Notes under the pieces: generated by a model
The model's database searches: none
What the model saw: only the letters and a program-made list of their open reading frames with translations
What the model was told of the DNA's origin: nothing
IMG/VR virus record: IMGVR_UViG_3300029922_000001
Span: 230,512 to 294,511 of that record
Strand: one strand, 5' to 3'
Length of the DNA stretch: 64,000 nucleotides
From: a virus
Made by a program: the position numbers and the translations under genes
Shown here: positions 1-64,000 of the stretch, in pieces
Numbering within the stretch: the first letter of the stretch is position 1
How the letters are laid out: the number at the start of each line of letters is the position of its first letter

Positions 1-741
1 GCTAGTATTAGAAATATTGTTTTAGCACAAGGTTATACTGCTGGTGTTCCTGTTGATCCTGCTTCAATTCCTGCTGGACCACAAACCCCTCCAACACAAA
101 CTCCTGCTCAAAAACCGCAAATTACTAACGATCAACAAAATTCTATGAATCAAGTTCTTGGTATGATTGGTGATATCATTAATCGTATTGAAAGTAATGC
201 AGGGGATTTTAAAAAACTAGGTGATCATATGGTTGACTTTAATGCTAATATTACAGCCTTGAAGTCTTTAATTTCTCAAAACCCAGCGGCAAGAAGTAAG
301 TATATTCAAGATAAACAAACAGCGGCAACACAAAGTCAAGCTAATGGTGGACAGCTTAGTACAAACGGTAAAGATGCCAATTTTGTTGATGCTAATGGTA
401 CTATTCATAAATATAAATTAGATGAAGAAATCGTGCCAACCGGAATGTCTACGATTCAAGGTGCTGGCGATGTCTATCAACGTATTATCCAAAATGGTTT
501 AGCTGCTAAAGCGCCTTGGTTACAAATTGCTCCACAATTAGTTAAAGCATGGCAAGTAGAACACAAACAAACTATGCCACCACCTATTTATGAGCAATAT
601 AGAATGTTTTATGCTCAAGAACTTAATGGTACATCACAACAAAAACCAGCAACACCAGGACAACCACAAACGCCACAACCACAAACGCCAGGACAACAAA
701 CACCAGGACAACCTGTAATTCCTGCCGCAAATGCTAATTAA
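1..741 (+). CDS. hypothetical protein, 5'-partial (open from window start, in frame with ATG at 145); C-terminal Pro/Gln/Thr-rich low-complexity tail (PQTPQPQTPGQQTPGQP)
   Basis: Uninterrupted frame 1 from nt 1 to the stop at 741. No recognisable domain. Compositional resemblance to the tail of the 6141..6995 product. Confidence 0.5.
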   Translation, partial: ASIRNIVLAQGYTAGVPVDPASIPAGPQTPPTQTPAQKPQITNDQQNSMNQVLGMIGDIINRIESNAGDFKKLGDHMVDFNANITALKSLISQNPAARSKYIQDKQTAATQSQANGGQLSTNGKDANFVDANGTIHKYKLDEEIVPTGMSTIQGAGDVYQRIIQNGLAAKAPWLQIAPQLVKAWQVEHKQTMPPPIYEQYRMFYAQELNGTSQQKPATPGQPQTPQPQTPGQQTPGQPVIPAANAN

Positions 742-1076
742 GGCGTTTTAGGTTTGATTGCAAAGTATATTCCACCATCTGCTTGAAAAGAAGTCCAACC
801 ATCTAAAACACTAGACTGATCTATACCACCACATTTAATATTGAATCCAAATGTGGTTTTTTTACTTCTTATAATTAAGAATGTTTCATTTTGTTCATTG
901 GTTCTTAATGAAATATCTTGTAAGATTTCATACTCGTTTTTAAATTTTTTATTCACAATTTTAATAAAACTTTTTCTTAGATCAACGATAAAGCCGTTTT
1001 TGTATTTAGCTTTATCGTTGACTAGCTGTTCCCAAAATTCTAAATTCTTAATTAAATACATGCATACATTATACAA
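738..1076 (-). CDS. hypothetical protein
   Basis: 112-aa ORF. The opposite-strand ORF 841..1110 is hydrophobic low-complexity and judged antisense noise. Confidence 0.35.
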   Translation of the reverse strand: MYNVCMYLIKNLEFWEQLVNDKAKYKNGFIVDLRKSFIKIVNKKFKNEYEILQDISLRTNEQNETFLIIRSKKTTFGFNIKCGGIDQSSVLDGWTSFQADGGIYFAIKPKTP

Positions 1077-1470
1077 TAGGTTTGTTAATATATTGATACA
1101 GATGATTTAATAGCCACGCCGCAATACGATATCCGTCAACTTCAGGATCATAACCAGCTTGTTTGCAAGCCACTACCAAATTGTAACCATTCATGGGATC
1201 ACCTTGTAAATCGTCATCTAAAATATCTACTTGCTCCCAAAAATCCTTATCTTCTTGAGTGTATTCATCTCCATCAGGTGGATTTGGTAAAGGTTTGGCG
1301 GTAATAACATAAGATGGATCATTCATTCGAACTAAACCTAACTCACCTTCATACCATCCATAGTCTGCTGAATCATAAGATTCAGTAGCCACATATAAAT
1401 AATAACCAGGAAGGACTTCGGATTCATCATCTCTTACTGGTTTTGCTTCGGTCAAACATTGCATACACAT
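1069..1470 (-). CDS. hypothetical acidic protein
   Basis: 133-aa ORF, Asp/Glu-rich, no motif recognised. Confidence 0.45.
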   Translation of the reverse strand: MCMQCLTEAKPVRDDESEVLPGYYLYVATESYDSADYGWYEGELGLVRMNDPSYVITAKPLPNPPDGDEYTQEDKDFWEQVDILDDDLQGDPMNGYNLVVACKQAGYDPEVDGYRIAAWLLNHLYQYINKPIV

Positions 1471-1485
1471 GCCTGTATTATAGCA

Positions 1486-2070
1486 TTAATAATGGGTAAT
1501 AGATCGTTTTTCTAGTTCTTTTTCGATCATTGGATAAATCGTTTCAAGAGTTTTTCTGTGTTCTACTAAAACCGGGTTATAAGAGACTTCATATTTACAA
1601 AGAAAGTCTACGATTGCATTATCTACTTCAATTGATTTTTTTAGATCATGTAATCTATTGTCATTTTCAAATTTATTATTAGGATTTCTGGTAAGTAGAA
1701 TATTGTAATTATCAAATTCATTGAATAATTCTAAAATGAAATTATTCCAAGCCTTTTTTGGCTTGGGATTATAAAAAATACCAAGTAAGATAGGAGAATC
1801 AGTAATAACAATATCCACTTGTCCATGCGGTTGCATTTGTCTTTGAATTTGAGTTCCTGTAACATAAGCTTGGTTTTTAATTGTTTTTTCATCCTGATCA
1901 TAGACTAAATCTTTGGCAAATTCCCTAACTAATTCAACATTATAACTATTTAATTTTAATTCATAAAATAGACCAGCAGCGAGCGTACTTTTTCCACAGC
2001 TTGGTCCTCCGAAGAAGTTTATTATGAGAGACATACTTTTATTGTACAGCTTGTGGTATAGTTGATACAT
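1486..2070 (-). CDS. P-loop NTPase (NadR-kinase/AAA_28-like or dNMP-kinase-like); paralog of 53962..54582
   Basis: Walker A FFGGPSCGKSTLAAGLFYEL. Clear end-to-end similarity to the 53962..54582 product (IINIFGGPGIGKSTVAAGVFYKL...). Confidence 0.5.
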   Translation of the reverse strand: MYQLYHKLYNKSMSLIINFFGGPSCGKSTLAAGLFYELKLNSYNVELVREFAKDLVYDQDEKTIKNQAYVTGTQIQRQMQPHGQVDIVITDSPILLGIFYNPKPKKAWNNFILELFNEFDNYNILLTRNPNNKFENDNRLHDLKKSIEVDNAIVDFLCKYEVSYNPVLVEHRKTLETIYPMIEKELEKRSITHY

Positions 2071-3592
2071 GAAAGCACCCGTGCTAGACCTAATTAATTA
2101 CGATCCCTCTAAAGATTATCTAATCCCGCCAGATAAGTTGGCAATGTGGGCAAAACACAAAATGAATGTTTTGTTCATTGGTGAGACTGGTGTAGGAAAA
2201 ACCGCAATTATCATGTCGTTTTTTGAACAACTTGGATTGCGCTGCAAATATTTTTCTGCACCTACGCTTGAACCATATATTGACATTATTGGTGTTCCTC
2301 GTGAACATACAGACGCAGATGGTAATACGTTCCTAGAGTTTATTCAAAAAAGAGAATTTGCTAAGGATGAAATTGATGTTGTGTTTATTGATGAATTCAA
2401 TAGGGCACGTCCTGAAGTTCGTAATGCTGTTATGGAGTTCGTGCAATTTAAGAGTATCAACGGTAAGAAATACCACAATCTTAAAATGGTTTGGGCTGCA
2501 ATTAACCCTTACGATGAAGATGGCACTTATGATGTTGATCGTCTTGACCCTGCTATGATGGGAAGATTCCCTATTAAGCATTTCGTAGATAATCGTCCTT
2601 GTCCAGCTTATTTTGAAGCTGTATTTGGTAAATATATAGCGGATACTTCTATTGAGTGGTGGACTAAGTTGACAACAGATCATCCTAATACTTTGGCTTT
2701 GGTTCCACCTAGAACATTACATGATGCAGTTAGTTGGTATTTGCTTGGTGGAGACGTTAGAGACGTGATGCCAAAAGACACTAATATTAATTGCACTGAA
2801 TTTGTAACAACTCTCGCGGCTGATCCAATTGAGGTTCAGGTTGAAAAACTCTTTACTAGACAAGATCAAAATGCTACTAAAGCATTTTTGAATACTGCTA
2901 ATACATTGTTCAGAGCTAAAAGTATTATTGAATCAAAAGAAGAGTGGCTAAACTACTTCCTTCCTTTGGCACGTCCTGAAGTAATTTCGGGTTGGGCTAG
3001 AGAATCAGAAGTGGTGTTAGATAATCTAGTTCGTAATATCAATATTGGTCCTAATCGAAGTATCATTGATGATTTTATCAATTTTCAACCTGATCTTAAA
3101 CCAAAAATTAAGCAAGCTTGGGTAACAACACCATTTATTCAAGATCCAGCTTATAGAGTTTTGACAGAAAAGATTGTTTTTGATATCAATCTAGCTTGTT
3201 CGGAATTTTATGTTTCTGTACCAACAGGTAAAGTTAATTATTCTTTCACAGAACGATTAATTGCCCTCAAGGTAAAAACTAATAATTTCGAATATAAGAA
3301 TGATCAGGATAAAGCAGGAACATGGACGGCACTTTGTGCTTATGTTCCAGGTGATCTTTCGGAAGATGATGCTAAATTCGGTCTGTATGTTATGGATACA
3401 TTGGCATCTGCCAAACTTGGCTTCTTGGCTGAATTTGATAAATCTGTTTCTTTGTTGAATACTTTTGCTGCAACCCTGTATTTTAAGCATGGTTATACTC
3501 CTGAACAGATTTGGAAAATCTGTCCACACGTTGAACAAAGTAATAAGTCTTTGACTTCAGCTAAGCATACTAAAAGTATGTTTTTGAAATAA
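2069..3592 (+). CDS. AAA+ ATPase, AAA_5 / MoxR-like (dynein-related) family
   Basis: Walker A NVLFIGETGVGKTA; Walker B VVFIDEFNRA followed by sensor residues. 507 aa with a long C-terminal extension. Sits directly upstream of a VWA/zincin gene. Confidence 0.7.
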   Translation: MKAPVLDLINYDPSKDYLIPPDKLAMWAKHKMNVLFIGETGVGKTAIIMSFFEQLGLRCKYFSAPTLEPYIDIIGVPREHTDADGNTFLEFIQKREFAKDEIDVVFIDEFNRARPEVRNAVMEFVQFKSINGKKYHNLKMVWAAINPYDEDGTYDVDRLDPAMMGRFPIKHFVDNRPCPAYFEAVFGKYIADTSIEWWTKLTTDHPNTLALVPPRTLHDAVSWYLLGGDVRDVMPKDTNINCTEFVTTLAADPIEVQVEKLFTRQDQNATKAFLNTANTLFRAKSIIESKEEWLNYFLPLARPEVISGWARESEVVLDNLVRNINIGPNRSIIDDFINFQPDLKPKIKQAWVTTPFIQDPAYRVLTEKIVFDINLACSEFYVSVPTGKVNYSFTERLIALKVKTNNFEYKNDQDKAGTWTALCAYVPGDLSEDDAKFGLYVMDTLASAKLGFLAEFDKSVSLLNTFAATLYFKHGYTPEQIWKICPHVEQSNKSLTSAKHTKSMFLK

Positions 3593-3593
3593 G

Positions 3594-3620
3594 ATTAGAG
3601 GCTAAAATTTAGCCTCTAAT
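3594..3620. terminator. palindromic hairpin (ATTAGAGGCTAAA/TTTAGCCTCTAAT) between the AAA+ ATPase and VWA genes
   Basis: Near-perfect inverted repeat, 13-bp arms. Confidence 0.5.
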
Positions 3621-3636
3621 CTGGTATACTCTAATT

Positions 3637-5034
3637 ATGCAATTCCTTAATCCAGTGGAAACCACAAAGATTCTTCGCGCTCTTGAGCGTTATCATATTG
3701 TGTTTTCTAAAATATTTGAATTTGGTTATGTCAGTTTCGATAAATCTGTACCTAGAGCATGTTTAAGATTTAATAAAGAAACTGGTAAACCTTTTCAGTA
3801 TGTTTTTAACCCAGATTTTTGGGAGTCAATTGATTTTGATACTAAACTTTTTATTATTAAACACGAAACTGCACACTCATTTTTGAATCATTGTCAAAGG
3901 GGAAAACAAATTTTGGCATCTGGTGGGAAAATAGAGACTTTGAATGTAGCTATGGATCTTGCCGTTAATCACATGTTGGTTGATTGCTTTGGTGTTGACA
4001 GAGATAACGTTAAAGATGCTGATAGTTATTGTTGGGTTGATACGGTTTTTCCTGATGATAAAATCCCTGATGATCTACACTTTGAGGGTTATTATGCTTT
4101 ATTGTTAAAGAAAGAACAAGATAAAAACGACGATAAAGAAGAACAAGATAAGGGTGACAATAAGGGTGATCAAGAATCTTCCGAAGACGATAAAGGTTCA
4201 TCACAAGGATCTGATGGCGGTAAAGGTTCGTCTAAACCACAAATTGTAGATAGTCATGAATTTTTAGATGAACAAGCGCAAGAAGCGTTTGAGAAAGTTC
4301 TTGAAAGAGTCAAAAAGCAATTAAACGTGGATGAACTTAAAGATTTTAATGATAAGCTTCAACAACATGGTGATGGTCCAAGCGGAATTCAATTTGAAAT
4401 TGAATTACCAAAACTTAAACCCAACTTAAAGTGGCTTAATCTTGTTACAAAATTTAAGTATAAACACAACGAACTACATTATAAAATTAAACCTCAGTTT
4501 GTTTTTAAAAATAGGCGCATGAATATGTTGCCTAAAACAAATTTAATGCCTCAAGAATATGAAGTCAGAGAAATTAGTGAAAAGAAAACCATTATTGATG
4601 TTTGGTGTTTTTTAGATGTTTCCGGTTCATGTATTAGTTTTAAAGAACATTTTCTTTTAGCTGTTAAAACTTTTCCAGAAGAATATTTTAGATTGAGGGT
4701 TTTTGTTTTTGATACTACCGTATTAGAAATAGACTTAAAAAAAACTATATTACGTTGTGGTGGTGGAACACATTTTCATATTATTGAGGATAAAATTCAA
4801 CATATATGTAAAACTGAATCTTGTAATTATCCAAGTATGGTTGTAGTGGTTACTGACGGAGAAGGAACCAGGGTTAATCCACAATATCCAAAAAGATGGC
4901 ATTGGCTTTTGACTGATAAAGCGGCTTATAAGAAAAAAGGACTAACTTATATTCCTGTGAAGTCTCGAATTTTTGAATTGAAGGAATTCTTTGATATTCC
5001 TACAGTTCAAAAACAATTAAGAAAGAAGTTTTGA
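3637..5034 (+). CDS. VWA-domain protein with N-terminal HExxH zincin-like motif (DUF2201-like architecture)
   Basis: HETAH at the N-terminus. Central acidic KD/E-rich linker. C-terminal VWA MIDAS signature DVSGS ... VVVTDGEGT. Confidence 0.65.
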   Translation: MQFLNPVETTKILRALERYHIVFSKIFEFGYVSFDKSVPRACLRFNKETGKPFQYVFNPDFWESIDFDTKLFIIKHETAHSFLNHCQRGKQILASGGKIETLNVAMDLAVNHMLVDCFGVDRDNVKDADSYCWVDTVFPDDKIPDDLHFEGYYALLLKKEQDKNDDKEEQDKGDNKGDQESSEDDKGSSQGSDGGKGSSKPQIVDSHEFLDEQAQEAFEKVLERVKKQLNVDELKDFNDKLQQHGDGPSGIQFEIELPKLKPNLKWLNLVTKFKYKHNELHYKIKPQFVFKNRRMNMLPKTNLMPQEYEVREISEKKTIIDVWCFLDVSGSCISFKEHFLLAVKTFPEEYFRLRVFVFDTTVLEIDLKKTILRCGGGTHFHIIEDKIQHICKTESCNYPSMVVVVTDGEGTRVNPQYPKRWHWLLTDKAAYKKKGLTYIPVKSRIFELKEFFDIPTVQKQLRKKF

Positions 5035-6084
5035 TTCTTTCATACTACCTGGTGTTAGAATAATGTATTCAGAATTGTCTCTAAGTTCTGTAATTGTTCT
5101 AGCACCAGAATAGGTTAAACCAGAACGGATACCACCAACAATTTCTTCTACTACATCTTCAGTGTTGCCTTTATATAGAACTTGTTTATCAACACCTTCA
5201 GCGGCAATACCCTTTTTCATTCCACCGCGTAAATGTTCCTGTGCGGTCTTACTAGACATTCCATACATGATCTTGTAATGTTTGCCATCAGACTCAAAAA
5301 CATCGCCAGGAGAGGCACTAGTGCCACACAACATGCCACCTAAAGTAATAGTATCAGCACCAAAAGCTAAAGCCTTGACAATATCACCAGAAGTAGTAAA
5401 ACCACCATCACCAATAATTTTGACATTATTAAAACCACGATTCGTTAATGATTCTTTTGCTTCTATAATTGATGTAAGTGTTGGAACTCCAAAACCAGTT
5501 TGAGTTCTCGTACTACAAACTGAACCTCCACCGATTCCACAACGTATTGCATCAGCACCAGCGTCAGCAAGATATAAAGCACCTGAACCTGTAGCAACAT
5601 TTCCAGCAATAACTTCGATATCATAATGATCTTTAATGTATTTGATCATTTTCTTAACTGAGTTTGAGTGACCGTGCGCAATGTCAATTAAAATAGCATC
5701 GGGTTTAAGTTGAACGTCAGGAAAGCCGTAAGATGCATTCATGAGTTTATCCACTAGCTCACAATCTTCATCTTTAGTTCCTACAGATGGAACAATAATA
5801 GAATTAGGATATTTTACCCTAAAGTCCATTAAAGTAGCTACCATTTTGTCTGGATGCATAAATCTATGTAAGAACCCTAATGATCCTGTTTTATACATAG
5901 CTTCCAACATGTTCTCTTCAGTAACCGTTGACATATTTGTTGATATAATTGGAATATCTAATTTAATATTAGGTGTTAAATAAGTTGATACATCGGTTTT
6001 AAGTCTACTTTCAACATCGCTATATTGAGGGACTAATAGAATATCATTAAAAGATAGTGCTTTGTGATTGTATAGATTCGCCAT
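5017..6084 (-). CDS. IMP dehydrogenase / GMP reductase family enzyme (no CBS subdomain; GuaC-like length)
   Basis: Catalytic loop CGIGGGSVCSTR with the active-site Cys. TIM-barrel IMPDH/GMPR motifs throughout. 355 aa. Confidence 0.85.
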   Translation of the reverse strand: MANLYNHKALSFNDILLVPQYSDVESRLKTDVSTYLTPNIKLDIPIISTNMSTVTEENMLEAMYKTGSLGFLHRFMHPDKMVATLMDFRVKYPNSIIVPSVGTKDEDCELVDKLMNASYGFPDVQLKPDAILIDIAHGHSNSVKKMIKYIKDHYDIEVIAGNVATGSGALYLADAGADAIRCGIGGGSVCSTRTQTGFGVPTLTSIIEAKESLTNRGFNNVKIIGDGGFTTSGDIVKALAFGADTITLGGMLCGTSASPGDVFESDGKHYKIMYGMSSKTAQEHLRGGMKKGIAAEGVDKQVLYKGNTEDVVEEIVGGIRSGLTYSGARTITELRDNSEYIILTPGSMKESKLLS

Positions 6085-6140
6085 GTTTTCCTTGAGGGGA
6101 AGTTCAGGTCCTTATTCATTTTACGTAAGTTTCGAATAGA

Positions 6141-6995
6141 ATGCAGGATTCGTTATCTAATAATTCCGAAAAAGTTTATATGGTTCAAGAAGAGTTAATT
6201 GGTTTAGTACGCTTTGCAGCAAAGCTAGAAGCTGACGGATATAGTGAGGATTCCGATTACGTCCTTAATGAAACAGTTCGTTTAGCTGGTTGGCTTGGTG
6301 AATTAGCTGGTGGCGTTGCGGAAAATGCAGGTAAATTAAAACAATTTTTAAGCCCAGCAAGCGAATATGGCGAAAACTTTTTTAAGAACATAGATAATAC
6401 AAAAACTTTTGCTCAACCAGCCGCCCAGAGTGCTTTAACTAACGCAACTTCAACTTTGACTAATTCAGATGCTCCTGCATTATTACAATTCGTTCAAAAG
6501 TATTTACCTGGTCAAACGGGCACAGTAACTAAGTTAGTACAAGATTCTTCTGCACTGGCAGAAGAAATAGCTAATCCTAGTGCTAATCCTTTTAGTACTT
6601 TTAGATCCGAATTTGAAAAAGAATTAGCAGATAGAGGGAAGACATTGGCACCAGAAGCTACAGATCCTAATTACTATAAGCAATTTTTAGAAAATAAACA
6701 AACTATAATTAACAATCAACTTTCATCATTAAAGAATGATATTGTTGCTAATCAATCGAACGCTATTAAGAAAAGTGTATTAGATAGTAATAATGGTGCT
6801 TTCCAAAATCAATACAGCTTAAATGGTTTAAATGCTGCCAAAAGCGGTGCTTTAGCTTATCTTGGATATAATCAAATTAAGAACCAATTTAATCAACCTA
6901 AAACACCAGGAGAAGGAGCCACAACTCCGACAACATCGACAACTCCCACTGCTCAAACATTAGACCCTAATTTTAAATTATTTGCCACTAATTAA
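6141..6995 (+). CDS. hypothetical protein with Thr/Pro/Gln-rich C-terminus
   Basis: 284-aa ORF with ATG start. Low-complexity tail similar in composition to the 1..741 product. Confidence 0.5.
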   Translation: MQDSLSNNSEKVYMVQEELIGLVRFAAKLEADGYSEDSDYVLNETVRLAGWLGELAGGVAENAGKLKQFLSPASEYGENFFKNIDNTKTFAQPAAQSALTNATSTLTNSDAPALLQFVQKYLPGQTGTVTKLVQDSSALAEEIANPSANPFSTFRSEFEKELADRGKTLAPEATDPNYYKQFLENKQTIINNQLSSLKNDIVANQSNAIKKSVLDSNNGAFQNQYSLNGLNAAKSGALAYLGYNQIKNQFNQPKTPGEGATTPTTSTTPTAQTLDPNFKLFATN

Positions 6996-7626
6996 ATAAT
7001 AGTTTAGATAGGGCAATTGCTCTCATTCGATGAAAAGCTGCTGAAGATGCTAGAATTTTTTCCATAGGTGATGACTCTGGATTTTCAGCAATAGCTTGTA
7101 AATCTAGTACACTTAAATCATTAGCGTCACAGTTGTCATCATCTTCTTCTAATAAAGCTTCCCATTTTGCTTTTAATGCATTGTATTCTGATTCTAATTG
7201 AGACTGTGCAAACATAGAAAGGATTTGATCATCAATAGGATCACCAGGTTGAGCTAATTCTTCAATAGGATACGTTTTGATGTTTTCAATATCATCTTTT
7301 GTAAATGTTCCAGTACTCGCCGCACCAGTTGTGAGGGTAAGTGTGTTTTTAGGATCTGTAATGGTGATTGTTGTTGTAGTATTTGGTGTCATGGAGTTTA
7401 AAGTTTTATTTGCGGCATCATAATCGGTAATGAATCTTTGTTTGAGTTCTTCAACTGCGTTTTTTTCATAGTCCCAACTAAGTGGATCTTCTGGTAATTT
7501 GTAGTGTGCCGATTTTGACCATAAAACGTTCCAACCATAACAGAATCTTTCTAAAAAAGATAAGTGTTTGAAAGAGTGAACATTATAATGCACAGTTTTA
7601 ATTTCGTTCATGTCCTTATTATACAT
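6988..7626 (-). CDS. hypothetical protein
   Basis: 212-aa ORF preceded on its strand by TGTATAATAAGGAC-ATG. Confidence 0.5.
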   Translation of the reverse strand: MYNKDMNEIKTVHYNVHSFKHLSFLERFCYGWNVLWSKSAHYKLPEDPLSWDYEKNAVEELKQRFITDYDAANKTLNSMTPNTTTTITITDPKNTLTLTTGAASTGTFTKDDIENIKTYPIEELAQPGDPIDDQILSMFAQSQLESEYNALKAKWEALLEEDDDNCDANDLSVLDLQAIAENPESSPMEKILASSAAFHRMRAIALSKLLFN

Positions 7627-7649
7627 ATCAATTAGGGTATAATAGAGAC

Positions 7650-7931
7650 ATGGTTAATGACGAAGTAATCCAAAAAAAAATCACCGGACGAAGACTCTCA
7701 ACAGTTTTCACTGAAATTAAAACAATCAAGAAGGATCTTGGCAACAAGTTCATTCGTGAACAACGCACACTCGTTAATGAGTATATTCGATTGGCACAAT
7801 CTGCTTTTGATCGTGAAGATTGGGGTAAGGCTCGTCTTTGGTCTGACGAAGCACTAGATATTGCTAAAACCAATCCTAATGGTAGAGCATGGATGTCTCG
7901 AAAGAACGATAGGAACACAGTAACCAAGTAG
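7650..7931 (+). CDS. hypothetical protein
   Basis: 93-aa ORF preceded by GGGTATAATAGAGAC-ATG and followed by a perfect 34-nt palindrome. The antisense ORF 7628..7927 was rejected. Confidence 0.45.
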   Translation: MVNDEVIQKKITGRRLSTVFTEIKTIKKDLGNKFIREQRTLVNEYIRLAQSAFDREDWGKARLWSDEALDIAKTNPNGRAWMSRKNDRNTVTK

Positions 7932-7942
7932 ATTGGAGGGTT

Positions 7943-7980
7943 TTAGCTTCATAATATATAATTATATATTATGAAGCTAA
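7943..7980. terminator. perfect 34-38-nt AT-rich palindrome (AGCTTCATAATATATAATTATATATTATGAAGCT)
   Basis: Verified to be self-complementary. Lies between the two plus-strand genes 7650..7931 and 7971..8156. The ATG of the downstream gene is inside the hairpin. Confidence 0.5.
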
Positions 7981-8156
7981 TAGATTTAATTGGTGAAAAA
8001 TTTGGAAGATTAATGGTTTTAAAACGAGAAAACTCCAAATGGCTATGTAAGTGTGAATGTGGAAATGAAAAGTTAATTTCTGGATGTAGTTTAAAAAACG
8101 GGAAAACTCAATCTTGCGGATGTCTACGTAGTAAACCATGCGAAGCTAGTTCTTGA
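7971..8156 (+). CDS. small Cys-rich (zinc-ribbon-like) protein
   Basis: CKCECGNE ... SCGC pattern. The ATG lies inside the upstream hairpin. Confidence 0.35.
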   Translation: MKLIDLIGEKFGRLMVLKRENSKWLCKCECGNEKLISGCSLKNGKTQSCGCLRSKPCEASS

Positions 8157-8279
8157 GTGGTTCTTTCTATTGAACTTTGTTGTATTCCGGTACAAGTGCA
8201 AACTTCAAAAACACAAAAACACAAAACACCACAACCGATGACGAATCTTGTAAAATCATTCCAATTAAATCTCATGATG

Positions 8280-8507
8280 TTATGATACCTGACTTTGTGG
8301 AATCCATACTTCAACTTTCGCAATACCAGCAGTAGGTTTTGAACAATTTCTAATGATTTCAGCGCATTCTTCAACTGTATCAACTTGATAAGAATTTTCA
8401 GGGAAAAATGTTCTTGCTGAATTAGGAGTAAATATATCAACACAATACTTATTTTCTAGGGATCTATCTCCACTCATGGCTTTTTCGAGAATTTTTTCTT
8501 TAGTCAT
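8280..8507 (-). CDS. hypothetical protein
   Basis: 75-aa ORF preceded on its strand by TTTATAATAAGTC-ATG. Confidence 0.4.
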   Translation of the reverse strand: MTKEKILEKAMSGDRSLENKYCVDIFTPNSARTFFPENSYQVDTVEECAEIIRNCSKPTAGIAKVEVWIPQSQVS

Positions 8508-8513
8508 GACTTA

Positions 8514-8741
8514 TTATAAATCAACTTTACACTTATTGTTAGTGCAATGACCTAAAGCGTCTTTTAATAGATAATTCTTAGCACCACGATCTTCATCACT
8601 CATAAGGCGATAATTTAATTTATCAATGCCTTCGTAACGAAATTTGAATTCGCTAATGATAGTTTCCATGAGTGTTTCAGCCATATCTGCTGATTCTTTT
8701 TCGTCTGTAAATAATGGGATGTCGATATGCAATCTGAACAT
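8514..8741 (-). CDS. hypothetical protein
   Basis: 75-aa ORF with a classical AGGAGA Shine-Dalgarno 7 nt upstream of the ATG. Confidence 0.5.
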   Translation of the reverse strand: MFRLHIDIPLFTDEKESADMAETLMETIISEFKFRYEGIDKLNYRLMSDEDRGAKNYLLKDALGHCTNNKCKVDL

Positions 8742-8759
8742 AATAATTCTCCTGTCTCG

Positions 8760-8833
8760 TGGTCCCTCTGCTGAGAATCGAACTCAGACCGAACCGTTAT
8801 AAGCGGTTCCGCTCTACCTTGAGCTACAAAGGG
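8760..8833 (-). tRNA. tRNA, anticodon UAU (Ile); CCA encoded
   Basis: Cloverleaf folded by hand: acceptor CCCTTTG/CAGAGGG, T-arm CTGAG-TTCGATT-CTCAG, anticodon stem AACCG/CGGTT with loop CTTATAA. Discriminator A is followed by an encoded CCA, then CGAG. Confidence 0.75.
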
Positions 8834-8996
8834 GTGTTTGTAATGGGTGTGGGGTTGGTATACGCTAATTAGCGTATACTTATGAAGCCAAACGCAGGAG
8901 AGTTCTGGGAAATATCATTATAGATTTGATAGTTTGACTTCATTACGTATCTATTATACCAGCATTTAGAGGAAAATTGTCTGAATTTCTATGTGT

Positions 8997-9233
8997 TTAT
9001 TGATATTCTACTGTTACTGTTCCGCTAACATCAACTTCTTTATGGTTATCTTTAGTGCAAAAATAATAAATACCACTTGAGAGATGAACTTCTCCATCAG
9101 AAGTATATTGATTGAGAATCTTGCCATCACTTGAATAAACCGTAACTTTGGAGTCAGTGTAATCTGCTCCACAACCGCACATGATTAACGAAAATAAGGA
9201 TAAGGTAAGAATAGAGATTGTAATTCTTTTCAT
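8997..9233 (-). CDS. small secreted/lipoprotein-like protein
   Basis: N-terminal signal peptide MKRITISILTLSLFSLIMCGC. Preceded by GGTATAATAAAACC-ATG on its strand. Confidence 0.4.
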   Translation of the reverse strand: MKRITISILTLSLFSLIMCGCGADYTDSKVTVYSSDGKILNQYTSDGEVHLSSGIYYFCTKDNHKEVDVSGTVTVEYQ

Positions 9234-9652
9234 GGTTTTATTATACCATATTTTGGCATACGAATCATATCTATGTAACCGCCCATTTCTGCACGAGTTT
9301 TGCCGGTTTGGTTTATGAAATTTTCAACTACAAATCCATGACGATTATACCATTCGATAAGTTGTTGTTCATTTAATTTAGGTATTCCATGATCATATAA
9401 AGGAAGTGGTTTAACTTCTAACCATAAGGTTACACCATGACGATCTGCGTAATAGGAAATTTCATCTAGAGTTCTAGAAGCAAAGCCTTTAAATTCATGA
9501 TCTGATTTGATGTAATCAATATAAAGTATTTTATTATTTCTGCCTATCAATAGTTCAACTTCAATAAGACCAAAATAAATAAAATGCTGTGATGTTTTTG
9601 GTGTAACATTATATGAACATTTCATATCAAGAAGCATTTCAGAGACGCCCAT
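9230..9652 (-). CDS. hypothetical protein, possibly GNAT-fold acetyltransferase
   Basis: C-terminal LIEWYNRHGFVVENF resembles the GNAT motif-B region. This is a weak assignment. Confidence 0.4.
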   Translation of the reverse strand: MGVSEMLLDMKCSYNVTPKTSQHFIYFGLIEVELLIGRNNKILYIDYIKSDHEFKGFASRTLDEISYYADRHGVTLWLEVKPLPLYDHGIPKLNEQQLIEWYNRHGFVVENFINQTGKTRAEMGGYIDMIRMPKYGIIKP

Positions 9653-9691
9653 ATTGAATCATTCAAAAAATAAAGCTTTTATCCTATGTAA

Positions 9692-10027
9692 TTACTTACT
9701 TATGATAAAAGCTTTATCGCTGATTCGCATGACAAAAACAGCTTCTTGTGCATAATGTTTCAAAGTGAATTCCACAATCGTTTTAATTTGTTCTTCGTTA
9801 CAGGCAATCCTTACTGGAATCATTAATTCTTTATGGATTTTACCTGTGGGACTAACCCATTGCCCTTTAGAAACTTTTTGAATAGTTAATCCTCCAGCAA
9901 TATCTCTCACATAATCATCCCAGATATTGTGATAGGGAACTAATACATTTTTCCTTCCCATTTTATAGGGAACCAATATTTCCCAAACTTCAGTTTCTAA
10001 ATTCATGATGAAATTATTATGACACAA
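9692..10027 (-). CDS. hypothetical protein
   Basis: 111-aa ORF. Confidence 0.4.
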   Translation of the reverse strand: MCHNNFIMNLETEVWEILVPYKMGRKNVLVPYHNIWDDYVRDIAGGLTIQKVSKGQWVSPTGKIHKELMIPVRIACNEEQIKTIVEFTLKHYAQEAVFVMRISDKAFIISK

Positions 10028-10037
10028 TCTATGCTAT

Positions 10038-10322
10038 TTATGCAAGGGCAGGAGATTTTGTTTTAATAACGTTCAAACAGTCGATGTAACCCATTGCTCT
10101 TTCTTTAATTTCTTTATTATCAAAGATTAGAACTGTAGGTACGGTAGTGATAAAAAATGATTCTGCGGCTTCCATGTTTTCTTCGATATCACAAATAGCA
10201 ACATTCATATCGTCTGTAATTTGCTTTTTAAGATTTTGGCATGGCGCACACCAAGGGGCAGAAAATAAGACTATGCTTTGCGAAGCTGTGTCTTTAATTT
10301 GTTCGTATGTAATTGATTTCAT
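10038..10322 (-). CDS. thioredoxin
   Basis: WCAPCQ active site in a 94-aa thioredoxin-fold context. Confidence 0.8.
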   Translation of the reverse strand: MKSITYEQIKDTASQSIVLFSAPWCAPCQNLKKQITDDMNVAICDIEENMEAAESFFITTVPTVLIFDNKEIKERAMGYIDCLNVIKTKSPALA

Positions 10323-10491
10323 AGGTATATATTATGATAATTCAAATGAACCCAAATATAACCAAAAAGGTTAGAACTCGTCGGAGTGAATCAGTAGAAG
10401 GCTAGGAAATCGAGTCCTTAACGGCTATTTACCGTCACACCTATTTTCGAAATAGGGCTAATAACCATATTAGAAAACCTTCTTATAATTC

Positions 10492-10746
10492 TTACTGTAG
10501 TGTAGCCAAGAATTCATCAATAGCTTCGCTAAATGATGCAAACTCAACTCTGGAACGATCAGGGTACAAAACAGACCAAGTTTCACCATCCATCTTTTCA
10601 ATTAAAGATTTTTTACCTGAAACCTTCAATCCATATTGCAAAACTTGAGCAATAGGCATCTTTAACAGTGAGTTGTGATAATAAGGTTCTGGGGCAGGAA
10701 TTGGTGGAACGACGTTAGATTCTTTTACTGGTTTTTCTTTTTTCAT
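10492..10746 (-). CDS. hypothetical protein
   Basis: 84-aa ORF with an AGGAGA Shine-Dalgarno 5 nt upstream of the ATG. Confidence 0.45.
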   Translation of the reverse strand: MKKEKPVKESNVVPPIPAPEPYYHNSLLKMPIAQVLQYGLKVSGKKSLIEKMDGETWSVLYPDRSRVEFASFSEAIDEFLATLQ

Positions 10747-10766
10747 ATTAATCTCCTAATAATGAA

Positions 10767-11114
10767 TTATACAGTTAATTCAGTATTAGGAGATTTGATT
10801 TTGGATTTTTGATATAAATCTTCGTAGTGTTTATCAATTTCTTGTTTAAAAGTCTTGAAATTCAAACCATGTTCAGGTGCCCATGATCTACTACCACAAG
10901 AAGTAACGACATCTAAATCAATAAGCATTTTGCCCACTGTGCTATCAGAAATATAAGCATCATGATTTTCTAACTCTTCTAAAAGTTCGAATAAATCTTG
11001 AAGATCATATTCAACATCGTTAATAGTAATCCAATAACGATAAGCTATATATGGTTCAAGTCTTGGTTTACTAATAGGCAAATCGTTAGTCAAATCTAAG
11101 GTTAATTGTGGCAT
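10767..11114 (-). CDS. hypothetical protein (weak paralog of 11133..11492)
   Basis: 115-aa ORF preceded by GGTATACTCAGATT-ATG. Shares the spacing pattern V.Y..Q.L...E....T..L.DL.V with its neighbour. Confidence 0.45.
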   Translation of the reverse strand: MPQLTLDLTNDLPISKPRLEPYIAYRYWITINDVEYDLQDLFELLEELENHDAYISDSTVGKMLIDLDVVTSCGSRSWAPEHGLNFKTFKQEIDKHYEDLYQKSKIKSPNTELTV

Positions 11115-11132
11115 AATCTGAGTATACCTTAA

Positions 11133-11492
11133 TTAGTCATTTATGTGTGCTAAACGACTTTTATAGATTAAAGTCGTTAATTCTTCATTGAGAAAAGATA
11201 TAAATTTATCATAATTAACATCGGCATTTTGAATGGAATGATTTACCTCTGGATATTTACCTTTATTCGAATGCACAATAACTTTTAAGTCTTGTAACAT
11301 AGCTCTTGTGGCTGGATTCCAAACATGTCCCCATCTACGATGTTCAAAACTTTTAAATATATCCAGTAATTCCTGAATGTTATATTTGACTCCCTTAACC
11401 ACAATGAAATAATGATGAACCCAAACTTGCTCAGACTCATATTTAACAGTATCAATGCCTAAATCATTCATAATATCAGAAGTATACCTCAA
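11133..11492 (-). CDS. hypothetical protein (weak paralog of 10767..11114)
   Basis: 119-aa ORF. Confidence 0.45.
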   Translation of the reverse strand: MRYTSDIMNDLGIDTVKYESEQVWVHHYFIVVKGVKYNIQELLDIFKSFEHRRWGHVWNPATRAMLQDLKVIVHSNKGKYPEVNHSIQNADVNYDKFISFLNEELTTLIYKSRLAHIND

Positions 11493-12136
11493 ATCGTATA
11501 TGATTTGAGGTTATAAAAATACGCCCTTGTTAATCTTTTGACCGTAGAGCTAGGTCCAATCCAAGACATGACGTGCCAACCACTAACACCCATTGACGAG
11601 CCTGTAACAGCCATTTGGAGCCTAATGGATATGTTCTTGACTTTCATGCCCAACTCTACACATAATGCTTTAATTGTGGTTTGAACCCACTCTAAGGAAA
11701 TGTCATTCTCACCTTCAAGAAGAGGTATATAATGATCTAAAAACAATCTAAAATCATCATCAAAAAGAGTTGGATTCTCAAAGGGAATTTCATAGTCAGA
11801 AATGGCAATACAACTCAAATGTTTAGCAAAATCAGATAGAATAAATGCTTTATCCTTAATATGCACAAGCATTTCATCAATGCGAGGATGATTCAAAGTG
11901 TCTTTGAAATGATGTAGTTGCGCTCCCATCAATCGTTTATTGAAATCCTTAATTTGCTTATTGTAGTCAACCTCATTGTCCTCATTGACTTCTATGGGGT
12001 TGTTTTTAATGATCGTATCTAAGATCATGAGATTTGGTAACTTTGAGTTATCAATATCGAACAAATTTGGTTTGTATAGAAAATCGCGCATAATGCGTTT
12101 ATTATACTTTATATTAACCCCTTTCAGCTTCTTCAA
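11489..12136 (-). CDS. hypothetical protein
   Basis: 215-aa ORF. Confidence 0.5.
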   Translation of the reverse strand: MKKLKGVNIKYNKRIMRDFLYKPNLFDIDNSKLPNLMILDTIIKNNPIEVNEDNEVDYNKQIKDFNKRLMGAQLHHFKDTLNHPRIDEMLVHIKDKAFILSDFAKHLSCIAISDYEIPFENPTLFDDDFRLFLDHYIPLLEGENDISLEWVQTTIKALCVELGMKVKNISIRLQMAVTGSSMGVSGWHVMSWIGPSSTVKRLTRAYFYNLKSYTI

Positions 12137-12533
12137 GAGCTAATTTAAGCATACCAACTTGACATTCTTTCCAATTAGCCACTCTTGGATTTTTGGAGTT
12201 TTGTTCGTATTTGCGAATATTATCTTTTAGATATTCGCATTGTTGAGCTAATTCTTTTTTCTTTTTATCTAAAATGATAACCAGTTGTTCTTTAAGTGTT
12301 TTAACATTATTATCAATCAAAATATGTTTTACGTCCCAAGGATTATAATGTCTATAATTGTACTTACCAAGTCTAACAACAAATAAATCAACTTTACCAT
12401 TTGGCAAAATTACATCTTCTGTAGCGTTTGTCCAGTCGGATTCGTAAACATAACATTCCGTTATAACGAATTCATTATTGGCTTGACTATACAATAAACC
12501 GAATGTATTTGGTTTTTCTTTGGGCAATAACAT
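12114..12533 (-). CDS. hypothetical protein
   Basis: 139-aa ORF preceded by GGTATAAT on its strand. Confidence 0.5.
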   Translation of the reverse strand: MLLPKEKPNTFGLLYSQANNEFVITECYVYESDWTNATEDVILPNGKVDLFVVRLGKYNYRHYNPWDVKHILIDNNVKTLKEQLVIILDKKKKELAQQCEYLKDNIRKYEQNSKNPRVANWKECQVGMLKLALEEAERG

Positions 12534-12817
12534 TATAATGGTATTATACCTTTTTTGCCGTATGTCTTGTTAGGTAATGGTTTTGTCCATGAAATCAAAT
12601 CATCGCCAGCTTTTTGCAGTTCTTTTCTAGTTGGTGTTCCATGAAGCATATACATTCCTATTGCTTTAACATCTTTTGATACATCTTCCAGTACATAATC
12701 TAATCCAGTGTAATCATGTAATTTCAACTGTGCGGCATTAGATTGTGCAATTACAGTTAAAATTGAAGCTTCTTCTGCGGGAACATTAATCATATTATTC
12801 CTCAATATAGAAGTCAC
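12533..12817 (-). CDS. hypothetical protein
   Basis: 94-aa ORF. Confidence 0.45.
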   Translation of the reverse strand: MTSILRNNMINVPAEEASILTVIAQSNAAQLKLHDYTGLDYVLEDVSKDVKAIGMYMLHGTPTRKELQKAGDDLISWTKPLPNKTYGKKGIIPL

Positions 12818-13181
12818 TTAATTTGCCAAGGAAAAAATCGTGAATTATTTCAGTGTCACTTTCTGCGTCTTCGTCAGTTGTTTTAGTGTCACCCTCTTCA
12901 TCTTCGTCACCTACTTCAATTGTTGCAACTATAACATTATTACTATCACTAACTATTGCAACCAAACCGTTAATTAAACCTAGTGCTGAAATGTAAAACT
13001 TGTCATCAATACAAGTAAGACCACAAGTTAAACCATCTAATTTTTCTACTGTTTCGGTATCTATTGGATGTTTAGTTAACAAAACCTTTGATACTATTTC
13101 TGGGGCAACTTCAACATATTTATTTAATAATGAAATGATAGATTCTAAATTGTCACTTCCAAGTCCACTGTACATACTCAT
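12795..13181 (-). CDS. hypothetical protein with acidic C-terminal tract
   Basis: 128-aa ORF containing EVGDEDEEGDTKTTDEDAESDTE. Confidence 0.45.
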   Translation of the reverse strand: MSMYSGLGSDNLESIISLLNKYVEVAPEIVSKVLLTKHPIDTETVEKLDGLTCGLTCIDDKFYISALGLINGLVAIVSDSNNVIVATIEVGDEDEEGDTKTTDEDAESDTEIIHDFFLGKLSDFYIEE

Positions 13182-13197
13182 GCTTTATTGTAAAGCA

Positions 13198-13551
13198 TTA
13201 AAATGTGTCATGTGGTTCTTGACCAATAGCTTGTTTTAAATCTGTGTGAAATTGGGCAACAGGATTTGGTTGTTGTTGCAATAATGGTTGTTGAGTAGCG
13301 TCAGGCTTATAAATTAAATGCCACAACCCTTCAATGGTCTTTAAGATTTGTGGTAGTTTAGAATCGGTATCATCAACTTCATGTTCTATAACAGAAGCAA
13401 GATCACGTAACTCTCCAGCGGCATGAGTACAAGTACTTGCAGTTGTTAATCTAATAGCAACTCTAGTAACAGAGTCCGCTTTTTTAAATTCACCCTTTTT
13501 GTCATATGCCGTTGCGTATTCAATAAGTTTATCTGCGTTCATGATTACCAA
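13198..13551 (-). CDS. hypothetical protein
   Basis: 117-aa ORF. Confidence 0.45.
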   Translation of the reverse strand: MVIMNADKLIEYATAYDKKGEFKKADSVTRVAIRLTTASTCTHAAGELRDLASVIEHEVDDTDSKLPQILKTIEGLWHLIYKPDATQQPLLQQQPNPVAQFHTDLKQAIGQEPHDTF

Positions 13552-13578
13552 ATTCTACAAACCTGGTAATCATTCCTT

Positions 13579-13935
13579 TTAATCAGTATTAACTTTTAGA
13601 ATTAATCTTGTTAAATCTGCGGTGTCTGCTTTAATGCCATAAAATTCTTGTAAGTCTAATGCCCTATTCCATGCGGAATTGTATGGATTTTCAGGTTTAC
13701 TAACTTCAAATTCCTTTTGAATTGCCACAATTTCTTCATCTAGTCTAAATTGTGCGTTAGTTAAATATTTATAAATCCACTTTACCGTTCCATATTCTTT
13801 TTGACGTTCAACATGCACTGTTGCGTGTGCTAAAATAGCATCAGTAAAATTGTGATTTTTTCTAACAACGATCACTGGATTGAAAGCAAAAGCTTGACAT
13901 GCTCCAGGTAGCCAAGACACACGGATAATTTTCAT
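13579..13935 (-). CDS. hypothetical protein
   Basis: 118-aa ORF. Confidence 0.45.
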   Translation of the reverse strand: MKIIRVSWLPGACQAFAFNPVIVVRKNHNFTDAILAHATVHVERQKEYGTVKWIYKYLTNAQFRLDEEIVAIQKEFEVSKPENPYNSAWNRALDLQEFYGIKADTADLTRLILKVNTD

Positions 13936-14144
13936 ATGATTATTATAGCTTGTTTTGTTGAGCTAAATCAAGTAGTATTTTTTGACGTTCTAATGGTGCA
14001 GAGACATAATCTGTTTTGATTAATTTACTGGTTTGCGTACTAGATAGACGATCTAATATACCAATCATGCTATTTAATAATATAATTTTTCTATTTTTTC
14101 TTTATCGCAATTTACAATAATTTTATCCAGTCTATCCAATCTAT

Positions 14145-14471
14145 TCATTTTATTCGCTCCATTAATATTTTGCTTCTTTTAGATGGTGATTTGGTTAGGA
14201 AGCCACAACCTTTAGCTTTATTGTAATCTAAATCAAAATCAAATTGATCTTTAGTGATATCAACTATGTCTTGTGTTTGTGGATTTTTTAAAAACCAATG
14301 AGTAATACCATCGACATTTAAAATGAATGGTTTGAAACCCAATTCTTTATATTTAAGATGATAAGCTACCTCGGAAGCCACATAACAATGACCCCAATAA
14401 GGATTAGAATGACCCCTGAATTGGGGTTTTAATAAATCTTGTGTTAAATGGCTTTGGATTTGTGTAATCAT
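14145..14471 (-). CDS. hypothetical protein
   Basis: 108-aa ORF. Confidence 0.45.
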   Translation of the reverse strand: MITQIQSHLTQDLLKPQFRGHSNPYWGHCYVASEVAYHLKYKELGFKPFILNVDGITHWFLKNPQTQDIVDITKDQFDFDLDYNKAKGCGFLTKSPSKRSKILMERIK

Positions 14472-15016
14472 TTCTTGACGATTCTTTTCCTGATATCAGC
14501 TTCAATTAAGGCATAGTCAGCACGTACTCTATCTGTGACTTGATAACCATCCTCAACATCAATACCAAAACGTTTTCGTGCATTGACGGTATCAGCATCT
14601 GGACCTGTCATGGGTAGATATTTAAGACTACCATTAACTTTAACCATTTCTCTATCGTTATTGCCGTAAGCACATTTAGCTACTGAATTGTAAGGATTAC
14701 CATCTTCTGGAATATAACCACGCAGTTTACTTCCGTCCCAATAAATAATAAAGAACACCGGATATTCCCAGTCTCCACCAGCACTAACTCCTAAAAAGGT
14801 TAAACCATTATCAAGGGTGTGAATACCCGTTAATGGTGTGAATTTATCTTCAGCATCTTCTACGTTCTCACAATCAAAGCTAACTTTTGCTAAATCCTTT
14901 GTGATAGTTGTGGTAAGTGTTGGGTATTGATAATAACCGAATTCATCAGAATCTCTAGCTTTTTGAAGTTTAATTCTAAAATCTTTTTCAGGTATTTCCA
15001 CAAAGAATCTACTCAT
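14468..15016 (-). CDS. hypothetical protein
   Basis: 182-aa ORF. Confidence 0.5.
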   Translation of the reverse strand: MSRFFVEIPEKDFRIKLQKARDSDEFGYYQYPTLTTTITKDLAKVSFDCENVEDAEDKFTPLTGIHTLDNGLTFLGVSAGGDWEYPVFFIIYWDGSKLRGYIPEDGNPYNSVAKCAYGNNDREMVKVNGSLKYLPMTGPDADTVNARKRFGIDVEDGYQVTDRVRADYALIEADIRKRIVKK

Positions 15017-15209
15017 TGTCTAGATCCACTACTTTAGTTAAATTAGGTAATAACTCTACTAGCTTACGATAAGCTTTAGTGTTAATATGAAATTTTTCAG
15101 TATCTGTGTATATTCTAAACTGACTATCATTGAACGAAGTTACAATACCTACAATTTTATCTGTATTAACATGGTAAATATATGGTCCATTTTTATATGT
15201 GATATACAT
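15009..15209 (-). CDS. hypothetical small protein
   Basis: 66-aa ORF. Confidence 0.35.
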   Translation of the reverse strand: MYITYKNGPYIYHVNTDKIVGIVTSFNDSQFRIYTDTEKFHINTKAYRKLVELLPNLTKVVDLDNE

Positions 15210-15379
15210 GCTTACATTATAACACTATTTGACTATAAAATACAACACTTTAGGTGGATTACGGTAATATTTAGCTAAAGTTGCTTGACCCTCCAGTGTT
15301 GCTAATGCACGATCAATAATAGCTTCTCTATCTTTCATATCTTGAATAATTGCATTAATATTTTTCGTGTTACTCGTGG

Positions 15380-15482
15380 AGCGGGTAGCGGAATTCGAAT
15401 CCGCATTTTAGCGTTCCTCTAAGTAAATATTTTAATATTTCTCACAGGCAACGCCATGTTCTAACCATTGAACTATATCCGC
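15380..15482 (-). tRNA. intron-containing tRNA, probable anticodon GCC (Gly); about 31-nt insertion in the anticodon loop; CCA encoded (15377..15379)
   Basis: Acceptor GCGGATA/TACCCGC with one mismatch. D-arm GTTC-AATGGTTA-GAAC. T-arm GCGGA-TTCGAAT-TCCGC. Anticodon stem TGGCG/CGCTA flanks TTGCC + 31 nt + AA. The insert contains an AAATATT/AATATTT hairpin. Confidence 0.55.
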
Positions 15483-15503
15483 GTGAATATATTATACCAC
15501 TTA

Positions 15504-15770
15504 TTAAGACGCTTTGACCTTTTTGTGAGTGTATTGTTCGGCGTTAATTAATTGTGAAATATTAGGATCTGAGCTAAATTCAATATCATTCTTAATGATA
15601 TTGAGGACTTCTTCACCATTTGGCATAGAAATTAATTTCTCTATTAAAGAAAATAATTTTCTATTTTGTTCCATTTGTGCGTCAAGTACATCTTTATTAA
15701 CCATAATTTTGGGTGTAAAATTTGGTATATATTTATAACTGCATGGCATTCTTTCTGATCGTATTGGCAT
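15504..15770 (-). CDS. hypothetical protein
   Basis: 88-aa ORF. Confidence 0.4.
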   Translation of the reverse strand: MPIRSERMPCSYKYIPNFTPKIMVNKDVLDAQMEQNRKLFSLIEKLISMPNGEEVLNIIKNDIEFSSDPNISQLINAEQYTHKKVKAS

Positions 15771-15776
15771 AGATTA

Positions 15777-16145
15777 TTATAGTCTAATTCTAAAAGAAAC
15801 TGATGGATCAACAATAATTACAGGTTCTGGATCATAATAACCAACAATAGGACCGTTTTCATAATAAGCTACCCCACCACCTTCATACCAAAACATGGTG
15901 ACATCACCAATAACGTAGGTTGTAACCCAATGGCATCTAGGTCTTTCACCAATGCGCCAAACACGAGTAGGAGTGAATCTATAATGTTCAAATCTACGAA
16001 TTCTAGAGTGTTCTGGTCTGCGATTTTGTTCTTGTCTAATTGCGGGTCTGCGTGATTCTTGATGACCACCACGACGCTGAGCTAAACCACTAACAGAAAG
16101 AGCTAGAATAGAGCAAAGAGCAATAAGTTTTAGATTTTGTTTCAT
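15777..16145 (-). CDS. secreted Arg/Pro-rich hypothetical protein
   Basis: Signal peptide MKQNLKLIALCSILALSVSGLA. Confidence 0.45.
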   Translation of the reverse strand: MKQNLKLIALCSILALSVSGLAQRRGGHQESRRPAIRQEQNRRPEHSRIRRFEHYRFTPTRVWRIGERPRCHWVTTYVIGDVTMFWYEGGGVAYYENGPIVGYYDPEPVIIVDPSVSFRIRL

Positions 16146-16175
16146 ACCTTATTATTATCCCTTTGCACTTTAAAT

Positions 16176-16526
16176 TTACTGAGAATTATTTAAGATATCA
16201 CTTCTTAAATGATCATATTTGCTTCGTTCATCTGCATACAAAGTGATAAGGGATTGTAGTCTTTCATCAGTAATGTCAGTAAGAATTTCCATTTCTGGAA
16301 TTTCACCCCATACGTTGTATATCTTATGTTTAATACAAAACTGCGTATGTCTTCGTTTACAATAAGGCTGGAAAATTAGCACATAAAACATAAATATTGT
16401 GAAAATACAGCCCATTACAAGTACCCAATGGAAAATAGCACTTGCAATTAAAAGAAAGTATCCACCAAAAACAATCCACATTGGCAGAACACGAGTGGTG
16501 AAATGTGTGTTATAAAAATTACTCAT
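16176..16526 (-). CDS. small membrane protein
   Basis: Two hydrophobic helices: FGGYFLLIASAIFHWVLVMGCIFTIFMFYVLIF. Confidence 0.45.
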   Translation of the reverse strand: MSNFYNTHFTTRVLPMWIVFGGYFLLIASAIFHWVLVMGCIFTIFMFYVLIFQPYCKRRHTQFCIKHKIYNVWGEIPEMEILTDITDERLQSLITLYADERSKYDHLRSDILNNSQ

Positions 16527-16756
16527 GATGAAAGTGTACCTTATTTCTTGATATGTTTATGGGTGTACTCATGAAATTCGGCAAGATGAAGATGCGGATG
16601 GGCGTTATTTTGAGCCATTTGCTGTATTGATTTCTTTGCCTTTAAGCATTTAGTATGGAAATATCCTTCCGGGGGGTTGACACAAGCTTAAAACATTTTA
16701 AATGCCAATTCCAGTGTTTGTTACAAAACTTACAAGTTTTCATATATAACTCGTGG

Positions 16757-16818
16757 AGCGAATAGCGGGATTCGAACCCGCCGATTTATAATTTAATGTG
16801 GTTTACCATATTGATCGC
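16757..16818 (-). pseudogene. truncated tRNA-like element (3' half only: T-arm, acceptor 3' strand, encoded CCA)
   Basis: GCGGG-TTCGAAT-CCCGC T-arm, then TATTCGC, T, CCA, CGAG. No D-arm or anticodon arm can be folded from the roughly 30 nt upstream. Confidence 0.3.
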
Positions 16819-17002
16819 CAAAATATATCAAAGCAATTAATTCTAGAAAAACAGAACTAAAATGATGAAATTCCAATGAACCTAATAAGGCTATGAAGAA
16901 AAATATCATGGAAACTTACACTTTTACATTTTGGACAATGTAGTTTTTCTGTAGCTTTCAAGTCTTTGAAATTGACAATAAATTGTCTTGTTGCTATCAT
17001 AG

Positions 17003-17099
17003 TTTTACTCGGAGCGGGTGTGGGTAGTCGAAACCCAATCTACTACTTCCTTTAGGTATATTCCTATCCCAAAGGAAGGAAGTTATAATAGCCGTTATA
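17003..17099 (-). tRNA. intron-containing tRNA (97 nt); anticodon CCU (Arg) if the insert sits between positions 36/37, otherwise uncertain
   Basis: Perfect acceptor GCGGGTG/CACCCGC. Discriminator T, then CC, then GAG. Anticodon stem CTTCC/GGAAG flanks TTCCT + about 20 nt + AA. The insert contains AGGAA, complementary to the loop. Confidence 0.5.
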
Positions 17100-17136
17100 A
17101 GACACCCGCTTACACATATATTATGCCCAATAATGA

Positions 17137-17388
17137 TTAGGTTTTTAGTGCAAATTCCTCATTTGTAGATACTAATTTTCTGATATATTCGGAAAGAACG
17201 TCTTCTACACCATTTGAACCATAGTCGGCAGTAAAAGCATAATCACCACCATCAATTCCTGAATTTTCGTATTTAACCAGTAGGCGCTTATGTGGTCTTT
17301 CATAAATACCAACAGCACGTCCACATACCATAGTTACATATAATCTTTGATTTTCCATGTGATTATTATAGCACAAAATCCGCCGCAA
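17137..17388 (-). CDS. hypothetical protein
   Basis: 83-aa ORF. Confidence 0.4.
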   Translation of the reverse strand: MRRILCYNNHMENQRLYVTMVCGRAVGIYERPHKRLLVKYENSGIDGGDYAFTADYGSNGVEDVLSEYIRKLVSTNEEFALKT

Positions 17389-17713
17389 CTTCTATGTGTT
17401 TTACAGTACTCACCTCACTTGCTTCTTTATTGTATTGATCAATTTTATTAGCCATACCAACAAGGCATTCTGCTATTTCTCTTAAATCTTCTGTTTCTAT
17501 AAACGGCATATGTATTTCTGATCTACAATCCCCTTCTTCGCCACAAAACACAAACGTCGTGAATAAATTAGGACCTCCTGGGAATTGACGATTTGGATTG
17601 ATATCTATTGTGTCAATATAAAAACATTGTTTAGCGCCTTCTCTATCCGTATTTTCCGCACCAACTACTCTATATGTTTTTGTTTTAACTTCACGATCAA
17701 TCATTTTATTCAT
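17366..17713 (-). CDS. hypothetical protein
   Basis: 115-aa ORF. Confidence 0.45.
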   Translation of the reverse strand: MNKMIDREVKTKTYRVVGAENTDREGAKQCFYIDTIDINPNRQFPGGPNLFTTFVFCGEEGDCRSEIHMPFIETEDLREIAECLVGMANKIDQYNKEASEVSTVKHIEVAADFVL

Positions 17714-17985
17714 CCTTCAACCTCAATAACTTTATTATATTGAATTTGTTCAGATAGCGTGTACTCTACAATTTCTACGGAATTTAAATATTCTTTATTA
17801 GAAACATTTCTTTGAGGATCATAATAAGAAATGTTTCTAAACTGAGTTAAATGCGCTTTAATATGATTTAACTGTTTCCATATTTTACCTTTTTTGTTAA
17901 ATAACGGATCTAATCCACCTGTAGAAAATAATCCAGTTTCTTTATTTCTTAATTTATATACTTTCATTGTAAAACTCGAATACAT
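17710..17985 (-). CDS. hypothetical protein
   Basis: 91-aa ORF. Confidence 0.4.
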   Translation of the reverse strand: MYSSFTMKVYKLRNKETGLFSTGGLDPLFNKKGKIWKQLNHIKAHLTQFRNISYYDPQRNVSNKEYLNSVEIVEYTLSEQIQYNKVIEVEG

Positions 17986-18002
17986 TATTAGTATATAATG
18001 TA

Positions 18003-18290
18003 TTATTTAATTAATGATTTAGCAGAAACTTCAACTAATTCCACTAAAGATTTTTCACTCAAATATCCACTATTAAATAATTTAACAGATTGAGCAAGAA
18101 ATTCAGATTCTTCCAATACCATTTTTTCTGTTAATGGCACAGAATTTCGTAATTTTTCAGCAAGTAAAATTATGGTTTTTCGCAATTCTACATCTAAATG
18201 TTTTCCGTTTTCTAATTTAAATTTAAGTAAATTTAAAGTTTCATTCAATTCGTAATTAATTTCTTCTAGGGTTTCAACAGTGTGTTTCAT
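18003..18290 (-). CDS. hypothetical protein
   Basis: 95-aa ORF. Confidence 0.4.
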   Translation of the reverse strand: MKHTVETLEEINYELNETLNLLKFKLENGKHLDVELRKTIILLAEKLRNSVPLTEKMVLEESEFLAQSVKLFNSGYLSEKSLVELVEVSAKSLIK

Positions 18291-18429
18291 ATCAAATAAT
18301 AATTTAATAATTTATATATTCTATACCTTCGGTTTGTTAATGAGTTTTGTCTGCAAATCATATTATATTTAAAATACTAGTAATTTTACTTGTTTATGGT
18401 ATATAAATAAAATTATTCTTATCACAATC

Positions 18430-18942
18430 CTAAGTACTATCTTTAGTTGGATTAACACTAAATAATTCTTTTCTTATTTCCATCCACAATTTTCCTAATT
18501 GATTTTGTCCATCTTTATTAGGTCCCCATCCCCAAAAATTATCACGCCAACTACACTCTACGATTGCATTATCACCACTAGCTTTAAGTTTTTTCATAAC
18601 ATACGGATGTTGATTTGCTTTTTCTTTTAAAATTTCTTTCATAATATCAAGTTTAACTTCATCCCAATCAACACGTCTTATATTTTTATTTTCCTCAGCC
18701 CATTTGAAACAAGCATGTGCTGAAGGCATTTTTCTAATCATATTTTTGATTTTTGGATCGTCAAATTTCTCAGAATGATAAGCGTGTTCTGATGTTGGAT
18801 AAATCTTACCCTTCCAATATAGTTGAAATGCAGAAAAATTAGAGAAAATATAATAATCACGTTCATAACAATCAAGGATTGGTAAGTCGTAATTCGCTAA
18901 ATCGTGATATTCAATCATGCTATTATTATAAGTAATCTTCAT
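18430..18942 (-). CDS. NADAR (YbiA-like) domain protein; predicted ADP-ribose N-glycosidase/hydrolase family
   Basis: Family signatures FSNFSAF ... YPTSEHAYHSEKF ... WGWGPNKDGQNQLGKLWMEIR. Confidence 0.8.
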   Translation of the reverse strand: MKITYNNSMIEYHDLANYDLPILDCYERDYYIFSNFSAFQLYWKGKIYPTSEHAYHSEKFDDPKIKNMIRKMPSAHACFKWAEENKNIRRVDWDEVKLDIMKEILKEKANQHPYVMKKLKASGDNAIVECSWRDNFWGWGPNKDGQNQLGKLWMEIRKELFSVNPTKDST

Positions 18943-19186
18943 GATATTCTACTACTGGAGTGTTTGATTTAGCTTTAGACTCTTCTTCAGCTAACATGCC
19001 CTTTTGATAAGCCTCATTAAGCAATCTTAAATGTCTAGCTTCATGATCAGTAATCTCTCCATCCATTTGTGAAATTGAATTTATATCTTGTTCAACATAC
19101 ATCATCTTAGGAGATTCGTTAACGTCCTGAAATAATTTAAGATCGTGTGTTTTGGTTGTATTTTCGTTTATGATATTTGGTTTCAT
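18926..19186 (-). CDS. hypothetical protein
   Basis: 86-aa ORF. Its 5' end and upstream region are duplicated at 19609..19720. Confidence 0.4.
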   Translation of the reverse strand: MKPNIINENTTKTHDLKLFQDVNESPKMMYVEQDINSISQMDGEITDHEARHLRLLNEAYQKGMLAEEESKAKSNTPVVEYHEDYL

Positions 19187-19242
19187 GCTTTATTATGAGC
19201 AATAATCACGTAAGAATACCTGTTTTTGGGACTTTTAGAAAT

Positions 19243-19521
19243 TTAATGATGTAAATAAATAATCCTGATAATGCCAAAAACAGCAAAAGTAGCGACAATT
19301 ATATTGATGATTGCAGATTGATAAATTTTCTTATGATAAGTTAGAATGAATGCGCCAGTAGCACCCATTAAAACAATAATGTAATAAATTACTTGATTGG
19401 AATTAATGACATTAAAACTAGATAATGCATAAGAAAGTATTACAAAAAATACACCTATCCAACCAATAAATTCAATGATTTTGTTTTTCAACTTTGACTT
19501 CATTGAATTAGTATACCTCAC
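19243..19521 (-). CDS. small membrane protein
   Basis: Three predicted transmembrane helices. Confidence 0.4.
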   Translation of the reverse strand: MRYTNSMKSKLKNKIIEFIGWIGVFFVILSYALSSFNVINSNQVIYYIIVLMGATGAFILTYHKKIYQSAIINIIVATFAVFGIIRIIYLHH

Positions 19522-19527
19522 TCGTGG

Positions 19528-19590
19528 AGGGCTATGTGAGAATCAAAGGAATTTATATTCTTATTTAGAACTTCAATGTATGGAACCTTT
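19528..19590 (-). pseudogene. tRNA-like remnant (3' end ATAGCCC, T, CCA, CGAG) that does not fold into a cloverleaf
   Basis: Shares the CCA-CGAG 3' signature of the neighbouring tRNAs and has a TTTGATTC T-loop-like segment. No acceptor 5' partner was found. Confidence 0.25.
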
Positions 19591-19608
19591 CATATTATTA
19601 AATACACC

Positions 19609-19707
19609 AGATCATCTTAGGAGATTCGTGAACGTCCTGAAATAATTTAAGATCGTGTGTTTTGGCTGGATTTTCGTTTATGACATTTGTCTTCATGCTT
19701 TATTATG
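19609..19707 (-). pseudogene. truncated duplicate of the 5' end of gene 18926..19186 (32 codons: MKTNVINENPAKTHDLKLFQDVHESPKMIWCI, then stop)
   Basis: A segment of about 110 nt is roughly 90% identical to 19089..19200, including the upstream GCTTTATTATGAG region. Confidence 0.45.
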
Positions 19708-19723
19708 AGTAAAAATACCAGTT

Positions 19724-20074
19724 TTATACGCAGGTTTTAAGTTTGTTATTAAGGCGTTTAAACAATAAATAAACATCATTCTTGTCAGAATCGCTAATTT
19801 CCATACCCCAATAACAATTATATCCTGCTCTATGAGAACAGCCGCAGAATAAAATCTTTTGGTCGCGTTTAACGCATACATCAAAACTACCCTCCCTGGT
19901 ATTATAACCGTAATTTAAAGTTAACCCCATTTTAGAAACATCTTCAAAATCAACATTATGTGAATTAAGATCGCTTATTGTCTTAACAAAATTATGCAAC
20001 ATTACATTTTCGGGATTATAATTTTCCTCAAAATATGGGCTTGTTGTTTCTTGGAAATCTTCAAAAGTTCTCAT
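19724..20074 (-). CDS. hypothetical protein
   Basis: 116-aa ORF. The overlapping ORF 19693..19884 was rejected. Confidence 0.45.
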   Translation of the reverse strand: MRTFEDFQETTSPYFEENYNPENVMLHNFVKTISDLNSHNVDFEDVSKMGLTLNYGYNTREGSFDVCVKRDQKILFCGCSHRAGYNCYWGMEISDSDKNDVYLLFKRLNNKLKTCV

Positions 20075-20087
20075 AATTTATTATAAA

Positions 20088-20750
20088 TCAATCTTTTAGT
20101 TCCCAGCCCAATTTTATTAATTTCTTGCATAAATCTTTCCAGTGGGCTGCACCGTAATGGATATACATATTGCCTTCTTGCTCTTTAATGTGTTTAATTA
20201 AAATATCATTTCTTTCGTAAAGAACCATTTTGTATGTTATTATAAATAAAATTGTATCAATCAATTCCATTAAAAAACATTTCATAAAATCAGGTAGCAT
20301 TTTAAATAATTTTTTAATATTTTTGTAGTTTGCAAATAATAACCAGTAAATAATTTTATGTTTTACAATTATAGCTATGCTTTTTTCTGCATGTTCCTGA
20401 AAACTCATATCCGCTAAAATATATTTATTGTCTTTGAAACGTTGAATTGTGTTGCCTTCTCCAAAGTCTAGATATTCAAAAGTTTGGTTTTGGAATTTAA
20501 GTTTGTTGGAAAACCTGCGTGAGTTACTGATGTTTTTAAATCTATCGTAAATGCAAAAAATTCTTTCATCTAAAGTTTTGTATCTTAAATTACCATCACC
20601 ATAATATAGACCCTCAAATAGAAAAATGTAATTTTGATTGGTGTAAAACTCTATATCTTTTTGTATTTTTTGATATTTTTCTTTAGTGTCAAAATGCGTC
20701 ATGCCTTGAAAAACTATAGTTTGATTATTTTTGTGAAGAATTTTTTTCAT
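20088..20750 (-). CDS. hypothetical protein (possible TraB/GumN-like)
   Basis: 220-aa ORF. The motifs QGMTHF and HYGAAHW are only weakly reminiscent of TraB/GumN. Confidence 0.5.
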   Translation of the reverse strand: MKKILHKNNQTIVFQGMTHFDTKEKYQKIQKDIEFYTNQNYIFLFEGLYYGDGNLRYKTLDERIFCIYDRFKNISNSRRFSNKLKFQNQTFEYLDFGEGNTIQRFKDNKYILADMSFQEHAEKSIAIIVKHKIIYWLLFANYKNIKKLFKMLPDFMKCFLMELIDTILFIITYKMVLYERNDILIKHIKEQEGNMYIHYGAAHWKDLCKKLIKLGWELKD

Positions 20751-20931
20751 TGCGAATTGGGATTTCTATGGTGAATTTTGCGCCTGAGTTTATTAATTCA
20801 GTATTTGAGACGATTAATTTTAAAATATGATCAAATTCTTCTTTATTAATATCTTTATTTATTAATAAAAAACCAGCTTTCATCGCCATATCATATGCTT
20901 TGTTGTTGTTCATAAGTACTCGGAGGGGCAT
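20725..20931 (-). CDS. hypothetical small protein
   Basis: 68-aa ORF. Its annotated start overlaps the 3' end of tRNA 20924..21013, so the true start may be internal. Confidence 0.3.
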   Translation of the reverse strand: MPLRVLMNNNKAYDMAMKAGFLLINKDINKEEFDHILKLIVSNTELINSGAKFTIEIPIRNEKNSSQK

Positions 20932-21013
20932 ACTAGAATCAAACTAGTTCATAACGCATTTGCTAGATCATTAACCTAGCAGTGCGTCGCGATTCTCATT
21001 TCGCCAATGCCCC
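20924..21013 (-). tRNA. intron-containing class I tRNA; anticodon GCU with a canonical or 36/37 insert, or GCA (Cys) if the insert lies 1-2 nt upstream; discriminator U
   Basis: Perfect acceptor GGGGCAT/ATGCCCC. D-arm GCG/CGC. T-arm ACTAG-TTTGATT-CTAGT. Anticodon stem ACGCA/TGCGT flanks CTGCT + 17 nt + AA. The insert hairpin GCTAG..CTAGC pairs with the anticodon. Confidence 0.6.
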
Positions 21014-21023
21014 AAACTCTCGG

Positions 21024-21099
21024 AGCGCGGAGGGAGAATCGAACTCAACCGAATAATGGTTTTGCAGACCATTCCAATTAACCACTCTGGTACCCGCGC
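21024..21099 (-). tRNA. tRNA-Cys (GCA)
   Basis: Acceptor GCGCGGG/TCCGCGC. D-arm CCAG-AGTGGTTAA-TTGG. Perfect anticodon stem ATGGT/ACCAT with loop CTGCAAA. Discriminator U, then CC, then GAG. The T-stem is weak. Confidence 0.7.
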
Positions 21100-21121
21100 A
21101 TATTTATCTCGCTGAGGTTCT

Positions 21122-21802
21122 TTATACCTCATATTGCTTCATTAATTCTGGATCACTTTGAGCCGCTATCCATTTATCATATTCTTCAATTTGCTCTTTA
21201 ATTTGTTCAGCACTATCTGCTGTTTTAGATTGGCAACTTTTAATGTCGTTTAATTTACTAAATAATGATTCCACAAGAGGATGTTTTGGTAAATAACATA
21301 TTCCCTTAGAAGCATAATAATCAATTAATTCTTTTTGTTTAAGTTTTGATTCTAATTTATTTTCTTCTGAACATGAACACTTTGGATGAAATGCGTTATA
21401 CATTCTCATATCTTCAATTCTATTTTCTTCAGTGTAAGCACTACAATTAAACAAAATTTCATCATCTTTATCATCCAACTCTAACAGATTAATTAATTCT
21501 TTAATTTTATAAGTTGGTCGATTTTGCTTGTACCAATCCGATTTTTCGTTCTCTTGATTATTTATTAATAAATTCTGTTTTAATGATGGTATTAATTTTT
21601 CAAAAACCTCATGTAGTGTACTTCCTTTAATTTGCACTCTACCAGCAGGTTGAAAATTTAAATTAAATTTAATATTGCCTTTTTTGGACATTGTTAAAGT
21701 CATATGATTCGTTCCACCCATGTTACTTAATCCATCTGGACAATTTTGTAAAAACTCTTTTAATATTTTTAATGTTTTATCTATATTCATTTCCTTTACC
21801 AA
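21122..21802 (-). CDS. hypothetical protein
   Basis: 226-aa ORF. Confidence 0.5.
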   Translation of the reverse strand: MVKEMNIDKTLKILKEFLQNCPDGLSNMGGTNHMTLTMSKKGNIKFNLNFQPAGRVQIKGSTLHEVFEKLIPSLKQNLLINNQENEKSDWYKQNRPTYKIKELINLLELDDKDDEILFNCSAYTEENRIEDMRMYNAFHPKCSCSEENKLESKLKQKELIDYYASKGICYLPKHPLVESLFSKLNDIKSCQSKTADSAEQIKEQIEEYDKWIAAQSDPELMKQYEV

Positions 21803-22137
21803 GATATTGTTAACTGATAACTTTCATAACTTTCATATCCTTCGTATTCACGATCCTTTACAAGAACAACACCATATTCTTCGTCTTCAAAAAACTTTTT
21901 AACATTACAGGCAATTTGATAATTATATAATGTCTCCGTATGACATTCATACTCACCCCTTTTGGCATGTTTTTCAATTAATTTTTTACATTCATCAATG
22001 GTAGTTATTTCTAACTGTTGAAGTCGTAGTTTTTCAGATTGAGCGAATTGTCTTTCTTCTTCTTCAAGAGCAAGTCTTCTTGCTTCAATTTGTTCTTTAG
22101 CTTCTTGAGTTAATCTTCTTGCTTCTTGGATGTTCAT
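21796..22137 (-). CDS. hypothetical coiled-coil protein
   Basis: 113-aa ORF with a charged heptad-like N-terminus. Confidence 0.45.
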   Translation of the reverse strand: MNIQEARRLTQEAKEQIEARRLALEEEERQFAQSEKLRLQQLEITTIDECKKLIEKHAKRGEYECHTETLYNYQIACNVKKFFEDEEYGVVLVKDREYEGYESYESYQLTISW

Positions 22138-22145
22138 TGTAACTA

Positions 22146-22293
22146 TTATACCTTACGACGAATTCGTATGAGAGTATTATCTACTTCTTTTCTTGTGATA
22201 CCTAAAAAAGCAGCAATTGCACGATAAGATTTATTTAAACCATAAGCAATATAAACCTTGGTTTCATTTTGAGTTAATTCTAAATTATTCATA
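22146..22293 (-). CDS. small (about 48 aa) LuxR/sigma-70 region-4-type helix-turn-helix protein; not in the supplied ORF track
   Basis: Hand translation gives MNNLELTQNETKVYIAYGLNKSYRAIAAFLGITRKEVDNTLIRIRRKV. This matches the LuxR-type HTH consensus (LT..E..V......G.s..eIA..LgIs..TV...l.rI..Kl). Coordinates are +/-2 nt. Confidence 0.4.
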
Positions 22294-22318
22294 AGTGTAT
22301 TATAGCATATTTTCTCGC

Positions 22319-22407
22319 GGGAGCTTAGAGATTCGAACTCTAAAGGCGCTTTTTACACGCCTAGCTGTTTTCAAGACAGTTTACCGTCACCAATGGCAGA
22401 ACTCCCG
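22319..22407 (-). tRNA. tRNA-Ser (UGA), class II
   Basis: Acceptor GGGAGTT/AGCTCCC. Anticodon loop CTTGAAA. Variable arm GGCG-TGTAAAAAG-CGCC. T-arm TAGAG-TTCGAAT-CTCTA. Discriminator G, then CGAG. Confidence 0.7.
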
Positions 22408-22516
22408 TATTATTTCGCGGTAAGTAAAATATTCGAATTCGATTCAAAGAATATGAAGACAAACTTTGTTTAATTATTGATTCTATTTTAGGTAGACTTA
22501 ACAATTAAACATCTCG

Positions 22517-22602
22517 AAGACACCAGAATCGAACTGGACTCGCTTTTTACACGAGCGAACAACTTTCCAGGTTGCCGTCATCACCATCAGACATTATCTT
22601 CC
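22517..22602 (-). tRNA. tRNA-Ser (GGA), class II
   Basis: Acceptor GAAGATA/TGTCTTC. Anticodon stem GCAAC/GTTGT with loop CTGGAAA. Variable arm is homologous to that of the Ser(UGA) gene (..GTGTAAAAAGCG..). T-loop TTCGATT. Confidence 0.6.
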
Positions 22603-22615
22603 ATATTATCTCGGA

Positions 22616-22688
22616 GCGCCAAATTGGAATCGAACCAATTTCCTATTGCTTACCAAGCAATCGTTCACCCACATGAACTTTAAGCGCA
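22616..22688 (-). tRNA. tRNA-Thr (GGU)
   Basis: D-arm GTTC/GAAC. Perfect anticodon stem ATTGC/GCAAT with loop TTGGTAA. T-arm ATTGG-TTCGATT-CCAAT. U6:U67 mismatch in the acceptor stem. Discriminator T, then CC, then GAG. Confidence 0.7.
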
Positions 22689-22701
22689 TATATCTCGTGG
22701 A

Positions 22702-22772
22702 GGCTCAATAGAGAATCAAACTCTACTCTGCGGTTTACAAAACCGCTGCATCGTCACAATGCTTTAAAGCCA
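22702..22772 (-). tRNA. tRNA-Thr (UGU); CCA encoded (22699..22701)
   Basis: Acceptor GGCTTTA/TTGAGCC (U:U at 6:67). D-arm GCAT/ATGC. Anticodon stem GCGGT/ACCGC with loop TTTGTAA. T-arm TAGAG-TTTGATT-CTCTA. Confidence 0.7.
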
Positions 22773-22785
22773 TATTATCTCGTAA

Positions 22786-22884
22786 GCCTAGTATCTGATT
22801 CGAACAGATGATGTTTGTATTCTTACTTGTTCTATTTTTTAACACAACAAGGTAAGTGCAATCGACCGCTATGCAAACTAGGCA
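22786..22884 (-). tRNA. intron-containing tRNA (99 nt), probable anticodon UGU (Thr); duplicate of 22702..22772 carrying an insert
   Basis: Perfect acceptor GCCTAGT/ACTAGGC. T-arm ATCTG-TTCGAAT-CAGAT. Anticodon stem CTTAC/GTAAG flanks CTTGT + 18 nt + AA. The insert extends the anticodon helix (CTTGTT/AACAAG). Confidence 0.5.
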
Positions 22885-22898
22885 TTTTATCTCGTGGA

Positions 22899-22984
22899 GG
22901 AAGGCAGCGGGATCGAACCGCAGACGTATTTCAGTCCGTATAGTTTAGCAAACTATCCTAATCGCCGTTTTAGATTACCTTCCA
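22899..22984 (-). tRNA. tRNA-Ser (GCU), class II; CCA encoded (22896..22898)
   Basis: Acceptor GGAAGGT/GCCTTCC. Anticodon stem ATAGT/ACTAT with loop TTGCTAA. Long variable arm. T-loop TTCGATC. Confidence 0.65.
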
Positions 22985-22992
22985 TTATCTCG

Positions 22993-23076
22993 GCTAACGG
23001 GGAGATTCAAACTCCCGAAGGTTTTCACCGATGCATTACGAGTGCATTCCAATTGATCAACTATGGGACGTTAGCA
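22993..23076 (-). tRNA. class II-like tRNA with anticodon CGU (Thr by anticodon; identity uncertain)
   Basis: Perfect acceptor GCTAACG/CGTTAGC. Perfect anticodon stem ATGCA/TGCAT with loop CTCGTAA. Variable arm GGT-GAAA-ACC. T-arm GGGAG-TTTGAAT-CTCCC. Confidence 0.5.
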
Positions 23077-23399
23077 TTTAACATTTCTACATATCTAACT
23101 AAAACCTGACCGTGACACCTTTCTTGTTCGCCCCAACCAGTTTTAGGTCTACAAAAGCATACCAATTTTTTATTATGTAAGGATTTTACCTTATCTTTGA
23201 ATATTAAATCAGTTTCTAATCTATTTTTTAGATATTTTTCATATTCTGGTAAAGTAGAACTAGGAACTTGACCTGGAGATAATACTATTGGATTGCCAAA
23301 ATATCCACTCTGTCCTTTCCCTGCTCTACCTATGTAGACATATTCAGAATCTTGTTCCCAACCCTTGTTGAGATGATATAAATTTACTACTTCAGTCAT
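23061..23399 (-). CDS. DUF4326-like protein
   Basis: VYIGRAGKGQSGYFGNP ... KLVCFCRPKTGWGEQERCHGQVL matches the DUF4326 conserved core as recalled. Its 3' end overlaps the tRNA at 22993..23076 by about 16 nt. Confidence 0.5.
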   Translation of the reverse strand: MTEVVNLYHLNKGWEQDSEYVYIGRAGKGQSGYFGNPIVLSPGQVPSSTLPEYEKYLKNRLETDLIFKDKVKSLHNKKLVCFCRPKTGWGEQERCHGQVLVRYVEMLNANVP

Positions 23400-23952
23400 T
23401 GACTTCCTCTATATATGCTGGTGGCACATATTCTGTTAACCATACACCATTTTCAGAACGATAAAAAACAAATCTATTCAAATCCATTTGCTTTGAATCC
23501 ACCTTCAATAGTGCATACTTTCCTCTTCTAGAACCAACATTAATTGCTGTTTCTATGTTTTCAGAAAGATGAACCGCATGACGATACATCTTCTTAATTC
23601 CTTCCTCTAAAATCATTGGTACAGCATCATATGTTGTACCATGATAAAGAATGGCAGGAGGATTCAATGGAACTAACTGAAGATCAACTTCACAAGAATG
23701 ACCTTGATTGGCTCTAATTCTTGCTCCTGATTCATCATAAGAATATCTTTGCTTATTATTTTCCGTCACTAACTGATCTAAATCAGCCTTTGTGATGTTA
23801 ATATTAAACTTTTTCAAACCGTCTAATAGTTGTGTTACGAATACATAACCTCCAAGATCAAGCTTTTCAACTCCAATCTTTTGTGGCTCATGTCGCAATA
23901 TTAACGAAATAAACTTTCCTATTCTTTTAAATTCACGTTCATCCTTAATCAT
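23392..23952 (-). CDS. tpt1: RNA 2'-phosphotransferase Tpt1/KptA
   Basis: Canonical Tpt1 motifs: ISLILRHEPQKIG, ARIRANQGHS, LYHGT, RHAVHLS. Confidence 0.85.
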   Translation of the reverse strand: MIKDEREFKRIGKFISLILRHEPQKIGVEKLDLGGYVFVTQLLDGLKKFNINITKADLDQLVTENNKQRYSYDESGARIRANQGHSCEVDLQLVPLNPPAILYHGTTYDAVPMILEEGIKKMYRHAVHLSENIETAINVGSRRGKYALLKVDSKQMDLNRFVFYRSENGVWLTEYVPPAYIEEVND

Positions 23953-23974
23953 GTTCTTTTCCCTAACAATGCCC

Positions 23975-24505
23975 TTACTTTTTAGGTAAGAGCATTACTG
24001 TCATTTGTTTCCCTTGTAAGAGAATTTCCCTATCTACAGTTACAATATCATTTAGTTTTTCCAAACAATATTCCAACTTTTGCTTTCCAATATGAGGGTG
24101 AGCGAGTTCTTTTGTTTTGAACTTGCAAACCAACTGCACTTTGTCATGCTTCCCAATAAATTCAACCGCTTTACGAATTGACGTATCCAAGTCATGTACA
24201 GCCGTATTAGGGCTAATACAAAGTGTTTTAAGTTCTTGAGGCTTTTTACGGTTGTCTTTTGCACGTTTTGCCTCTTCATACTTATATTTGCCATAGCTTA
24301 CGATTTTGCAGATAGGTGGTTGTACCTTATCAGATACGCACAACAAATCTAAACCAGCATCATATGCTATTTGGATTGCATCCTTCGTGGGCATTACACC
24401 AATATTTTTGTTATTAGCGTCAATGACCGTTACTTCGGTAAATTGCTTAATGAGTCTTTCATTAAGGGGTGGGAATTCTCTGCGATTACTTTTTTTCATC
24501 ATCAT
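23975..24505 (-). CDS. infC: translation initiation factor IF3 (bacterial type)
   Basis: N-domain VTVIDANNKNIGVMPTKDAIQIAYDAGLDLLCVSDKVQPPICKIVSYGKYKYEE plus a C-domain. Matches the IF3 family end to end. Confidence 0.85.
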   Translation of the reverse strand: MMMKKSNRREFPPLNERLIKQFTEVTVIDANNKNIGVMPTKDAIQIAYDAGLDLLCVSDKVQPPICKIVSYGKYKYEEAKRAKDNRKKPQELKTLCISPNTAVHDLDTSIRKAVEFIGKHDKVQLVCKFKTKELAHPHIGKQKLEYCLEKLNDIVTVDREILLQGKQMTVMLLPKK

Positions 24506-24602
24506 AATAGATTGACCTATTATACCAGGGTATTCTTCTTCATTACAATCTTTCTCTATTCAATTTTCAATGTGCTTGAGTTTTAATTCTCGGTAAATAA
24601 AA

Positions 24603-24640
24603 AACAGGAAGTCCGACTTAGGTCTGTCGGACTTCCTGTT
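24603..24640. terminator. hairpin AACAGGAAGTCCGAC-(8 nt)-GTCGGACTTCCTGTT
   Basis: 15-bp perfect arms, unusually GC-rich for this sequence. Downstream of the minus-strand gene 24793..25326. Confidence 0.5.
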
Positions 24641-24792
24641 GAATCTTTCTATTTGGTTTTCTTTATGCTTGCCCGACAACAGCATTTCTACAGCTTCCAC
24701 AACTTGTGGAACTGGTAGTACTTGATGTTGATGTTGACGTGACTAATTTCATTTTAACCTGCTACGTTTATTATACCCAATGTTTTGATTGT

Positions 24793-25326
24793 TTACCATG
24801 TTTTTTTGCTTTTACCATCAAAACCTGTTTCTTTTAAGATTCTATCCCAAATTTCTTCTTTTGGAGTGTTCCCTAAATATGGATCTTTTGCCCAATTCAA
24901 GTTGGTAATTTCTAGTATAACAGGAAATGGTGGAGTATAGGCTTCAGCTTCTTCTAAAGAAGAAAATTCCATTTCCATACTAAGCAAATAATGTCTATGG
25001 ATCATATATTCATTAATTTCTTCACCGCTAGATAAAAAAGTTCTTCGTTTTTCAACTCTTTTCATTTTTGGTATTAAATTGTAATTATAAAACCAATTAA
25101 AAAGAAAAATTGGGATTTTAATATTGTATTCTTTTCTGACCAAAGGATCTGAGGTTTTTAATTTAAAAGTTAATTCGCATTTATTTGAAACTGAATATGT
25201 TTTACGAATGCGACAACTTTTAAAAAATGGAAAATATCCTTGTGAAATGTATACGTTGTGTGTTTGAGTATCCCAAGGAATATCATTTTGATTTACTATA
25301 AACTTGCGTTCAATTTCATTAGCCAT
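24793..25326 (-). CDS. hypothetical protein, member of a local tandem paralog family (MANEIERKFIV...)
   Basis: 177 aa. The N- and C-terminal halves recur separately in 25653..25886 and 25340..25600. Confidence 0.5.
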   Translation of the reverse strand: MANEIERKFIVNQNDIPWDTQTHNVYISQGYFPFFKSCRIRKTYSVSNKCELTFKLKTSDPLVRKEYNIKIPIFLFNWFYNYNLIPKMKRVEKRRTFLSSGEEINEYMIHRHYLLSMEMEFSSLEEAEAYTPPFPVILEITNLNWAKDPYLGNTPKEEIWDRILKETGFDGKSKKTW

Positions 25327-25339
25327 GCTTTAGTATACT

Positions 25340-25886
25340 TCATTTACCAGGACCCCACTCAAGACCAGGGAATTTATTTAAATTTTCCTCAATTTCTTTC
25401 CAGGGTGTGATTGATAGATATGGCTCTTTCGCCCAAGGCACATGTGTAATCTCTGTAACGTACTTGAAATCAGGAATATAAGCTTGTGCATCTTCCAGAG
25501 AATCAAATTCCATTTCTACGATTACATAATACTGACCAGGATATTCATTAATTTGTTCTCCTGTTGGAATAATGTGTCGTGTTTTTTTAGTTTTAGTCAT
25601 CCAAGGTGTAAGATACCAAAGCGGGAAAAAGACAAATTTAGGGATTTTAAAGTTATATTCCTTCCTGTCCTAAATTGGTCTGTTTATTCTTGTTTTTCTT
25701 GAATGTCAATTCGTATGTGCGGTCTTCATCTGAATATAATTCTTCATAGGTAATGATAGACTCACGAATTCTGAGATTTTTAATTAAAGGGAAATATCCT
25801 TGGGAAATGTCATGCCATTCTATAACATTTTCCCAAGGAATTTGGGTTGGTCGCACTATAAACTTGCGTTCAATTTCATTAGCCAT
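25340..25886 (-). pseudogene. disrupted paralog of 24793..25326, split into an N-terminal ORF (25653..25886) and a C-terminal ORF (25340..25600) in different frames
   Basis: The 31-nt string TATAAACTTGCGTTCAATTTCATTAGCCAT is identical at 25296..25326 and 25856..25886. C-terminal homology: EMEFDSLEDAQAY..PWAKEPYL versus EMEFSSLEEAEAY..NWAKDPYL. Confidence 0.45.
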
Positions 25887-25893
25887 ATGGCTA

Positions 25894-26883
25894 TTATACT
25901 TGAGCAAGTTCGGCTTGTAGCTCTTTAATGCGCTTTTGGAGTTCAAGTTTCTTTTTAAGTGTCGCTTCTTCTCTAAGCAAAGCTTGGAATTCAGCATCAA
26001 CTTCTTCCACTGCAACAGTCTCTAAAGCAACATGCTTCTTTATGGCTTTAGCTGCTTTAGGCATTTCTGTAGCCAAGATTGGTACATATCCTCTTAGTAT
26101 AAGAGTAAGACTTGTTGCATGATCTTCAATATCAATCCATTCTTTTTGACCAAAGGTTTGATTGGATCTGCTACCTTCAACAGTGCAAACATCTTGTTCT
26201 CTTGATTCATTTAAAGATTTTGGCATAGCATTCGCAAATGAGTCTAAAGAATCCATTGACATGCTTGAAGCGGAATATGTTGGAGAACCAAAGCTTAATG
26301 AATTCAGTGAATTTACTGAATCTGAGCATAATCCTCTTACATTGCTTTTCATGGAAGATTGACCAATTAAAGCATTATTACTACCACACCAGACTTCATC
26401 ATGTCGTCTAGGGTAATGCTTGTAAGGGTATGAATAATCACGATACCAAGGATATGAATAATCATGATAATGATGATGATCTACTACGATTGGAATGTAG
26501 ACTGGTTGTGGTTTTTCTTTTTCTAACCAGAAGAAGGCTTCAACAACACCTTTGGAGCGGTCTTCATTAGAACCATTTTTTCCAAAATCAATAGCGTCAT
26601 TACTGTCTAAAGCAGCTAATTTAAAGCATTTGTTGGTTTCATAGAAGCGTTCAAGATCAATTGCGCTGTTAGCGTTAATAATATATCCATCACCGGATAC
26701 ATTTTCCCCGTCAATATGAATTTTGACCAAGGCTCTACGATTGTTTTTGTTTCTGAGGCGTAAACTATATTCTGATCCGAATGGAACTAGTACAGAATGA
26801 TCGTTTCTCTCTGGGAGAAAGTCGTTTTGATTTTTGAGCTTGATAGCAAGCACGAAGTTTTTGTTATACATATTTTTAACCAT
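25894..26883 (-). CDS. hypothetical protein with His/Tyr-rich low-complexity segment and C-terminal coiled coil
   Basis: The ORF is open to 26949. An internal Met at about 26883 avoids overlapping the divergent PARP gene. Contains HHHYHDYSYPWYRDYSYPYKHY. Confidence 0.5.
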   Translation of the reverse strand: MVKNMYNKNFVLAIKLKNQNDFLPERNDHSVLVPFGSEYSLRLRNKNNRRALVKIHIDGENVSGDGYIINANSAIDLERFYETNKCFKLAALDSNDAIDFGKNGSNEDRSKGVVEAFFWLEKEKPQPVYIPIVVDHHHYHDYSYPWYRDYSYPYKHYPRRHDEVWCGSNNALIGQSSMKSNVRGLCSDSVNSLNSLSFGSPTYSASSMSMDSLDSFANAMPKSLNESREQDVCTVEGSRSNQTFGQKEWIDIEDHATSLTLILRGYVPILATEMPKAAKAIKKHVALETVAVEEVDAEFQALLREEATLKKKLELQKRIKELQAELAQV

Positions 26884-27081
26884 TATAATCCTAACTCTTG
26901 TCCTCATGAGAGCGTGATTCGGCACCTTAATGGCGAGTGCCAAGGACAATTCTATTATACACCCGTTTTGAGGTTTTTTACCTTCGGATTAAAAAACAGT
27001 CCAAACACAATAAAATTAATTATAATAAATTACCTTGTGAATAGGCTTGACAGTCTGAGGAATAGGAGGTATTATAACAAC

Positions 27082-28380
27082 ATGAGTAGCATTCTCGCTA
27101 GTAAGAAATACATTTATACGGATATCCAGGCGAATAACAATAAGTTCTGGAATATTGACCGCTATGACGATCATACAGTAATTACACGTTGGGGACGTGT
27201 TGGCGACAAAGAACAAAGCAAATCTTTCCCACATGGATCTGAAACTTCCGCAATTGCTTTTTTTAATCAAAAGTGTAGTGAAAAATCCAAGAAGGGTTAT
27301 ACCGAACAACGAACCATTGAATCCAATACTACCGTAAAGCAAACAACCGTTGCTTCATCCAATCTTGAAAGTATTGCTAAAAGACAGATTCAAACTAATT
27401 CACCTGAACTAGATGCTTTGATTTCAAGGCTTACCAAAGCTAACATTCATAGCATTGTCGCAAACAGTAATATTAGCTATAACGATACAACTGGTTTGTT
27501 TTCAACGCCATTAGGAATTATTGATGAAGATGCGATTTTGGAAGCTAGAGAACTTCTAGTGTCCATTAATTCTATTGTTCTCAATAGAGACTTTGGAAAT
27601 AAGGATTTTGCTGGAATCACCAATAAGTATTTTAGAATCGTTCCTACAGTTATCGGTAGATATCGTCAAGAACCTCAAGACCTATTCCCTAATAAGGAAA
27701 CCGTTGTAAAGCAAAATGATCTTTTGGACTCACTTGAAGTCAGCTTGCAAACTGCTAAGGCAACCCCTGTAACTGCTACAACATCTGTTGAACCTGAAAA
27801 GAACATCTTTAATGTTAAGCTTCATGTGGTTGATGATCTTCCTGTTATTCAACGAATTACAGCCAAATATCAATCAACAATGAATCGTGGTCATCAGTGT
27901 TCCCATCTTGGTGTTAAGCGTGTTTATGAATTAGAAATTGGTGCTATGAAGACTGCTTTCGAAAATAAGGGTAAGCAAATTGGTGGTATTCAAGAGTTGT
28001 GGCACGGTTCAAGAGTTGCCAATATTCTTTCTATTCTCTATAAGGGAATGATTATCCCACCTTCTAATTCTAGTTTTGTGGCTGGTCGTTTGTTTGGAGA
28101 CGGTTTGTATTTTGCCAACCAAAGCACAAAGTCTCTTAATTATTCTTATGGATATTGGGATGCTAAAGGCAAGGACGAAAATTGCTTTATGTTCCTTTGT
28201 GATGTAGCTATGGGCAAGCACTATACTCCTAAGTATTTACAATCCAATATTCCTGCTGGATATGATAGTTTCTGGGCTAAGGCTGGTATTTCTGGCGTAC
28301 AGAATGATGAAATCATCGTTCCACGTCTTTATCAAGCCAATCCTAGATATTTGATCGAATTCTCACCAGGTGGTAGATAA
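27082..28380 (+). CDS. poly(ADP-ribose) polymerase (WGR domain + PARP regulatory/catalytic domains)
   Basis: WGR domain FWNIDRYDDHTVITRWGRVGDKEQSKS. Catalytic region HGSRVANILSILYKGM ... GDGLYFANQSTKSLNYS ... E in the C-terminus. True ATG is at 27082; the longer track ORF from 26797 overlaps the neighbouring gene. Confidence 0.85.
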   Translation: MSSILASKKYIYTDIQANNNKFWNIDRYDDHTVITRWGRVGDKEQSKSFPHGSETSAIAFFNQKCSEKSKKGYTEQRTIESNTTVKQTTVASSNLESIAKRQIQTNSPELDALISRLTKANIHSIVANSNISYNDTTGLFSTPLGIIDEDAILEARELLVSINSIVLNRDFGNKDFAGITNKYFRIVPTVIGRYRQEPQDLFPNKETVVKQNDLLDSLEVSLQTAKATPVTATTSVEPEKNIFNVKLHVVDDLPVIQRITAKYQSTMNRGHQCSHLGVKRVYELEIGAMKTAFENKGKQIGGIQELWHGSRVANILSILYKGMIIPPSNSSFVAGRLFGDGLYFANQSTKSLNYSYGYWDAKGKDENCFMFLCDVAMGKHYTPKYLQSNIPAGYDSFWAKAGISGVQNDEIIVPRLYQANPRYLIEFSPGGR

Positions 28381-28414
28381 GATCAAGCCTGTTCTTGAGG
28401 TATAATAAATCATT

Positions 28415-28843
28415 ATGGTACTTCAAGAACAGGCTGAAACCCGCGCAATGCGGAAACGAGCTAGAAAACTCAAAGAACGCAAACCAAAGAAAACACCTTG
28501 GGAATTGCGTCGTGAGCGTTATGAACGTGAAAATCCACCCGCCCCACGAGTTTGGTGGCATGTCATTCGTGTTTCTGACTATTTTTATGAAGCCAACGAA
28601 CATCGTAGTGCTTGTCGTAATGTTACTTTTTCAATTGGTGGATGTTATGAATCTAAAAATCAAGCCGCAAAAGCTAGAAACCAAGAAACAAATTCACATG
28701 AACATGATGAAGATCATAATAGGTTTTGTGTGCGGAAAAGATACGCTGGAGAATCTGTGTTTCAACTTAAACAACGTATGGAAATGGAACTTTATGGAAA
28801 AGTTATCTCCAAATATGAATATTTAGAAAGACAGAATCACTAA
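28415..28843 (+). CDS. hypothetical basic protein
   Basis: 142-aa ORF, Lys/Arg-rich at the N-terminus. Its ATG lies inside the inverted repeat that follows the PARP gene. Confidence 0.45.
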   Translation: MVLQEQAETRAMRKRARKLKERKPKKTPWELRRERYERENPPAPRVWWHVIRVSDYFYEANEHRSACRNVTFSIGGCYESKNQAAKARNQETNSHEHDEDHNRFCVRKRYAGESVFQLKQRMEMELYGKVISKYEYLERQNH

Positions 28844-28851
28844 AATAAAGT

Positions 28852-29325
28852 ATGGAAGAACAAATTGAACAAAGACCTGATCTTGAACACGCATTAAGTA
28901 ATTTAATCAATAGCTATAGTCAAGAAAATCTTAGTAATACACCAGATTTTATTTTAGCTCAGTACCTTTTAGATGCTCTTAATGCCTTTAATAAGGCGAC
29001 TAATAGCCGTAATAAGTGGTACGGTCACGATAAAACTGAGTGGTCAAGTGATCGAATCAACACCATAGAAGAAGTTTTACCCTTACAAGAAGAAATAGCT
29101 TTTTATGAAGAAAATCTAGAGGAATGGTTGGAACATTATTATGGATTAATTGTATTGGTTAAAGGACGTAAATTAATTAATATTTTCAAGAACCATGACG
29201 AAGCACTTATGAGTGCAGCTAAACAATTCGGTAGAGGTCCTTACTTAATTCGTCAAGTTCTTAAAGAACAGCCTGTTGTAAGTATACCTACTGTGTTTCT
29301 AGGGTCAAATGTTATTAAAAGTTAG
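28852..29325 (+). CDS. hypothetical protein
   Basis: 157-aa ORF. Confidence 0.5.
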   Translation: MEEQIEQRPDLEHALSNLINSYSQENLSNTPDFILAQYLLDALNAFNKATNSRNKWYGHDKTEWSSDRINTIEEVLPLQEEIAFYEENLEEWLEHYYGLIVLVKGRKLINIFKNHDEALMSAAKQFGRGPYLIRQVLKEQPVVSIPTVFLGSNVIKS

Positions 29326-29554
29326 AACAAAAATGTTAGGGTTTCCTCCGTATAATTCAACGTATAATTCAACGTATTGGATACGTAAAGATCATTGGGA
29401 CACCAAAAGCTATGATCAAATAGTTTTGTGTAATAAAGCTGGAAAAGCATATCATTATGCGGAAAATGGGAATATTACAGTCAGACCTAAAGGCAGGAAT
29501 GGAAGTGATATTATTTCCATTCCTCGTGATAAGGTCATATTCGTTGAGGTATAA
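29309..29554 (+). CDS. hypothetical small protein
   Basis: 81-aa ORF that overlaps the next ORF. Start uncertain. Confidence 0.3.
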   Translation: MLLKVRTKMLGFPPYNSTYNSTYWIRKDHWDTKSYDQIVLCNKAGKAYHYAENGNITVRPKGRNGSDIISIPRDKVIFVEV

Positions 29555-29780
29555 TCAAGATATGAAAATGCAAGACTTGATTGATAAAATGATTAGAGAG
29601 TATTCTGAAGAAGATAGAAAGCGATTAGAAGTCGTAATTTGCGATTATGATGAAACCGCTTCTTATGGAGACGGATATACAAATTATCCTGTGCAATATA
29701 TCACTTTGGAAAAGGGTGATTACGAAGAAGTGGATGGTCCTGGTTACGTAAAAGATACTGAATATGTGGTGATATCATGA
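29457..29780 (+). CDS. hypothetical protein (likely true start near 29562, MKMQDLIDKMIREY)
   Basis: ORF followed by a palindromic hairpin at 29793..29819. Confidence 0.4.
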   Translation: MRKMGILQSDLKAGMEVILFPFLVIRSYSLRYNQDMKMQDLIDKMIREYSEEDRKRLEVVICDYDETASYGDGYTNYPVQYITLEKGDYEEVDGPGYVKDTEYVVIS

Positions 29781-29792
29781 TGGTAAAATAAT

Positions 29793-29819
29793 TGTATGTT
29801 ACTAAGAGTAACATACAAG
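29793..29819. terminator. hairpin TTGTATGTTACT-AAGA-GTAACATACAA
   Basis: Lies 3' of gene 29457..29780. Confidence 0.45.
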
Positions 29820-29885
29820 CACTACAGCAAAAATCTATAATAATATTAAATATAGAAATTTAAAATTATATACACGAGTATAAAT

Positions 29886-30398
29886 ATGAAAAATTTTATT
29901 ATAGACGTAGAAGCTAATGGACCCTGCCCCGGTCTTTATAGTATGGTGAGTTTTGGGGCTGTTTTAGTAGACGGTAAAAATCAAGTAACATTCAAAGGTG
30001 AAGTTAGACCAATTACTGAATTATACGATCAAGGTGCTTATGATGCTATTGGTGTAACCTATGCAGAACACTTAACGTATGATGATCCTGAAAAGGTTAT
30101 GCTTGCTTTTAATAAGTGGGTTAATAATACCACAGGAAATGATAGGGCTACTTTATGGAGCGATAATAACCAATTTGATGGACAATATATGAATTATTAT
30201 TTCCATAGATATGTGGGAAGTAATCCATTTGGATTTTCTTCAAGACGTATTGGTGATTTGTATTCTGGATATGTTAAAGATATTAGTACAGCCACTAAAT
30301 GGAAGAATTTAAGAGATACAAAACACAATCATGAGGCTTTAACAGACGCTATAGGCAATGCCGAAGCCTTATGGAAAATAATGCAATGGATGAAATAA
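29886..30398 (+). CDS. DEDDh 3'-5' exonuclease (DnaQ/oligoribonuclease-like)
   Basis: Exo motif I DVEANG (D-x-E). Motif III HEALTDAIGNAEAL (H-x4-D). Confidence 0.65.
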   Translation: MKNFIIDVEANGPCPGLYSMVSFGAVLVDGKNQVTFKGEVRPITELYDQGAYDAIGVTYAEHLTYDDPEKVMLAFNKWVNNTTGNDRATLWSDNNQFDGQYMNYYFHRYVGSNPFGFSSRRIGDLYSGYVKDISTATKWKNLRDTKHNHEALTDAIGNAEALWKIMQWMK

Positions 30399-30537
30399 AC
30401 AATTCCCTAATTTATAGGGATAATGCCCTATTATCCTTACAAAAGATGCTGACAGTATGTGCATAGTTTTGTGATCTTGCGCTTTATTTGTATTTTTTAA
30501 ATAAAGCAGGAAAAAATACCTGCATATCGTCAAAATA

Positions 30538-31234
30538 CATTATGGGGCTAAGTAAAGTATTCATAAACTTATTCATTGTTCTATTATGTTGCCAGGTGTT
30601 TGCACAAACTCCAAACAACAAACAGATAATCAATGATACTAAAGACGCTATTGTTTTAATCTCTGTAAAACACAGAGAAAATGGAGAATTTTTTCCCGCT
30701 GGTACTGGGTGGCTTTATAAAGATGGCAATCATATAGCTACAGCGGCACATGTCGTAAGTGAAACTAAAGATCATAAACTTGTCGTAAGTTATGCTGTTA
30801 AAGTTACTTTTACAGATGGTGAAGAAGAAAGTGCTGAGACTATATTATCAAAATTTACAGATGTTGCAGTTCTAACTATTAAAGCTAAAAAAGAAAGGAA
30901 CCCCTTAGTTTTAGCTAATAAAAATCCAGAGTTATGTGATTTTCTTATTGGTTCAGGTTATGCTTTAGGAAAATCAACAATTACTGTATTTGTTGGTATT
31001 GTTTCAGGCGAATCAGAAAATTTTGGATATGATGGATTTCCTTATTTGGTAGACGCAATGCAAACAAATGCTATCATCTGCCCAGGTCATTCAGGCAGTG
31101 CTGCGCTAAATAATAAAGGTGAAGTCATTGGTCTAATTGTGGCAAACTCTTATCAGTGTCCTTCTAGAAATTATTTTATACCTAAAGATATTGTAGAGAA
31201 AGAATTAAAGCTATTATTGTCTGACGAGACTTGA
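30538..31234 (+). CDS. secreted trypsin-like (S1/DegP-like) serine protease
   Basis: Signal peptide MGLSKVFINLFIVLLCCQVFAQ. Catalytic triad contexts TAAHVV (His), an Asp, and CPGHSGSA (Ser). The track ORF starts at a TTG at 30488; the first ATG is at 30538. Confidence 0.75.
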
Positions 31235-31265
31235 CTTTTATATAGTCCATGTCAGTATAATACGT

Positions 31266-31502
31266 TTGATGAAAAATGATGCATTGAAAAAGTTGTTCAG
31301 TGGTGTTATGCTTATAGCATACGCTCTGTTTATGGCACTCTACACTCCTGTTAGTCAAACAGCTAATTCTTTGGCTCAAGCACATAATGCTTTACCTACC
31401 ACAGATACAACTTTAGTATTTTTGCATAGCTGGGGATTGGTAGCAGTTCTCATTGTGTTGTTTGTGATTTGGCTCCCAAATATCCTAAAAGGTACAAAAT
31501 AA
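31266..31502 (+). CDS. small membrane protein
   Basis: Two hydrophobic helices. Confidence 0.35.
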   Translation: MMKNDALKKLFSGVMLIAYALFMALYTPVSQTANSLAQAHNALPTTDTTLVFLHSWGLVAVLIVLFVIWLPNILKGTK

Positions 31503-32501
31503 ATGAAAATTAAAAAAATTATTTCGTTAATGTTTCTCGCTGTTGTAGCTATGTATGCTACTGGTTGCAAGCCTTATATGCAACCTAAATTCGAAGACGT
31601 TGGTCCTTCCGAAACAGCTTTCGTTATCCCTCTTGAGGGTGATGCGACTACTCAAACTAAGATGCAATCTGAAGATATGTTGCGACAACATATGGTTTCA
31701 GCAAAGCGTATTCAAGTTTCACAACGTGAAGTTTCCGTTGGACGTGGTTGGTGGGCTGTGCAATATCTTCCAACTGTGCGTGTTATCAAGGTTGACCGTG
31801 CTACTGTTACTCGTGAATGGACAGAAGATGACAAGTCTGGAACATCAGAACGAAATCAGGCTATTGGTGCGAACACCAAGAATGGTCAAGGTTTTATTGC
31901 CAGAATGAACATTGCGGCTCAAATTCAAGAAGATGACGCTCCTAAGTTCCTCTATTACTACGCTTCTCGTAAGCTAGAACAGGTTATGGATGCTGAAATC
32001 TATAGTCGTATCAGTGCTAGATTCGTAAATGAATCAGAACAGTACACTACTGATGAATTGATGTCCTCAAAGGGCAAGATCATGGACAAGGTTAGTGCCG
32101 ATGTACTACCTTACTTCAAAGAGCGTGGTGTAACTATTACAGTATTGGGTCTAAAGGGTGAACTCAAGTTCACAACTCCAGAAGTCCAAGCCACAATGGA
32201 TAAGAGTTTTATTACCGCTAAAGAAGCGTTGAATCAAGATTCCATTAACTCCAAGAAAGAGAAGGAAGCAAAAGCTATGGCTTTGTACGGTAAGACCTTG
32301 CTAAGTCCAGAAGGTCAGGCTGCTACCAATCTTCAACTCAAGCAAAAAGAGCTAGAGAACCAAACAGCACTTATTGCGGCATACACAGAATATGTTAAGA
32401 CTTGGAACGGTGTCGGTCCAGTTGTTACAAGTTCTGGAAGCAGTATGTTGAACTTCCCATCTGAACTCCTAGAATCTTCTAAGCCAAAAGCTAAGAAGTA
32501 A
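31503..32501 (+). CDS. lipoprotein (lipobox YATGC); possibly SPFH/band-7-like with C-terminal coiled coil
   Basis: MKIKKIISLMFLAVVAMYATGC, a signal peptide with a lipobox cysteine. The SPFH-like domain call is weak. Confidence 0.55.
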   Translation: MKIKKIISLMFLAVVAMYATGCKPYMQPKFEDVGPSETAFVIPLEGDATTQTKMQSEDMLRQHMVSAKRIQVSQREVSVGRGWWAVQYLPTVRVIKVDRATVTREWTEDDKSGTSERNQAIGANTKNGQGFIARMNIAAQIQEDDAPKFLYYYASRKLEQVMDAEIYSRISARFVNESEQYTTDELMSSKGKIMDKVSADVLPYFKERGVTITVLGLKGELKFTTPEVQATMDKSFITAKEALNQDSINSKKEKEAKAMALYGKTLLSPEGQAATNLQLKQKELENQTALIAAYTEYVKTWNGVGPVVTSSGSSMLNFPSELLESSKPKAKK

Positions 32502-32528
32502 TAACTATCATCCCGAAAGGGATTCGCG

Positions 32529-32810
32529 ATGAATTATATATCCACTTTTATTTTTGTTATAGTAATGTTGGCATTATATGGGTTTTTCTGGTGTGTGATT
32601 AATTATCAATTATTATGGTTTTGGTATTTGAGAGCAACCGCTAAATCATATCGTAAAGTTGGTGGATCTATTATTGACCATTCCACACCGGACAGCATAA
32701 CCCTTAGAAATCACGAAGGTTTAACCACATATTCTTGGCAAGAAGTTTTTTCTAAATTTCCTGAAGAAAAAGAAAATTTAGTTGTTCAACATGAGCTAAA
32801 TTATTTATAA
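32529..32810 (+). CDS. small membrane protein
   Basis: Two predicted transmembrane helices at the N-terminus. Confidence 0.4.
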   Translation: MNYISTFIFVIVMLALYGFFWCVINYQLLWFWYLRATAKSYRKVGGSIIDHSTPDSITLRNHEGLTTYSWQEVFSKFPEEKENLVVQHELNYL

Positions 32811-32864
32811 TAGTTTAAGAGATAATAGCCGTAATGGTTGACAATGCTCTGTAAATGAGGTAAT

Positions 32865-33530
32865 ATGTGTAACATGAATCCAACTCAACAAAACTTAATG
32901 GAATTGATTCTTCAATCCAAACTCGCAAACAACGAACTCTTCACCGCTTTTGACATTACTTTGGCTATTAGAGCTAGTGGTGTTCCAGTTTTTCACAATG
33001 AAGTTCGTGAAGCTATTCATGATGCTTATCTAAATGGTGGTATGGGCAATCTTTATATTAAGACCTACCATAAGCTAGGCAATGGAGAATCAGCGTTTGT
33101 TTTCCATCCTCACACTATCGGCGTTTATAACTACCAGATTCAACCTGTAACAGTTAATCAGCCTACTAACAAGAATTCACAACCAGCTAACGTTGTTCCA
33201 GCTAAGATTACACCAACTTTGGTTAAGACTAAGCGTAATAGCGATCCTTCTAGCTTGACACCTGATGCATGGCAACGAATTCGTATTCCTGCTCAGCTTA
33301 CAAGACAAATTGGTTTGAAGCCTTACGATTATGCTGACATCAGTTTTGATTCTAAGACCGGCACCATTCAAGTTGGTAAGGTTGGTTCAAATCCTAGCGC
33401 ACTTCAATCTAATACAGTTGACCAATATGGCAACATCAGAATTGGTTTGAAACAGCACAATATTAACGCAACTCAATTTAAGACCATTCCGCTTCCTAGT
33501 AAGGGTCTTTTGCAAATCATTGCTGATTAA
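32865..33530 (+). CDS. hypothetical protein
   Basis: 221-aa ORF. Convergent with the 33578..34270 gene across a palindromic hairpin. Confidence 0.5.
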   Translation: MCNMNPTQQNLMELILQSKLANNELFTAFDITLAIRASGVPVFHNEVREAIHDAYLNGGMGNLYIKTYHKLGNGESAFVFHPHTIGVYNYQIQPVTVNQPTNKNSQPANVVPAKITPTLVKTKRNSDPSSLTPDAWQRIRIPAQLTRQIGLKPYDYADISFDSKTGTIQVGKVGSNPSALQSNTVDQYGNIRIGLKQHNINATQFKTIPLPSKGLLQIIAD

Positions 33531-33540
33531 TTTCAGACAT

Positions 33541-33575
33541 AATTTAGCCCAATCTTTTTAGGATTGGGCTAAATT
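33541..33575. terminator. hairpin AATTTAGCCCAATC-(7 nt)-GATTGGGCTAAATT between convergent genes
   Basis: 14-bp perfect arms. Lies between 32865..33530 (+) and 33578..34270 (-). Confidence 0.5.
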
Positions 33576-33577
33576 GT

Positions 33578-34270
33578 TTATTTCTTGTCAGATAAGTCTT
33601 TAGCTTCTTCTTCTGCATAAAGTAGACGATCTTCATCCTTGAAGAATGATGCATCTGACATACAAGCTGCTCCAGCTAAAGCCATACGAGAGGTTGCTTG
33701 TCCAACAGTGCTATACATAGCTCTTGTTGCACCCTTCCTATAATTAAATGAATTAGCTTGTGTTCCACCTAGCTGTTGAGCAACACCCCAAGCGTTCATG
33801 TCTGCACCCAGATAAGTGAATGTCCATTGTCCAGTAGCTTCTAATTCTGAAATCAAAGTTTTAAGCTTAGTAGTATCTTTATATTCTTTAGAAGAATTTT
33901 CATGACCATCAGTGTTAACCACTACAACAGATTTATATTCGCCTGATAGTTCATTCTTAGCTCTATAAACCGTAATACCAATACCATCCCATAATGCAGT
34001 CATGCCATTTGGAGCGTACGTATTGGTTGTTAATGGTTCTACTTCACTAAGAGGCTTATTTGCATAAACTGTAGTTACTTGATTACTGAATTTAACGAGA
34101 GTGACATAATAAACTACATCAACGTCTTTCTTGAGGGTGTCGATATACTCATTGATACCTTCAATGAGTTCAAGTCTGACGTTTTCCATTGAACTGGATT
34201 CGTCAAGGATCAAATATACATAAACTGGAATATTTGATGGAATCTGGGCTGTTACATTTGCTTCTACCAT
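33578..34270 (-). CDS. VWA-domain protein
   Basis: MIDAS motif DESSSM near the N-terminus, plus VVVNTDGHENS. Confidence 0.65.
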   Translation of the reverse strand: MVEANVTAQIPSNIPVYVYLILDESSSMENVRLELIEGINEYIDTLKKDVDVVYYVTLVKFSNQVTTVYANKPLSEVEPLTTNTYAPNGMTALWDGIGITVYRAKNELSGEYKSVVVVNTDGHENSSKEYKDTTKLKTLISELEATGQWTFTYLGADMNAWGVAQQLGGTQANSFNYRKGATRAMYSTVGQATSRMALAGAACMSDASFFKDEDRLLYAEEEAKDLSDKK

Positions 34271-34303
34271 GCTTTATTATAAGGAAATATTGATGGCTTT
34301 TAC

Positions 34304-35779
34304 ATGAATCAGTTATGGTATACTAACTCCATGTTTGACACAGATCGTTTAATTCATTTAGAAAAGCTACAAGAAGCTGGTTTAAATCCATTTGATAATT
34401 ATGGATTTAAGATGACTTCACCAATTGGGTTATATCTTGATACTTTTAATGTATTGATTAATGCTGTTTGTTTTGATAATACACATAGTTTATGTGGTCG
34501 CATTATTTCTATGCGTATTATGGGTAATATGGCTTTTGTTGATATTTCCGATGGTTCTCACAAGGTCCAGGCTGTTTTCCGTAAGAACCTAATGGATGCT
34601 GACACTTATAAGGCATTAAGATACCTAGATGAAGGTGATCATATTGGCGTGACTGGCAATCCATTTCTTACCCAAGCTGGTGAGAAGTCAATTCTTGTTA
34701 CAGAAATTAAGGTTCTAAGTAAGTGTCTTATCCCTTTACCAATTGGTAAGAGGAAGGATGGGGAAGTCTTTGATGCAGTTGTAGATCCAGATATTAGGCT
34801 TAGGCATCGTCATATTGACCTTGTAGCCAATCCAGATAATAGGGCGATGTTAATTGCACGTTCAAAGATGGTAAGCTGTATTAGGCGATTTTTAGATCAA
34901 GAAGATTTTCTTGAAGTTGAAACACCTTTACTAACTGAGGTTGCTGGTGGAGCAAGTGCTAAGACATTTGATACTCATTATAATGCTTATGATTTAGATA
35001 TGCATCTTCGTATTTCTTTGGAAATTCCTTTGAAGAAGTTGATTTGTGGTGATATTCCTGCCGTTTATGAAATTGGTAAGGTTTTCCGCAATGAAGGTGC
35101 TGACGCAACTCATAATCCAGAATTTACACTTTTGGAATGGTATCGTGCGTATTCAACACCAGAAGAGGAAATGCAAAGGGTTCAAGATTTAGTTTCATAT
35201 TTGATGCAAAAGTGGGATGCTGATCCTGCATGGGATGTAATTACTGTGCGTGATGCTATTTTAACCTATGTGCCTGATGTTTCCTGGTATGATCTTGATG
35301 TTATTGAGAAAATGAGAGAACATGCTCGTAGAAATGGAATCCATGTAACAGATCAAGATACTATGGGGAAGATTGAAGAAAAGCTAGTCGCTAAGTTCGT
35401 TGAGCCTAATCTGTTATATCCCACATTCTTAACAGAACATCATATCAGTAATTCACCTTTAGCTAGAACAGCACCAGGGAAGCCTGATCGTGCTTATAGA
35501 TTTGAAGCATATATTAATGGTTATGAAATCGCTAATGGTTATTCTGAGTTAAACAATGCAGTTGAACAAAAGGAACGATTAGAGGATCAAGTAGCTCAAA
35601 GAAATGGTGGAGACGCTGAAGCACAACCTTATGATCAAGATTTTATTTATGCTCTTGCCTCCGGTTGCCCTGCCGTAACGGGCGTGGGAATCGGTCTAGA
35701 TAGATTGGCAATGGTATTATATGGAGCAACACAAATTAGGCAAGTAATATTTTTCCCAACAATGAAGCATAGGAGTTAA
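34304..35779 (+). CDS. lysS: lysyl-tRNA synthetase (class IIb)
   Basis: N-terminal OB anticodon-binding domain. Motif 2 FRNEGADATHNPEFTLLEWYRAY is LysRS-specific (HNPEFT). Motif 3 GVGIGLDRLAMVL. Confidence 0.9.
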   Translation: MNQLWYTNSMFDTDRLIHLEKLQEAGLNPFDNYGFKMTSPIGLYLDTFNVLINAVCFDNTHSLCGRIISMRIMGNMAFVDISDGSHKVQAVFRKNLMDADTYKALRYLDEGDHIGVTGNPFLTQAGEKSILVTEIKVLSKCLIPLPIGKRKDGEVFDAVVDPDIRLRHRHIDLVANPDNRAMLIARSKMVSCIRRFLDQEDFLEVETPLLTEVAGGASAKTFDTHYNAYDLDMHLRISLEIPLKKLICGDIPAVYEIGKVFRNEGADATHNPEFTLLEWYRAYSTPEEEMQRVQDLVSYLMQKWDADPAWDVITVRDAILTYVPDVSWYDLDVIEKMREHARRNGIHVTDQDTMGKIEEKLVAKFVEPNLLYPTFLTEHHISNSPLARTAPGKPDRAYRFEAYINGYEIANGYSELNNAVEQKERLEDQVAQRNGGDAEAQPYDQDFIYALASGCPAVTGVGIGLDRLAMVLYGATQIRQVIFFPTMKHRS

Positions 35780-35780
35780 A

Positions 35781-36353
35781 ATGGTAAGTCACGATTATTT
35801 AAAAGCATCAATTAAAGGTTATCTTGTTAAGGCACAAGATTACACTTGGACTTTACAGGGATTTGGAATGTTAAGACTTCATCTAACAGATGAATTCCGA
35901 CTCAATGTTTGGGATTCTAACTTTAGAGTCCCAAATGTAACACTTACTCATACCCATCCTTGGGATTTTGAAAGTGTGATTATTGCAGGTATGGTTGATA
36001 ATGTCATTATGGAAGAAACTGATGAAGAAGAAATGTCTTGTCCTTATCTTCGCGCCTCTATTAAACCAGGAATTGGTGGAGGTATTGATGTAAATACAAT
36101 TAAACCTGTAAATTTACGTGATGCAAGTATTAAGAGGTATACTGAAGGACAGGTTTATAGCCAAACAGCAAATATGATTCATGTTAGTAATCCTTTGGAT
36201 GGCTCTATTACATTTAATCGTCGTCATCGTGTTGGCGAAGATAAAGCACTTGTATATTGGGCTAGTAAAGAATTTATTACAGCAGAACCAAGAATTGCTA
36301 CGTCAGAAGAAGTTTCTACTATAACAAAACGATCACTTAATTTGTGGTTTTAA
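35781..36353 (+). CDS. hypothetical protein
   Basis: 190-aa ORF with an AGGAG Shine-Dalgarno upstream. Confidence 0.5.
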   Translation: MVSHDYLKASIKGYLVKAQDYTWTLQGFGMLRLHLTDEFRLNVWDSNFRVPNVTLTHTHPWDFESVIIAGMVDNVIMEETDEEEMSCPYLRASIKPGIGGGIDVNTIKPVNLRDASIKRYTEGQVYSQTANMIHVSNPLDGSITFNRRHRVGEDKALVYWASKEFITAEPRIATSEEVSTITKRSLNLWF

Positions 36354-36381
36354 TCAAGAATGATTGTGGTATACTGAAATC

Positions 36382-37500
36382 ATGGGTTGTTTTAATGTAG
36401 CTTGTAATTTATCAAGCGTATCAATGTATTCGGATGAAGCTTTGTGGATTCCACTGATCTGTAGTGACGCATCAGGCAAATTGCCAATGGGAGATAATCT
36501 TTATATTTACTCTTCCTGTCAATTTACCCCTGTAGCATGTCCAGTATTTGGAAATGTAGATTCTTATGGGCGACTAGAAAATATCGTCAGAAACGCCAAC
36601 GTAGAAGCAATTGAGAAGCTTTTTGGTGCCTCTATTGAAGATATCATAGATGAACCAGGTAATTTTTCTGTACCAGGTTTGCCTAACTCTAAACTCTCTG
36701 GCACTTTTGTCAATAAAGAAGCTTTTGAATTAACCAAAAAAACACTTTATGGAGATTATCAAGATAATCTCGCATGTATTACTTCTTATGATATGAAGGA
36801 TGACATTCTCAATATTTGTAATTTCTTTTTCGTTAAAGAAGACAAAACCAAAGGTAGATATAATCGCCTATATACTTGTGAACGATATCCAGGCGTGGAA
36901 TGGTGGAGCGATGGGACTTGGGGTAGGTTGTATGTAAACGACACATGTCACGAAAGTATTTTTAATCCTATTCAATTTTTCAATAAATTGGAAAAAGTTA
37001 CTGGTATTCTAACGGATGAAAATGTTATTAACATTCTGGAAAACACTTGGAGTGCTAAATTCAAAATTGACTCTATTGTGAATCGACTTAAAGTAGATGA
37101 AAAAGAAGATGAACAATTTGATCATCTAGACATTCCAGAACTTGCGGAAATCAAAGCATTGCTTAAAAAGCCTTCAATGAGTTCTATTAATATGGATTTG
37201 TTTTCTTTCTCTCAATTTGAAAGTTCCAGATGGGAAATTAGAGAAGTCTTTGAGAAAATGTATAGTCATAATCTTGAACTTTACGCTGAAGATATAGCAA
37301 ATCTTGAACATCTTAGTATGGCAATGTTCCTATCTAACAGATTTTGGAGTCCTCAAGCCAATGGTTGCCAACACGGTAGTAAGCGACAAGAAATAGCACT
37401 AGCTGAGTTTGTTATTCAAAGAGCTAGTAGAATGCTGAAAGAATACAATGATGAAAATGCTGCGTTTTATGCTCAACTTGAAGCAGAAGGTGAAAAATAA
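36382..37500 (+). CDS. hypothetical protein
   Basis: The track ORF begins at a TTG at 36364. The first ATG (36382) is preceded by TGGTATACTGAAATC, so the ATG start is preferred. Confidence 0.5.
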   Translation: MGCFNVACNLSSVSMYSDEALWIPLICSDASGKLPMGDNLYIYSSCQFTPVACPVFGNVDSYGRLENIVRNANVEAIEKLFGASIEDIIDEPGNFSVPGLPNSKLSGTFVNKEAFELTKKTLYGDYQDNLACITSYDMKDDILNICNFFFVKEDKTKGRYNRLYTCERYPGVEWWSDGTWGRLYVNDTCHESIFNPIQFFNKLEKVTGILTDENVINILENTWSAKFKIDSIVNRLKVDEKEDEQFDHLDIPELAEIKALLKKPSMSSINMDLFSFSQFESSRWEIREVFEKMYSHNLELYAEDIANLEHLSMAMFLSNRFWSPQANGCQHGSKRQEIALAEFVIQRASRMLKEYNDENAAFYAQLEAEGEK

Positions 37501-38087
37501 TGTTTTGGAATAAAAAGAAGACTGAACAAGAAGTTCAACAAGAAGTTGAAGCTAAGCGTGATATTTCTGAAATTGACGGATGGACAGCAAGTGATATTCA
37601 AGATTTCATATTATGCGGTAAAAGTTTTTTTCCTGTGCATAATTTAGCGCACGACATTATCCATAGTGAGGGAAATAACAAACCAGTTGACGAATGGGCG
37701 AAAGTAGCAAGTTTAATTTTGAATTTTTTTCAAGAATATGCTCAATGGATGCATCTTATACGTAGAAGCGGTCAAGATCATAGATTAGCCTATAGATGTT
37801 TAAATTCATTGCACCACAATTGGCAAATTATTATTGAAGAGGCTGTTAAGTATGAAACAGATCATGATGTTGATCTTGTGCGACAAGTATTGAAATTTAA
37901 TCGTGATTTGTTGTTCTACATTAATTTATGTGAGAAGTATCAAGAATATCTAAATGAACACTACAAAGATAATCCTAGAGATTCTTACATGTTAAAACCC
38001 TTAGATAAGCGAATTGAACTTTCGGCACCTAAATATCAAAACAAAGAAATAAGAAATTATGCACCAGAGGAAAACAATGGAAACTAA
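37500..38087 (+). CDS. hypothetical protein
   Basis: 195-aa ORF. Its ATG overlaps the upstream stop (ATAATG). Confidence 0.5.
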   Translation: MFWNKKKTEQEVQQEVEAKRDISEIDGWTASDIQDFILCGKSFFPVHNLAHDIIHSEGNNKPVDEWAKVASLILNFFQEYAQWMHLIRRSGQDHRLAYRCLNSLHHNWQIIIEEAVKYETDHDVDLVRQVLKFNRDLLFYINLCEKYQEYLNEHYKDNPRDSYMLKPLDKRIELSAPKYQNKEIRNYAPEENNGN

Positions 38088-38286
38088 AACAGCAATAGAA
38101 ATGTCAATATAAGAAATTAATATATTCTTAGCCACTAAAGTATTTGGTTGGACTAACGTTAAAAAGAAACGCCCTTAATTTATGTAAGGCTTCTGTTAGA
38201 ACCTTGATTCTGTTTTCTTTTTTAGCAATATCGTCTGCTACTTTTTGTTTAAATATGATATTATCTAAGCAATTATTCATAGCCTA

Positions 38287-39183
38287 TTATAAGAGAACTA
38301 CTCTGTCCTCAATAATACTCTTTACAAAACCACCAACGTATGTGGTGAACTCTGGATTCCAATGCTTAGGCATAAATTGAGGATTCATACACTCCACAAA
38401 GTGATTTCGCCAAAGCTTAATCATTCCTTCTGGTGTGTATTTAGCTACAATTAAGTTCCAAGTATTCTGTTCCTTATATCGCTTCTTTAATACATACTTG
38501 CTTAGGTTTTGGTTCTTCTTTTTAATGCTTTCTTTTAGTTCTGGAGACATGCTCTTTCGAATTTCTTCTCTAGCATCATATTCTTCCTTAGCATATTTGT
38601 AAACCAAATCAAGATCCAATGGCGCACCAATCTGCTTTTCAAGCTTATTCCATAGTGCTACCCATTCATAGCTATTCATTGAAGTTTCTGAATAAACTAA
38701 ATGGAAACACTGTTTCTTAAATGTGCCTCTCATAACCAAACTAGTATGTTCAACTTCACTCTTTAGCTTTGCCTTCAAAGGATTAGCAAACTTTTGTTCA
38801 TATAGTTCATGACATTCACGACAAGTTAACACTAAATCGTGTGCTTCAGCAAACTTCTTATACTTTACAGGAAAGAAATTACGTACACATTTAGGAATAA
38901 CGTGATGCCTGTCTAAATTATCTGGTCTACCGCAAACAACACACATAGTTTGTCTAGGTGTTTTGTAGATTGGGTGAGTCAAATTTAAAATTTCGTCACT
39001 TGGTTTCTTATTGAGTTGTAATACGCAAGGTTGCTGCGATACGATTTGTCCTTTTTCGTATCTCAATAAGAGATTAGCAATACTTCTACCTGTGTAAAAG
39101 ACTACTTCATTATTTGGGTCAACGACCTTCACATTTTGATAAAATGGATTTTCGTCTGACCACCGATTTCCTTTTGAAGCCAT
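38287..39183 (-). CDS. HNH endonuclease domain protein
   Basis: CVVCGRPDNLDRHHVIPK ... LTCRECHELYE (HNH: C..C...H-H...C..C.H). Confidence 0.65.
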   Translation of the reverse strand: MASKGNRWSDENPFYQNVKVVDPNNEVVFYTGRSIANLLLRYEKGQIVSQQPCVLQLNKKPSDEILNLTHPIYKTPRQTMCVVCGRPDNLDRHHVIPKCVRNFFPVKYKKFAEAHDLVLTCRECHELYEQKFANPLKAKLKSEVEHTSLVMRGTFKKQCFHLVYSETSMNSYEWVALWNKLEKQIGAPLDLDLVYKYAKEEYDAREEIRKSMSPELKESIKKKNQNLSKYVLKKRYKEQNTWNLIVAKYTPEGMIKLWRNHFVECMNPQFMPKHWNPEFTTYVGGFVKSIIEDRVVLL

Positions 39184-39204
39184 ATAAGCTATTGTAGCAT
39201 ATTT

Positions 39205-39651
39205 CTATGGTGATTTCGCCCAATAGTTTTTATAATGTTTAACTTCAGCATCTAAATCAAAAGGTAATCCTTTAACATGGTTGAAGTAAGCTTTAGATAT
39301 AATGCCAGTCATATCATCCGCATGAAGTACTCCTAAATTTTTAAACCACTTAGCTAATACGGAGTCATGCCACAATCCCCAGGTATTGCGCATATAAGTA
39401 CCATAGCCATGATGTGGCATCATTTCATAAGTGGATTTAGCATCATTTTTGATGAAATCTATATATTCAGGAGTTGCCACTGAATCAAAATAAGCGATAA
39501 CTTCATCTAGATTATTTGGGATATTGGTTGCACTAATAGCGGGTAAGATTTTTACAACCTTAACTAGCCTATTAAAATATTCATTATTATCGAAAGCGTC
39601 TTGAATTGATTTGTCTGTGACTTTTTCCATGCGTACTTCATCATTGTTCAT
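39205..39651 (-). CDS. hypothetical protein
   Basis: 148-aa ORF. Confidence 0.45.
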   Translation of the reverse strand: MNNDEVRMEKVTDKSIQDAFDNNEYFNRLVKVVKILPAISATNIPNNLDEVIAYFDSVATPEYIDFIKNDAKSTYEMMPHHGYGTYMRNTWGLWHDSVLAKWFKNLGVLHADDMTGIISKAYFNHVKGLPFDLDAEVKHYKNYWAKSP

Positions 39652-40196
39652 AGTTTATTATACTTAATCAGATTCTCTTCTTGTGTGATTTTATCCCAAG
39701 GTGCTTTAGATTGAAGAACTTTTTCAACAGTTGGATCATAATCCCAACGTTTAATCATATTTTGAATACTTTTAAGAGGTACACTATGTTGATTTCTTTT
39801 AGCTAATTCTTGTGCATCGAATTTCCAAGGTGTTTCAGGTTCATGAAAACTAACTTTATAATCATATTTTTGAGCAAGTTTTACGTACTCTCGAAATTCA
39901 TAAAAAGAACAATTTGTATTGTCACAAATAATAGGAGTAATACCTTGTTGCATTGCCACTTCAGTTCTTCTTTCATTTTCTTTATGATTTTCAGTTAGTT
40001 TATTAACATCAAATTTATATTCACCATTAACCATAAATAGATCATCAGTAGAATGAATAACTCCACCTTTTCCTAATTGCTTAGAAAGAAAACTTTTGCC
40101 AGAACCGGGAAGTCCGCGAATTATTCTTAACTCTTTTTCTTGTTGTGCTTTTCTATACCAAGTAGACATAATTCGATTATACCATTTTTCTATCAA
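39648..40196 (-). CDS. P-loop kinase (AAA_33 / polynucleotide-kinase-like)
   Basis: Walker A RGLPGSGKSFLSKQL and a downstream ICDNTN segment, consistent with a Walker B / Asp-containing lid. 182 aa. Confidence 0.6.
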   Translation of the reverse strand: MIEKWYNRIMSTWYRKAQQEKELRIIRGLPGSGKSFLSKQLGKGGVIHSTDDLFMVNGEYKFDVNKLTENHKENERRTEVAMQQGITPIICDNTNCSFYEFREYVKLAQKYDYKVSFHEPETPWKFDAQELAKRNQHSVPLKSIQNMIKRWDYDPTVEKVLQSKAPWDKITQEENLIKYNKL

Positions 40197-40884
40197 TAAT
40201 TTCTCTAGTAATATATCCAGTAAACTTCTGCCAAGATTTCCGCGTCATTTGTTTTCTTACTCTTTTATATAAAGAATGTTTCTTAATTGCTTTAGTTATT
40301 GCTTTACCATTGAGCTTAATAGAGTCAACATCAATGCACGACATAAAGCTTTTTGCTAAAGCTTGAACTTCTAGGGGATTGTTAAAATACGCATACTCTC
40401 CCATGTCATAGATGTTGATATATGTTTTGTCTTTACGTTTTTCTGTATACTCATTTTGAAAATTAGTAATATACAAATCATAATCAGCATGAAAATCTGG
40501 CACACATCCTGCTTGTAAACAGTGAACCAACTCATGTCCCAATCTATCAACATAATCTGCGAGACAATGACATTCACATATATCAAGATATATGTAATAG
40601 TACATATATCTTTCACCAAAACCGCTGGAATCATCATCTAAAAGAAATATTCTAATAGGATATTTAAACATTTTTAGTGAGTTTAACCAATTTTCTATTT
40701 CTAATAGTTTTCTTCTAAATTTATTACCATTAATGGAACTTTCTAATATACCAATACTTTCCTCAATACAAGGATGACGTTGTTTAACTGTTTTTGTTTT
40801 TATTTCACTTAATTTCCAATTAACTTCAATTAATCGTTTAGCTAATTCAACTTCAATTCCATGTGTATCGGGGATTTTAGGCAT
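40177..40884 (-). CDS. hypothetical protein with HExxH motif (possible zinc metallopeptidase)
   Basis: GHELVHCLQAG. Confidence 0.45.
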   Translation of the reverse strand: MPKIPDTHGIEVELAKRLIEVNWKLSEIKTKTVKQRHPCIEESIGILESSINGNKFRRKLLEIENWLNSLKMFKYPIRIFLLDDDSSGFGERYMYYYIYLDICECHCLADYVDRLGHELVHCLQAGCVPDFHADYDLYITNFQNEYTEKRKDKTYINIYDMGEYAYFNNPLEVQALAKSFMSCIDVDSIKLNGKAITKAIKKHSLYKRVRKQMTRKSWQKFTGYITREIIDRKMV

Positions 40885-40934
40885 AAACTCTTAAACTCTC
40901 TAACTCGTAAGCACCTTGTGGTGCTTTATTATAC

Positions 40935-41219
40935 TTATCGGTAAATATGAATGTGAGCAAAGGTTGGTTTATTGGTTAATGCTACTTCGTATTTCAAAAC
41001 ACAAGAATCTTCACCATCTTTCATGTGTTTGGCAGATATAATTTCTTTATCAATACCATCTTTTCCAGCAAGACGAATACCTGTTTGTTTAAGAGCGGCA
41101 GATTTGATAGCGTGTTGGAAAAATATATCAGCGTGTTGTGAATATCCTTCACGATCTAATCTAGCACTCATTTCTAAAATTAAATCTTGATTCATATAAC
41201 CAATATACGCAATCCACAA
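40935..41219 (-). CDS. hypothetical protein
   Basis: 94-aa ORF. Confidence 0.4.
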   Translation of the reverse strand: MWIAYIGYMNQDLILEMSARLDREGYSQHADIFFQHAIKSAALKQTGIRLAGKDGIDKEIISAKHMKDGEDSCVLKYEVALTNKPTFAHIHIYR

Positions 41220-41407
41220 TTAAAAACCTTTACAATAAAATATGGTTTCTAAGCGTAAAATACTCAAAGTAATAAATAGAGAAATTAGAATAGTCAACTC
41301 TAATATACAAAGATGTAGTTCAAAAAGTAGCTATTTGAGACTTATGACACGTAAAATTCTCTTAATTAATTATCAACACAAATTACAATAATTCTTATAA
41401 TACAATT

Positions 41408-41800
41408 ATGGAAAATACAAATAAAATCCCTAAAGAAATTAAGATCGTAAAAGTTGGTAGTGACGATTATCCTGCATCTGAAGCAGATTTAGAAGCAGTT
41501 CAAGAAGAATTAGCCGCATTAGCTAACGATCCCACATTGCCTAAAACTAATAAATATAAAACTCAAACCATTAAACCTTCCGGTAAAGGTGAAAAACAAA
41601 TTTTATTTGTTAAACTTGGTAATAGACATCGTTATGCCAGTGAGTCAGACCTGGATTCAGTAAGGGAAGAAATACTTAAATCATTAAAAGATTTAAAAAA
41701 TGATAATCTACTCACCTGGGTCGTACCTCATGATTTTAACATCAAAATTCTCAATGTTGATTCACAAGATGATATTGAAGTAAAAGTTGAACGCGGATAA
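41408..41800 (+). CDS. hypothetical protein
   Basis: 130-aa ORF preceded by CTTATAATACAATT-ATG. Confidence 0.45.
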   Translation: MENTNKIPKEIKIVKVGSDDYPASEADLEAVQEELAALANDPTLPKTNKYKTQTIKPSGKGEKQILFVKLGNRHRYASESDLDSVREEILKSLKDLKNDNLLTWVVPHDFNIKILNVDSQDDIEVKVERG

Positions 41801-42151
41801 TTACCAAATAAGAGTTGCATAAGTTATGTCATCTTCAGTCCAATAATGGACTTCGTAGCCCATAATAGCCATTTCTGCGGCAAATAAACTACCATCATCA
41901 TGAGTTGCGTAAGTTGGTTGACTGATTGTTATTTTCCGTTTACCAGCTTGTGCTGCTCCACTAATTCGCTTAAAAACCGATGCAAAACGTTGTTCGATTT
42001 GTTCCTGACGTTGTTTCTTTTCTATTACAGGAATTGCTGTCACTTTTGGCATTAATCCTCTAGCTTCTTTGGCTTTCATATCATTATTGTACTTATAATA
42101 GAGATATGAAGCCATTATGGACAGATAGAGATCGTAGCCCAAGTGAACCAA
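41801..42151 (-). CDS. hypothetical protein
   Basis: 116-aa ORF. Confidence 0.4.
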   Translation of the reverse strand: MVHLGYDLYLSIMASYLYYKYNNDMKAKEARGLMPKVTAIPVIEKKQRQEQIEQRFASVFKRISGAAQAGKRKITISQPTYATHDDGSLFAAEMAIMGYEVHYWTEDDITYATLIW

Positions 42152-42456
42152 ATTTCACAGATTATACCTATGTGTATTTTCAAGGTCATAAAATTGGAGA
42201 AATTAAAGATTGCATAAGTTATTCTTTAACTCCATATTTAAATGAAGCTGAAATTGATGACATTGATCATATTTGCACTTTTACTATTATAAATCAATAT
42301 AAAGAATATGATCAAAAGTGTATAGAAATTGTAGATGAATGCGGAAGATATTACAACATGCATAATGAAATAATACAACTTGGATTAAAGGCTAAAATTC
42401 AACAGTTAGGTGAATTGTATGCAAATGAAACTAAAAAGATGGCTACTGTTGTATAA
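42106..42456 (+). CDS. hypothetical protein
   Basis: 116-aa ORF. Confidence 0.4.
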   Translation: MKPLWTDRDRSPSEPNFTDYTYVYFQGHKIGEIKDCISYSLTPYLNEAEIDDIDHICTFTIINQYKEYDQKCIEIVDECGRYYNMHNEIIQLGLKAKIQQLGELYANETKKMATVV

Positions 42457-42764
42457 ACAGTAGCATGGATATTTTAGATAGATACAGTAAAGATACTATA
42501 GATTATGTGCTATTAACTGACGTATGCAAATCCGCAATACTCGACACCATTTTTCAGATGGTAGATAGAGGGGCACCAGATGAAGAGATTCTTGATGATA
42601 TCAGGCAATTAAGAGAAAGATATCTAAGTATTCGTTAAATTATGTAACAAATTAGGATTGCGGAATCCTAGTTAATATGGAACAAAATCTATTAACCATT
42701 CATATCAATCGTCTTCAAAAACTTATTCAAATGAACGCACCTGATTTTATCATAGAACAAGAGG

Positions 42765-43439
42765 TTAAATTATTACTCTCACTTTGGGTTTAACCCAAAG
42801 TGACTCAATAGTAAAATAAACAACAATACCTAAAGCTGGATTAATTTCATATTCATGCTCTCCATCTTCATTTATAACAGGTTGATCATTATCATCATAT
42901 AAATAAATATGCCCACGAACATCATCGGCAGGTAAACATTTAATTTTACTAACTTGTAAATCACCATAAACTTGTATATTTTTACATACGGCTTCACGGT
43001 GAGCATCCTCAAACATGTTTAAGCCATCATCAAATAGTAATTCTTGGCGATTGTAACCAGCCTGATTAAGTGTTTGATAAATATAAACATCTAATTGTCT
43101 AGATAAGCTTCTAATGGCTTTATTTGCACTAGACTCACTAAATAAAGCACCCATTCTTTCATCCCAAGGCAAATCACACTTTGGATCACGCATTCTTACT
43201 GCTAATGAACATGCTATTTCAATAGGTTTAATACTGTCTAAGTCTATTGTTTTAATTTGTTGTGGTATATGAAAGCGACTATTAGATAATGCCACAACGT
43301 CCATATTAATATATGAAGAATCTATGACTGTTAAAATACTTTTCCAAGTGTTGGTAATACCATCAAATTTTTCTTGAATAACTAATTCCTGTTGTTTAGT
43401 TGCTTCAATCCTATCATTTACATTTTTAAAGTAATTCAT
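42765..43439 (-). CDS. hypothetical protein
   Basis: 224-aa ORF. Confidence 0.5.
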   Translation of the reverse strand: MNYFKNVNDRIEATKQQELVIQEKFDGITNTWKSILTVIDSSYINMDVVALSNSRFHIPQQIKTIDLDSIKPIEIACSLAVRMRDPKCDLPWDERMGALFSESSANKAIRSLSRQLDVYIYQTLNQAGYNRQELLFDDGLNMFEDAHREAVCKNIQVYGDLQVSKIKCLPADDVRGHIYLYDDNDQPVINEDGEHEYEINPALGIVVYFTIESLWVKPKVRVII

Positions 43440-44302
43440 ATATTATTATAAGTCATTTTATAATCATAATCATAAGCCTTAAACCACTTCCTGATAGCAT
43501 TATCACTAACTCCATATTTCTTACCAATCTTAACCATTGATAAAGTTTTGTAATCTTCAATTAATTGTTCTAATGATGGTCTTTCTGCTTTTCGTGTATT
43601 TAATGCACGATCTTGTGAGTTTGGTAATACAATATTAAAGTATTTACATATTCTTATAATTTTACTTTCAGAACATTTAAATTGTTTGCCAATTAATTTT
43701 AATCCATTTTTATTAATCAATTGTTGGAGTTCTTCTTTGGTTAAATTATTATCATCTACCCAAATTTTATAATCTTTTTTTTGTCTTTCTTTAACCTCTT
43801 TTATTGATAAATGTTTTGCCCATAATTTGTTTTTAGATCCAAAATTATCAGTTTGACTATGACAGTTAGGACATAAAAATCTTAAATTATCTTGTGTATT
43901 ATGAGTGTAGTTTCCATCAACATGATCAACGTGTAATGTTATTTTCTTTCCTAACCAATCTTTATTGACAAAACATTCACTACCTTCACACTCATAAGGT
44001 CTTCCAGTTTCAATAAGAGCCCTAGTTAATAATTTAGATGATACTCTGTTATTTCCAAATTTTATATTTACTAAAATATCTTCGGCAGTTTTACGATTTA
44101 CACTTTTCTTGCCTCTCATCCAGTTTTCACTATTGAAATGGTCTGTATTAATATTAAAATAATTAACTCTACGTTTAATGTGTGTTTGGCTACCACCAGC
44201 TTGTACAATATTTAGATTTCTTAAAACCCCTGCATAGGAAAAACTTTTATTTACCGCTTCTTCTAATATGTCTTTTGTGTATTTTTCTTTATATTTTCTC
44301 AT
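43436..44302 (-). CDS. HNH homing-endonuclease-like protein
   Basis: HVDHVDGNYTHNTQDNLRFLCPNCHSQTD (HNH core), plus a C-terminal DNA-binding-like region. Lies directly next to the tRNA-Leu array. Confidence 0.7.
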   Translation of the reverse strand: MRKYKEKYTKDILEEAVNKSFSYAGVLRNLNIVQAGGSQTHIKRRVNYFNINTDHFNSENWMRGKKSVNRKTAEDILVNIKFGNNRVSSKLLTRALIETGRPYECEGSECFVNKDWLGKKITLHVDHVDGNYTHNTQDNLRFLCPNCHSQTDNFGSKNKLWAKHLSIKEVKERQKKDYKIWVDDNNLTKEELQQLINKNGLKLIGKQFKCSESKIIRICKYFNIVLPNSQDRALNTRKAERPSLEQLIEDYKTLSMVKIGKKYGVSDNAIRKWFKAYDYDYKMTYNNI

Positions 44303-44381
44303 ACTATTAATATACTGGAAGATACACTAAATTACCTTTAATTAAAGGTATAGGTTCAAATTTATAATAAAATTTATCTCG

Positions 44382-44462
44382 TACTAGGAAAGGGACTCGA
44401 ACCCTCAAGGATCATTCGTTCTTAACGAAGTGGGTCTGCCATTTCCCATTATCCACCCTAGC
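44382..44462 (-). tRNA. tRNA-Leu-like (anticodon AAG), atypical: about 5 extra nt between acceptor stem and D-arm; possible pseudogene or duplicate of 44983..45068
   Basis: Acceptor GCTAGGG/TCCTAGT. Anticodon loop TTAAGAA. T-arm GAGGG-TTCGAGT-CCCTT. The 5' half does not fit the canonical 9-nt spacing. Confidence 0.4.
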
Positions 44463-44475
44463 ATATTAATCTCGG

Positions 44476-44557
44476 TACTAGAGAAGGGATTCGAACCCTC
44501 AAGGATTTTTGTTTCTAAAACAAAACGGTCTACCGATTCCACGTTATCCACCCTAGC
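44476..44557 (-). tRNA. tRNA-Leu-like (anticodon UAG), atypical 5' half; possible pseudogene or duplicate of 44872..44973
   Basis: Shares its first 14 nt (GCTAGGGTGGATAA) with 44382..44462. Anticodon stem TTTGT/ACAAA with loop TTTAGAA. T-loop TTCGAAT. Confidence 0.4.
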
Positions 44558-44567
44558 ATTTATCTCG

Positions 44568-44651
44568 TCCCGGCGAGTGGACTCGAACCACCACGCCCTT
44601 TCAGGCAACAGATTTTGAGTCTGCCGCATCTACCAATTACACCACACCGGG
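44568..44651 (-). tRNA. tRNA-Leu (CAA), class II
   Basis: Acceptor CCCGGTG/CGCCGGG. Anticodon stem GCAGA/TCTGT with loop CTCAAAA. Variable arm GCC-TGAAAG-GGC. T-arm GGTGG-TTCGAGT-CCACT. Discriminator A, then CGAG. Confidence 0.75.
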
Positions 44652-44871
44652 ATATTTCTCGTATAAGAAATTAATTCTTATTTTGTGAATCAAGTTGTCT
44701 TACTCTACTAAATAAAGCATCTCTCATTTCTTTGTTTTCACTTACTTCTTTAGCGTATGCACCCATCATATTTCTAAACATTTTTTGACCTTCTTCAGTA
44801 TTCATTGCTGATTCAATTATTTTCATTTTTTCAGGACTTGTTATAATCATATTAATTCTCCAATATCTCGG

Positions 44872-44973
44872 TGAGCAAACAGGGACTTGAACCCTGATGA
44901 CATTTTACTGTCGATGGGTTAGCAAAATTCTGATCTTGCTAAGCCCATTGCGTCTACATTTCGCCATTCGCCC
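44872..44973 (-). tRNA. intron-containing tRNA-Leu (UAG), class II, 102 nt with an 18-nt insert in the anticodon loop
   Basis: Acceptor GGGCGAA/TTTGCTC. Anticodon stem ATGGG/CCCAT flanks CTTAG + 18 nt + AA. The insert forms the TTAGCAA/TTGCTAA helix with the anticodon. Variable arm GACA-GTAAAA-TGTC. T-arm CAGGG-TTCAAGT-CCCTG. Confidence 0.55.
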
Positions 44974-44982
44974 ATATTCTCG

Positions 44983-45068
44983 TGCGGAGTAAAAGATTTG
45001 AACTTTCACCTGTTGATAAGACAGAATGGGACCTTAGCCCATCGCGGCTACCATTACGCCAACCCCGC
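44983..45068 (-). tRNA. tRNA-Leu (AAG), class II
   Basis: Acceptor GCGGGGT/ACTCCGC. D-arm GCG/CGC. Perfect anticodon stem ATGGG/CCCAT with loop CTAAGGT. Variable arm CTGT-CTTATCA-ACAG. T-arm GAAAG-TTCAAAT-CTTTT. Confidence 0.75.
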
Positions 45069-45077
45069 ATATTCTCG

Positions 45078-45159
45078 TCCGGGCGAGAGGGTTTGAACCT
45101 CCATGTCTTGCGACGGCAGGTTTTAAACCTGCTGCGGCTACCAATTTCGCCACACCCGG
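45078..45159 (-). tRNA. tRNA-Leu (UAA), class II
   Basis: Acceptor CCGGGTG/CGCCCGG. Anticodon stem GCAGG/CCTGC with loop TTTAAAA. Variable arm GTC-GCAA-GAC. T-arm GGAGG-TTCAAAC-CCTCT. Confidence 0.75.
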
Positions 45160-45417
45160 ATATGTAACAACAATACTTAAAACAACAAAAAAAAGCCTGA
45201 TTAGGATCAGATCCCAACCAGGCTTAACAAGTAAAATACAGTACTCTTATGCAGCTAGTTGGGTTCCTCCTAATAGTAGGAGGCTTGTTAAACCTTGTAG
45301 TTGCAAAGAATTCTTGTTCACGTATATATTATAGCATGATCCGAATGAAATTAACCATAATTTCTATAAATTATTTGAAAGAAGGAATTATTCATATAGA
45401 CATTGTAGATATTTAGT

Positions 45418-46764
45418 GTGAAACAAATTATTACAGCTAAATTAAAATTAGAAACAAATAAAGAACAATTTAAAGAATTAACTAATCTTAGTTTAGCTTA
45501 TTGTGGCGCTTTGAATTTTGGCTCTAATAAAGCCTTTGAATTAGACAAAACTACTAATGCTAACTTATTGCACAAAAGTATATATCGAGAATGTCGTGAT
45601 AAATTTGGATTACCATCACAATTAGCTTGTAGCGTTTCTAGATATGTTACTGCTTCTTATAAAACATTGTGGACAATTACCAATAAAAATATTAAAGCAA
45701 GAAAAAACAAAGAAACTAAGAGAGTTTATAAAGGACTGAATAAAGCTCCAAAATATATATCAAGAACGACTATGTTTCAATATGGTAGAGATTTTACATT
45801 CAAGAAGGATCAACAAATTAGTATTATTACTCTTAATGGAAGAATTCTTCTAGATTATAAAGGATGGAATAAACATCTTAATTTAATTAAAGATGAAAAT
45901 ACCAAAATTGGTGGAGCTAAACTTTATTATGATAAAGCTAAGAAAACTTTCTATCTCTTAGTTAGTTTAGAAATAGAAACACAAGAAGAAAAACAAATTA
46001 ACACAATAGGTATTGATTTGGGTCAAAGATATTTGGCTGTGGTAACTGATACACAAGATAATACATTGTTTATTCCTGGTAAGGAATGTATTAATCAAGT
46101 TGGAAAATATCAACGAGTTCGTAGTAGTCTTCAAAAAAAGATTAAAACGAATAAGAAAAATGGTAAAGGCACTCGTTCTATAACTAGAAAATTAATCCAA
46201 GTTAAAGGACAAGAGAGACGGTATAGATTATCATTAAATCATCAAACAGCAAGTTCGATATTACAAAGATTTCCTAATTCAAATATAGGATTAGAAAATC
46301 TTAAAGATATTAGAACAAGAACAGAAAGACATAGCAGTAAAAAAGATAGCAAAAAAAGAAAAGAAGCTAATCGTAATAAAGCTTCTTGGTCTTTTAATGA
46401 GTTACAACAATTAATAGAATATAAAGCTAATTTATATGGTAGTAAAATATTTAAAGTAGATGCCCATTATACATCTCAAATGTGTACTAAATGTGGTTAT
46501 ACTTCTAAAGAAAACAGACCTAAAAGTGGCTTGAATTTTATTTGTTGTAATTGTAATTTTAAATTACATGCTGATTTGATTGGAGCTAGAAATATAGCTA
46601 TGAGAACATTGTTATCTAGACAAGATTTAGATAATAAGGGGCATTTATCAATTGTCCCAGTAAGCGGCAAAGCCGCTTTAGATACCTCGAACAGTGAAGT
46701 TAAAGCGGAATCCTTGAAAAAGTATTCTGAATTGAGATGGAGTTCGGAGGCAAACTTAACTTAA
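45418..46764 (+). CDS. tnpB: TnpB (IS200/IS605 OrfB) RuvC-like RNA-guided-nuclease family protein (Fanzor/TnpB-like)
   Basis: RuvC-I IGIDLGQRYLAVVTD. RuvC-II ..SWSFNELQQLIEYKA. Zinc finger CTKCGY ... CCNCNF. RuvC-III HADLIGARNIAMR. GTG start in the track. Confidence 0.8.
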   Translation: MKQIITAKLKLETNKEQFKELTNLSLAYCGALNFGSNKAFELDKTTNANLLHKSIYRECRDKFGLPSQLACSVSRYVTASYKTLWTITNKNIKARKNKETKRVYKGLNKAPKYISRTTMFQYGRDFTFKKDQQISIITLNGRILLDYKGWNKHLNLIKDENTKIGGAKLYYDKAKKTFYLLVSLEIETQEEKQINTIGIDLGQRYLAVVTDTQDNTLFIPGKECINQVGKYQRVRSSLQKKIKTNKKNGKGTRSITRKLIQVKGQERRYRLSLNHQTASSILQRFPNSNIGLENLKDIRTRTERHSSKKDSKKRKEANRNKASWSFNELQQLIEYKANLYGSKIFKVDAHYTSQMCTKCGYTSKENRPKSGLNFICCNCNFKLHADLIGARNIAMRTLLSRQDLDNKGHLSIVPVSGKAALDTSNSEVKAESLKKYSELRWSSEANLT

Positions 46765-46830
46765 TTGCTAAGCATTTTGATAACGATCTTATTATACTCT
46801 TGTTTCTTCCTTTTTGCTATCTTTTCTAGA

Positions 46831-47091
46831 TTATTTTTGACTTATTTTATAATTCATATATTCTATAACTGGATCATCTAATAACTCCATAATAACATTA
46901 AATTTTGTATTTATACCACCTGAAGCCTCAGCGAGTAGACCTTCAAATTGTGGATCAAATTGAAATAATTTACAAGGAGTCATAAGGTTCGATTTATTTT
47001 TTAATATAAATCTCACTTGCTCTTGTATCGTGTAGCCAATAATTATATTCATATATCCATTAGCTAAAATTTGTTTAGACTTTATAAGCAT
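46831..47091 (-). CDS. hypothetical protein
   Basis: 86-aa ORF. Confidence 0.4.
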   Translation of the reverse strand: MLIKSKQILANGYMNIIIGYTIQEQVRFILKNKSNLMTPCKLFQFDPQFEGLLAEASGGINTKFNVIMELLDDPVIEYMNYKISQK

Positions 47092-47108
47092 ATTACTCTA
47101 ATACTAGA

Positions 47109-47417
47109 CTAAAGCCTTGATGACCTAACCTTACCACTCTTTTCTGGATTATTTCTATCAACAACATAAAATCTTCTTTGACGAAATGTTTCCTTGTGAT
47201 GTTGCTTTCTAGTAACTTTCTCTTCATCGGAAATATCTACATCTAGAAAAACCTGATTCCACATATCGTAAATAGTTTTCTTTTCGTAGTCATACCATAT
47301 ACCTGTTTCAATACTCCATAGTCCACTTGTTTTAAGTTTAATAGTGGGAATATTTATTGATGCTAAATTTTCTGAAGTAATAGAATTTATTTTATCGTTT
47401 AGTTGTGTGCCATTCAT
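47109..47417 (-). CDS. hypothetical protein
   Basis: 102-aa ORF. Confidence 0.45.
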   Translation of the reverse strand: MNGTQLNDKINSITSENLASINIPTIKLKTSGLWSIETGIWYDYEKKTIYDMWNQVFLDVDISDEEKVTRKQHHKETFRQRRFYVVDRNNPEKSGKVRSSRL

Positions 47418-47423
47418 ACTTTA

Positions 47424-47981
47424 TTATACGTTTGGTTTTCTATTGACAACACCTACAACAGATTGATCTTTATTTGTATACCAATCACCACTTTCTACCC
47501 CTGCTGGTTCATCTCTAAATAATGGATTATCGTAATCAGCCATTGGACTATAGTGATATTTAACTTGTTGACCATCATGAAGTTCAACAGAACCATTACC
47601 TAATGATTTTTGAATGCTAGGATGTTTTCTAACAAATATAGCTTGATTATATGGATTTTTAGCCCACGAAGGACCATCGCTAAAAAATGTTAATTCGGGA
47701 CCATCACCATGTTCGTCTTGTACATTTTGCCAATGTTCTGTACTTTTAAGAAAATCACCAGCGGAAGGATAAATACCATATTTAAAATCAGTATTATCAG
47801 GTTTTCTAGCGTGAACTAATAATTTACCTTGTTCTAATCCGCGTTGTAATTCATCATGAGACTGGTATTTGTCATCATACTCGTCATCATCAGGAAATAA
47901 TTGTAAATCATGATGATGTTCAAAGGGGTTCCAACTGTCGTCAGTATCAAATATAGCTGTTTTAATACGTCTATACCACAT
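47424..47981 (-). CDS. hypothetical protein
   Basis: 185-aa ORF. Confidence 0.5.
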   Translation of the reverse strand: MWYRRIKTAIFDTDDSWNPFEHHHDLQLFPDDDEYDDKYQSHDELQRGLEQGKLLVHARKPDNTDFKYGIYPSAGDFLKSTEHWQNVQDEHGDGPELTFFSDGPSWAKNPYNQAIFVRKHPSIQKSLGNGSVELHDGQQVKYHYSPMADYDNPLFRDEPAGVESGDWYTNKDQSVVGVVNRKPNV

Positions 47982-47989
47982 ATTGATAT

Positions 47990-48376
47990 TTACGTAATTG
48001 CTTTATCTTCAACCTCTAGCTTATCTTGAATTTGTTTGATTAGGTTTTCTGGCATATTCTGAAATGGAAATGTTAGTGTACGAATATGAGGGTATATTTC
48101 TAAAACCCATTCACACGTGTCATTTAGTGTTAAACGCATTCCATAACCATTCCCAGAAGTTGTTACATTAAAACAATTATTCCTAACACAATCATGTAGT
48201 GTTGTCATTAAATCAATATATAAATTAGTAATCATTGATTGAGTATTAATGTTTGTATTATTACGTTGATTCAATAAAGGTTGACTTGCCTCTACGACAG
48301 AGGCAATATACATTTGAATTAAATCTCTATTTTTTAGTATAAAATTTTCTATTATTTCTTCTTCATATTCTTGCAT
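47990..48376 (-). CDS. hypothetical protein
   Basis: 128-aa ORF. Confidence 0.45.
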   Translation of the reverse strand: MQEYEEEIIENFILKNRDLIQMYIASVVEASQPLLNQRNNTNINTQSMITNLYIDLMTTLHDCVRNNCFNVTTSGNGYGMRLTLNDTCEWVLEIYPHIRTLTFPFQNMPENLIKQIQDKLEVEDKAIT

Positions 48377-49558
48377 TTATGCCGCCTTCTTTTCTGATAT
48401 TTTATCAATAAATTTTCCATCACCCCTTAAATCCACAAAACGACAAGGGTTTTCATAAACTTTCCAAGTTGGCATATTTTCATTCACTTCTAATCGAAGT
48501 TTTTTAGGTTCTTCGGCTGGAATGATAATGATATCGTTTTTACTTGCCTTAACAGGTGGTTCCCACTTTGTTGCACCAATACAACCACAATATTCAACAT
48601 GATCACCAACTACAACCATGCCATGCACAGGTTCTAGAATAACAGTGCCATCTTCTTGTTCTAGCTTATTAGAACCAATAACACCAGCAAAGATTTTATA
48701 ATCCGTATCTGTAGTTAAGTTTTTATAATTTACAGTGGCGATACCATGAGGGAAATTCTTACCCATCAAATCTTCATCTAACTCACAAATGAACTTAGTA
48801 ATCCAACCAGAAACATAGAAGTCACTACCAGAACCACACTTTTCACCAATGTACATATTAGACCAAAAATCTTGATCTTCTAAATTCATCAGTAATTTAT
48901 CACTTAAAAACATGAGTAGATTCCATGCCCATTCACCATTATCTTTTAGTTGAGGAAATTCTTCAGCAACGTCAAGCATCATATTAGCAACGCTATACCA
49001 AGCTTTATATAACTTTTCCCAATCTTCTCTATCGCCCTTAACTGTAATAGAAGGAAAACCACAACAAAACATACGGTAATTATAATATTGACTAACACAT
49101 TCAAGGGTTAAAGCACAACTAGCTAAATAGCTGAAACCGGTTGATGTAGTAAATTCAGGAGTAATCCTTGAAACATCAAAAGGTGACTTTTCTTTAACCC
49201 CTGCAATAAGAGAAGTTATAAATGCTCCAATAGGAAGCGGACCCATCACTATAATATCCTGTTTTTCTTGTGAGGTCGTGAAATACTTTCTAAACTCTTC
49301 TGGGTGTGCGACAACAATCTTTACAAATTCAGAAAATGCTAATTGCCAAAGTAAATCAGGAGTAATAACCAATCCACCATGATCGCCCCAACACTGTTCA
49401 AAATACCCACCAATGCCTTGAGAATAAAAATCTGCTATCGTGGTTGAATATAATTCTGTAGAGACTTTTTCAGGAATAAAACTTTTAATAGTAGCTGGAG
49501 TTTCATAAGGTGAACCCCAAAACTTCTTTTTCGCATCTAATATGTACGTATTTGTCAT
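48377..49558 (-). CDS. hypothetical protein (393 aa)
   Basis: Long ORF preceded by GGAGTATAATAAAGC-ATG on its strand. No motif recognised. Confidence 0.55.
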   Translation of the reverse strand: MTNTYILDAKKKFWGSPYETPATIKSFIPEKVSTELYSTTIADFYSQGIGGYFEQCWGDHGGLVITPDLLWQLAFSEFVKIVVAHPEEFRKYFTTSQEKQDIIVMGPLPIGAFITSLIAGVKEKSPFDVSRITPEFTTSTGFSYLASCALTLECVSQYYNYRMFCCGFPSITVKGDREDWEKLYKAWYSVANMMLDVAEEFPQLKDNGEWAWNLLMFLSDKLLMNLEDQDFWSNMYIGEKCGSGSDFYVSGWITKFICELDEDLMGKNFPHGIATVNYKNLTTDTDYKIFAGVIGSNKLEQEDGTVILEPVHGMVVVGDHVEYCGCIGATKWEPPVKASKNDIIIIPAEEPKKLRLEVNENMPTWKVYENPCRFVDLRGDGKFIDKISEKKAA

Positions 49559-49564
49559 GCTTTA

Positions 49565-49816
49565 TTATACTCCAATAATTTCCGGTTGAGAATTGAACAT
49601 TGCATCAACTTGCTCTTGGGTGATTCTTTTGCCCTTATAATAATACTCTGGAGTATCTAATCTGTACACTTTACCATTTTCATCCACTCCGACACCAATA
49701 CAACAAATACCCTCTTCTTCATATATGTGAGGTAAATTTGATTTCCAATCTTCATTAGGATTAGAAAAATCACGAGGGGGAATTTTAATTACATTCATGT
49801 TTTCATTATAGCTCAT
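49565..49816 (-). CDS. hypothetical protein
   Basis: 83-aa ORF. Confidence 0.4.
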   Translation of the reverse strand: MSYNENMNVIKIPPRDFSNPNEDWKSNLPHIYEEEGICCIGVGVDENGKVYRLDTPEYYYKGKRITQEQVDAMFNSQPEIIGV

Positions 49817-49854
49817 GTTTTCATTATAGCGTTTAGCAGTATAATAAGAACATC

Positions 49855-50547
49855 ATGGGAAAACAAAGTCGCCTAAGAAAAGAAAGAAAAGAGCGTCAAG
49901 AGAAAATCGCAATTGAGCAACCACAGTCTAGCTATTTACTAGAACCAGAACGTGCTGATTTAAGAACCGACTTAGGTGAAATTGCTGATTTTGCAGAGAC
50001 AATGCAACTAGATCAACTCAATAAGAAATTAAAGAAAATGATTGATTGGTTTAGAGGACATTTTGATGGCATCTGCACTACTATTAATGAAAATATTGTA
50101 GATATTGAAAATATTGGTATTTACAATGTTGACACAAACGAAGTAGAACCTTTGAAAGCGGCAAACATTGCTAAAGGACTATTAACACTTCCACCTTCAA
50201 GATTTCCTGTTGCACTAAAAGAACCTATCACAGAATCATTTGTTTCAGAAGATATAGATGCTATTGTTGACGAAACCAAAAACAACAAGATTCTAGATGA
50301 AATTACTATTGCTATTTTGAAGCTTGCTGAATGTAATAAAATTATGGCAGCAGCACAACAATTAGTTATGATGAATGATCTGCCATTAAATTTGGTTCAC
50401 GAAAAACTTGGCGACATCCGACTAGAGAAAGGTGACATGACTTATCCTTGCTATGAAATTACAGCAATTATGGCTGGTTTAATTGTTCTCGCTTCTGTTG
50501 GCAGTACCAGTTCATTTAATCCAAAGAATTTCCAATTTGTTCTATAA
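49855..50547 (+). CDS. hypothetical protein
   Basis: 230-aa ORF. Confidence 0.5.
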   Translation: MGKQSRLRKERKERQEKIAIEQPQSSYLLEPERADLRTDLGEIADFAETMQLDQLNKKLKKMIDWFRGHFDGICTTINENIVDIENIGIYNVDTNEVEPLKAANIAKGLLTLPPSRFPVALKEPITESFVSEDIDAIVDETKNNKILDEITIAILKLAECNKIMAAAQQLVMMNDLPLNLVHEKLGDIRLEKGDMTYPCYEITAIMAGLIVLASVGSTSSFNPKNFQFVL

Positions 50548-50575
50548 ACTTCATAACCTATTGTATAAATAGAAT

Positions 50576-51202
50576 ATGAAGTTTATCAAGAATTGGCTTG
50601 TAAAATTATTTAAACCTATTATTGATGAATTAGTACGTCAAAACATACAGTCCATTATTGACGATCTACATATTTATGTAGATCACGCGAAAAACGACAT
50701 CAAAAGTACATTAACTCATGATTTAAATGATTTTTCAGAACAAATAAGTGCAACAGAAAAACTAATACAACAAAAATCTAATACTATAGATAGTAAGTTA
50801 AGTGATTATGATTCAAAAATCAAACTTATAGATACCCATGTTATAGATTTTACTAATAGGTTTTCAAACACCACAGAACAAATTAAAGAAACACACAATC
50901 AAGCCATAGATAAAATTAATACAGAGCTAGGTTTGGCAATTCAAAAATCTTCAAGTAAAAACACTACAGATATGCTCAATGAGATTGACAGTTTACGTGA
51001 ATCTCTTAAAATGACTTATCGTGCTGTTGATGATGAACTTAACCGTGTTCATTTTAGAATCAAAGGTGTGGAAGTAATCACAGAAGCTGAACTAAAAGAT
51101 ATAGAAACAAAAACCAAGAACGAAGTAATTGGTCTTCTTGAATATATTGATAATAACTGTGTTTTGAGAGAAGGTGATTATATAAATAATCTAGAACATT
51201 AA
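50576..51202 (+). CDS. hypothetical coiled-coil protein
   Basis: 208-aa ORF. Its ATG lies inside the inverted repeat ACTTCATA...TATGAAGT. Confidence 0.5.
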   Translation: MKFIKNWLVKLFKPIIDELVRQNIQSIIDDLHIYVDHAKNDIKSTLTHDLNDFSEQISATEKLIQQKSNTIDSKLSDYDSKIKLIDTHVIDFTNRFSNTTEQIKETHNQAIDKINTELGLAIQKSSSKNTTDMLNEIDSLRESLKMTYRAVDDELNRVHFRIKGVEVITEAELKDIETKTKNEVIGLLEYIDNNCVLREGDYINNLEH

Positions 51203-51205
51203 ATT

Positions 51206-52018
51206 ATGAATATAAAAGTTAGTGGAATATATAGAATTATAAACAAAATAAACAATAAATCATATGTAGGAAGTTCTACAGATATACAAGATAGATGGTG
51301 GAAACATAGAAAAATGTTAAAAAATAATAATCATTCTAATCCTCATTTACAGGCATCATATAATAAATATTCAAGTGTTGTTTTTGATTTTGAAATATTG
51401 CAATCTATGCCAGGGGCAACCACTAAAGAACTCCAAGAAAAAGAATTATCATGGATGTTATTTTTAAATGTACATAATAATAAAAATGGGTATAACATTA
51501 ACGGAGTTGAAGGTTATAAAATAGGTTTTAAGCACACTGAAGAAACTAAAAAGAAAATAAGTGAATCTGTAAAAAACAGAACATACACAGAAGAACAATT
51601 GGAAAATTTAAGAAACAATTTAAGTAAAATAATTAACAATCCAGAAACGAAAAGGAAAATTTCAGAATCTAAAAAAGGAAAATTATTAACAAAAGAACAT
51701 AAAAGGAAAATTTCAGAATCTAAAAAAGGAAAATTATTAACAGAAGAACATAAAAGAAAAGTTGGTGATGGTAATCGCGGTAAAATAATAAGCGAAGACA
51801 CAAGAGAAAAACAAAAAATATCTATTTTAAACAATAAGGAATTTATGAACAAATTAATTAAAAAATGGATAATAATAAATCCTGATGGGGAAGAATATAA
51901 AATAGAAAATTTATCTCAATTTTGTAGAGATAATCAATTAAGAGATGGATGTATGTCTTTAGTTGCGCAAGGTAAAAGAAAATCACATAAAGGATGGAGT
52001 TGTTATGAAATTAAATAA
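51206..52018 (+). CDS. GIY-YIG homing endonuclease with NUMOD3-type DNA-binding repeats (T4 Seg-like)
   Basis: [18 protein letters not shown] ... R..H (GIY-YIG core). Tandem repeats [16 protein letters not shown](K/E)[24 protein letters not shown]. Confidence 0.8.
51655..51750 (+). repeat. direct tandem repeat (about 42 nt x 2.2) encoding the NUMOD3-like [14 protein letters not shown] unit inside the GIY-YIG gene
   Basis: AAAGGAAAATTTCAGAATCTAAAAAAGGAAAATTATTAACA.AGAACATAAAAG appears twice in succession. Confidence 0.6.
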
Positions 52019-52553
52019 TATTAACATTTTTTATACTGCGATCAAATTCACATTAAGTTTTGAGGGGTCATATAGTTTAAATAAAGATGATCCAGGTGGG
52101 GCTACAAACTATGGAATTATTCAATCTGAATATAATATCTATAGAAAATCTAAAAAACTACCAGAACAATCTGTTAAGTTAATTACAATAGTTGAAGTTA
52201 AAGATATCTATAAAAACAGTTATTGGTTGTCTGCCAAATGTGATAAATATCAAACAAAATTAGCTATTGTAATGTTTGATACCGCTGTTAATTTTGGGAC
52301 CGGTAGAGCCGCAAAATGGCTTCAAAAATCACTAGATGTTGCACAAGATGGTGCTATTGATCCAGCTACTTTAGCAAAATTAGCAAAAACAGATCAAGGA
52401 TTATTAGCCAATAGAATTTGTGAGTATAGAATTGCATTCAGATATGCAAGAGTAGCATCTGCGCCTAGTCAAAAAGTCTTTTTAAATGGTTGGCTTAATA
52501 GAGACAATGCACTTAAAAAACTAATTGGTGGGACTATCACTTTGGTTAGTTAA
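51963..52553 (+). CDS. GH108-type lysozyme-like N-terminal domain + peptidoglycan-binding (PG_binding_3-like) C-terminal domain; endolysin-like peptidoglycan hydrolase
   Basis: [20 protein letters not shown] is the GH108 catalytic-Glu motif. The C-terminus ..[11 protein letters not shown] resembles the PG-binding domain. The likely start is the internal ATG near 52005 (MKLNNINIF). Confidence 0.7.
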
Positions 52554-52684
52554 TTCTAATAAAAACATATCTATTTCTCTAGCAAAAGAAGTAAATAAAA
52601 TCTTTTTATTAGCTGGAGTTTCATTATTAATATACGCCATTAATGAAGCTGCTAATATAGAAGCCTCTTGTCAATTACCCACAG

Positions 52685-53794
52685 CTAAAGCAGTGGGCTT
52701 GTTACAACCGCGCTTTGCGCGGGAACAATAGGGATATTGACTAATCCCCTACATTGAATATTTAAGGAAGCATTATAATCAGCATTAGCAGCGAAGCTGC
52801 AAGATAAACATTTAAATTCACTCTGATTCTTCCTATTTTTCTTATTACAATATCCACAATGAGAACACGTCTGGGACGTGTATGCTGGATTAACAAGAAA
52901 AACAGGAACACCTTGTTCCTTGGCTTTATATTCAATAAACGATCTAAGTTGAGCGAAGCTCCAACTTAATCTTTCATTACGATTAGCTTTTCTGACCGTT
53001 ACTCTTTTATTGATTCCTTTTAACTCTTCTAGAGCTATACCAAATTGAGTGCCTTTAGCTTTATTAACTATTTCTTTGGAAATACAATGATTAACATCTT
53101 TTCTAAATCTTGATTCTTTATTTCCAATAGTTTTAATTCTTTTCTTTGCAGAGCGTGTCCCACGCTTCTGTAATCTCGTTCTGTGATCATGATATTTCTT
53201 TCTCTTATTTTCTATTTTATCAGAACTATAGATAGTATTATCAGAAGTAGTAGCAATATTTTTAACACCTAAATCGACTCCAATAATTCCTTTAGTATTA
53301 TATTTTTCTTCAGTTGGAGTTGGAATATCAAGAGTACATAATAAGTAAAATTTATTATTTTGAAGTACTAGATCAACTTGACCTTTTCTAAATTTAAATA
53401 ATTCATTATTCCATATTTGGATTGGAATATTCATTCTTCCTTCAATAGTCCAAATATTAACTATTTTATTATTTTTAAAAGTAATAACTCTGTCGTCATA
53501 GACGACAGCAGAAGTTTTCTTAAATGAATTAGGATATTTTCTATGTTTACTTATTTTATAAGAACAAGATACAACGTCAATAGCTCTAATGGTTAATTGA
53601 GAAGAAAATTCTTTATATTTTTCTCTTGAAGGATGATAAACAATTTTTTGCAATTGATTTTTATGAAATTGCCCAACTTTAAAAGCTTCTTCAGAAAATT
53701 CATTACAAATTTGATTAAAGACATTCATCGTGCCCAAGAGGGCACGATATTGATTATCATCTGTATTTAGCTTAATCTTCAATATTTTCTTCAC
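52685..53794 (-). CDS. tnpB: TnpB (IS200/IS605 OrfB) RuvC-like nuclease family protein, second diverged copy
   Basis: RuvC-I IGVDLGVKNIATTSD. RuvC-II ..SWSFAQLRSFIEYKA. Zinc finger CSHCGY ... CLSCSF. RuvC-III ADYNASLNI. Confidence 0.8.
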   Translation of the reverse strand: MKKILKIKLNTDDNQYRALLGTMNVFNQICNEFSEEAFKVGQFHKNQLQKIVYHPSREKYKEFSSQLTIRAIDVVSCSYKISKHRKYPNSFKKTSAVVYDDRVITFKNNKIVNIWTIEGRMNIPIQIWNNELFKFRKGQVDLVLQNNKFYLLCTLDIPTPTEEKYNTKGIIGVDLGVKNIATTSDNTIYSSDKIENKRKKYHDHRTRLQKRGTRSAKKRIKTIGNKESRFRKDVNHCISKEIVNKAKGTQFGIALEELKGINKRVTVRKANRNERLSWSFAQLRSFIEYKAKEQGVPVFLVNPAYTSQTCSHCGYCNKKNRKNQSEFKCLSCSFAANADYNASLNIQCRGLVNIPIVPAQSAVVTSPLL

Positions 53795-53961
53795 TATTAG
53801 TGTTATACATATTAATTAATGATATTCCTTCTTTTTGGTAAATATTTATTGAAAATATTTGGTTCGATTCCTCCCACGGCTGAAGACCGTGGGCTTCCTC
53901 TCACATTATCGTGAAGGTACTTCAATAGAGTTAGTTTTATTCCAGTAACAAGGATACCTAA

Positions 53962-54582
53962 TCATTTTTTCTGTCCATATCTATCAAAAACCTCAAGAGT
54001 ATCTTCATAGTTCTTACGATCTACTTCTTCTTGTTTGTAAGTTAATACCATTTTAACAATCTGATCTACTGTGTCTTCGCCTTCCATTTTTACAGAATGA
54101 TAGGTAATGCTATTTCTATCTAATACGTTTTTGATATCAGCATCTGCTTCTAGTGCCTTAGTTAAATCTTGATAACGACCTGATTCATCATAAGCTACCA
54201 AATCTAAGTTTCTTTCGATTAACACGTTGAAGTTATTAAACTCATTGAAAATTTCCACAATGTATGGTTCAAACAAAGAAGTACAACCAAACCCTTTATA
54301 GATAGTTCCCATTAAGATAGAAGTATCAGTGACGGCAATATCGACTTTACCAATAACTGGAATCATTTGACGCATATATTGTTTCACAGTAACGTATAAC
54401 TGATTTTTTATTTTATTATCTTCAGTCCAATATAAGTCTTTTGCGTATTCTGGAATATACTCAACATTAACCCCTTTTACCTTTAATTTATAAAATACAC
54501 CAGCAGCAACTGTTGATTTACCAATTCCAGGTCCGCCAAAAATGTTTATTATGATTGTATCTTTAATGTTGTGTGGCATCAT
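53962..54582 (-). CDS. P-loop NTPase, paralog of 1486..2070
   Basis: Walker A IFGGPGIGKSTVAAGVFYKL. Collinear with the 1486..2070 product. Confidence 0.5.
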   Translation of the reverse strand: MMPHNIKDTIIINIFGGPGIGKSTVAAGVFYKLKVKGVNVEYIPEYAKDLYWTEDNKIKNQLYVTVKQYMRQMIPVIGKVDIAVTDTSILMGTIYKGFGCTSLFEPYIVEIFNEFNNFNVLIERNLDLVAYDESGRYQDLTKALEADADIKNVLDRNSITYHSVKMEGEDTVDQIVKMVLTYKQEEVDRKNYEDTLEVFDRYGQKK

Positions 54583-54810
54583 GATAACTTATTATACGTT
54601 CACGATTTCTTTCGTTTCAGTCTGATATCATTCTCTTTTTTGGCATACATAATAAGGCATATAATAAATTAAGCTAGATATAAATATAAGAGGAATTTAT
54701 TTTTTGAAATTTTCAAAAAACCTGTAATTTCATTAAGTAATGAAGTATATTAATATTTTGGGTTATAACGATTAAACAAACTATTTACGCTTAGGTGTAT
54801 AATAGTAGTG

Positions 54811-55245
54811 ATGGTAGTACAAGACTTTTTTGAGATAATTGAAGATTTGTGTAGTAAATCTTTATCCTTTGTTATAGGAAATTCACATAATAAGAGCTAT
54901 AAAGCGATTTTAATGATCAATGATTTTGGAGAAGTGATTTATATAGCGGGTAAAGGGTTACTGCCAGTCACTAGAGAACACATAATTAAACGTATAGATG
55001 ATATCACCGAAACAATTTCCAGTATTATTATTACATCAGTTTTATCAGATGGTAGTAAAGAAATTTATGGTTTTTATCTAGAACGATGCGTTGACGGCTT
55101 TGTTTATAAAACAATCAATGCTTCCCATCTTTTTGCAATGTACAATACAAATATGGATAAGTCAATGGATTTACCTAAGATGAATGTGGTATATTGTGAT
55201 ATCAACGGAGATAGATACGCACCATTTGAACTAATAAGGAAATAA
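54811..55245 (+). CDS. hypothetical protein
   Basis: The track ORF starts at a GTG at 54808; the ATG follows at 54811. Preceded by GTGTATAATAGTAGTG. Confidence 0.45.
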   Translation: MVVQDFFEIIEDLCSKSLSFVIGNSHNKSYKAILMINDFGEVIYIAGKGLLPVTREHIIKRIDDITETISSIIITSVLSDGSKEIYGFYLERCVDGFVYKTINASHLFAMYNTNMDKSMDLPKMNVVYCDINGDRYAPFELIRK

Positions 55246-55246
55246 C

Positions 55247-55696
55247 TTGAGAATACTATTTTTAGATGACATGCCTGAACGCTATGACTACTTCATGGGT
55301 TTGTTGAACCGTCCAGATATTGAAGTTGATTGGGCTAAAAATGCTGATGAATTTTATCCGATGCTTGAAAATCCAAGATATGACATTTTCTTTTTGGATC
55401 ATGATTTAAGTGCAGAACATTACACTAAATTAAACACCCTAGATCAAGCAGATCATACAAAAATAGAATGTAAAGAAGAAACTGGATATGATATTACTAA
55501 ACGATTAATCCACTTACAAAAAGACAAACATCCTGATTATATTGTTGTTCATACACTGAATTCTCAAGGTGGTAAAAATATGATGTCTTGTTTAAGAGAA
55601 ATGGATTCAACTCTTATTCGCGCATATTTCGCATTTCCTGATTTTCAGAATGTGGTTTATCAACTCGCCCACCAAAAAATTAGTAAAACTAATTAG
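55247..55696 (+). CDS. hypothetical protein, possible receiver (REC/CheY-like) fold
   Basis: MRILFLDD ... DIFFLDHDLS ... YIVVHTLNSQGG resembles REC beta1/beta3/beta4 elements. This is a weak call. TTG start 2 nt after the upstream stop. Confidence 0.4.
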   Translation: MRILFLDDMPERYDYFMGLLNRPDIEVDWAKNADEFYPMLENPRYDIFFLDHDLSAEHYTKLNTLDQADHTKIECKEETGYDITKRLIHLQKDKHPDYIVVHTLNSQGGKNMMSCLREMDSTLIRAYFAFPDFQNVVYQLAHQKISKTN

Positions 55697-55890
55697 CCTA
55701 CATGAAATTCGGTGATACATTTATGTTCATCAATGTGGATTTGAAGTCGATCATTTCTGTACTGTTCAGCATATAGAAAGCCAGGTTTTCTAATTTCTGT
55801 TAGTAATCCACAATTCTTTTTGATTTCATCAATGACATCATCAAGTTTTTTGCCTATAAAATGTTCGTAACGAGTAGTCATGGTAATCAT
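55693..55890 (-). CDS. hypothetical small protein
   Basis: 65-aa ORF. Confidence 0.3.
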   Translation of the reverse strand: MITMTTRYEHFIGKKLDDVIDEIKKNCGLLTEIRKPGFLYAEQYRNDRLQIHIDEHKCITEFHVG

Positions 55891-56171
55891 ATAACCTCTG
55901 TGTTTTCTAAATCTTCTGGAACCTCTTCAATGGTATCTTGGTTTTCATTTTCCAATTCTTTCTTAATCATAGCAACAATTGATTTAGTTTGTTGATTAAA
56001 CATATAGTGACCTACTACATAGTCAGGAAAATATCCAAAATAACTAAAATATCTATTTTGGACTTCCTTACTTTCTGTAGACTTCTTTTTAATTTGATAA
56101 TCTAGCATACGTATATTATACCGCAGGTTGCCAGAATGAAACAAGAGATTTAGCTTGATCAACATCAACAT
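55887..56171 (-). CDS. hypothetical protein
   Basis: 94-aa ORF. Confidence 0.35.
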   Translation of the reverse strand: MLMLIKLNLLFHSGNLRYNIRMLDYQIKKKSTESKEVQNRYFSYFGYFPDYVVGHYMFNQQTKSIVAMIKKELENENQDTIEEVPEDLENTEVI

Positions 56172-56772
56172 CTAATCCAACAACTGTTTCTGATTGACCT
56201 TGTAGAACGTCCCAATCAGTATATGTTTTAGAATCTTCCCAACCAGGAGATTGAGCCATCCAGCCATAATGAGCCAAACCTTTACTCTTTAATACTCTAC
56301 ACACTTCACCAGAACCATAAACACCAACTAGGTAACCAGCAGCTTTAATAATTGGGTGAGCAATAGTGAAATATTCTGCTACAGCACCTTCAGCGGGAAG
56401 GTCAACATCAATAGCTAAATAAATAGCGATTTTAGGGTTATTAACGTCACCAGGAACACCTAGTGCTTTTAAAACAGCTACAGATTGTTCTGCGTGTGAT
56501 TTAGCATTTGAAGCAGTAAATGTACTTGCTGTATTACCCTCTTCCCAAACAAATCCACAAGAGATTTTCATGGTGTGTAATCCTGCGATTTCATTACTTT
56601 CAACTCTTTTATTCTTGAAATTAGCTGAATCTGGTGAAATGTAACGAATAACAAAATTGTATTTATCTGCATCAATTGTATGAGCTTTATTGTATACAGA
56701 ATAAGGAGTGTCAAAACCCTTATACATAACACTTGATTCTGAAAGAAATTCTTCTGATTGTTTGCTTAACAT
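56116..56772 (-). CDS. hypothetical protein (possible GH25-like/DUF1906-like TIM-barrel)
   Basis: 218-aa ORF. FVIRYISPD ... is weakly reminiscent of Rv2525c-like glycoside-hydrolase-like proteins. Confidence 0.5.
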   Translation of the reverse strand: MLSKQSEEFLSESSVMYKGFDTPYSVYNKAHTIDADKYNFVIRYISPDSANFKNKRVESNEIAGLHTMKISCGFVWEEGNTASTFTASNAKSHAEQSVAVLKALGVPGDVNNPKIAIYLAIDVDLPAEGAVAEYFTIAHPIIKAAGYLVGVYGSGEVCRVLKSKGLAHYGWMAQSPGWEDSKTYTDWDVLQGQSETVVGLDVDVDQAKSLVSFWQPAV

Positions 56773-56861
56773 AGTATTGTTATTTTAAATTTGCAATTAT
56801 TAATATCCTTTTTTATTTATTATCCATTTTTGATGATCGTTTGATGTATACTAGAATTATG

Positions 56862-57332
56862 GAAAATGAAGATAATGATCTTGCTGCAATTCTAGATGAA
56901 ATTGATGCAATTCCTTCTGAAAAAGAACTTAATCAGAGAGTTGAGGAAATCCTCAAGGAAGCTGGTGGTGTTAGAAAAATTAAAGATAAAACACTATATA
57001 CATTTGATGAAGCGGTAGCTGAGTGTGAACGTATGAATGCATATTCTAAAGAGTTTTGGCTTGAAAATAAATATAATGTTTGGGATTGTGAACATTATAT
57101 GAATATTCGTGCAGCTAATCCAAAAGCCCCATCAGATGGATATGCAATTCATTGGGGTTTAGATTATGCTTATAGACAAGCTGAAACCGGTAAAGTTCAC
57201 GTTTCCGCGTCAAACGTCTTGGCTGGTGATGGTAGGGCATATAATAAAGACGGTTCACTATATGAAATCCCAGAAGATATTTTAAGTAGAAAAGAATTTA
57301 GCGTTGATGAATTAGATTATATTTTCTGGTAA
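56862..57332 (+). CDS. hypothetical protein
   Basis: The track ORF begins at a TTG at 56841. The first ATG (56862) is preceded by GATGTATACTAGAATT, so the ATG start is preferred. Confidence 0.5.
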   Translation, partial: ENEDNDLAAILDEIDAIPSEKELNQRVEEILKEAGGVRKIKDKTLYTFDEAVAECERMNAYSKEFWLENKYNVWDCEHYMNIRAANPKAPSDGYAIHWGLDYAYRQAETGKVHVSASNVLAGDGRAYNKDGSLYEIPEDILSRKEFSVDELDYIFW

Positions 57333-57371
57333 ATATAGCATTATCATACGTTTGCTTGGTATAATCAATGT

Positions 57372-58250
57372 ATGATGAAATCAAAATCTCAAGAGGTGTG
57401 GATGCTACGCGGCGTCCCCGGCAGTGGAAAAAGCACTTGGGCAAAGGAATTTATTAAAAATAATCCTGGTTATGTTCGCACTAATAACGATGAAATTAGA
57501 CTTGAAATGTTTAATCGCGTTTTTGATAAGAATGATACTAAGGCTGTTGATGCTGAGCGAAACAGAGTTATTAAGGAAACCCTTGATAATGGTCTTAGTA
57601 TTGTTATTGATAACACTAATTTGTCACCTAAGCGTGAAGACGAATACAAGACGTTGGCGAAGAAGTATGGTGCTGAATTTAAGATTCAGTGTTTTATGCA
57701 TGTACCTTTACGTGATTGTTTGGCAAACAACTATAAGCGACCTAATCCGGTTGGTGAGAAGATTATCAAGGATATGTACAGACAGTTTGTAGAGCCTTTG
57801 TTGAAGCCAACTCCTGTTGAATATGTAGAGGGTTTAGAGGACGTGTACGTGTGCGATATGGATCAAACATTATCTTTAATGAAAGGAATTCGTGGACCTT
57901 TCGAATGGCATAAGGTTAATTTAGATTTACCAAATATTCCGGTAGTTAAATTAATTCAAAAACTTGCTAAGACAAATAAAATCATTATTATGTCTGGTAG
58001 GGATGGTTGTTGCCGTGATTTAACTATTGAATGGCTTAATCAACATGAAGTTCCGTTTTTTGAATTGCATATGAGGGCGATGAATGACTCTAGAAAGGAT
58101 AGTACTGTGAAGGAAGAACTTTATAAATCAAAATTACAATATCGTTTTAATATTCTAGGTTGGTTCGACGACCGCGAAGCGGTTTGTGAACTAGTTTATT
58201 CATTAGGATTACCACTGTTCCGTGTGGGGGACCCTCATAGTTCGTTTTGA
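57372..58250 (+). CDS. bifunctional polynucleotide 5'-kinase / 3'-phosphatase (T4 PseT-like): N-terminal P-loop kinase + C-terminal HAD phosphatase
   Basis: Walker A LRGVPGSGKSTWAKEF. HAD motif I CDMDQTLS (DxDxT) in the C-terminal half. Preceded by TTGGTATAATCAATGT-ATG. Confidence 0.75.
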   Translation: MMKSKSQEVWMLRGVPGSGKSTWAKEFIKNNPGYVRTNNDEIRLEMFNRVFDKNDTKAVDAERNRVIKETLDNGLSIVIDNTNLSPKREDEYKTLAKKYGAEFKIQCFMHVPLRDCLANNYKRPNPVGEKIIKDMYRQFVEPLLKPTPVEYVEGLEDVYVCDMDQTLSLMKGIRGPFEWHKVNLDLPNIPVVKLIQKLAKTNKIIIMSGRDGCCRDLTIEWLNQHEVPFFELHMRAMNDSRKDSTVKEELYKSKLQYRFNILGWFDDREAVCELVYSLGLPLFRVGDPHSSF

Positions 58251-58294
58251 TTAAAGGTTTAAATATAGCTTATTTATAACATAAAAATGAAGTC

Positions 58295-58576
58295 ATGTTT
58301 AAATTCCTTAGAAATATATTTAGCAAAGAAGCTGAAGCTTCATGGGTACACTGTGGTACCTATTTAGACACCAATCATTATTACGCAGCAGATGATTGCT
58401 ATTGTGTGAACTGTTTACCTGATAGCCCAGCTTACTCTCTGGTTAAGGTGTTTAAAAAACACACTAGAGATAATAAATGGCAGATGAAGGAAACTATATT
58501 CGCATTATCTCTCGAAGAGTATCAAGGATATTCAAAGAAAATCCCTAACACTCTGATGCCACCACCTATTAGTTGA
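58295..58576 (+). CDS. small Cys-rich protein
   Basis: WVHCGTYLDTNHYYAADDCYCVNC. Confidence 0.4.
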   Translation: MFKFLRNIFSKEAEASWVHCGTYLDTNHYYAADDCYCVNCLPDSPAYSLVKVFKKHTRDNKWQMKETIFALSLEEYQGYSKKIPNTLMPPPIS

Positions 58577-59789
58577 GTGGTAATGGTGTTTCTTGTTTGT
58601 AAATGCTTTGGTCAGCGCATGAGCCAAGTGATTTATTTTTATCTCTTTCTTGTCTAAGGGTAATATTAATTGCGTCATTTCGTTGTTTTTGTCTTTTTAG
58701 TTCATGTTCTATTTTTTCTTTTTCTATCAATAATTTTTGATAATCTTTTTTAAGTGTTTTGAGATTTAAGCATTTATTTTCTGTATGAACTAATATCTTA
58801 ACTATGCCATAATCATTCATAATGCCAACTCCCATGTCAGCCAATACAGTCCAAGATGCTTCAATTTCATTAATATTTATATTTTTTTCAGAATTAAAAA
58901 TTGGATAAAAACCTGTTTCATTGGCGTAAGCCAGTGTGTCTATTAACTCTATAGGTCTTTTACCTTCGATATATTTATTTTCATATACTTTAATATCCTG
59001 TAATACATTAATTACTCCAATATATTCTTTTTTACTTAGTATATAAACAGCATTTTTAGGACATATAGTACAAACTAAAATTGGAATATTTTTATAATAA
59101 GCCCAAATAGGTGCTACTCCAACTTCGTGATTTTCAACATCGTAATTAGTTTTAATAAGTTCTTCGTGATCCCAACTTTCAACATGGCTCCACAAACAAG
59201 GGGACATTAAAATTGCTCCACGAGGTAGTCCATGTTGATCAATTAATGACAAAGCGAAATTTATGTTTTCTGGCTCCAATTTATCAATTACAGTTATTGA
59301 ATGGTCAGCTTCTACTGCTGCATTAACAACATTTAATACTAATGTATCTATTTGTCTCATTAAAGCATCTTTTGATCTTTCTAAAATATGTTTATGAGCA
59401 AGCTCTTTACTTTTAAAATGTTTATATAGCTCTCTGGATTCTTTTTTTGTTAATAATGGATAACTAGCCATAGTAACAGTGGGTATGGATAAAGCCTCTG
59501 GTTTTATATTGACAACTGGCACTGTTCCGCACGGATCACCACCAATTATATAAGCTTTAGAAGCTATGTCTCTCATATGATAAATACGAATATAATTATC
59601 TCTAAGATTATCATAGTATTCTTTAAGTTCTTCGTTTGTAAGTGTAAGATGAACATTATTATGTTTATGTTGATCTTGTTTTATTTTATGATGTTCTTTA
59701 ATTTCCGCTTCTGTGAAATCATCACGTTGTAAAATATGAAATGCCACCGGATTATAGGGTGCGCTAACAGGTATAGTACGTATATTCAT
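58569..59789 (-). CDS. hypothetical protein, tandem paralog of 59948..61045, C-terminal coiled coil
   Basis: Shared blocks NPVAFHILQRDD, CPKNAVYILSKKEYIGVI, NDYGIVKILV. Confidence 0.55.
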   Translation of the reverse strand: MNIRTIPVSAPYNPVAFHILQRDDFTEAEIKEHHKIKQDQHKHNNVHLTLTNEELKEYYDNLRDNYIRIYHMRDIASKAYIIGGDPCGTVPVVNIKPEALSIPTVTMASYPLLTKKESRELYKHFKSKELAHKHILERSKDALMRQIDTLVLNVVNAAVEADHSITVIDKLEPENINFALSLIDQHGLPRGAILMSPCLWSHVESWDHEELIKTNYDVENHEVGVAPIWAYYKNIPILVCTICPKNAVYILSKKEYIGVINVLQDIKVYENKYIEGKRPIELIDTLAYANETGFYPIFNSEKNININEIEASWTVLADMGVGIMNDYGIVKILVHTENKCLNLKTLKKDYQKLLIEKEKIEHELKRQKQRNDAINITLRQERDKNKSLGSCADQSIYKQETPLPLN

Positions 59790-59947
59790 TTGTATAACTC
59801 CTTGACTATTTACAAAATAATAACATACTAGCTATTTCCATGCAATCTTAGCTACTGGATGTTTCACTGTTTTATTGCGATGGGCTATTAAGATAAAATA
59901 TGTAATGTCAATGTATTTATACACTGACATTACATATTTTATTATTC

Positions 59948-61045
59948 CTACTCTATTTCATCGTCAAATATTTTAGTTTCAAGTTTTTGTATTGTACGCT
60001 TTAAATTTCTAATCTCATGTTTTAGTTCCCAATTTTCTTCTTCTAATTGTTTAAGATCAGATTCTTCCTTAGTGGAATAGTTAACTAAAATTCTAGCAAT
60101 AGTCCAGTCATTCATAACATGAACACCAACTCTGGCTGATACAATCCAAGATTTTTCTAAAGTGTCAGCTAATTCCTGAGTGCATTCAAGTTGATAACCA
60201 TTAGATGATTTAGACAATTTTGTGTTATGCCATCGTAATGGGTTTATATCACTTTCATTAGTTCGTACTGTGGATATAAATTCAACTGGAGCAACTTCAA
60301 TATCTTGTTCAACTGGAATTGTACCAATATACTCTTTTTTGCTTAATATATAAATGGCGTTTTTAGGGCACATATTTGATACATAAATAGGAACATTTTT
60401 ATAATGTCCCCAAATGGGTGGTGTATCAATATTTGGATCTTCAATATCGTAATTAGTGTAAGTTAGAGGAACAATTTCTTCGTCGGTGCCAACTCCCCAA
60501 TCTTCAATATCACGCCATCTAGCACTGTGCATTACAATTGCTCCACGAGGTTGTTCGTGAGAGTCTAGTAAATATAAAGCTAAGTTAAGATTGCATGGTT
60601 GTAATGTTCCAACAACAGATATACAGTGTTCACCTGGAACTGCTGCATTAATTGTCATAAATAATTCAGTGTCTATTTGTCGTCTGACACTATCTTTAAA
60701 ACGTTCAATAATTTGTTTTTCTACATTCTCTAGACTTCCATAAGCTTTAACTAAATTTGGAACTTCTTTTTTTTGCAGAATAGGATTTGAGGCAATAGTG
60801 CGACACTGTACAAAAAGTTGTTCAGTTTCTATAGGTTGAGGTCGTAATTCATTATTTCCAATACTATTGGGAATATTGTTGAGAACATAGGATTTAGCAG
60901 AAATGTCTGTTGAATAAAAACAGTTTTGAGGGTTGGCGATTTCTTCAATGGTACGATCATCACGTTGAAGTAGATGAAAGGCTACTGGGTGATACCAGAC
61001 AGCGTTACGAATAACACGTTGTTTCATAATAGATACCTTTGACAA
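59948..61045 (-). CDS. hypothetical protein, tandem paralog of 58569..59789
   Basis: Shared blocks HPVAFHLLQRDD, CPKNAIYILSKKEYIGTI, NDWTIARILV. Confidence 0.55.
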   Translation of the reverse strand: MSKVSIMKQRVIRNAVWYHPVAFHLLQRDDRTIEEIANPQNCFYSTDISAKSYVLNNIPNSIGNNELRPQPIETEQLFVQCRTIASNPILQKKEVPNLVKAYGSLENVEKQIIERFKDSVRRQIDTELFMTINAAVPGEHCISVVGTLQPCNLNLALYLLDSHEQPRGAIVMHSARWRDIEDWGVGTDEEIVPLTYTNYDIEDPNIDTPPIWGHYKNVPIYVSNMCPKNAIYILSKKEYIGTIPVEQDIEVAPVEFISTVRTNESDINPLRWHNTKLSKSSNGYQLECTQELADTLEKSWIVSARVGVHVMNDWTIARILVNYSTKEESDLKQLEEENWELKHEIRNLKRTIQKLETKIFDDEIE

Positions 61046-61151
61046 TTCACATAATCTGTCATACTAGTATTCCAGTGTAATCTTAACGATTGATATATTC
61101 GCTTTTATATTACTAAAGGCTATTAAGGCATATTTTGCAATGTCAATATAT

Positions 61152-61511
61152 TTATACACCCAATTCTGCTTTGAGTTGTTCAAGCATCTTTTGCTTCTTT
61201 TCTAACTCTTTTTGCTGTCGCTTCTTTTCTGCTTCAGTTTTCTTGAGTTCTCTAGCAATTCGACTTCTTTCTTCATCATCTTTTTGCTTTTGAACGAAAA
61301 CCTTGATAGATTTTATTTTTTCTTGTATGAATGGTTGTGATGTTACATCATCATAGAGCATATAGTCATAGTTGTGCTGTGCCCACTTTTTCAACCATTC
61401 ATAATCTTCTTCACTAACTTCTTCCCAGTCGCTAAAATCATCTGAGGGACTCTTATGATCGCAATCATAACATCTTTCACCATAGACACGAATTATCTTT
61501 ACTTTTCTCAT
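61152..61511 (-). CDS. hypothetical protein with Cys pair and Lys/Glu-rich coiled-coil tail
   Basis: 119-aa ORF. Confidence 0.45.
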   Translation of the reverse strand: MRKVKIIRVYGERCYDCDHKSPSDDFSDWEEVSEEDYEWLKKWAQHNYDYMLYDDVTSQPFIQEKIKSIKVFVQKQKDDEERSRIARELKKTEAEKKRQQKELEKKQKMLEQLKAELGV

Positions 61512-62077
61512 ACCTTATTATACGTATAAGGGTTTGTATATTGTATAGCAGTTGTCTTTCTTACTCCAGCATCAAAACGCTTTTGAGCTAATGCAATTGA
61601 AGCCGCTACTGTATCTGATAATGTGTTATAGATAGGAAGTTCGTCATATCCCTGATCCTCTGCATCAACCTTATTCATGATATCAGGATAAGACATGCGA
61701 TAGGCGTCATCAGGTCTACCGTAGACAACCTTCTCATGATTACGTCCCATCCAATATCCTAGCTCATAATTAGTGGTTAAACCAATTAGCTCTCTTGTTC
61801 TAGGAATCCAGAACAAGATGGCATCAGCATTAACAAGACCAGTAAACTCCCATCGTGGAATCCAGCCCTTGCCAAGATCACTCTCAGTACGAACAGTAAA
61901 TTCTGGAGATACGAGAATGCCCTCAAATCCTTGCTTAGTAAACTCTTCAACGCACTCAATGCGCCAAGAAGTCAAGTGCGGTTGATTTCCGCGAACGGTG
62001 TTTCCAGCGAGGAAAATTATAGGAACCTTCTCATTATAAAGATTGTCTAAAGAAGTCTCATATCTAAATAGTTTCAT
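61508..62077 (-). CDS. nucleoside 2-deoxyribosyltransferase-like (NDT/LOG/DUF4406 Rossmann-like fold) protein
   Basis: IIFLAGN ... ADAILFWIP ... GLTTNYELGYWMG matches the conserved NDT-like Gx(T/S)xxE(L/I)G motif. Confidence 0.6.
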   Translation of the reverse strand: MKLFRYETSLDNLYNEKVPIIFLAGNTVRGNQPHLTSWRIECVEEFTKQGFEGILVSPEFTVRTESDLGKGWIPRWEFTGLVNADAILFWIPRTRELIGLTTNYELGYWMGRNHEKVVYGRPDDAYRMSYPDIMNKVDAEDQGYDELPIYNTLSDTVAASIALAQKRFDAGVRKTTAIQYTNPYTYNKV

Positions 62078-62084
62078 ACTTCAA

Positions 62085-62675
62085 TTATACCTCATATGGA
62101 GGTTCTGGAGTGCGAATAGTGTAATCATCATCGTGTTTACCGTTAAAATCTTCTTGGCGCATAAATTGTTTTACATATTCGGCATTAGCTTCAATCTTGT
62201 ATTGTAGGGCGGCAGAAGTGGCTTGTATTGCTGTACATTTTGCTAATTTATAATCATCAAAATCAAGCATTTTTTCTTCAAGGATTTTCTCAACTTGAAT
62301 ATTTGCTAATTTAGTTGCCTTCTTAGTTGCAACATCTGCAAGGTCTTTCTGCTTTTTAATTTCAATATCAGCTAAACCTTGAACCCTGTTAATTTCAATG
62401 ATAGCGGCATTAGCTTTTGCTTTATTGATTTTTTCTAGAAGGTCTAATTCTGTTTGTAGTGGCAACGCTAAACGGGTTCTTTCTAGTTCAATTTCTTGTC
62501 TTAATAGACTAACACTTTCTTTTTCTCTTTCGAGTCGTTCTTTTTCTTCTAGAATAATTTGACGATCTATAATCATATTTGCTTTATTGTGCAAATAGCT
62601 GTTAAAAATTCTTTGCTTACTTTGAATAAGATAAACAATGTATAGAAGGACGAGACATGCTAAAGTAAACCACAT
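62085..62675 (-). CDS. membrane-anchored coiled-coil protein
   Basis: N-terminal transmembrane helix MWFTLACLVLLYIVYLIQS followed by heptad repeats. Confidence 0.45.
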   Translation of the reverse strand: MWFTLACLVLLYIVYLIQSKQRIFNSYLHNKANMIIDRQIILEEKERLEREKESVSLLRQEIELERTRLALPLQTELDLLEKINKAKANAAIIEINRVQGLADIEIKKQKDLADVATKKATKLANIQVEKILEEKMLDFDDYKLAKCTAIQATSAALQYKIEANAEYVKQFMRQEDFNGKHDDDYTIRTPEPPYEV

Positions 62676-62701
62676 AACTCTATTATACTCTATAATAGAC
62701 T

Positions 62702-63010
62702 ATGGAAAAAGTAATTCCCCAAAGAAAGGGTTCTTTAAAAGAGTTGGAACAATGTTTGAATCTATATAAAGAAAATCTGTATTACATTCAAAAGATTTTT
62801 GAATGCTATCTAGATATAACACATAATACCTATTGGCTGGATAGTAGCAGCATGGGTGTTCAACACGGTCTTGTAATAGCAAGAAATTCCTACCACCCAA
62901 GAGATAAATACTTTATGCCCATTAAATATATTTTGATGGAAGATCCTATTACATATATGAATGAGCATAAAGAACAAATTAAGAAAGAATATGATGAAAA
63001 ACGTTGGTAA
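62702..63010 (+). CDS. hypothetical protein
   Basis: 102-aa ORF preceded by TATACTCTATAATAGACT-ATG. The antisense ORFs were rejected. Confidence 0.4.
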   Translation: MEKVIPQRKGSLKELEQCLNLYKENLYYIQKIFECYLDITHNTYWLDSSSMGVQHGLVIARNSYHPRDKYFMPIKYILMEDPITYMNEHKEQIKKEYDEKRW

Positions 63011-63421
63011 GGGTTGACTAATTCTGTGAAGATGGTGGTATAATAGATACGTGATAACAAGTGGGCTCGTAAGGGAATCGACATGTTGCATATATTGATG
63101 AACTTGAGTGAGAGATTACCCTTGGCTCTCTAAAAATGGGTAGAAAACATAAACGGCAAATCATATGCTTATGTAGGTTAATTCCTACCGCAAAAAATAA
63201 AGGTTAGTTGAGGACACTTTATTGAGCGTTGAAAAAATTCAACTACGCTATTAGGGTTGGTGGACCTTGGACCTGAAATAGTTAAATTAATCAAGTATCC
63301 GGTTGCAGCGGTTTGATTTATACCAACATGCTTCCTATTAAATAAATCTACGCTCATAAAAAATAATTATTGGTATATCAGTAATGGAAACGGCTTCGAG
63401 TGCCGTCGGGTCCACCCGCGA

Positions 63422-63449
63422 AACATCCACCTTAATTAAGGTGGATGTT
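63422..63449. terminator. perfect palindrome AACATCCACCTTAATTAAGGTGGATGTT
   Basis: Lies 3' of the minus-strand gene 63502..63987. Confidence 0.5.
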
Positions 63450-63501
63450 ATTCTTTATGGCTTGACAAAATTCTATTAATTGTTCTTGGTTAAAATTACA
63501 T

Positions 63502-63987
63502 TTAGCTAAATTTATCATAACACTCACAAATTGAATGTTGTTTTGCGTATATCCCTTCAGCGGTAATAACGTCCACATTTAATGTTTCAATATCTTCATG
63601 TTCTAGTGTGTCTTGAATATGTGTACTCAAATTAATAGGCGGTACAGGTTGTGCCCCACCAATATGAAAATGATTTTCAATTAAACTAGCCACATGTTTT
63701 CTGCGTTCTTCCCTGGCTTTTAGAATAGCATTTACTAAATTCATTTGATTACTTTGCATAGCTTCAGCCAGTGCCTGTGAATTAATATCTTTAGGTATAA
63801 TCACTCCTGATGCATACAGTAATTCAATATCAAAACTTACAAATGACTCTTGTGGTAATTGACTTATAATTCTTTGGTAGTACCTTTCAACATCTTCTAG
63901 ATGTATGATAATGTCTTTAATTTCATCATTAGTAAAACCATCTTTTTTGTAAAACAATAAATTGTTATTTTTTTTATTGAAAAACAT
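63502..63987 (-). CDS. hypothetical protein
   Basis: 161-aa ORF. Its 3' end is followed by the 28-nt perfect palindrome at 63422..63449. Confidence 0.45.
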   Translation of the reverse strand: MFFNKKNNNLLFYKKDGFTNDEIKDIIIHLEDVERYYQRIISQLPQESFVSFDIELLYASGVIIPKDINSQALAEAMQSNQMNLVNAILKAREERRKHVASLIENHFHIGGAQPVPPINLSTHIQDTLEHEDIETLNVDVITAEGIYAKQHSICECYDKFS

Positions 63988-64000
63988 TGATATAATTGAA

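Follow-up and report, generated by a model that had tools for sequence, protein, structure and literature searches.

A TnpB-Only Element of the IS200/IS605 Type and Its Predicted Omega-RNA Scaffold in the Genome of a Huge Bacteriophage

The Locus and Its Genomic Setting

The window, that is, the whole stretch of 64,000 nucleotides that was analysed, is DNA of a huge bacteriophage with a GC content of about 33%. It carries 12 tRNA and tmRNA genes of bacterial type, together with genes for a class II aminoacyl-tRNA synthetase, a PARP-like protein and a GH108 lysozyme with a peptidoglycan-binding domain. Two head-protein-like genes in the window match a phage family, and matches to other phage families are present as well. 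A protein identical to the TnpB studied here (copy 1) is recorded on a JGI contig of 441,498 bp. The ORF of copy 1 is flanked by a minus-strand tRNA-Leu cluster (to 45159) and by minus-strand ORFs from 46831, and HNH and GIY-YIG endonuclease genes, which are homing-endonuclease-like, are found near it. The features of copy 1 are as follows.

45193-45225, minus strand: terminator-like stem-loop with a T-run, the phage's own and outside the element
45224-45228, plus strand: candidate adjacent motif TTAAC, directly after the terminator (TTCAC/TTCAT in relatives)
45229-45417, plus strand: left-end region with a nested hairpin, a promoter-like site (45301-45330) and an untranslated leader
45418-46764, plus strand: tnpB ORF of copy 1, 448 aa, GTG start, uninterrupted frame
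46600-46781, plus strand: omega-RNA scaffold with stems P1-P6, matched by the covariance model R1; it shares ~165 nt with the 3' end of the ORF and runs 17 nt beyond the stop codon
46659-46679, plus strand: 21-nt in-frame insertion coding VSGKAAL, which forms a GC-rich stem-loop between P2 and P3
46755-46781, plus strand: degenerate right end with a weak P6 (UUA..UAA and two broken pairs) and the terminus TTTTGAT versus GGGTAnTTGAC
46782-46801, plus strand: predicted guide AACGATCTTATTATACTCTT, placed where the similarity among the relatives' copies stops, after TTGAC; its length is assumed

A preliminary description of this locus had placed the ORF at 45418-46830. The start is correct, but the stop lies at 46764, 66 nt earlier, and positions 46765-46830 are taken up by the last part of the RNA scaffold, by the predicted guide and by intergenic sequence. 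A 55-aa ORF at 45249-45416, in the left-end region, had no family match and is regarded as spurious.

The same description had noted that no TnpA gene is adjacent, and our scans agree with it. No TnpA was found and no transposase family was matched among the neighbouring ORFs scanned against Pfam. A rough TnpA probe over the whole window also gave no match, a result that carries little weight. There was no spaced direct-repeat array of the CRISPR type in 38000-58000, and no array of omega-RNAs near copy 1. In the phage collection, no record resembled the window except at tRNA genes, and the TnpB matches there were at most 32% identical. Scans of IMG/VR with the copy 1 TnpB and two flanking proteins (185 aa and 224 aa) returned no relatives, and no sibling phage or empty site.

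The TnpB Protein of Copy 1

The protein matches the Pfam families OrfB_IS605 (E 2.4e-8) and Cas12f1-like_TNB (E 7.2e-20) and carries the motifs that are invariant in its family, so its earlier assignment to the TnpB-type RuvC nucleases holds. The RuvC domain is full length with an intact D-E-D triad, and a C4 zinc finger (TNB domain) is present between RuvC-II and RuvC-III. In a family alignment of 29 sequences, D200 (GIDLG), E293 (IGLENL) and D386 (HADL) were invariant, and none of these RuvC residues is mutated; C356/C359 and C376/C379 of the CxxC..CxxC finger were invariant as well. The three RuvC motifs and the finger had been reported as intact beforehand. IGIDLG, HADLIGARNI and the finger had been identified correctly; the glutamate had been sought in SWSFNELQQLIEYKA, which was rejected as the site of the RuvC-II catalytic residue because it sits in a conserved helix and not in the RuvC-II strand. 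The alignment and the AF2 model place the catalytic residue, E293 in IGLENL, at the end of a beta-strand.

The AF2 model (pLDDT 81) and Foldseek recovered the TnpB/Cas12f fold with its WED, REC and RuvC parts. The best fold matches were ternary complexes of Cas12f and TnpB, and the Foldseek probability was 1.00 for Cas12f, ISDra2 TnpB, ISFba1 TnpB and Fanzor2. Query residues 180-401 aligned with residues 171-376 of the ISDra2 TnpB chain of a solved structure (E 5e-7). D191 and D361, which we take to be catalytic residues of ISDra2 TnpB, fall on D200 and D386 by the offsets at the ends of this match. Residues 407-448, the C-terminal tail, are predicted to be disordered, and the conservation of this tail is best explained at the RNA level.

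We searched 5.8 billion proteins for homologues with a cut-off of E <= 1e-10. This search gave 2213 relatives of the copy 1 TnpB, most of which come from Ktedonobacteria and cyanobacteria, with ~50% identity and lengths of 435-450 aa. The closest relative is a metagenomic protein (P0002, loci L001-L003) with 66% identity. The preliminary description had also called the protein Fanzor-like. Fanzors are the TnpB homologues of eukaryotes and giant viruses, encoded in eukaryotic or nucleocytoplasmic large DNA virus genomes within transposons of eukaryotic type. This label is inapplicable because the window belongs to a huge phage, and Fanzor was rejected also on the grounds that the nearest homologues are bacterial TnpBs and that the matches to Cas12f and TnpB are stronger than the one to Fanzor2. 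Judged from its sequence, copy 1 is a prokaryotic TnpB with predicted RNA-guided RuvC nuclease activity.

The Omega-RNA Scaffold

The Ktedonobacteria and cyanobacteria carry TnpB-only elements (for example in Ktedonobacter sp. SOSP1-85, K. racemifer and Dictyobacter vulcani; L007-L086) whose proteins have 47-52% full-length identity to copy 1. They have the same layout as copy 1, with a left end of ~160 nt, the ORF and a right end at the stop codon. The element was present at 18 fetched loci of Ktedonobacter sp. SOSP1-85, most of them 85-99% identical, with L007 and L052 ~70% identical to the rest. The similarity begins ~157 nt before the ATG and breaks off sharply at ...GGGTAnYTGAC, and the flanks beyond it are unrelated. 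The TGA stop lies inside this right-end motif, and the right end of these TnpB-only elements coincides with the end of the ORF. A TnpA transposase (Y1 or serine) often accompanies TnpB but is not essential, and most members of the TnpB family of copy 1 are likewise TnpB-only.

We calculated the synonymous-codon entropy for 45 non-redundant coding sequences of the family and found that it dropped from ~1.45 to 0.5-1.0 from about residue 396 (window numbering) on. The decrease over the last ~50 codons shows a constraint at the RNA level in this part of the gene. A structure alignment was then made from the 3' ends of 46 non-redundant bacterial relatives, with the window left out. Its consensus has 46 pairs in six stems (P1-P6), with compensatory changes in 34 of the 46. 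In the paired columns 94.8% of the cells could pair, versus 32-44% when the partners were slid by 1-3 columns; the covariation score was 0.50, versus 0.06-0.09 for the slid partners, and none of 500 shuffles reached the observed values.

The covariance model R1, built from this alignment and so independent of the window, matched 46600-46781 of the plus strand over its full length (98.9 bits, E 8.5e-31). In the window RNA, 43 of the 46 pairs are canonical, and 23 of them are changed on both sides relative to the consensus, mostly from G-C to A-U. The single-sequence MFE fold recovers P1, P2, P3 and P5 (z −3.27). The omega-type structured RNA that had been expected at the 3' end of the ORF is thus supported, and the covariance-model search that had been proposed as a check was strongly positive with our custom model; Rfam itself has no matching family. 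With Rfam, no omega-RNA family was found over the whole window at gathering thresholds or in 45100-47200 at E <= 10, and just tRNAs and noise were returned. By the comparative sequence evidence, a conserved omega-RNA scaffold overlaps the 3' end of tnpB.

The GC-Rich Hairpin

The hairpin that first drew attention to the locus, reported at 46661-46679 in the region where a guide RNA was expected, does exist. These positions read TAAGCGGCAAAGCCGCTTT, which corrects the last letter of the string first quoted, and they contain a perfect 7-bp hairpin, AAGCGGC-AAA-GCCGCTT, at 46662-46678. Perfect GC-containing hairpins of this kind number 14 in the 64 kb, versus ~1 expected from Markov simulations. 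The hairpin is not the defining element of the omega-RNA. None of the 28 aligned relatives has the VSGKAAL insertion that encodes it, and under the R1 model, too, it counts as an insert within the larger scaffold. The aligned sequences indicate that the GC-rich hairpin is a lineage-specific insertion, not the core of the omega-RNA.

Extra residues at or near the same P2-P3 site were found in 8 of 120 family proteins. Two relatives, L005 and L086, have independent in-frame insertions at this junction, and each forms a stem-loop (UCCC-GAAA-GGGA in L005 and AGCACU...AGUGCU in L086). The P2-P3 junction is therefore a site of scaffold expansion that is tolerated by the disordered protein tail.

The Second TnpB Copy

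A second TnpB gene, which had also been indicated before, is present in the window. Its features are the following.

52670-53909, minus strand: TnpB element copy 2, with canonical ends and a left end recognised by the family profile
53794-52685, minus strand: ORF of copy 2, 369 aa, 31% identical to copy 1, with the same two Pfam domains
~52779-52670, minus strand: predicted omega-RNA of copy 2 (R1 match 25.9 bits, E 5e-7), ending GGGTAATTGAC

The left end of copy 2 consists of TTCAC (53914-53910), then GCCCACGG..CCGTGGG and then AGGAAT, and its other end reads ...GCCCACTGCTTTAGCTGTGGGTAATTGAC. The relatives of copy 2 (at most 73% identical) are found at different loci, on contigs of 248-479 kb with phage-type genes. 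L092 of the copy 2 family and L001 of the copy 1 family have nearly identical left ends, and therefore one end type is common to both TnpB families.

Two further ideas about hairpins were considered for this copy. The perfect internal hairpins of copy 2 were rejected as insertions, for they encode conserved residues (AVVYDD and RALLGT). It was also considered whether the inserted hairpin of copy 1 had been borrowed from the CCGCGC-AAA-GCGCGG that follows P2 in copy 2. This was rejected because the positions relative to P3 differ: in the copy 2 family this hairpin is a regular covarying stem enclosed by a short P3, whereas the copy 1 insertion lies outside P3.

Ends of Copy 1 and Mobility

The R1 model sets the right end of copy 1 at 46781 (...AAGCATTTTGAT). 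The terminal GAC, invariant in 46 of 46 relatives, is GAT in copy 1 (TTGAT versus TTGAC). The terminal hairpin is GC-rich with 8-9 bp in the relatives, versus ~3-4 A-U pairs and two broken ones in copy 1.

An upstream hairpin, reported at 45196-45228, had been proposed as the left end of the element. It actually lies at 45193-45225 and is not a left end; this minus-strand terminator-like stem-loop with its T-run borders the element on the outside. In 14 Ktedonobacter copies the left boundary is TTCAC, and TTCAC or TTCAT lies 16-18 nt before the left-end hairpin in copy 2, L090, L092, L001 and L023. The window has TTAAC followed by AAGTAAAA, which resembles TTCAC followed by AGTAAAG in L023. 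The left boundary of copy 1 is nevertheless uncertain and could be anywhere in 45229-45251. Its left-end hairpin, CCTCCTA-ATAG-TAGGAGG (45266-45283), is perfect and nested in GCAGCTA/TAGTTGC (DNA fold z −3.48), an architecture of nested stems that resembles the left ends of the relatives. However, a profile of the family left ends did not recognise the left end of copy 1, while it found that of copy 2 (E 0.004). Bounded in this way, the element separates the stop of an 86-aa minus-strand ORF from the terminator of that ORF, and hairpins are present near both ends of the element.

The element may still be mobile if its excision and reinsertion are carried out by a TnpA supplied in trans, encoded either by the host or in another part of the 441-kb phage genome; TnpB and the omega-RNA would then serve just the standard retention of the transposon after excision. 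The family is clearly mobile in bacteria, as is seen from the ~18 copies, mostly with 85-99% identity, in one Ktedonobacter genome. The different loci of the copy 2 relatives in phage-like contigs and the hairpins kept near both ends of copy 1 also speak for mobility. We nevertheless regard it as unlikely, given the change of the invariant GAC, the terminal hairpin reduced to a few A-U pairs, and a left end that the family profile misses. Moreover, there is no second copy of this element in the window, and no TnpA was found there (one of the probes, as stated, having little weight).

The composition of the element bears on the same question. The L001-L003 element is like copy 1 in having AT-rich surroundings (30-38% GC). 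Unlike copy 1, the L001 element is an island of 50% GC and so appears to have arrived recently; each of its ends carries a canonical CCCCACCCC..GGGTGGGG hairpin, it has an extra 134-aa ORF upstream of tnpB, which has no counterpart in the window, and it is without the hairpin insertion. Since the composition of copy 1 is phage-like, in contrast to this island, copy 1 has therefore probably resided for a long time in the phage lineage. The Ktedonobacteria and cyanobacteria elements, from which the R1 model was built, have an omega-RNA structure in common with copy 1. However, the bacterial copies are GC-rich and multi-copy, with canonical TTCAC...GGGTAnTTGAC ends and strong terminal hairpins, whereas copy 1 is AT-ameliorated and single, with the 21-nt hairpin insertion and decayed ends. 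The AT composition that it has taken on, together with the decayed ends, therefore suggests that copy 1 is probably no longer transposable; from its sequence, it is possibly immobilised.

The degenerate ends could also belong to a decaying relic, in which the ORF and the RNA are intact by inertia and non-functional and the gene is becoming a pseudogene. In accord with this, copy 1 is the most diverged member of the family at conserved positions (91.7% kept, versus a minimum of 93.3% in the relatives). On the other hand, a frame of 448 codons stays open in DNA of 30% GC, and 110 of the 120 family positions that are at least 95% conserved are kept, with mostly conservative changes at the others. 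The RNA argues in the same direction, because the element is fully AT-ameliorated and yet 43 of 46 pairs are preserved, 23 of them by two-sided changes; this preservation requires continued selection on the RNA structure. We consider a relic to be quite improbable.

The Predicted Guide

The preliminary description had proposed a search for a target matching the guide. With up to 3 mismatches allowed, the predicted guide had no second match in the window, and an exact scan for the 20-nt guide found none in viral contigs. In a metagenome collection without the window's own contig, exact 20-nt matches occurred at three loci. None of the three resembles the window or has a motif of the TTCAC type immediately in front of the match, and they are read as chance matches.

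Comparison with Known RNA-Guided Systems

ISDra2 TnpB with its omega/reRNA (Deinococcus radiodurans; PDB 8EXA, 8H1J) has the same domains as copy 1, the same D-E-D RuvC triad and the same C4 finger (fold match E 1e-13 to 1.6e-9). In both, the scaffold comes from the 3' end of tnpB and the right end, and the guide, which is predicted in copy 1, is flanking DNA. ISDra2 has a 5-nt motif beside its left end; the corresponding motif in copy 1 is a candidate. The sequence similarity between the two proteins is weak and their lengths differ (448 aa in copy 1 versus 408). Unlike ISDra2, copy 1 has a disordered C-terminal tail, nearly all of which is encoded by DNA that also specifies the RNA, as well as a different six-stem scaffold, a phage location, no TnpA and degenerate ends. 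The 'typical' IS200/IS605 TnpBs, in the sense of PMC10691335, are grouped with ISDra2 TnpB in this comparison.

The best structural match and the best PDB sequence match of copy 1 is Cas12f (type V-F; AsCas12f, PDB 8DZJ and 8J12), with a Foldseek E of 1.9e-19, a TM score of 0.60-0.67 and a phmmer E of ~1e-15 to 1e-17. Unlike Cas12f, copy 1 has no CRISPR array, and its predicted guide comes from the transposon flank and not from spacers. A type V CRISPR-Cas effector was considered and set aside, there being no array in 38000-58000. The nuclease-dead TnpB-like repressors called TldR, which have lost RuvC catalytic residues or have a truncated RuvC domain, were set aside too, since copy 1 has an intact triad and zinc finger and a full-length RuvC domain.

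A broader proposal is that copy 1 has been exapted, not for homing, but for RNA-guided repression of the TldR kind or for targeting of the host or of phages by means of a reprogrammed guide. Phages are known to encode TldR repressors that derive from TnpB (PMC10705468, PMC13418256), immobilised TnpBs have been described (PMC10691335), and the ends of copy 1 look immobilised. However, the intact triad and finger are unlike those of nuclease-dead TldR, and neither a CRISPR array nor an omega-RNA array lies nearby. The predicted guide is simply the adjacent flank, with no other target in the window. Exaptation of this kind appears very improbable to us.

Proposed Function of Copy 1

We think it fairly likely that copy 1 is a TnpB-only element of the IS200/IS605 type (~45229-46781) in a huge phage, which is probably non-transposable and is maintained by selection as a homing or competition nuclease. 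In the proposed mechanism, the 3' part of the tnpB transcript (46600-46781) would fold into the six-stem scaffold and be bound by TnpB, and the ~16-20 nt that follow it (from 46782) would act as guide. The complex would cut DNA in which the guide sequence comes directly after a TTCAC-like motif. The predicted target is AACGATCTTATTATAC..., flanked by TTCAC or TTAAC, and it would be the uninterrupted intergenic site in the genome of a sibling phage free of the element, predicted to read ...CAGGCTTAAC joined directly to AACGATCTTATT.... Repair by recombination from the genome that carries TnpB would copy the element in, or else the cut genome would be destroyed, and either outcome would make TnpB an RNA-guided homing or competition nuclease. 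The RNA processing, guide length, adjacent motif, cleavage and biological role are those that we infer.

The standard role of TnpB is to cut the uninterrupted site, into which the element is copied by recombination (PMC10705468, PMC10278001). By analogy, this standard function is the most likely role of copy 1. Free-standing homing endonucleases have been reviewed (PMC13565253), and by analogy with them a TnpB in a phage would amount to homing or interference between co-infecting genomes. During a long residence in the phage, the protein and P1-P5 would have been kept, the stems through compensatory substitutions, and the signals for transposition would have decayed. The GC-rich hairpin is an additional stem-loop, acquired in frame at a junction where the scaffold permits insertions. 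Some caution is needed, for P6 (the guide-proximal stem) and the invariant terminal GAC are both altered in copy 1, and these changes could impair the function of the RNA as well as transposition.

A more far-reaching version can be put forward tentatively. It may be that an immobilised TnpB with its omega-RNA has long been kept by the phage lineage as a weapon with a fixed guide or a homing drive, and that the GC-rich stem-loop is a functional expansion of the scaffold. The residence would then have been so long that AT amelioration is complete and the RNA was maintained by compensatory changes, the targets would be sibling phages without the element, and the stem-loop might act, for example, in stability, processing or partner binding.

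Implications

TnpB-like proteins in huge phages have already been reported (PMC11748809), and immobilised TnpBs as well (PMC10691335). The present locus is a further documented example of a huge phage that harbours a TnpB and omega-RNA module. It also gives a defined RNA scaffold for a large, uncurated TnpB clade of 2213 proteins (E <= 1e-10) that has no Rfam family. The AT-ameliorated copy can be read as a natural experiment, in which nearly all G-C pairs of the bacterial scaffold were replaced and the structure holds. Such an experiment separates the stems that matter (P1-P5) from the parts that can be spared when an element no longer transposes (P6 and the terminus). The junction of P2 and P3, with its recurrent in-frame hairpin insertions, is a permissive site, which could help the engineering of guide RNAs for compact TnpBs.

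The finding supports the idea that RNA-guided transposon nucleases may take part in phage-phage competition. If the long-kept reading of copy 1 is true, the element would be a natural intermediate on the way from a transposon nuclease to a domesticated RNA-guided nuclease encoded by a phage.

Other Selfish Nucleases and Translation-Related Genes

Two further endonuclease genes were found near the TnpB elements:
43436-44302 (-), HNH endonuclease gene, within the tRNA cluster
51206-52018 (+), GIY-YIG and NUMOD3 endonuclease gene, adjoining the lysozyme gene

Together with both TnpBs, they form a cluster of selfish nuclease genes in a region of about 10 kb. The translation-related cargo of the window includes an aminoacyl-tRNA synthetase and a tmRNA, and four tRNA-like sequences are also present:
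34304-35779 (+), class II (Asp/Lys/Asn-type) aminoacyl-tRNA synthetase
63063-63416 (+), tmRNA with the tag GKSYAYVG
44381-44464, 44475-44559, 44872-44973 and 15380-15482 (-), tRNA-like sequences

None of the four tRNA-like sequences was called by ARAGORN on the window. Two of them form a direct repeat (76% identical) with T-arm-like motifs, and the other two are Rfam tRNA matches of about 102 nt; an intron or a long variable arm may account for their length.

Other features of the window were as follows:
26797-28380 (+), phage-encoded protein that combines a WGR domain with the regulatory and catalytic domains of PARP
58569-59789 and 59948-61045 (-), neighbouring paralogous genes, both matching phrog_2522, a phage major-head-protein family
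49795-49830, intergenic, perfect 18-nt tandem duplication (TCATGTTTTCATTATAGC twice)

Copy 2 and the Left Ends of the Two TnpB Families

The second TnpB element (copy 2) has canonical ends, and three perfect GC-containing hairpins lie inside its ORF:
52670-53914 (-), copy 2 TnpB element, 369 aa
52865-52881, 53490-53508 and 53729-53746, hairpins

That the hairpins are insertions was rejected, because they encode the conserved residues TSQTC, AVVYDD and RALLGT; they probably arise from codon choice. The left side of the element consists of TTCAC, a hairpin and then AGGAAT, its right terminus is GGGTAATTGAC, and the omega-RNA, the guide-RNA scaffold of TnpB, is shorter in this copy.

In the element of the closest relative of copy 1, the other TnpB of the window, an extra ORF separates the left end from tnpB:
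L001:5600-6004, 134 aa, overlapping the tnpB start by 4 nt

This ORF had no Pfam match, and no counterpart of it was found in the window.

The left end of this locus (L001:5480-5530) was compared with that of L092, a locus of the copy 2 family (L092:3861-4000). The two are near-identical, though the TnpB families differ (proteins 31% identical), and they share the pattern TTCAT..GTGAGA(A/G)GAAACCCCACCCC..GGGTGGG(G)AGGAAT. This similarity of sequence suggests that both TnpB families are mobilised by one transposase type. The relatives of copy 2 (at most 73% identical) occupy differing loci on contigs of 248-479 kb bearing phage-type genes; thus, members of the copy 2 family seem to move between huge phages.

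Follow-up and report, generated by a model that had tools for sequence, protein, structure and literature searches.

The GH108 gene, its neighbours and its product

The stretch of DNA analysed here (the window, 64,000 nucleotides) carries at 52005..52553 (+) a gene for a 182-aa muramidase that combines a GH108 and a PG_binding_3 domain, referred to below as the endolysin, and whose product is identical to protein P0001. A longer open reading frame at 51963..52553 (+) is present as described in a sequence-only reading of the same DNA; however, the gene almost certainly starts at the ATG at 52005 and not at the TTG at 51963, because the spacing of a Shine-Dalgarno-like GGAG read from the sequence (51996..51999, +, 5 nt 5' of the ATG), the P0001 gene call, and the N-termini of homologs all agree on it. 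The 14 extra residues gained from the TTG fall within the preceding gene, a free-standing homing endonuclease gene with GIY-YIG and NUMOD3 domains (51206..52018, +; Pfam 6.2e-8 and 7.5e-10), the final 14 nt of which overlap the endolysin start. Convergent with the endolysin is a gene for TnpB, an RNA-guided endonuclease of the IS200/IS605 type (52685..53794, −; Pfam and NCBIfam guided_TnpB). The endolysin gene is flanked in this way by two selfish elements, GIY-YIG at its start and TnpB at its stop, and is intact. The interval 3' of tnpB (52554..52684, −), which adjoins the endolysin stop codon, resembles a structured RNA; folding of 52545..52790 (−) yielded G+C-rich hairpins (z = −3.44), and the interval is a candidate omega-RNA or right end of the TnpB element. 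Promoter and terminator scans around the endolysin gene were at chance level, and comparison of the window with 94 fetched loci containing GH108 relatives revealed no synteny.

The two-domain arrangement, previously proposed to be of the endolysin or ZliS type, was borne out by Pfam matches above the gathering scores for both parts. The catalytic domain (52044..52298, +; residues 14-98 of 182) matched PF05838, Glyco_hydro_108, with E 7.5e-23 and 81.3 bits (threshold 21.2), the alignment covering positions 2-85 of an 85-position profile, and the C-terminal domain (52308..52502, +; residues 102-166) matched PF09374, PG_binding_3 (E 6.4e-9, 36.3 bits against 24.6), with agreement from alignment, structural model, and fold match. 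The whole protein also matched PHROG 315, ‘endolysin’ (6.4e-44), and the 20-residue GH108 motif quoted in the sequence-only reading occurs exactly at 52059..52118. In an alignment with Brucella abortus SagA (7dnp), E20 (52062-52064), D29 (52089-52091), and T34 (52104-52106), all on the plus strand, align with Glu17, Asp26, and Thr31, the catalytic residues of SagA (PMC8334348), and are invariant in 39 homologs. The motif reads EGSY, with Ser in place of the second Gly of EGGY, a Gly that is kept in at least 90% of homologs. PG_binding_3 is a helical bundle with a GW(163)xxR(166) motif, of which W163 and R166 are invariant in the homolog alignment, and the substrate-clamp residues Y69, Y73, and W163 are conserved between the endolysin and SagA/TtsA.

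The AlphaFold (AF2) model of the endolysin had a pLDDT of 94.6, and its top Foldseek match was SagA (TM 0.77-0.80, rmsd 2.6 Å, both domains superposed). All 15 significant Foldseek matches in the PDB were GH108 proteins, namely SagA, NMB1012, TtsA, Sen1395, and a P. gingivalis protein, and sequence matches in the PDB were to SagA 7dnp (3e-19), NMB1012, and TtsA/Sen1395. The modelled catalytic lobe is helical and T4-lysozyme-like, as in solved GH108 structures, and residues 2-17 form a structural helix, alpha1, ending at the catalytic Glu; no signal peptide, SAR, or other hydrophobic segment was found in the protein. As far as sequence comparison can tell, the endolysin is a divergent GH108-PG3 enzyme with intact catalytic residues, and its homology to SagA, TtsA, and T4 lysozyme suggests N-acetylmuramidase chemistry.

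Relatives occur in 582 phage records, many of them annotated as endolysin, and the ten commonest host genera of these phages are all Gram-negative. Itself aside, the closest match among 5.8 billion clustered proteins was at most 54% identical. The endolysin belongs to a subclade marked by a 4-residue insertion and by a PSQKVFLxGWLNRDN motif in the binding domain.

Role of the enzyme

The most satisfactory explanation, and in our judgement a probable one, is that the gene encodes a holin-dependent, soluble, two-domain N-acetylmuramidase of a ~522-kb tailed phage with a bacterial, probably diderm, host. An endolysin is the most likely identity of the enzyme, with holin dependence and a role in lysis inferred. 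Because it has neither signal peptide nor SAR anchor, the protein would accumulate in the host cytoplasm until the inner membrane is made permeable by a holin, whose gene would lie in another part of the genome, and the murein comes within reach. The C-terminal domain would then clamp the glycan strand while Glu20 serves as general acid and Asp29 and Thr34 position the water, all three on the flexible alpha1-alpha2 loop; hydrolysis of the MurNAc-beta-1,4-GlcNAc bond would be followed by cell lysis.

No small transmembrane or lipoprotein gene that might encode a holin or spanin was found within ~10 kb on either side of the endolysin. Small transmembrane or lipoprotein candidates in the window were limited to 8997..9233, 19243..19521, 31266..31502, and 62085..62675, and the nearest small multi-transmembrane ORFs (19243..19521 and 31266..31502) lie ~20-30 kb away. 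Two upstream ORFs (49855..50547 and 50576..51202) were considered for these functions and rejected on account of their size, a single C-terminal transmembrane segment or none, and the lack of a family match. Linkage in a lysis cassette is common but not strictly required in large phages; since lysis genes are often scattered in such genomes, the missing holin or spanin neighbour carries little weight.

The same missing neighbour is nevertheless one of several observations that favour a different role, namely that the protein belongs to the virion or acts at entry as a peptidoglycan hydrolase, or is an accessory wall remodeller, with the lysis enzyme encoded elsewhere. A second peptidoglycan-hydrolase-like gene, whose Rv2525c_GlyHyd-like product (56116..56772, −; Pfam 2.2e-19) matches PHROG 13480, also ‘endolysin’, lies 3.6 kb from the first and could supply that alternative lysis enzyme, and the capsid genes are only 6 kb from the endolysin. 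The closest relatives, moreover, occur in neck, tail, or fibre neighbourhoods of other large phage contigs: the gene for P0002 (54% identical) lies between those for a 1577-aa protein and a tail sheath in one large phage, and the gene for P0040 (46% identical) adjoins those for a 1553-aa protein and fibre-like proteins in another. It is conceivable, though doubtful, that this GH108 subclade comprises wall-piercing, virion-associated enzymes of jumbo myoviruses instead of lysis enzymes. Against such a role, virion-associated lysins are mostly domains within large structural proteins, whereas a small, free-standing GH108-PG3 protein has the architecture of verified endolysins, and proteins of this type are annotated as endolysins in hundreds of phages; for the Acinetobacter-phage endolysins ElyA1 and ElyA2, which are of the GH108-PG3 type, muralytic activity has been demonstrated by experiment (PMC7188820). 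On balance, a virion-associated or accessory function appears unlikely, and a lysis enzyme is the preferred reading.

Origin of the window

Two tandem genes for HK97-fold proteins lie at 58.6-61.0 kb, and with them a feature that the sequence-only reading had named as able to settle the matter, an HK97 major capsid protein, was located within the window. The first gene (58569..59789, −) encodes a 406-aa major capsid protein candidate matching PHROG 2522 (2.7e-17); the second (59948..61045, −; PHROG 2522, 3.7e-13) encodes a paralog 39-40% identical to it, which may be a vertex protein or a minor capsid component. The candidate matched NCBIfam NF042927 at 5.2e-20 with 71.5 bits, below the curated cut-off of 80, and its sole cultured relative was gp27 of phage G (1e-9); its AF2 model (pLDDT 89.3) had phage capsids as best Foldseek matches (E 1.8e-10, probability 1.0). 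The family is rare, with 58 matches among 1.84 billion representatives, and the capsid protein had no match when IMG/VR was scanned with it. A further 406-aa ORF at the window end (63502->) was tried as a third paralog and set aside, being 11% identical and lacking a PHROG match.

Several other genes presuppose bacterial machinery. A tmRNA is encoded at 63063..63417 (+; ARAGORN, and Rfam RF00023 with 62.9 bits, gathering score 47), translation initiation factor IF3 at 23975..24505 (−; Pfam IF3_N 1.3e-23, IF3_C 3.1e-19), and a bacterial-type class II lysyl-tRNA synthetase (LysRS) at 34304..35779 (+; NCBIfam NF001756, 474 bits, cut-off 468); an SPFH protein (31503..) carries a lipoprotein lipobox (...AMYATGC), and a sigma-70-family sigma factor gene lies just beyond the window. 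A protein identical to the LysRS, among other proteins 100% identical to those of the window, is encoded on a 521,591-bp contig, which places the genome above 200 kb. Neither terminase, portal, nor tail genes were found in the window and ~14 kb of flanks (~8 kb left, ~6 kb right) read from short Logan contigs of run SRR8555072, and megablast of positions 40000-64000 against 50,697 phage records returned no match. The gene repertoire of huge phages has been published (Al-Shayeb et al., 2020, PMC7162821), and the gene set of the window agrees with it. Given the HK97 paralogs, tmRNA, IF3, LysRS, lipobox, TnpBs, sigma factor, and 521,591-bp contig, together with phage precedents for the remaining unusual genes, the source is a huge phage of the Caudoviricetes with a bacterial host, probably a diderm.

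The peptidoglycan-walled bacterial host deduced earlier from the endolysin is upheld. Of the additional bacterial cues then cited, IF3 and the lipobox stood, but the -10-like promoters did not, as 29 were found against 31.7 in shuffled sequence. Shine-Dalgarno motifs were enriched only slightly, at 10 of 78 genes compared with 5.7% of random positions, and the Bacteroidota -7 motif TAnnTTTG was not enriched in the window (83 found, 98.7 expected). Named best matches for LysRS and for the PARP described below lean to Armatimonadota, and the endolysin finds its best cellular matches in a Fimbriimonas MAG and in filamentous cyanobacteria. All these matches are only 44-48% identical and the G+C content of 33% fits poorly, for which reason the host is not assigned to a phylum.

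A WGR-PARP protein, TnpBs described as Fanzor-like, and tRNA genes with insertions had been taken as eukaryote-type features in tension with a bacterial host. All three are present in the window; the tension, however, dissolved, because PARP, TnpB, and intron-bearing tRNAs are already known from large phages and hence do not conflict with the endolysin. The WGR-PARP_reg-PARP protein (27082..28380, +; likely a 432-aa form, with the maximal ORF starting at 26797) has full-length homologs with 36-38% identity (E down to 2e-73) in cultured jumbo phages, specifically XacN1, Xoo-sp13, and Klebsiella and Stenotrophomonas phages. It also has hundreds of ~430-aa metagenome relatives, the few named ones being from bacterial MAGs, whereas eukaryotic PARP1/2 match it only at ~1e-16. 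Both TnpBs (369 and 448 aa) matched the prokaryotic NCBIfam TnpB model over its full length (193.7 and 170 bits, cut-off 100), and homologs are found in 352 phage records. Measured against that prokaryotic model, nothing appears to mark either as Fanzor-like. No eukaryotic source is needed to account for the PARP, the TnpBs, or the tRNA introns.

Two tRNA genes contain insertions in the anticodon loop, one of ~31 nt at 15380..15482 (−; Rfam 52.8 bits, aragorn -i) and one of ~18 nt in a class II, Leu-like tRNA at 44872..44973 (−; Rfam 38.6 bits, aragorn -i, and fold). In both genes the insertion prolongs the anticodon stem, producing a long hairpin, and the first gene folds into a cloverleaf whose anticodon hairpin is extended (z = −6.1). 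The main cluster of tRNA genes has a gene for a Tpt1/KptA RNA 2'-phosphotransferase as its immediate neighbour, and the window also encodes a T4-like polynucleotide kinase-phosphatase. Introns of the archaeal/eukaryotic type lie canonically at position 37/38 with a bulge-helix-bulge (BHB) motif; here the insertion boundaries are ambiguous, with ARAGORN and manual parsing differing in the anticodon and no clear 3-4-3 BHB motif seen. A 22-nt word from a tRNA exon had no match in IMG/VR. There is a published precedent for introns in phage tRNAs, from Lak megaphages of ~540 kb (Devoto et al., 2019, PMC6784885). It is conceivable, but doubtful, that the phage splices its own intron-bearing tRNAs by a ‘healing and sealing’ pathway that it encodes itself and that is of the kind found in fungi and plants, in which Tpt1 and the kinase-phosphatase would act with a further endonuclease and a ligase; if true, tRNA splicing in a bacterium would here be carried out by a virus-borne system.

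Among the three scenarios offered earlier, the huge phage was borne out by the HK97 capsid, and neither an endosymbiont-associated element nor a giant virus found support. In the former case the window would belong to a cellular genome or megaplasmid, of an endosymbiont or another bacterium, and the protein would be a secretion autolysin of the ZliS/SagA/TtsA type. The best solved relatives are indeed the secretion-associated bacterial muramidases SagA and TtsA, and bacterial genomes hold relatives of up to 48% identity; however, the window contains the tandem HK97 capsid-protein genes, homing endonucleases, and a dense tRNA set with tmRNA, neither ribosomal or other cellular core genes nor secretion-system genes were found among ~46 window ORFs searched against Pfam, and the repertoire is that described for huge phages (PMC7162821), which makes a cellular origin very improbable. 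Less credible still is an NCLDV giant virus of eukaryotes using the lysozyme against its host's bacterial prey or symbionts, as the eukaryote-like flavour of WGR-PARP, Tpt1, and intron-bearing tRNAs is superficial, the PARP, TnpB, and tRNA introns each have phage precedents, the capsid has the HK97 fold and not a double jelly-roll, no NCLDV hallmark (double-jelly-roll MCP, A32, D5, PolB) was matched among the ~46 window ORFs searched against Pfam, and tmRNA, IF3, the sigma-70-family factor, lipobox, and bacterial LysRS presuppose a bacterial setting.

Significance and comparison with known systems

The window can be assigned with confidence to a tailed bacteriophage of ~522 kb, which is chiefly a matter of annotation clean-up: the PARP, TnpB, and tRNA introns should not be taken as a sign of a eukaryotic host or chimeric origin. 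The endolysin enlarges the pool of Gram-negative-type lysins and raises no new question. More interesting by-products are the rare HK97 capsid family, shared among cultured phages only with Bacillus phage G, and the intron-bearing tRNAs beside Tpt1, which bear on the ‘enigmatic’ tRNA introns of Lak megaphages.

Like this phage, huge phages such as Lak and Bacillus phage G have genomes of >500 kb, and huge phages likewise encode many tRNAs, aminoacyl-tRNA synthetases, IF3, tmRNA, and a sigma factor. Phage G gp27 is distantly related to the capsid protein described here, and Lak megaphages share the short tRNA-gene introns but differ in using code 15 and in a G+C content of 26%, against the standard genetic code and 33% in this phage.

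The founding N-acetylmuramidase of GH108 is gp61 of coliphage N4. N4 gp61 and ElyA1/ElyA2 are likewise phage-encoded proteins of ~170-200 aa in which GH108 is followed by PG_binding_3, without a signal peptide. The Acinetobacter-phage enzymes of the ElyA1/ElyA2 type are, however, only ~36-38% identical to the endolysin, N4 gp61 and ElyA have EGGY in place of EGSY, and the subclade insertion and binding-domain motif distinguish the present protein from them; its gene, in contrast to those of the N4/ElyA endolysins, is part of a ~522-kb phage genome and has no lysis cassette beside it. The closest solved structures are B. abortus SagA (7dnp; 30% identity) and Salmonella Typhi TtsA (6v40), whose Glu/Asp/Thr triad is identical to that of the endolysin. 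SagA and TtsA are encoded on chromosomes and act as autolysins for a type IV secretion system or for the export of a toxin, whereas the endolysin is a phage gene product with no such partner genes nearby.

The GH108 endolysin and its predicted function

The open reading frame at 51963..52553 (+), which the sequence-only reading had called as a GH108 domain followed by PG_binding_3, was confirmed in Pfam by a whole-profile Glyco_hydro_108 match (E 7.5e-23; 81.3 bits, cut-off 21.2) and a C-terminal PG_binding_3 match (E 6.4e-9; 36.3 bits, cut-off 24.6); the protein also matched endolysin family 315 in PHROGs (6.4e-44), and the GH108 motif quoted earlier was read directly in the DNA at 52059..52118. 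The start codon is likely the ATG at 52005 rather than the TTG at 51963; GGAG lies 5 nt 5′ of this ATG, the 182-aa product is the database gene call P0001, whose start point is shared by homologs, and the 14 additional codons from the TTG fall within the upstream gene.

A search of PDB sequences recovered Brucella SagA (7dnp, 3e-19), Neisseria NMB1012 (2is5/2ikb), and Salmonella Sen1395 and TtsA (6v3z/6v40). The SagA catalytic residues Glu17, Asp26, and Thr31, equivalent to T4 lysozyme Glu11/Asp20/Thr26 (PMC8334348), align in HMMER with E20, D29, and T34 of the endolysin, which were invariant among 39 aligned homologs, as were Y69, Y73, W163, and R166; the sole deviation was Ser22, replacing the second Gly of the EGGY motif present in at least 90% of homologs. 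In an AlphaFold2 model built on this alignment (mean pLDDT 94.6), helix α1 (residues 2–17) runs into the catalytic Glu, and all 15 significant PDB structure matches were GH108 proteins, with SagA the best (TM 0.77–0.80, rmsd 2.6 Å over 169 columns). No hydrophobic segment was found in the endolysin, which thus has neither a signal peptide nor a SAR anchor. Together, the conserved residues, GH108 fold, and lack of an export signal point to a two-domain cytoplasmic muramidase with its catalytic site intact, belonging to the GH108-PG3 type, of which ElyA1/ElyA2 from Acinetobacter phages have been shown experimentally to be muralytic (PMC7188820). The gene adds a new and divergent member to a well-known family of endolysins.

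Two selfish elements flank the gene, specifically a GIY-YIG/NUMOD3 homing endonuclease (51206..52018) overlapping its first 14 nt and a convergent tnpB downstream (52685..53794, −), whose strongly structured 3′ region (down to 52554; z −3.44), a possible omega-RNA, terminates exactly at the endolysin stop codon. Because the endolysin C-terminus is of normal length compared with homologs, neither insertion has harmed the gene. A second tnpB (45418..46764, +) adjoins a tRNA-Leu cluster (44567..45159); no TnpA was detected adjacent to either, and blastn found no extended terminal similarity between the two elements.

The best-supported role, by analogy, is that of a canonical endolysin. Judging from its homologs, the enzyme would build up in the host cytoplasm and gain access to the wall via a holin encoded elsewhere, after which the PG_binding_3 bundle would grip the glycan strand and Glu20 and Asp29/Thr34 would hydrolyze the MurNAc-GlcNAc bond. 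A virion-associated or accessory role is rather unlikely, its small weight coming from three observations: no holin or spanin was found adjacent to the gene, the closest homologs in other large phages lie in tail and neck neighborhoods, and a second peptidoglycan-hydrolase-like protein without a signal peptide, Rv2525c_GlyHyd-like, is encoded 3.6 kb away (56116..56772, −; Pfam 2.2e-19; PHROG 13480 “endolysin”, 2.5e-12).

Separately, a membrane/periplasmic module at 30488..32501 (+), resembling bacterial SPFH-NfeD operons, encodes a protease of the trypsin type whose N-terminus carries a hydrophobic segment, a 78-aa protein with two TM segments that is a possible holin, and an SPFH/Band-7 lipoprotein (lipobox AMYATGC).

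Phage hallmarks in the window

The virus is identified as a huge phage of the Caudoviricetes. An HK97 capsid protein had been named beforehand as a feature that would settle the nature of the virus, and a candidate is present at 58569..59789 (−), matching PHROG 2522 “major head protein” (2.7e-17) and the NCBIfam HK97-fold major capsid protein (5.2e-20; 71.5 bits, slightly below the curated 80). Its AlphaFold2 model (pLDDT 89.3) gave 358 Foldseek matches with E ≤ 0.001, and phage capsids, among many others those of NF5, D3, and HK97, were matched with probability 1.0. In sequence, the protein’s sole match among 50,697 phage records was gp27, the major head protein of Bacillus phage G (1e-9). 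The neighboring gene (59948..61045, −) encodes a paralog 39–40% identical to it, and by analogy with T4 gp23/gp24 the pair may comprise the major capsid protein and a vertex protein. This tandem family is rare, with 58 matches at E ≤ 0.001 among 1.84 billion representative proteins and phage G gp27 as its only cultured relative.

The window also encodes IF3, a bacterial-type class II LysRS (474 bits), 11 tRNAs predicted by ARAGORN plus two more by Rfam, and a tmRNA (63063..63417, +; Rfam 62.9 bits vs. 47), a set likewise present in the huge-phage repertoire of tRNAs, aaRS, IF3, and tmRNA (PMC7162821). The tag peptide that ARAGORN predicts for the tmRNA, GKSYAYVG*, is unusual, being short and without the usual C-terminal Ala-Ala degradation signal. 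Other features include HNH and GIY-YIG homing endonucleases, the two TnpBs, an SPFH protein with a lipoprotein signal and, ~0.5 kb left of the window, a sigma-70-family factor (PHROG 351, 1.3e-19) and ThyX. One 521,591-bp contig encodes proteins that match the endolysin and LysRS at 100% identity. Neither NCLDV hallmarks nor cellular core genes were detected among the ~46 window ORFs scanned with Pfam.

A bacterial host

The bacterial host deduced from the endolysin in the sequence-only reading was correct, and sequence relationships indicate that this host is probably diderm, since the phages encoding relatives of the endolysin overwhelmingly infect Gram-negative bacteria (Vibrio, Acinetobacter, Brucella, Phocaeicola, Escherichia, Klebsiella, and Pseudomonas) and the best relatives among 185,579 species genomes were all diderm bacteria. 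The host phylum cannot be named from these matches: the best cellular matches of the endolysin were filamentous cyanobacteria and a Fimbriimonas MAG, and the named best matches of LysRS and PARP lean to Armatimonadota, all at only 44–48% identity. Shine-Dalgarno motifs preceded 10 of the 78 predicted genes across the whole window (5.7% expected at random positions), despite the good GGAG of the endolysin, and no enrichment of the Bacteroidota promoter motif was found in the window. Weak Shine-Dalgarno usage, along with the phage’s own IF3 and sigma factor, suggests either a host with similarly weak usage or phage-specific initiation.

The supposed tension between an endolysin pointing to a bacterial host and eukaryote-type genes proved illusory, as PARP, TnpB, and tRNA introns all have phage precedents and none argues for a eukaryotic host. 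Cultured jumbo phages infecting Xanthomonas, Klebsiella, and Stenotrophomonas encode homologs of the WGR-PARP_reg-PARP protein (27082..28380, +; probably starting at 27082, 432 aa) with 36–38% identity, 80% query coverage, and a best E of 2e-73, and two uncultured huge phages encode more distant ones, whereas human PARP1/2 matched no better than ~1e-16. Hundreds of metagenomic relatives of ~430 aa reach 73% identity, the few named ones being bacterial MAGs (Armatimonadetes, Blastocatellia). A Fanzor-like TnpB had been suggested, but both TnpBs (369 and 448 aa) align along the full length of the prokaryotic model (194 and 170 bits, cut-off 100), and TnpB relatives occur in 352 phage records.

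RNA-repair and NAD/ADP-ribose genes, and intron-bearing tRNAs

The WGR-PARP is one of a set of RNA-repair and NAD/ADP-ribose genes, alongside a Tpt1/KptA RNA 2′-phosphotransferase directly adjoining a tRNA cluster and IF3 (23392..23952, −; Pfam 1.6e-44), a T4-like polynucleotide kinase-phosphatase (PNKP; 57372..58250, +), and a NADAR domain protein (18430..18942, −). Among P-loop genes of the AAA_28 (NadR-kinase-like) type, at least two lie in the window (1486..2070 and 53962..54582, both −) and another at 9418..9966 (−) of L013; they may function in NAD salvage or as nucleotide kinases. Two further kinases, of the AAA_33 type, are present, one at 39648..40196 and the other as the N-terminal domain of PNKP. 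The window yielded no RNA ligase and no splicing endonuclease; the RNA-repair and NAD/ADP-ribose set could act either to counter anticodon nucleases through tRNA repair or to splice the phage’s own intron-bearing tRNAs. For a stand-alone 215-aa protein without a catalytic domain (11489..12136, −), the sole match is to the domain with which class I aminoacyl-tRNA synthetases bind the anticodon (Pfam Anticodon_2, 4.6e-14). A MoxR-like AAA+ ATPase is followed by a DUF2201 metallopeptidase/VWA protein (2069..5034, +), a pairing common in bacteria, and a separate VWA protein lies at 33578..34270 (−).

The tRNA insertions are real in two genes, namely a tRNA with a ~31-nt anticodon-loop insertion (15380..15482, −; Rfam 52.8 bits) and a class II Leu-like tRNA with one of ~18 nt (44872..44973, −; Rfam 38.6 bits), both of which fold as cloverleaves with the anticodon stem lengthened by the insert (z −6.1 and −4.3, respectively). 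Two weaker candidates (20922..21013 and 22785..22883, both −) were predicted solely by the ARAGORN intron option, without Rfam support. Across all four, insertions span 17–31 nt, and in each case the lengthened anticodon stem forms a long hairpin; intron boundaries are ambiguous and so, consequently, are the anticodons (Gly-GCC or Pro-AGG; Leu-UAG or Arg-UCU). The intron-bearing tRNAs beside Tpt1 and PNKP merit separate attention, as do the tandem rare capsid family and the NAD/ADP-ribose gene set. The part of the sequence-only reading that took the introns as a eukaryotic signature did not hold, because similar “enigmatic” tRNA introns have been published for Lak megaphages (PMC6784885), making intron-bearing tRNAs a known huge-phage trait.

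Follow-up and report, generated by a model that had tools for sequence, protein, structure and literature searches.

The locus raises the question of why the second tnpB gene in this stretch of viral DNA carries two GC-rich palindromes at its 3′ end, and to what kind of element gene and palindromes belong. The whole stretch that was analysed, 64 kb long, is called the window here. A first-pass annotation had described a minus-strand tnpB, here tnpB2, at 52560-53794, with two palindromes spanning its stop codon region that were taken to be part of a guide-RNA scaffold. Both palindromes are present on re-reading, the stop codon lying in the loop of the first and the second sitting 21-36 nt before the stop. 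Interpreted with the help of ~40 metagenomic relatives, they place the locus within a larger unit: the 1241 bp from 52670 to 53910 (minus strand) very probably form a complete, non-autonomous, tnpB-only element of the IS200/IS605 family in a huge phage, predicted to home under RNA guidance and to transpose with the help of TnpA acting in trans. The annotated span contains the minus-strand tnpB but is slightly off: it runs ~110 nt past the right end (RE) into the flank and leaves out the 116-nt left end (LE, 53795-53910) with its hairpin. The gene, the palindromes and the ends are as follows.

52685-53794, minus strand: tnpB2 open reading frame, 369 aa, GTG start, TAG stop (52687-52685) inside the loop of palindrome 1
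52678-52697, minus strand: palindrome 1 (CCCACAGCTAAAGCAGTGGG), RE subterminal hairpin and last scaffold stem
52708-52722, minus strand: palindrome 2 (CCGCGCTTTGCGCGG), perfect 6-bp stem with a 3-nt loop, capping scaffold stem 2
52670-52675, minus strand: AUUGAC at the element end, containing the end motif TTGAC (52674-52670) and forming the 3′ half of the predicted pseudoknot
53795-53910, minus strand: LE, 116 nt, made up of 17 nt, GGAAG, the subterminal hairpin, AGGAATCG and an A/T-rich leader to the GTG
53873-53893, minus strand: LE subterminal hairpin CCCACGGTCTTCAGCCGTGGG (as read on the minus strand), counterpart of palindrome 1
53911-53915, minus strand: TAM TTCAC, the insertion target directly 5′ of the left end

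The tnpB2 reading frame is intact, and its product is matched by the Pfam families OrfB_IS605 (1.4e-11) and Cas12f1-like_TNB (7.9e-24), with a PHROG search also supporting its identity as a TnpB. The RuvC residues D174/E256/D339 and the zinc-finger residues C310, C313, C329 and C332 do not vary among 37 homologues, giving the D-E-D triad and the CxxC..CxxC finger that define a TnpB of the IS200/IS605 kind. Matches in the PDB are to Cas12f and to ISDra2 TnpB of Deinococcus radiodurans (IS200/IS605). The latter is likewise a RuvC and zinc-finger nuclease of ~400 aa and is distant in sequence (8bf8/8h1j, E 1.9e-9); for the half of the protein with the RuvC and zinc-finger parts, the solved structures that match best are those of Cas12f (type V-F; 9nzq 1.3e-28, 8hr5, 8j1j). 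Unlike Cas12f, TnpB2 sits in a transposon with LE and RE, has a single guide set by the insertion site and is not accompanied by a CRISPR array: a repeat search of 52400-54100 found none of the arrays that would mark a type V (Cas12f-like) system. Nor does TnpB2 resemble the TldR proteins, which have lost RuvC residues and transposon ends, since its triad is intact and both ends are present. From its sequence we infer that the window copy would be an active, mobile nuclease with an expressed guide RNA.

The ends of the element are set by where similarity between relatives stops. Among ~25-40 aligned relatives it breaks off exactly at two motifs, directly behind TTCAY at the left end and directly behind TTGAC at the right end, and in ~35 relatives the final flank bases before similarity are TTCAC, TTCAT, NTCAC or TTCAA. 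As similarity begins after TTCAC (53915-53911) and ends after TTGAC (52674-52670), the element runs from 53910 to 52670. Pairwise BLASTN between copies in unrelated flanks gives coverage limited to the unit, starting at the TTCAC side, with identities of 97% (L013/L014, over 2350-3621), 96% (L015/L018) and 94% (L033/L034); in these three pairs of relatives 94-97% identity is thus confined to a 1.26-kb unit, the mark of a mobile family. The element ends, GATAATGTGAG... and ...GGGTAATTGAC, are no inverted repeats, and the flanks ...CCTTCAC and AAGAGGC... show, on direct reading, no target duplication. A specific 4-5-nt target with neither terminal inverted repeats nor target site duplication is the IS200/IS605 mode of insertion. 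IS608 of Helicobacter pylori, the mechanistic model, is alike in inserting 3′ of a short specific sequence, without inverted terminal repeats or target duplication, and in carrying subterminal imperfect hairpins at both ends on one strand; IS608 carries tnpA, however, whereas the TnpB2 element does not. Inspection by eye for an IS608-like pairing of the bases 5′ of the hairpins with the cleavage sites revealed no consistent rule. The LE architecture is kept in relatives, and the window LE is without a ~25-40-nt segment found in most of them.

The subterminal imperfect palindromes expected at both ends and on one strand are in place. Palindrome 1 consists of 5 bp, one A/A mismatch, 2 bp and the loop TAAA, and it has a mate at the left end. 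The pattern CCCAC-N(4-14)-GTGGG occurs exactly twice in the 64 kb (0.09 expected; none of 100 shuffles reaches 2), and the two sites, 52678-52697 and 53873-53893, flank tnpB2. Across 18 elements the LE and RE hairpins co-vary within elements (identity 0.73 for self pairs vs 0.54 for non-self pairs), and in 16 of the 18 the element's own RE hairpin is among the top three partners for its LE. The palindromes had also been called GC-rich for this genome, which is borne out by the 82-nt block 52670-52751 (GC 0.49; window 0.33, open reading frame 0.30); such hairpins within a gene of 30% GC argue that selection acts on structure.

GC-rich hairpins at a junction of convergent genes could also be rho-independent terminators common to endolysin and tnpB and unrelated to any guide RNA. 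We consider this very improbable: no T-run comes after either hairpin, whichever strand is read, palindrome 2 lies within the open reading frame, relatives with wholly different neighbours keep the structure and end it at the boundary of the mobile unit, and a terminator has no need of a left-end mate. A terminator scan gave four other sites and neither palindrome, and the terminator reading was rejected. Two aspects had gone unremarked in the annotation, namely that palindrome 1 is the RE hairpin with a mate at the LE and that tnpA is absent.

The interpretation of the palindromes as parts of a guide-RNA scaffold has held up at the level of sequence, and they can now be assigned to two of four helices that lie at the 3′ end of tnpB, are conserved in 23 diverse relatives with abundant compensatory changes and end exactly at the transposon boundary.

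52670-52751, minus strand: omega RNA scaffold, conserved core and RE, 82 nt, four helices
52749-52744 paired with 52735-52730, minus strand: scaffold stem 1 (alignment A2)
52728-52724 paired with 52703-52699, minus strand: scaffold stem 2, enclosing palindrome 2 and followed by palindrome 1
52736-52741, minus strand: stem 1 loop GUCAAU, predicted to be the 5′ half of a pseudoknot with 52675-52670
52788-52800, minus strand: possible upstream scaffold stem GCAGC-TTC-GCTGC within the zinc-finger codons, assigned with low confidence

RNAalifold applied to alignment A2 finds compensatory change in 11 of 19 pairs. In the scaffold alignment 96.7% of cells pair, compared with 29-52% when the partners are slid; 12 pairs show double (compensatory) changes, and none of 500 shuffles matches the observed covariation score. 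The covariance model R1 scores 75.8 bits at the TnpB2 scaffold, its sole hit in the window with E < 0.3, and as the second-best hit reaches 11 bits, the window contains neither a further scaffold nor a mini-element lacking the gene. Palindrome 2 changes its sequence in every relative while retaining its hairpin form (e.g. GGCTCAAATTGAGCC, GCCGCTCACGCGGC, TCAGATTATTCTGA) and is a structural cap whose sequence is free. Palindrome 1, being both RE hairpin and scaffold stem, would on the strength of its sequence and position have a double role, forming in DNA the hairpin on which TnpA acts and in RNA a stem used by TnpB. The variants of the upstream stem (GCGGC/GCCGC, GTGGC/GCCAC, GCAGC/GCTGC) keep pairing in only part of the family.

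The last six bases of the element are predicted to pair with the loop of stem 1 as a pseudoknot. In this helix (11-16 / 88-93) 99.3% of cells pair; G-C is replaced by A-U in L033 (by eye also in L035, L059 and L019), and at the opposite end U-A, U-G and C-G are seen, with four of the six pairs never varying, so that the support comes from few variable positions. A closing helix UCAAU/AUUGA, suggested by single-sequence folding, was dropped, since relatives do not retain its upstream UCAAU; the loop pseudoknot was preferred. The predicted pseudoknot adjoins the guide, as it does in the ISDra2 omega RNA, where the bases that end at the guide pair with a segment ~70-100 nt upstream (PMC10097598). 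As in ISDra2, the scaffold overlaps the 3′ end of tnpB and finishes at the right end, and the 5-nt motif 5′ of the target is the transposon insertion site, TTGAT in ISDra2 and TTCAY in the TnpB2 family. The TnpB2 element differs from ISDra2 in its shorter conserved core (82 nt resolved), in having no adjacent tnpA and in its huge-phage host. A structured, covariation-supported region that overlaps the tnpB 3′ end and stops at the RE boundary, with the nucleotides bordering the guide on its 5′ side engaged in a predicted pseudoknot (supported by few variable positions), has the make-up of an omega RNA.

The strand on which this structure acts deserves comment. Only tRNAs pass the Rfam gathering thresholds in the window; the best match in the scaffold region is HEARO (RF02033, the IscB guide RNA), whose positions 1-52 align on the plus strand to 52670-52741 (22.8-28.4 bits, E 0.002-0.006), with model position 1 at 52670, exactly at the boundary. 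The structure might accordingly be a HEARO-like, IscB-type RNA of the plus strand, or else serve purely as single-stranded DNA for a transposase. Either option is most unlikely. The best score of 28.4 bits is far under the gathering threshold of 83 and no IscB gene is present, while the G-U pairs 3:22, 16:88 and 62:86 are near-invariant, which assigns the structure to the tnpB sense strand, as they would turn into C-A mismatches on the plus strand. As for single-stranded DNA, the variable hairpin and stems 1-2 lie deep inside the element, further in than the end sequences that IS200/IS605 transposases are known to require. The first 52 HEARO positions, which run from GUCAA through the hairpin CCCC..UAAAG..GGGG and CUUG to a final ..UUGAC, resemble the right end of the TnpB2 element with its end motif, hairpin and long-range helix. 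They lie on the opposite strand, cover only a quarter of the model and score 23-28 bits vs 83 with no IscB present; a transposon-end module common to both is the better reading of the match.

With a sense-strand scaffold ending at the RE, the known TnpB mechanism predicts the guide.

52650-52669, minus strand: predicted guide AAGAGGCTTCTATATTAGCA, the flank directly 3′ of the RE, with an assumed length of 16-20 nt

No other site in the window matches this guide with fewer than 2 mismatches. The established mechanism of TnpB is the basis for the guide, target cutting and repair proposed here. The tnpB transcript would yield a guide RNA composed of the scaffold and ~16-20 nt of flank (AAGAGGCTTCTATATT... 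from 52669 downward). TnpB with this RNA would cut TTCAC followed by AAGAGGCTTC..., the uninterrupted insertion site, which would arise after excision or exist in a co-infecting phage genome without the element, its vacant-site junction being ...GAAGTACCTTCAC joined to AAGAGGCTTCTATATT.... Recombinational repair templated by the occupied copy would then reinstate or spread the element, and the occupied site would be protected because the motif beside its guide sequence is TTGAC, not TTCAC. The same logic of a TAM separate from the end motif has been described for Geobacillus and Sulfolobus elements. Transposition to new sites would require a Y1 TnpA in trans, acting on both hairpins in single-stranded DNA.

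No tnpA was found in the 64-kb window (of a contig of at least 441 kb) by tblastn with IS608 and IS200 TnpA probes; the same probes do detect tnpA beside the distant relatives L045, L062 and L086, and none was found near close relatives of the element. An autonomous IS605 or IS608 element has a Y1 HUH tnpA within it, and here just 116 nt separate the TAM from tnpB. The TnpB2 element is therefore non-autonomous. In this it resembles the ISGst elements of Geobacillus stearothermophilus, which also lack tnpA, conserve LE and RE palindromes, keep the TAM distinct from the encoded end motif (TEM) and have a proposed role as RNA-guided homing nucleases that restore the element. The two differ in TnpB clade and scaffold, and the TnpB2 element resides in a viral genome, so that a co-infecting genome, and not a sister chromosome, could offer the vacant target. 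As that target may be a rival genome, the "non-restorative homing" put forward in a 2026 review (PMC13565253) can be put to the test in a viral system.

The element lies in an intergenic spacer bordered by a gene for an AAA_28 kinase-like protein (53962-54582) and by the gene of a GH108 endolysin (51963-52553). A GIY-YIG homing endonuclease gene (51206-52018) lies one gene from the element. The context is that of a huge phage, with tRNAs, a tmRNA, a head-like protein and endolysins on contigs of 441-522 kb. The TnpB2 copy is 100% identical in all three assemblies carrying it. Relatives on contigs of 248-479 kb (L114, L115 and L119; the P0080 protein has a further record, on a 379-kb contig) have few Pfam matches, mostly phage-typical, L114 also containing a tmRNA and tRNA arrays. 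Representative bacterial and archaeal genomes yielded a single close relative, which has 65% identity and lies on a truncated contig. Homologues of window genes are encoded in the flanks of eight relatives whose TnpB identity is 41-71%, and likewise in flanks taken from the three long contigs; some pairs have one flank in common and the other different. A search for synteny via the neighbouring AAA_28 gene gave one relative only (37% identity). Megablast of 50000-58000 against 50,697 phage records gave no match, so no close isolate offers an empty site, and there were none among all fetched relative loci. An IMG/VR search for empty sites and targets returned 10 hits for ACCTTCACAAGAGGCT and 3 for TCAYAAGAGGCTTCTATA, about chance level, and the matches inspected (L093; L111-L113) have unrelated flanks.

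It is conceivable, and hinted at by the long contigs of relatives, the homologous genes in their flanks, the pairs with one flank in common and the lack of tnpA near close relatives, that the TnpB2 lineage circulates among related freshwater huge phages (250-520 kb, many tRNAs, tmRNA), spreading without transposase by RNA-guided cutting of vacant sites in co-infecting phage genomes and recombinational copying and marking breakpoints of gene exchange; we put this forward tentatively, as the less likely course. The element would then behave like the free-standing homing endonucleases of T4-type phages. Alternatively, it could be a fixed, domesticated or decaying passenger, with TnpB2 serving the phage otherwise (in attack on competitors or in regulation) or surviving as an inactive relic whose hairpins are kept by recent ancestry. 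The absence of tnpA from the window, the identical copy in three assemblies, a gene GC content (0.30) fully adapted to the phage, an LE shorter than in relatives and the existence of TnpB-derived repressors would all suit a passenger, which we nevertheless regard as improbable: the catalytic triad is intact, in contrast to nuclease-dead derivatives, the two transposon ends are intact and matched, the GC-rich hairpins in a 30% GC gene argue for selection on structure, and the guide is the local flank, with exact IMG/VR matches at chance number and in unrelated sequence. On the preferred reading, of a complete non-autonomous element, TnpB2 belongs to a well-formed but ordinary instance of a very common type of mobile element. 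Few genes are commoner in prokaryotes and the viruses that infect them than elements of this type; this one is a new member of an already known type that leaves existing knowledge of TnpB unchanged and adds a clean case of a tnpA-less TnpB element in huge phages. It is now fully delimited by exact ends, TTCAY, TTGAC, a covariation-supported scaffold with pseudoknot and a predicted guide, and these parts suffice to synthesise and test a compact 369-aa predicted RNA-guided nuclease from an AT-rich virus.

The other TnpB of the window, TnpB1, allows the relationship between the two copies to be judged; tblastn found no third copy in the window.

45418-46764, plus strand: TnpB1, 448 aa, of a different TnpB clade from TnpB2
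46636-46781, plus strand: putative TnpB1 scaffold with the AT-rich hairpin CTTAAC-TTAATT-GCTAAG, then TTGAT (46777-46781)

Pairwise alignment of the two proteins gives 31% identity (136/432, E 3e-44), so that the second TnpB is a diverged one, as the annotation had it, and not a duplicate more than 80% identical. Independent insertions had been proposed as well, and the low identity, the closer relatives that each protein has elsewhere (73% and 66% identity) and the failure of the TnpB2 scaffold covariance model to match the TnpB1 3′ end all agree with this. TnpB1 residues D200, E293 and D386 and four Cys are invariant; both proteins thus keep triad and zinc finger and are followed by a structured 3′ region ending in TTGA(C/T), which is consistent with the claim of two potentially programmable nucleases. 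The left-end boundary and TAM of TnpB1 are not discernible from four relatives. At the equivalent place these four end in GCCCCACCCCTTGTGGGTGGGG-TAATTGAC, and the long stem covaries; the scaffold boundary, drawn from 5 sequences, is uncertain by ~2 nt. In the window copy the loop TATCAA of the putative scaffold is complementary to its end, and the terminal hairpin is AT-rich and weakened.

The minus-strand tnpB of the window (TnpB2) is an intact nuclease gene in an element with matched ends, and its 3′ end carries a conserved sense-strand structure that runs to the element boundary; a tnpA gene is absent. The features concerned, together with the plus-strand copy (TnpB1), are the following.

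Features of the two tnpB loci (window positions)
53915-53911, minus strand: adjacent motif TTCAC, 5′ of the left end (LE)
53910→52670, minus strand: TnpB2 element, 1241 bp
53873-53893: LE hairpin, mate of palindrome 1, 79 nt upstream of the tnpB2 start
52685-53794, minus strand: TnpB2 ORF, GTG start, 369 aa
52708-52722: palindrome 2, CCGCGCTTTGCGCGG, perfect 6-bp stem
52678-52697: palindrome 1, CCCACAGCTAAAGCAGTGGG, imperfect, 5-bp and 2-bp stems around one mismatch
52674-52670, minus strand: end motif TTGAC, terminal bases of the element at its right end (RE)
45418-46764, plus strand: TnpB1, 448 aa, same two Pfam domains as TnpB2

Judged from its sequence, the TnpB2 nuclease gene is intact: D174, E256, D339 and four cysteines are invariant among relatives. 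The protein matches the Pfam families OrfB_IS605 and Cas12f1-like_TNB, PHROG transposase families and, among solved structures, Cas12f and TnpB. Homologues number 3124 at E ≤ 1e-20, with a top identity of 73%; the loci fetched for comparison came from metagenomes (80), genomes (8) and viruses (2). Both palindromes lie exactly where a first-pass annotation had placed them. The TAG stop falls in the loop of palindrome 1, palindrome 2 is coding, and the hairpin-bearing 3′ region has a GC content of 0.49 versus 0.30 for the gene.

IS200/IS605 ends are recognized by two alike hairpins on the same strand, either side of tnpB. The pattern CCCAC-N(4-14)-GTGGG occurs at two sites in the 64 kb (0.09 expected), namely palindrome 1, which the first-pass annotation had seen, and the matching hairpin at 53873-53893, which it had overlooked. 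When ~25 loci of 52-71% identity were aligned over their 3′ and 5′ regions, similarity broke off sharply on both sides. At the RE, all aligned loci share TAGGG...CAGTCAAT...CCTATTG, then a variable hairpin, TTGTAGCAAG, a CCCAC..TTTAG..GTGGG hairpin and TA(A/G)TTGAC, where similarity ends. At the LE, similarity begins directly past TTCAC, TTCAT, NTCAC or TTCAA, and relatives continue with ~17 nt, GGAAG, the hairpin and AGGAATYG. In pairwise BLASTN, copies in unrelated contexts match only within the element unit; identities reach 97% for L013/L014 (over 2350-3621), 96% for L015/L018 and 94% for L033/L034. The TnpB2 element has no inverted repeats at its ends and no duplication in its flanks, and only 116 nt separate the adjacent motif from the start codon. 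LE and RE hairpins co-vary per element (mean identity 0.73 for own versus 0.54 for non-self pairs; own RE hairpin within the top three matches in 16 of 18 elements), as expected if a single transposase reads both. IS608 and IS200 TnpA probes find no tnpA in the window; the same probes detect tnpA beside the distant relatives L045, L062 and L086.

The first-pass annotation had read the palindromes as a TnpB guide-RNA scaffold, and a conserved, covarying structure that ends at the boundary supports and sharpens this reading. For 23 non-redundant aligned right ends, the RNAalifold model comprises two stem-loops plus stem 2 around them, three helical elements in all, and 11 of its 19 pairs show compensatory changes. 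Palindrome 1 is the final stem; palindrome 2 caps stem 2, and its sequence differs in almost all relatives while the hairpin form is kept. A pseudoknot between the stem 1 loop (GUCAAU) and the final six bases (AUUGAC) was added; with it, 96.7% of cells pair, versus 81% in shuffles and 29-52% with slid partners, double changes occur in twelve pairs, and none of 500 shuffles matches the covariation score. The pseudoknot varies at few positions: L033 has A-U in place of G-C, as do L019, L035 and L059 on inspection by eye, and U-A, U-G or C-G occurs at the other end of the helix. In the ISDra2 RNA, too, bases directly before the guide form a pseudoknot (PMC10097598), an architecture that the predicted TnpB2 scaffold resembles. 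Three near-invariant G-U pairs assign the structure to the sense strand of tnpB, and the single-sequence fold is stabler than shuffles (z -2.97). A covariance model of the scaffold core scores 75.8 bits at TnpB2 and at most 11 bits in the rest of the window; hence the window has no solo scaffold copies, and TnpB1 carries a scaffold of another kind at its 3′ end. A terminator role was rejected: a T-run is absent, a terminator scan skips both hairpins, and the structure is conserved with tnpB in unrelated contexts.

Rfam holds no family for this scaffold. The model of HEARO, the IscB guide RNA, aligns through positions 1-52 to 52670-52741 (plus strand) below threshold. Its position 1 coincides with 52670, exactly the inferred RE boundary, and is an independent check on it. 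The matched module (GUCAA, a hairpin, CUUG and a closing UUGAC) is a mirror image of the TnpB2 RE, which suggests a transposon-end module, mirrored in orientation, that is common to IscB and the TnpB2 lineage. Membership of HEARO itself was rejected (23-28 bits where the threshold is 83, the wrong strand for the G-U pairs, and no IscB).

By analogy with published TnpB work, the tnpB2 transcript would yield a guide RNA ending in 16-20 nt of flank (AAGAGGCTTCTATATT...), and the complex would cut TTCAC plus flank sequence, that is, the vacant site; the occupied site would be spared because TTGAC stands in place of TTCAC. Recombination would then restore or spread the element, and new insertions would require a transposase in trans. 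The predicted guide has no second target within the window. A relic or domesticated copy would fit two observations, namely that the copy is identical in all three assemblies and that its empty site was not found in IMG/VR or the fetched loci. This reading is nevertheless improbable, since neither the catalytic residues nor the two ends are damaged and GC-rich hairpins persist inside an AT-rich gene. A 39-aa ORF called by the source assembly (52521-52640, minus strand), which may be spurious, starts 30 nt past the RE and overlaps the downstream flank of the predicted guide and, antisense, the endolysin 3′ end.

TnpB1 and TnpB2 are 31% identical over 432 columns, far below the 80% that the first-pass annotation had set as the limit for a simple duplication. 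TnpB1 has an intact catalytic triad and zinc finger and belongs to a different clade (best relative 66% identical, others from Ktedonobacteria and cyanobacteria); the window holds no third copy. Four TnpB1 relatives terminate in GCCCCACCCCTTGTGGGTGGGG-TAATTGAC, an RE of the same type as that of TnpB2. Different clades with one RE type indicate that, on a comparison of five sequences, the two are separate insertions of related element types, as the earlier annotation had held in preferring independent insertions to recent duplication. Where these relatives have GC-rich CCCCACCCCTTGTGGGTGGGG, the window TnpB1 RE (46636-46781, plus strand) has an AT-rich hairpin, CTTAAC-TTAATT-GCTAAG, then CATTTTGAT, its form kept and its sequence changed. 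The stop codon again lies in a hairpin loop, and the upstream loop TATCAA is complementary to the end. The left hairpin (CCTCCTAATAGTAGGAGG) is now unlike the right one, and from the same five sequences TnpB1 looks more eroded than TnpB2.

The source of the window is a huge phage. The window is AT-rich (GC 0.33), with more than 11 tRNAs, a tmRNA and genes for head-like and lysis proteins, polynucleotide kinase and a GIY-YIG homing endonuclease. The exact TnpB2 protein occurs on contigs of 441 kb and 522 kb; an ENA assembly matches the window at 100% identity for 21 kb, as does a Logan assembly for 3 kb, and no close relative was found among deposited phage genomes. TnpB2 relatives lie on contigs of 248-479 kb with few Pfam matches, mostly phage-typical (lysozyme, ThyX, chaperonins, ribonucleotide reductase, RecA, primase, sigma factors); L114 has a tmRNA with tRNA arrays. 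Eight relatives with 41-71% TnpB identity (L013, L018, L033, L034, L052, L057 and two others) have flanks encoding window-gene homologues at 26-55% identity, or 26-64% with three long contigs included. Because contigs and flanks carry these homologues, the lineage appears to travel between related huge phages of freshwater. Earlier work has noted TnpB-like genes in huge phages and cyanophages, and a review has proposed homing without transposase into co-infecting phages; the TnpB2 element adds one member to a known kind and is of modest interest.

Several further observations concern the phage. The tmRNA (63063-63416, plus strand) encodes the tag peptide GKSYAYVG, and a tmRNA is also present on the related 478-kb contig (L114, 5578-5932). 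Rfam detects two tRNA-like genes of ~102 nt (15380-15482 and 44872-44973, both minus strand), neither reported by ARAGORN; in the Rfam alignment the anticodon region of the former is interrupted by 35 inserted nt, which may be an intron. The GIY-YIG gene, with NUMOD3 (51206-52018, plus strand), overlaps the endolysin ORF start with its 3′ end and is separated from the TnpB2 element by one gene, which puts two kinds of selfish nuclease within 2.6 kb. Adjacent paralogous ORFs (58569-59789 and 59948-61045, both minus strand) share motifs such as PVAFH(I/L)LQRDD, and the first matches a PHROG major-head family.

Others concern the related loci. Three freshwater metagenome contigs (L015/L016/L017) with a 65-66% TnpB2 relative have a repeat locus plus ORF at 527-2307: a 28-nt repeat (ATATGACCCACACACGTGGGGAATGATG) is present seven times with unique spacers of ~33 nt, a 463-aa TnpB/Cas12f-like ORF (916-2307) comes directly after it, and a TnpB2-type element begins 54 nt past the ORF; the repeat hairpin resembles the LE hairpin and AGGAAT motif of the element. 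From its sequence, the locus resembles a very small CRISPR-like array accompanied by an effector of TnpB size. In L015, a group I intron (5295-5487; Rfam, 63 bits) adjoins two tRNA genes at about 1.7 kb downstream of the TnpB2-type element. In L041 (2162-2597) and at the same place in L042, a 435-nt hairpin-rich insertion with no match in Rfam splits tnpB in elements otherwise 94-99% identical to L037. L030/L031, L041/L042 and L018/L024 share the element and one flank, the other flank being wholly different; either recombination at the element or chimeric assembly across a repeat could explain this. On the 252-kb contig L115, two TnpB genes (4211-5407 and 8001-9077) lie 2.6 kb apart, one a TnpB2 relative and the other a different TnpB that has an HTH_OrfB_IS605 domain, with an intein-containing clamp-loader gene between them; closely spaced TnpB pairs recur in these phages.
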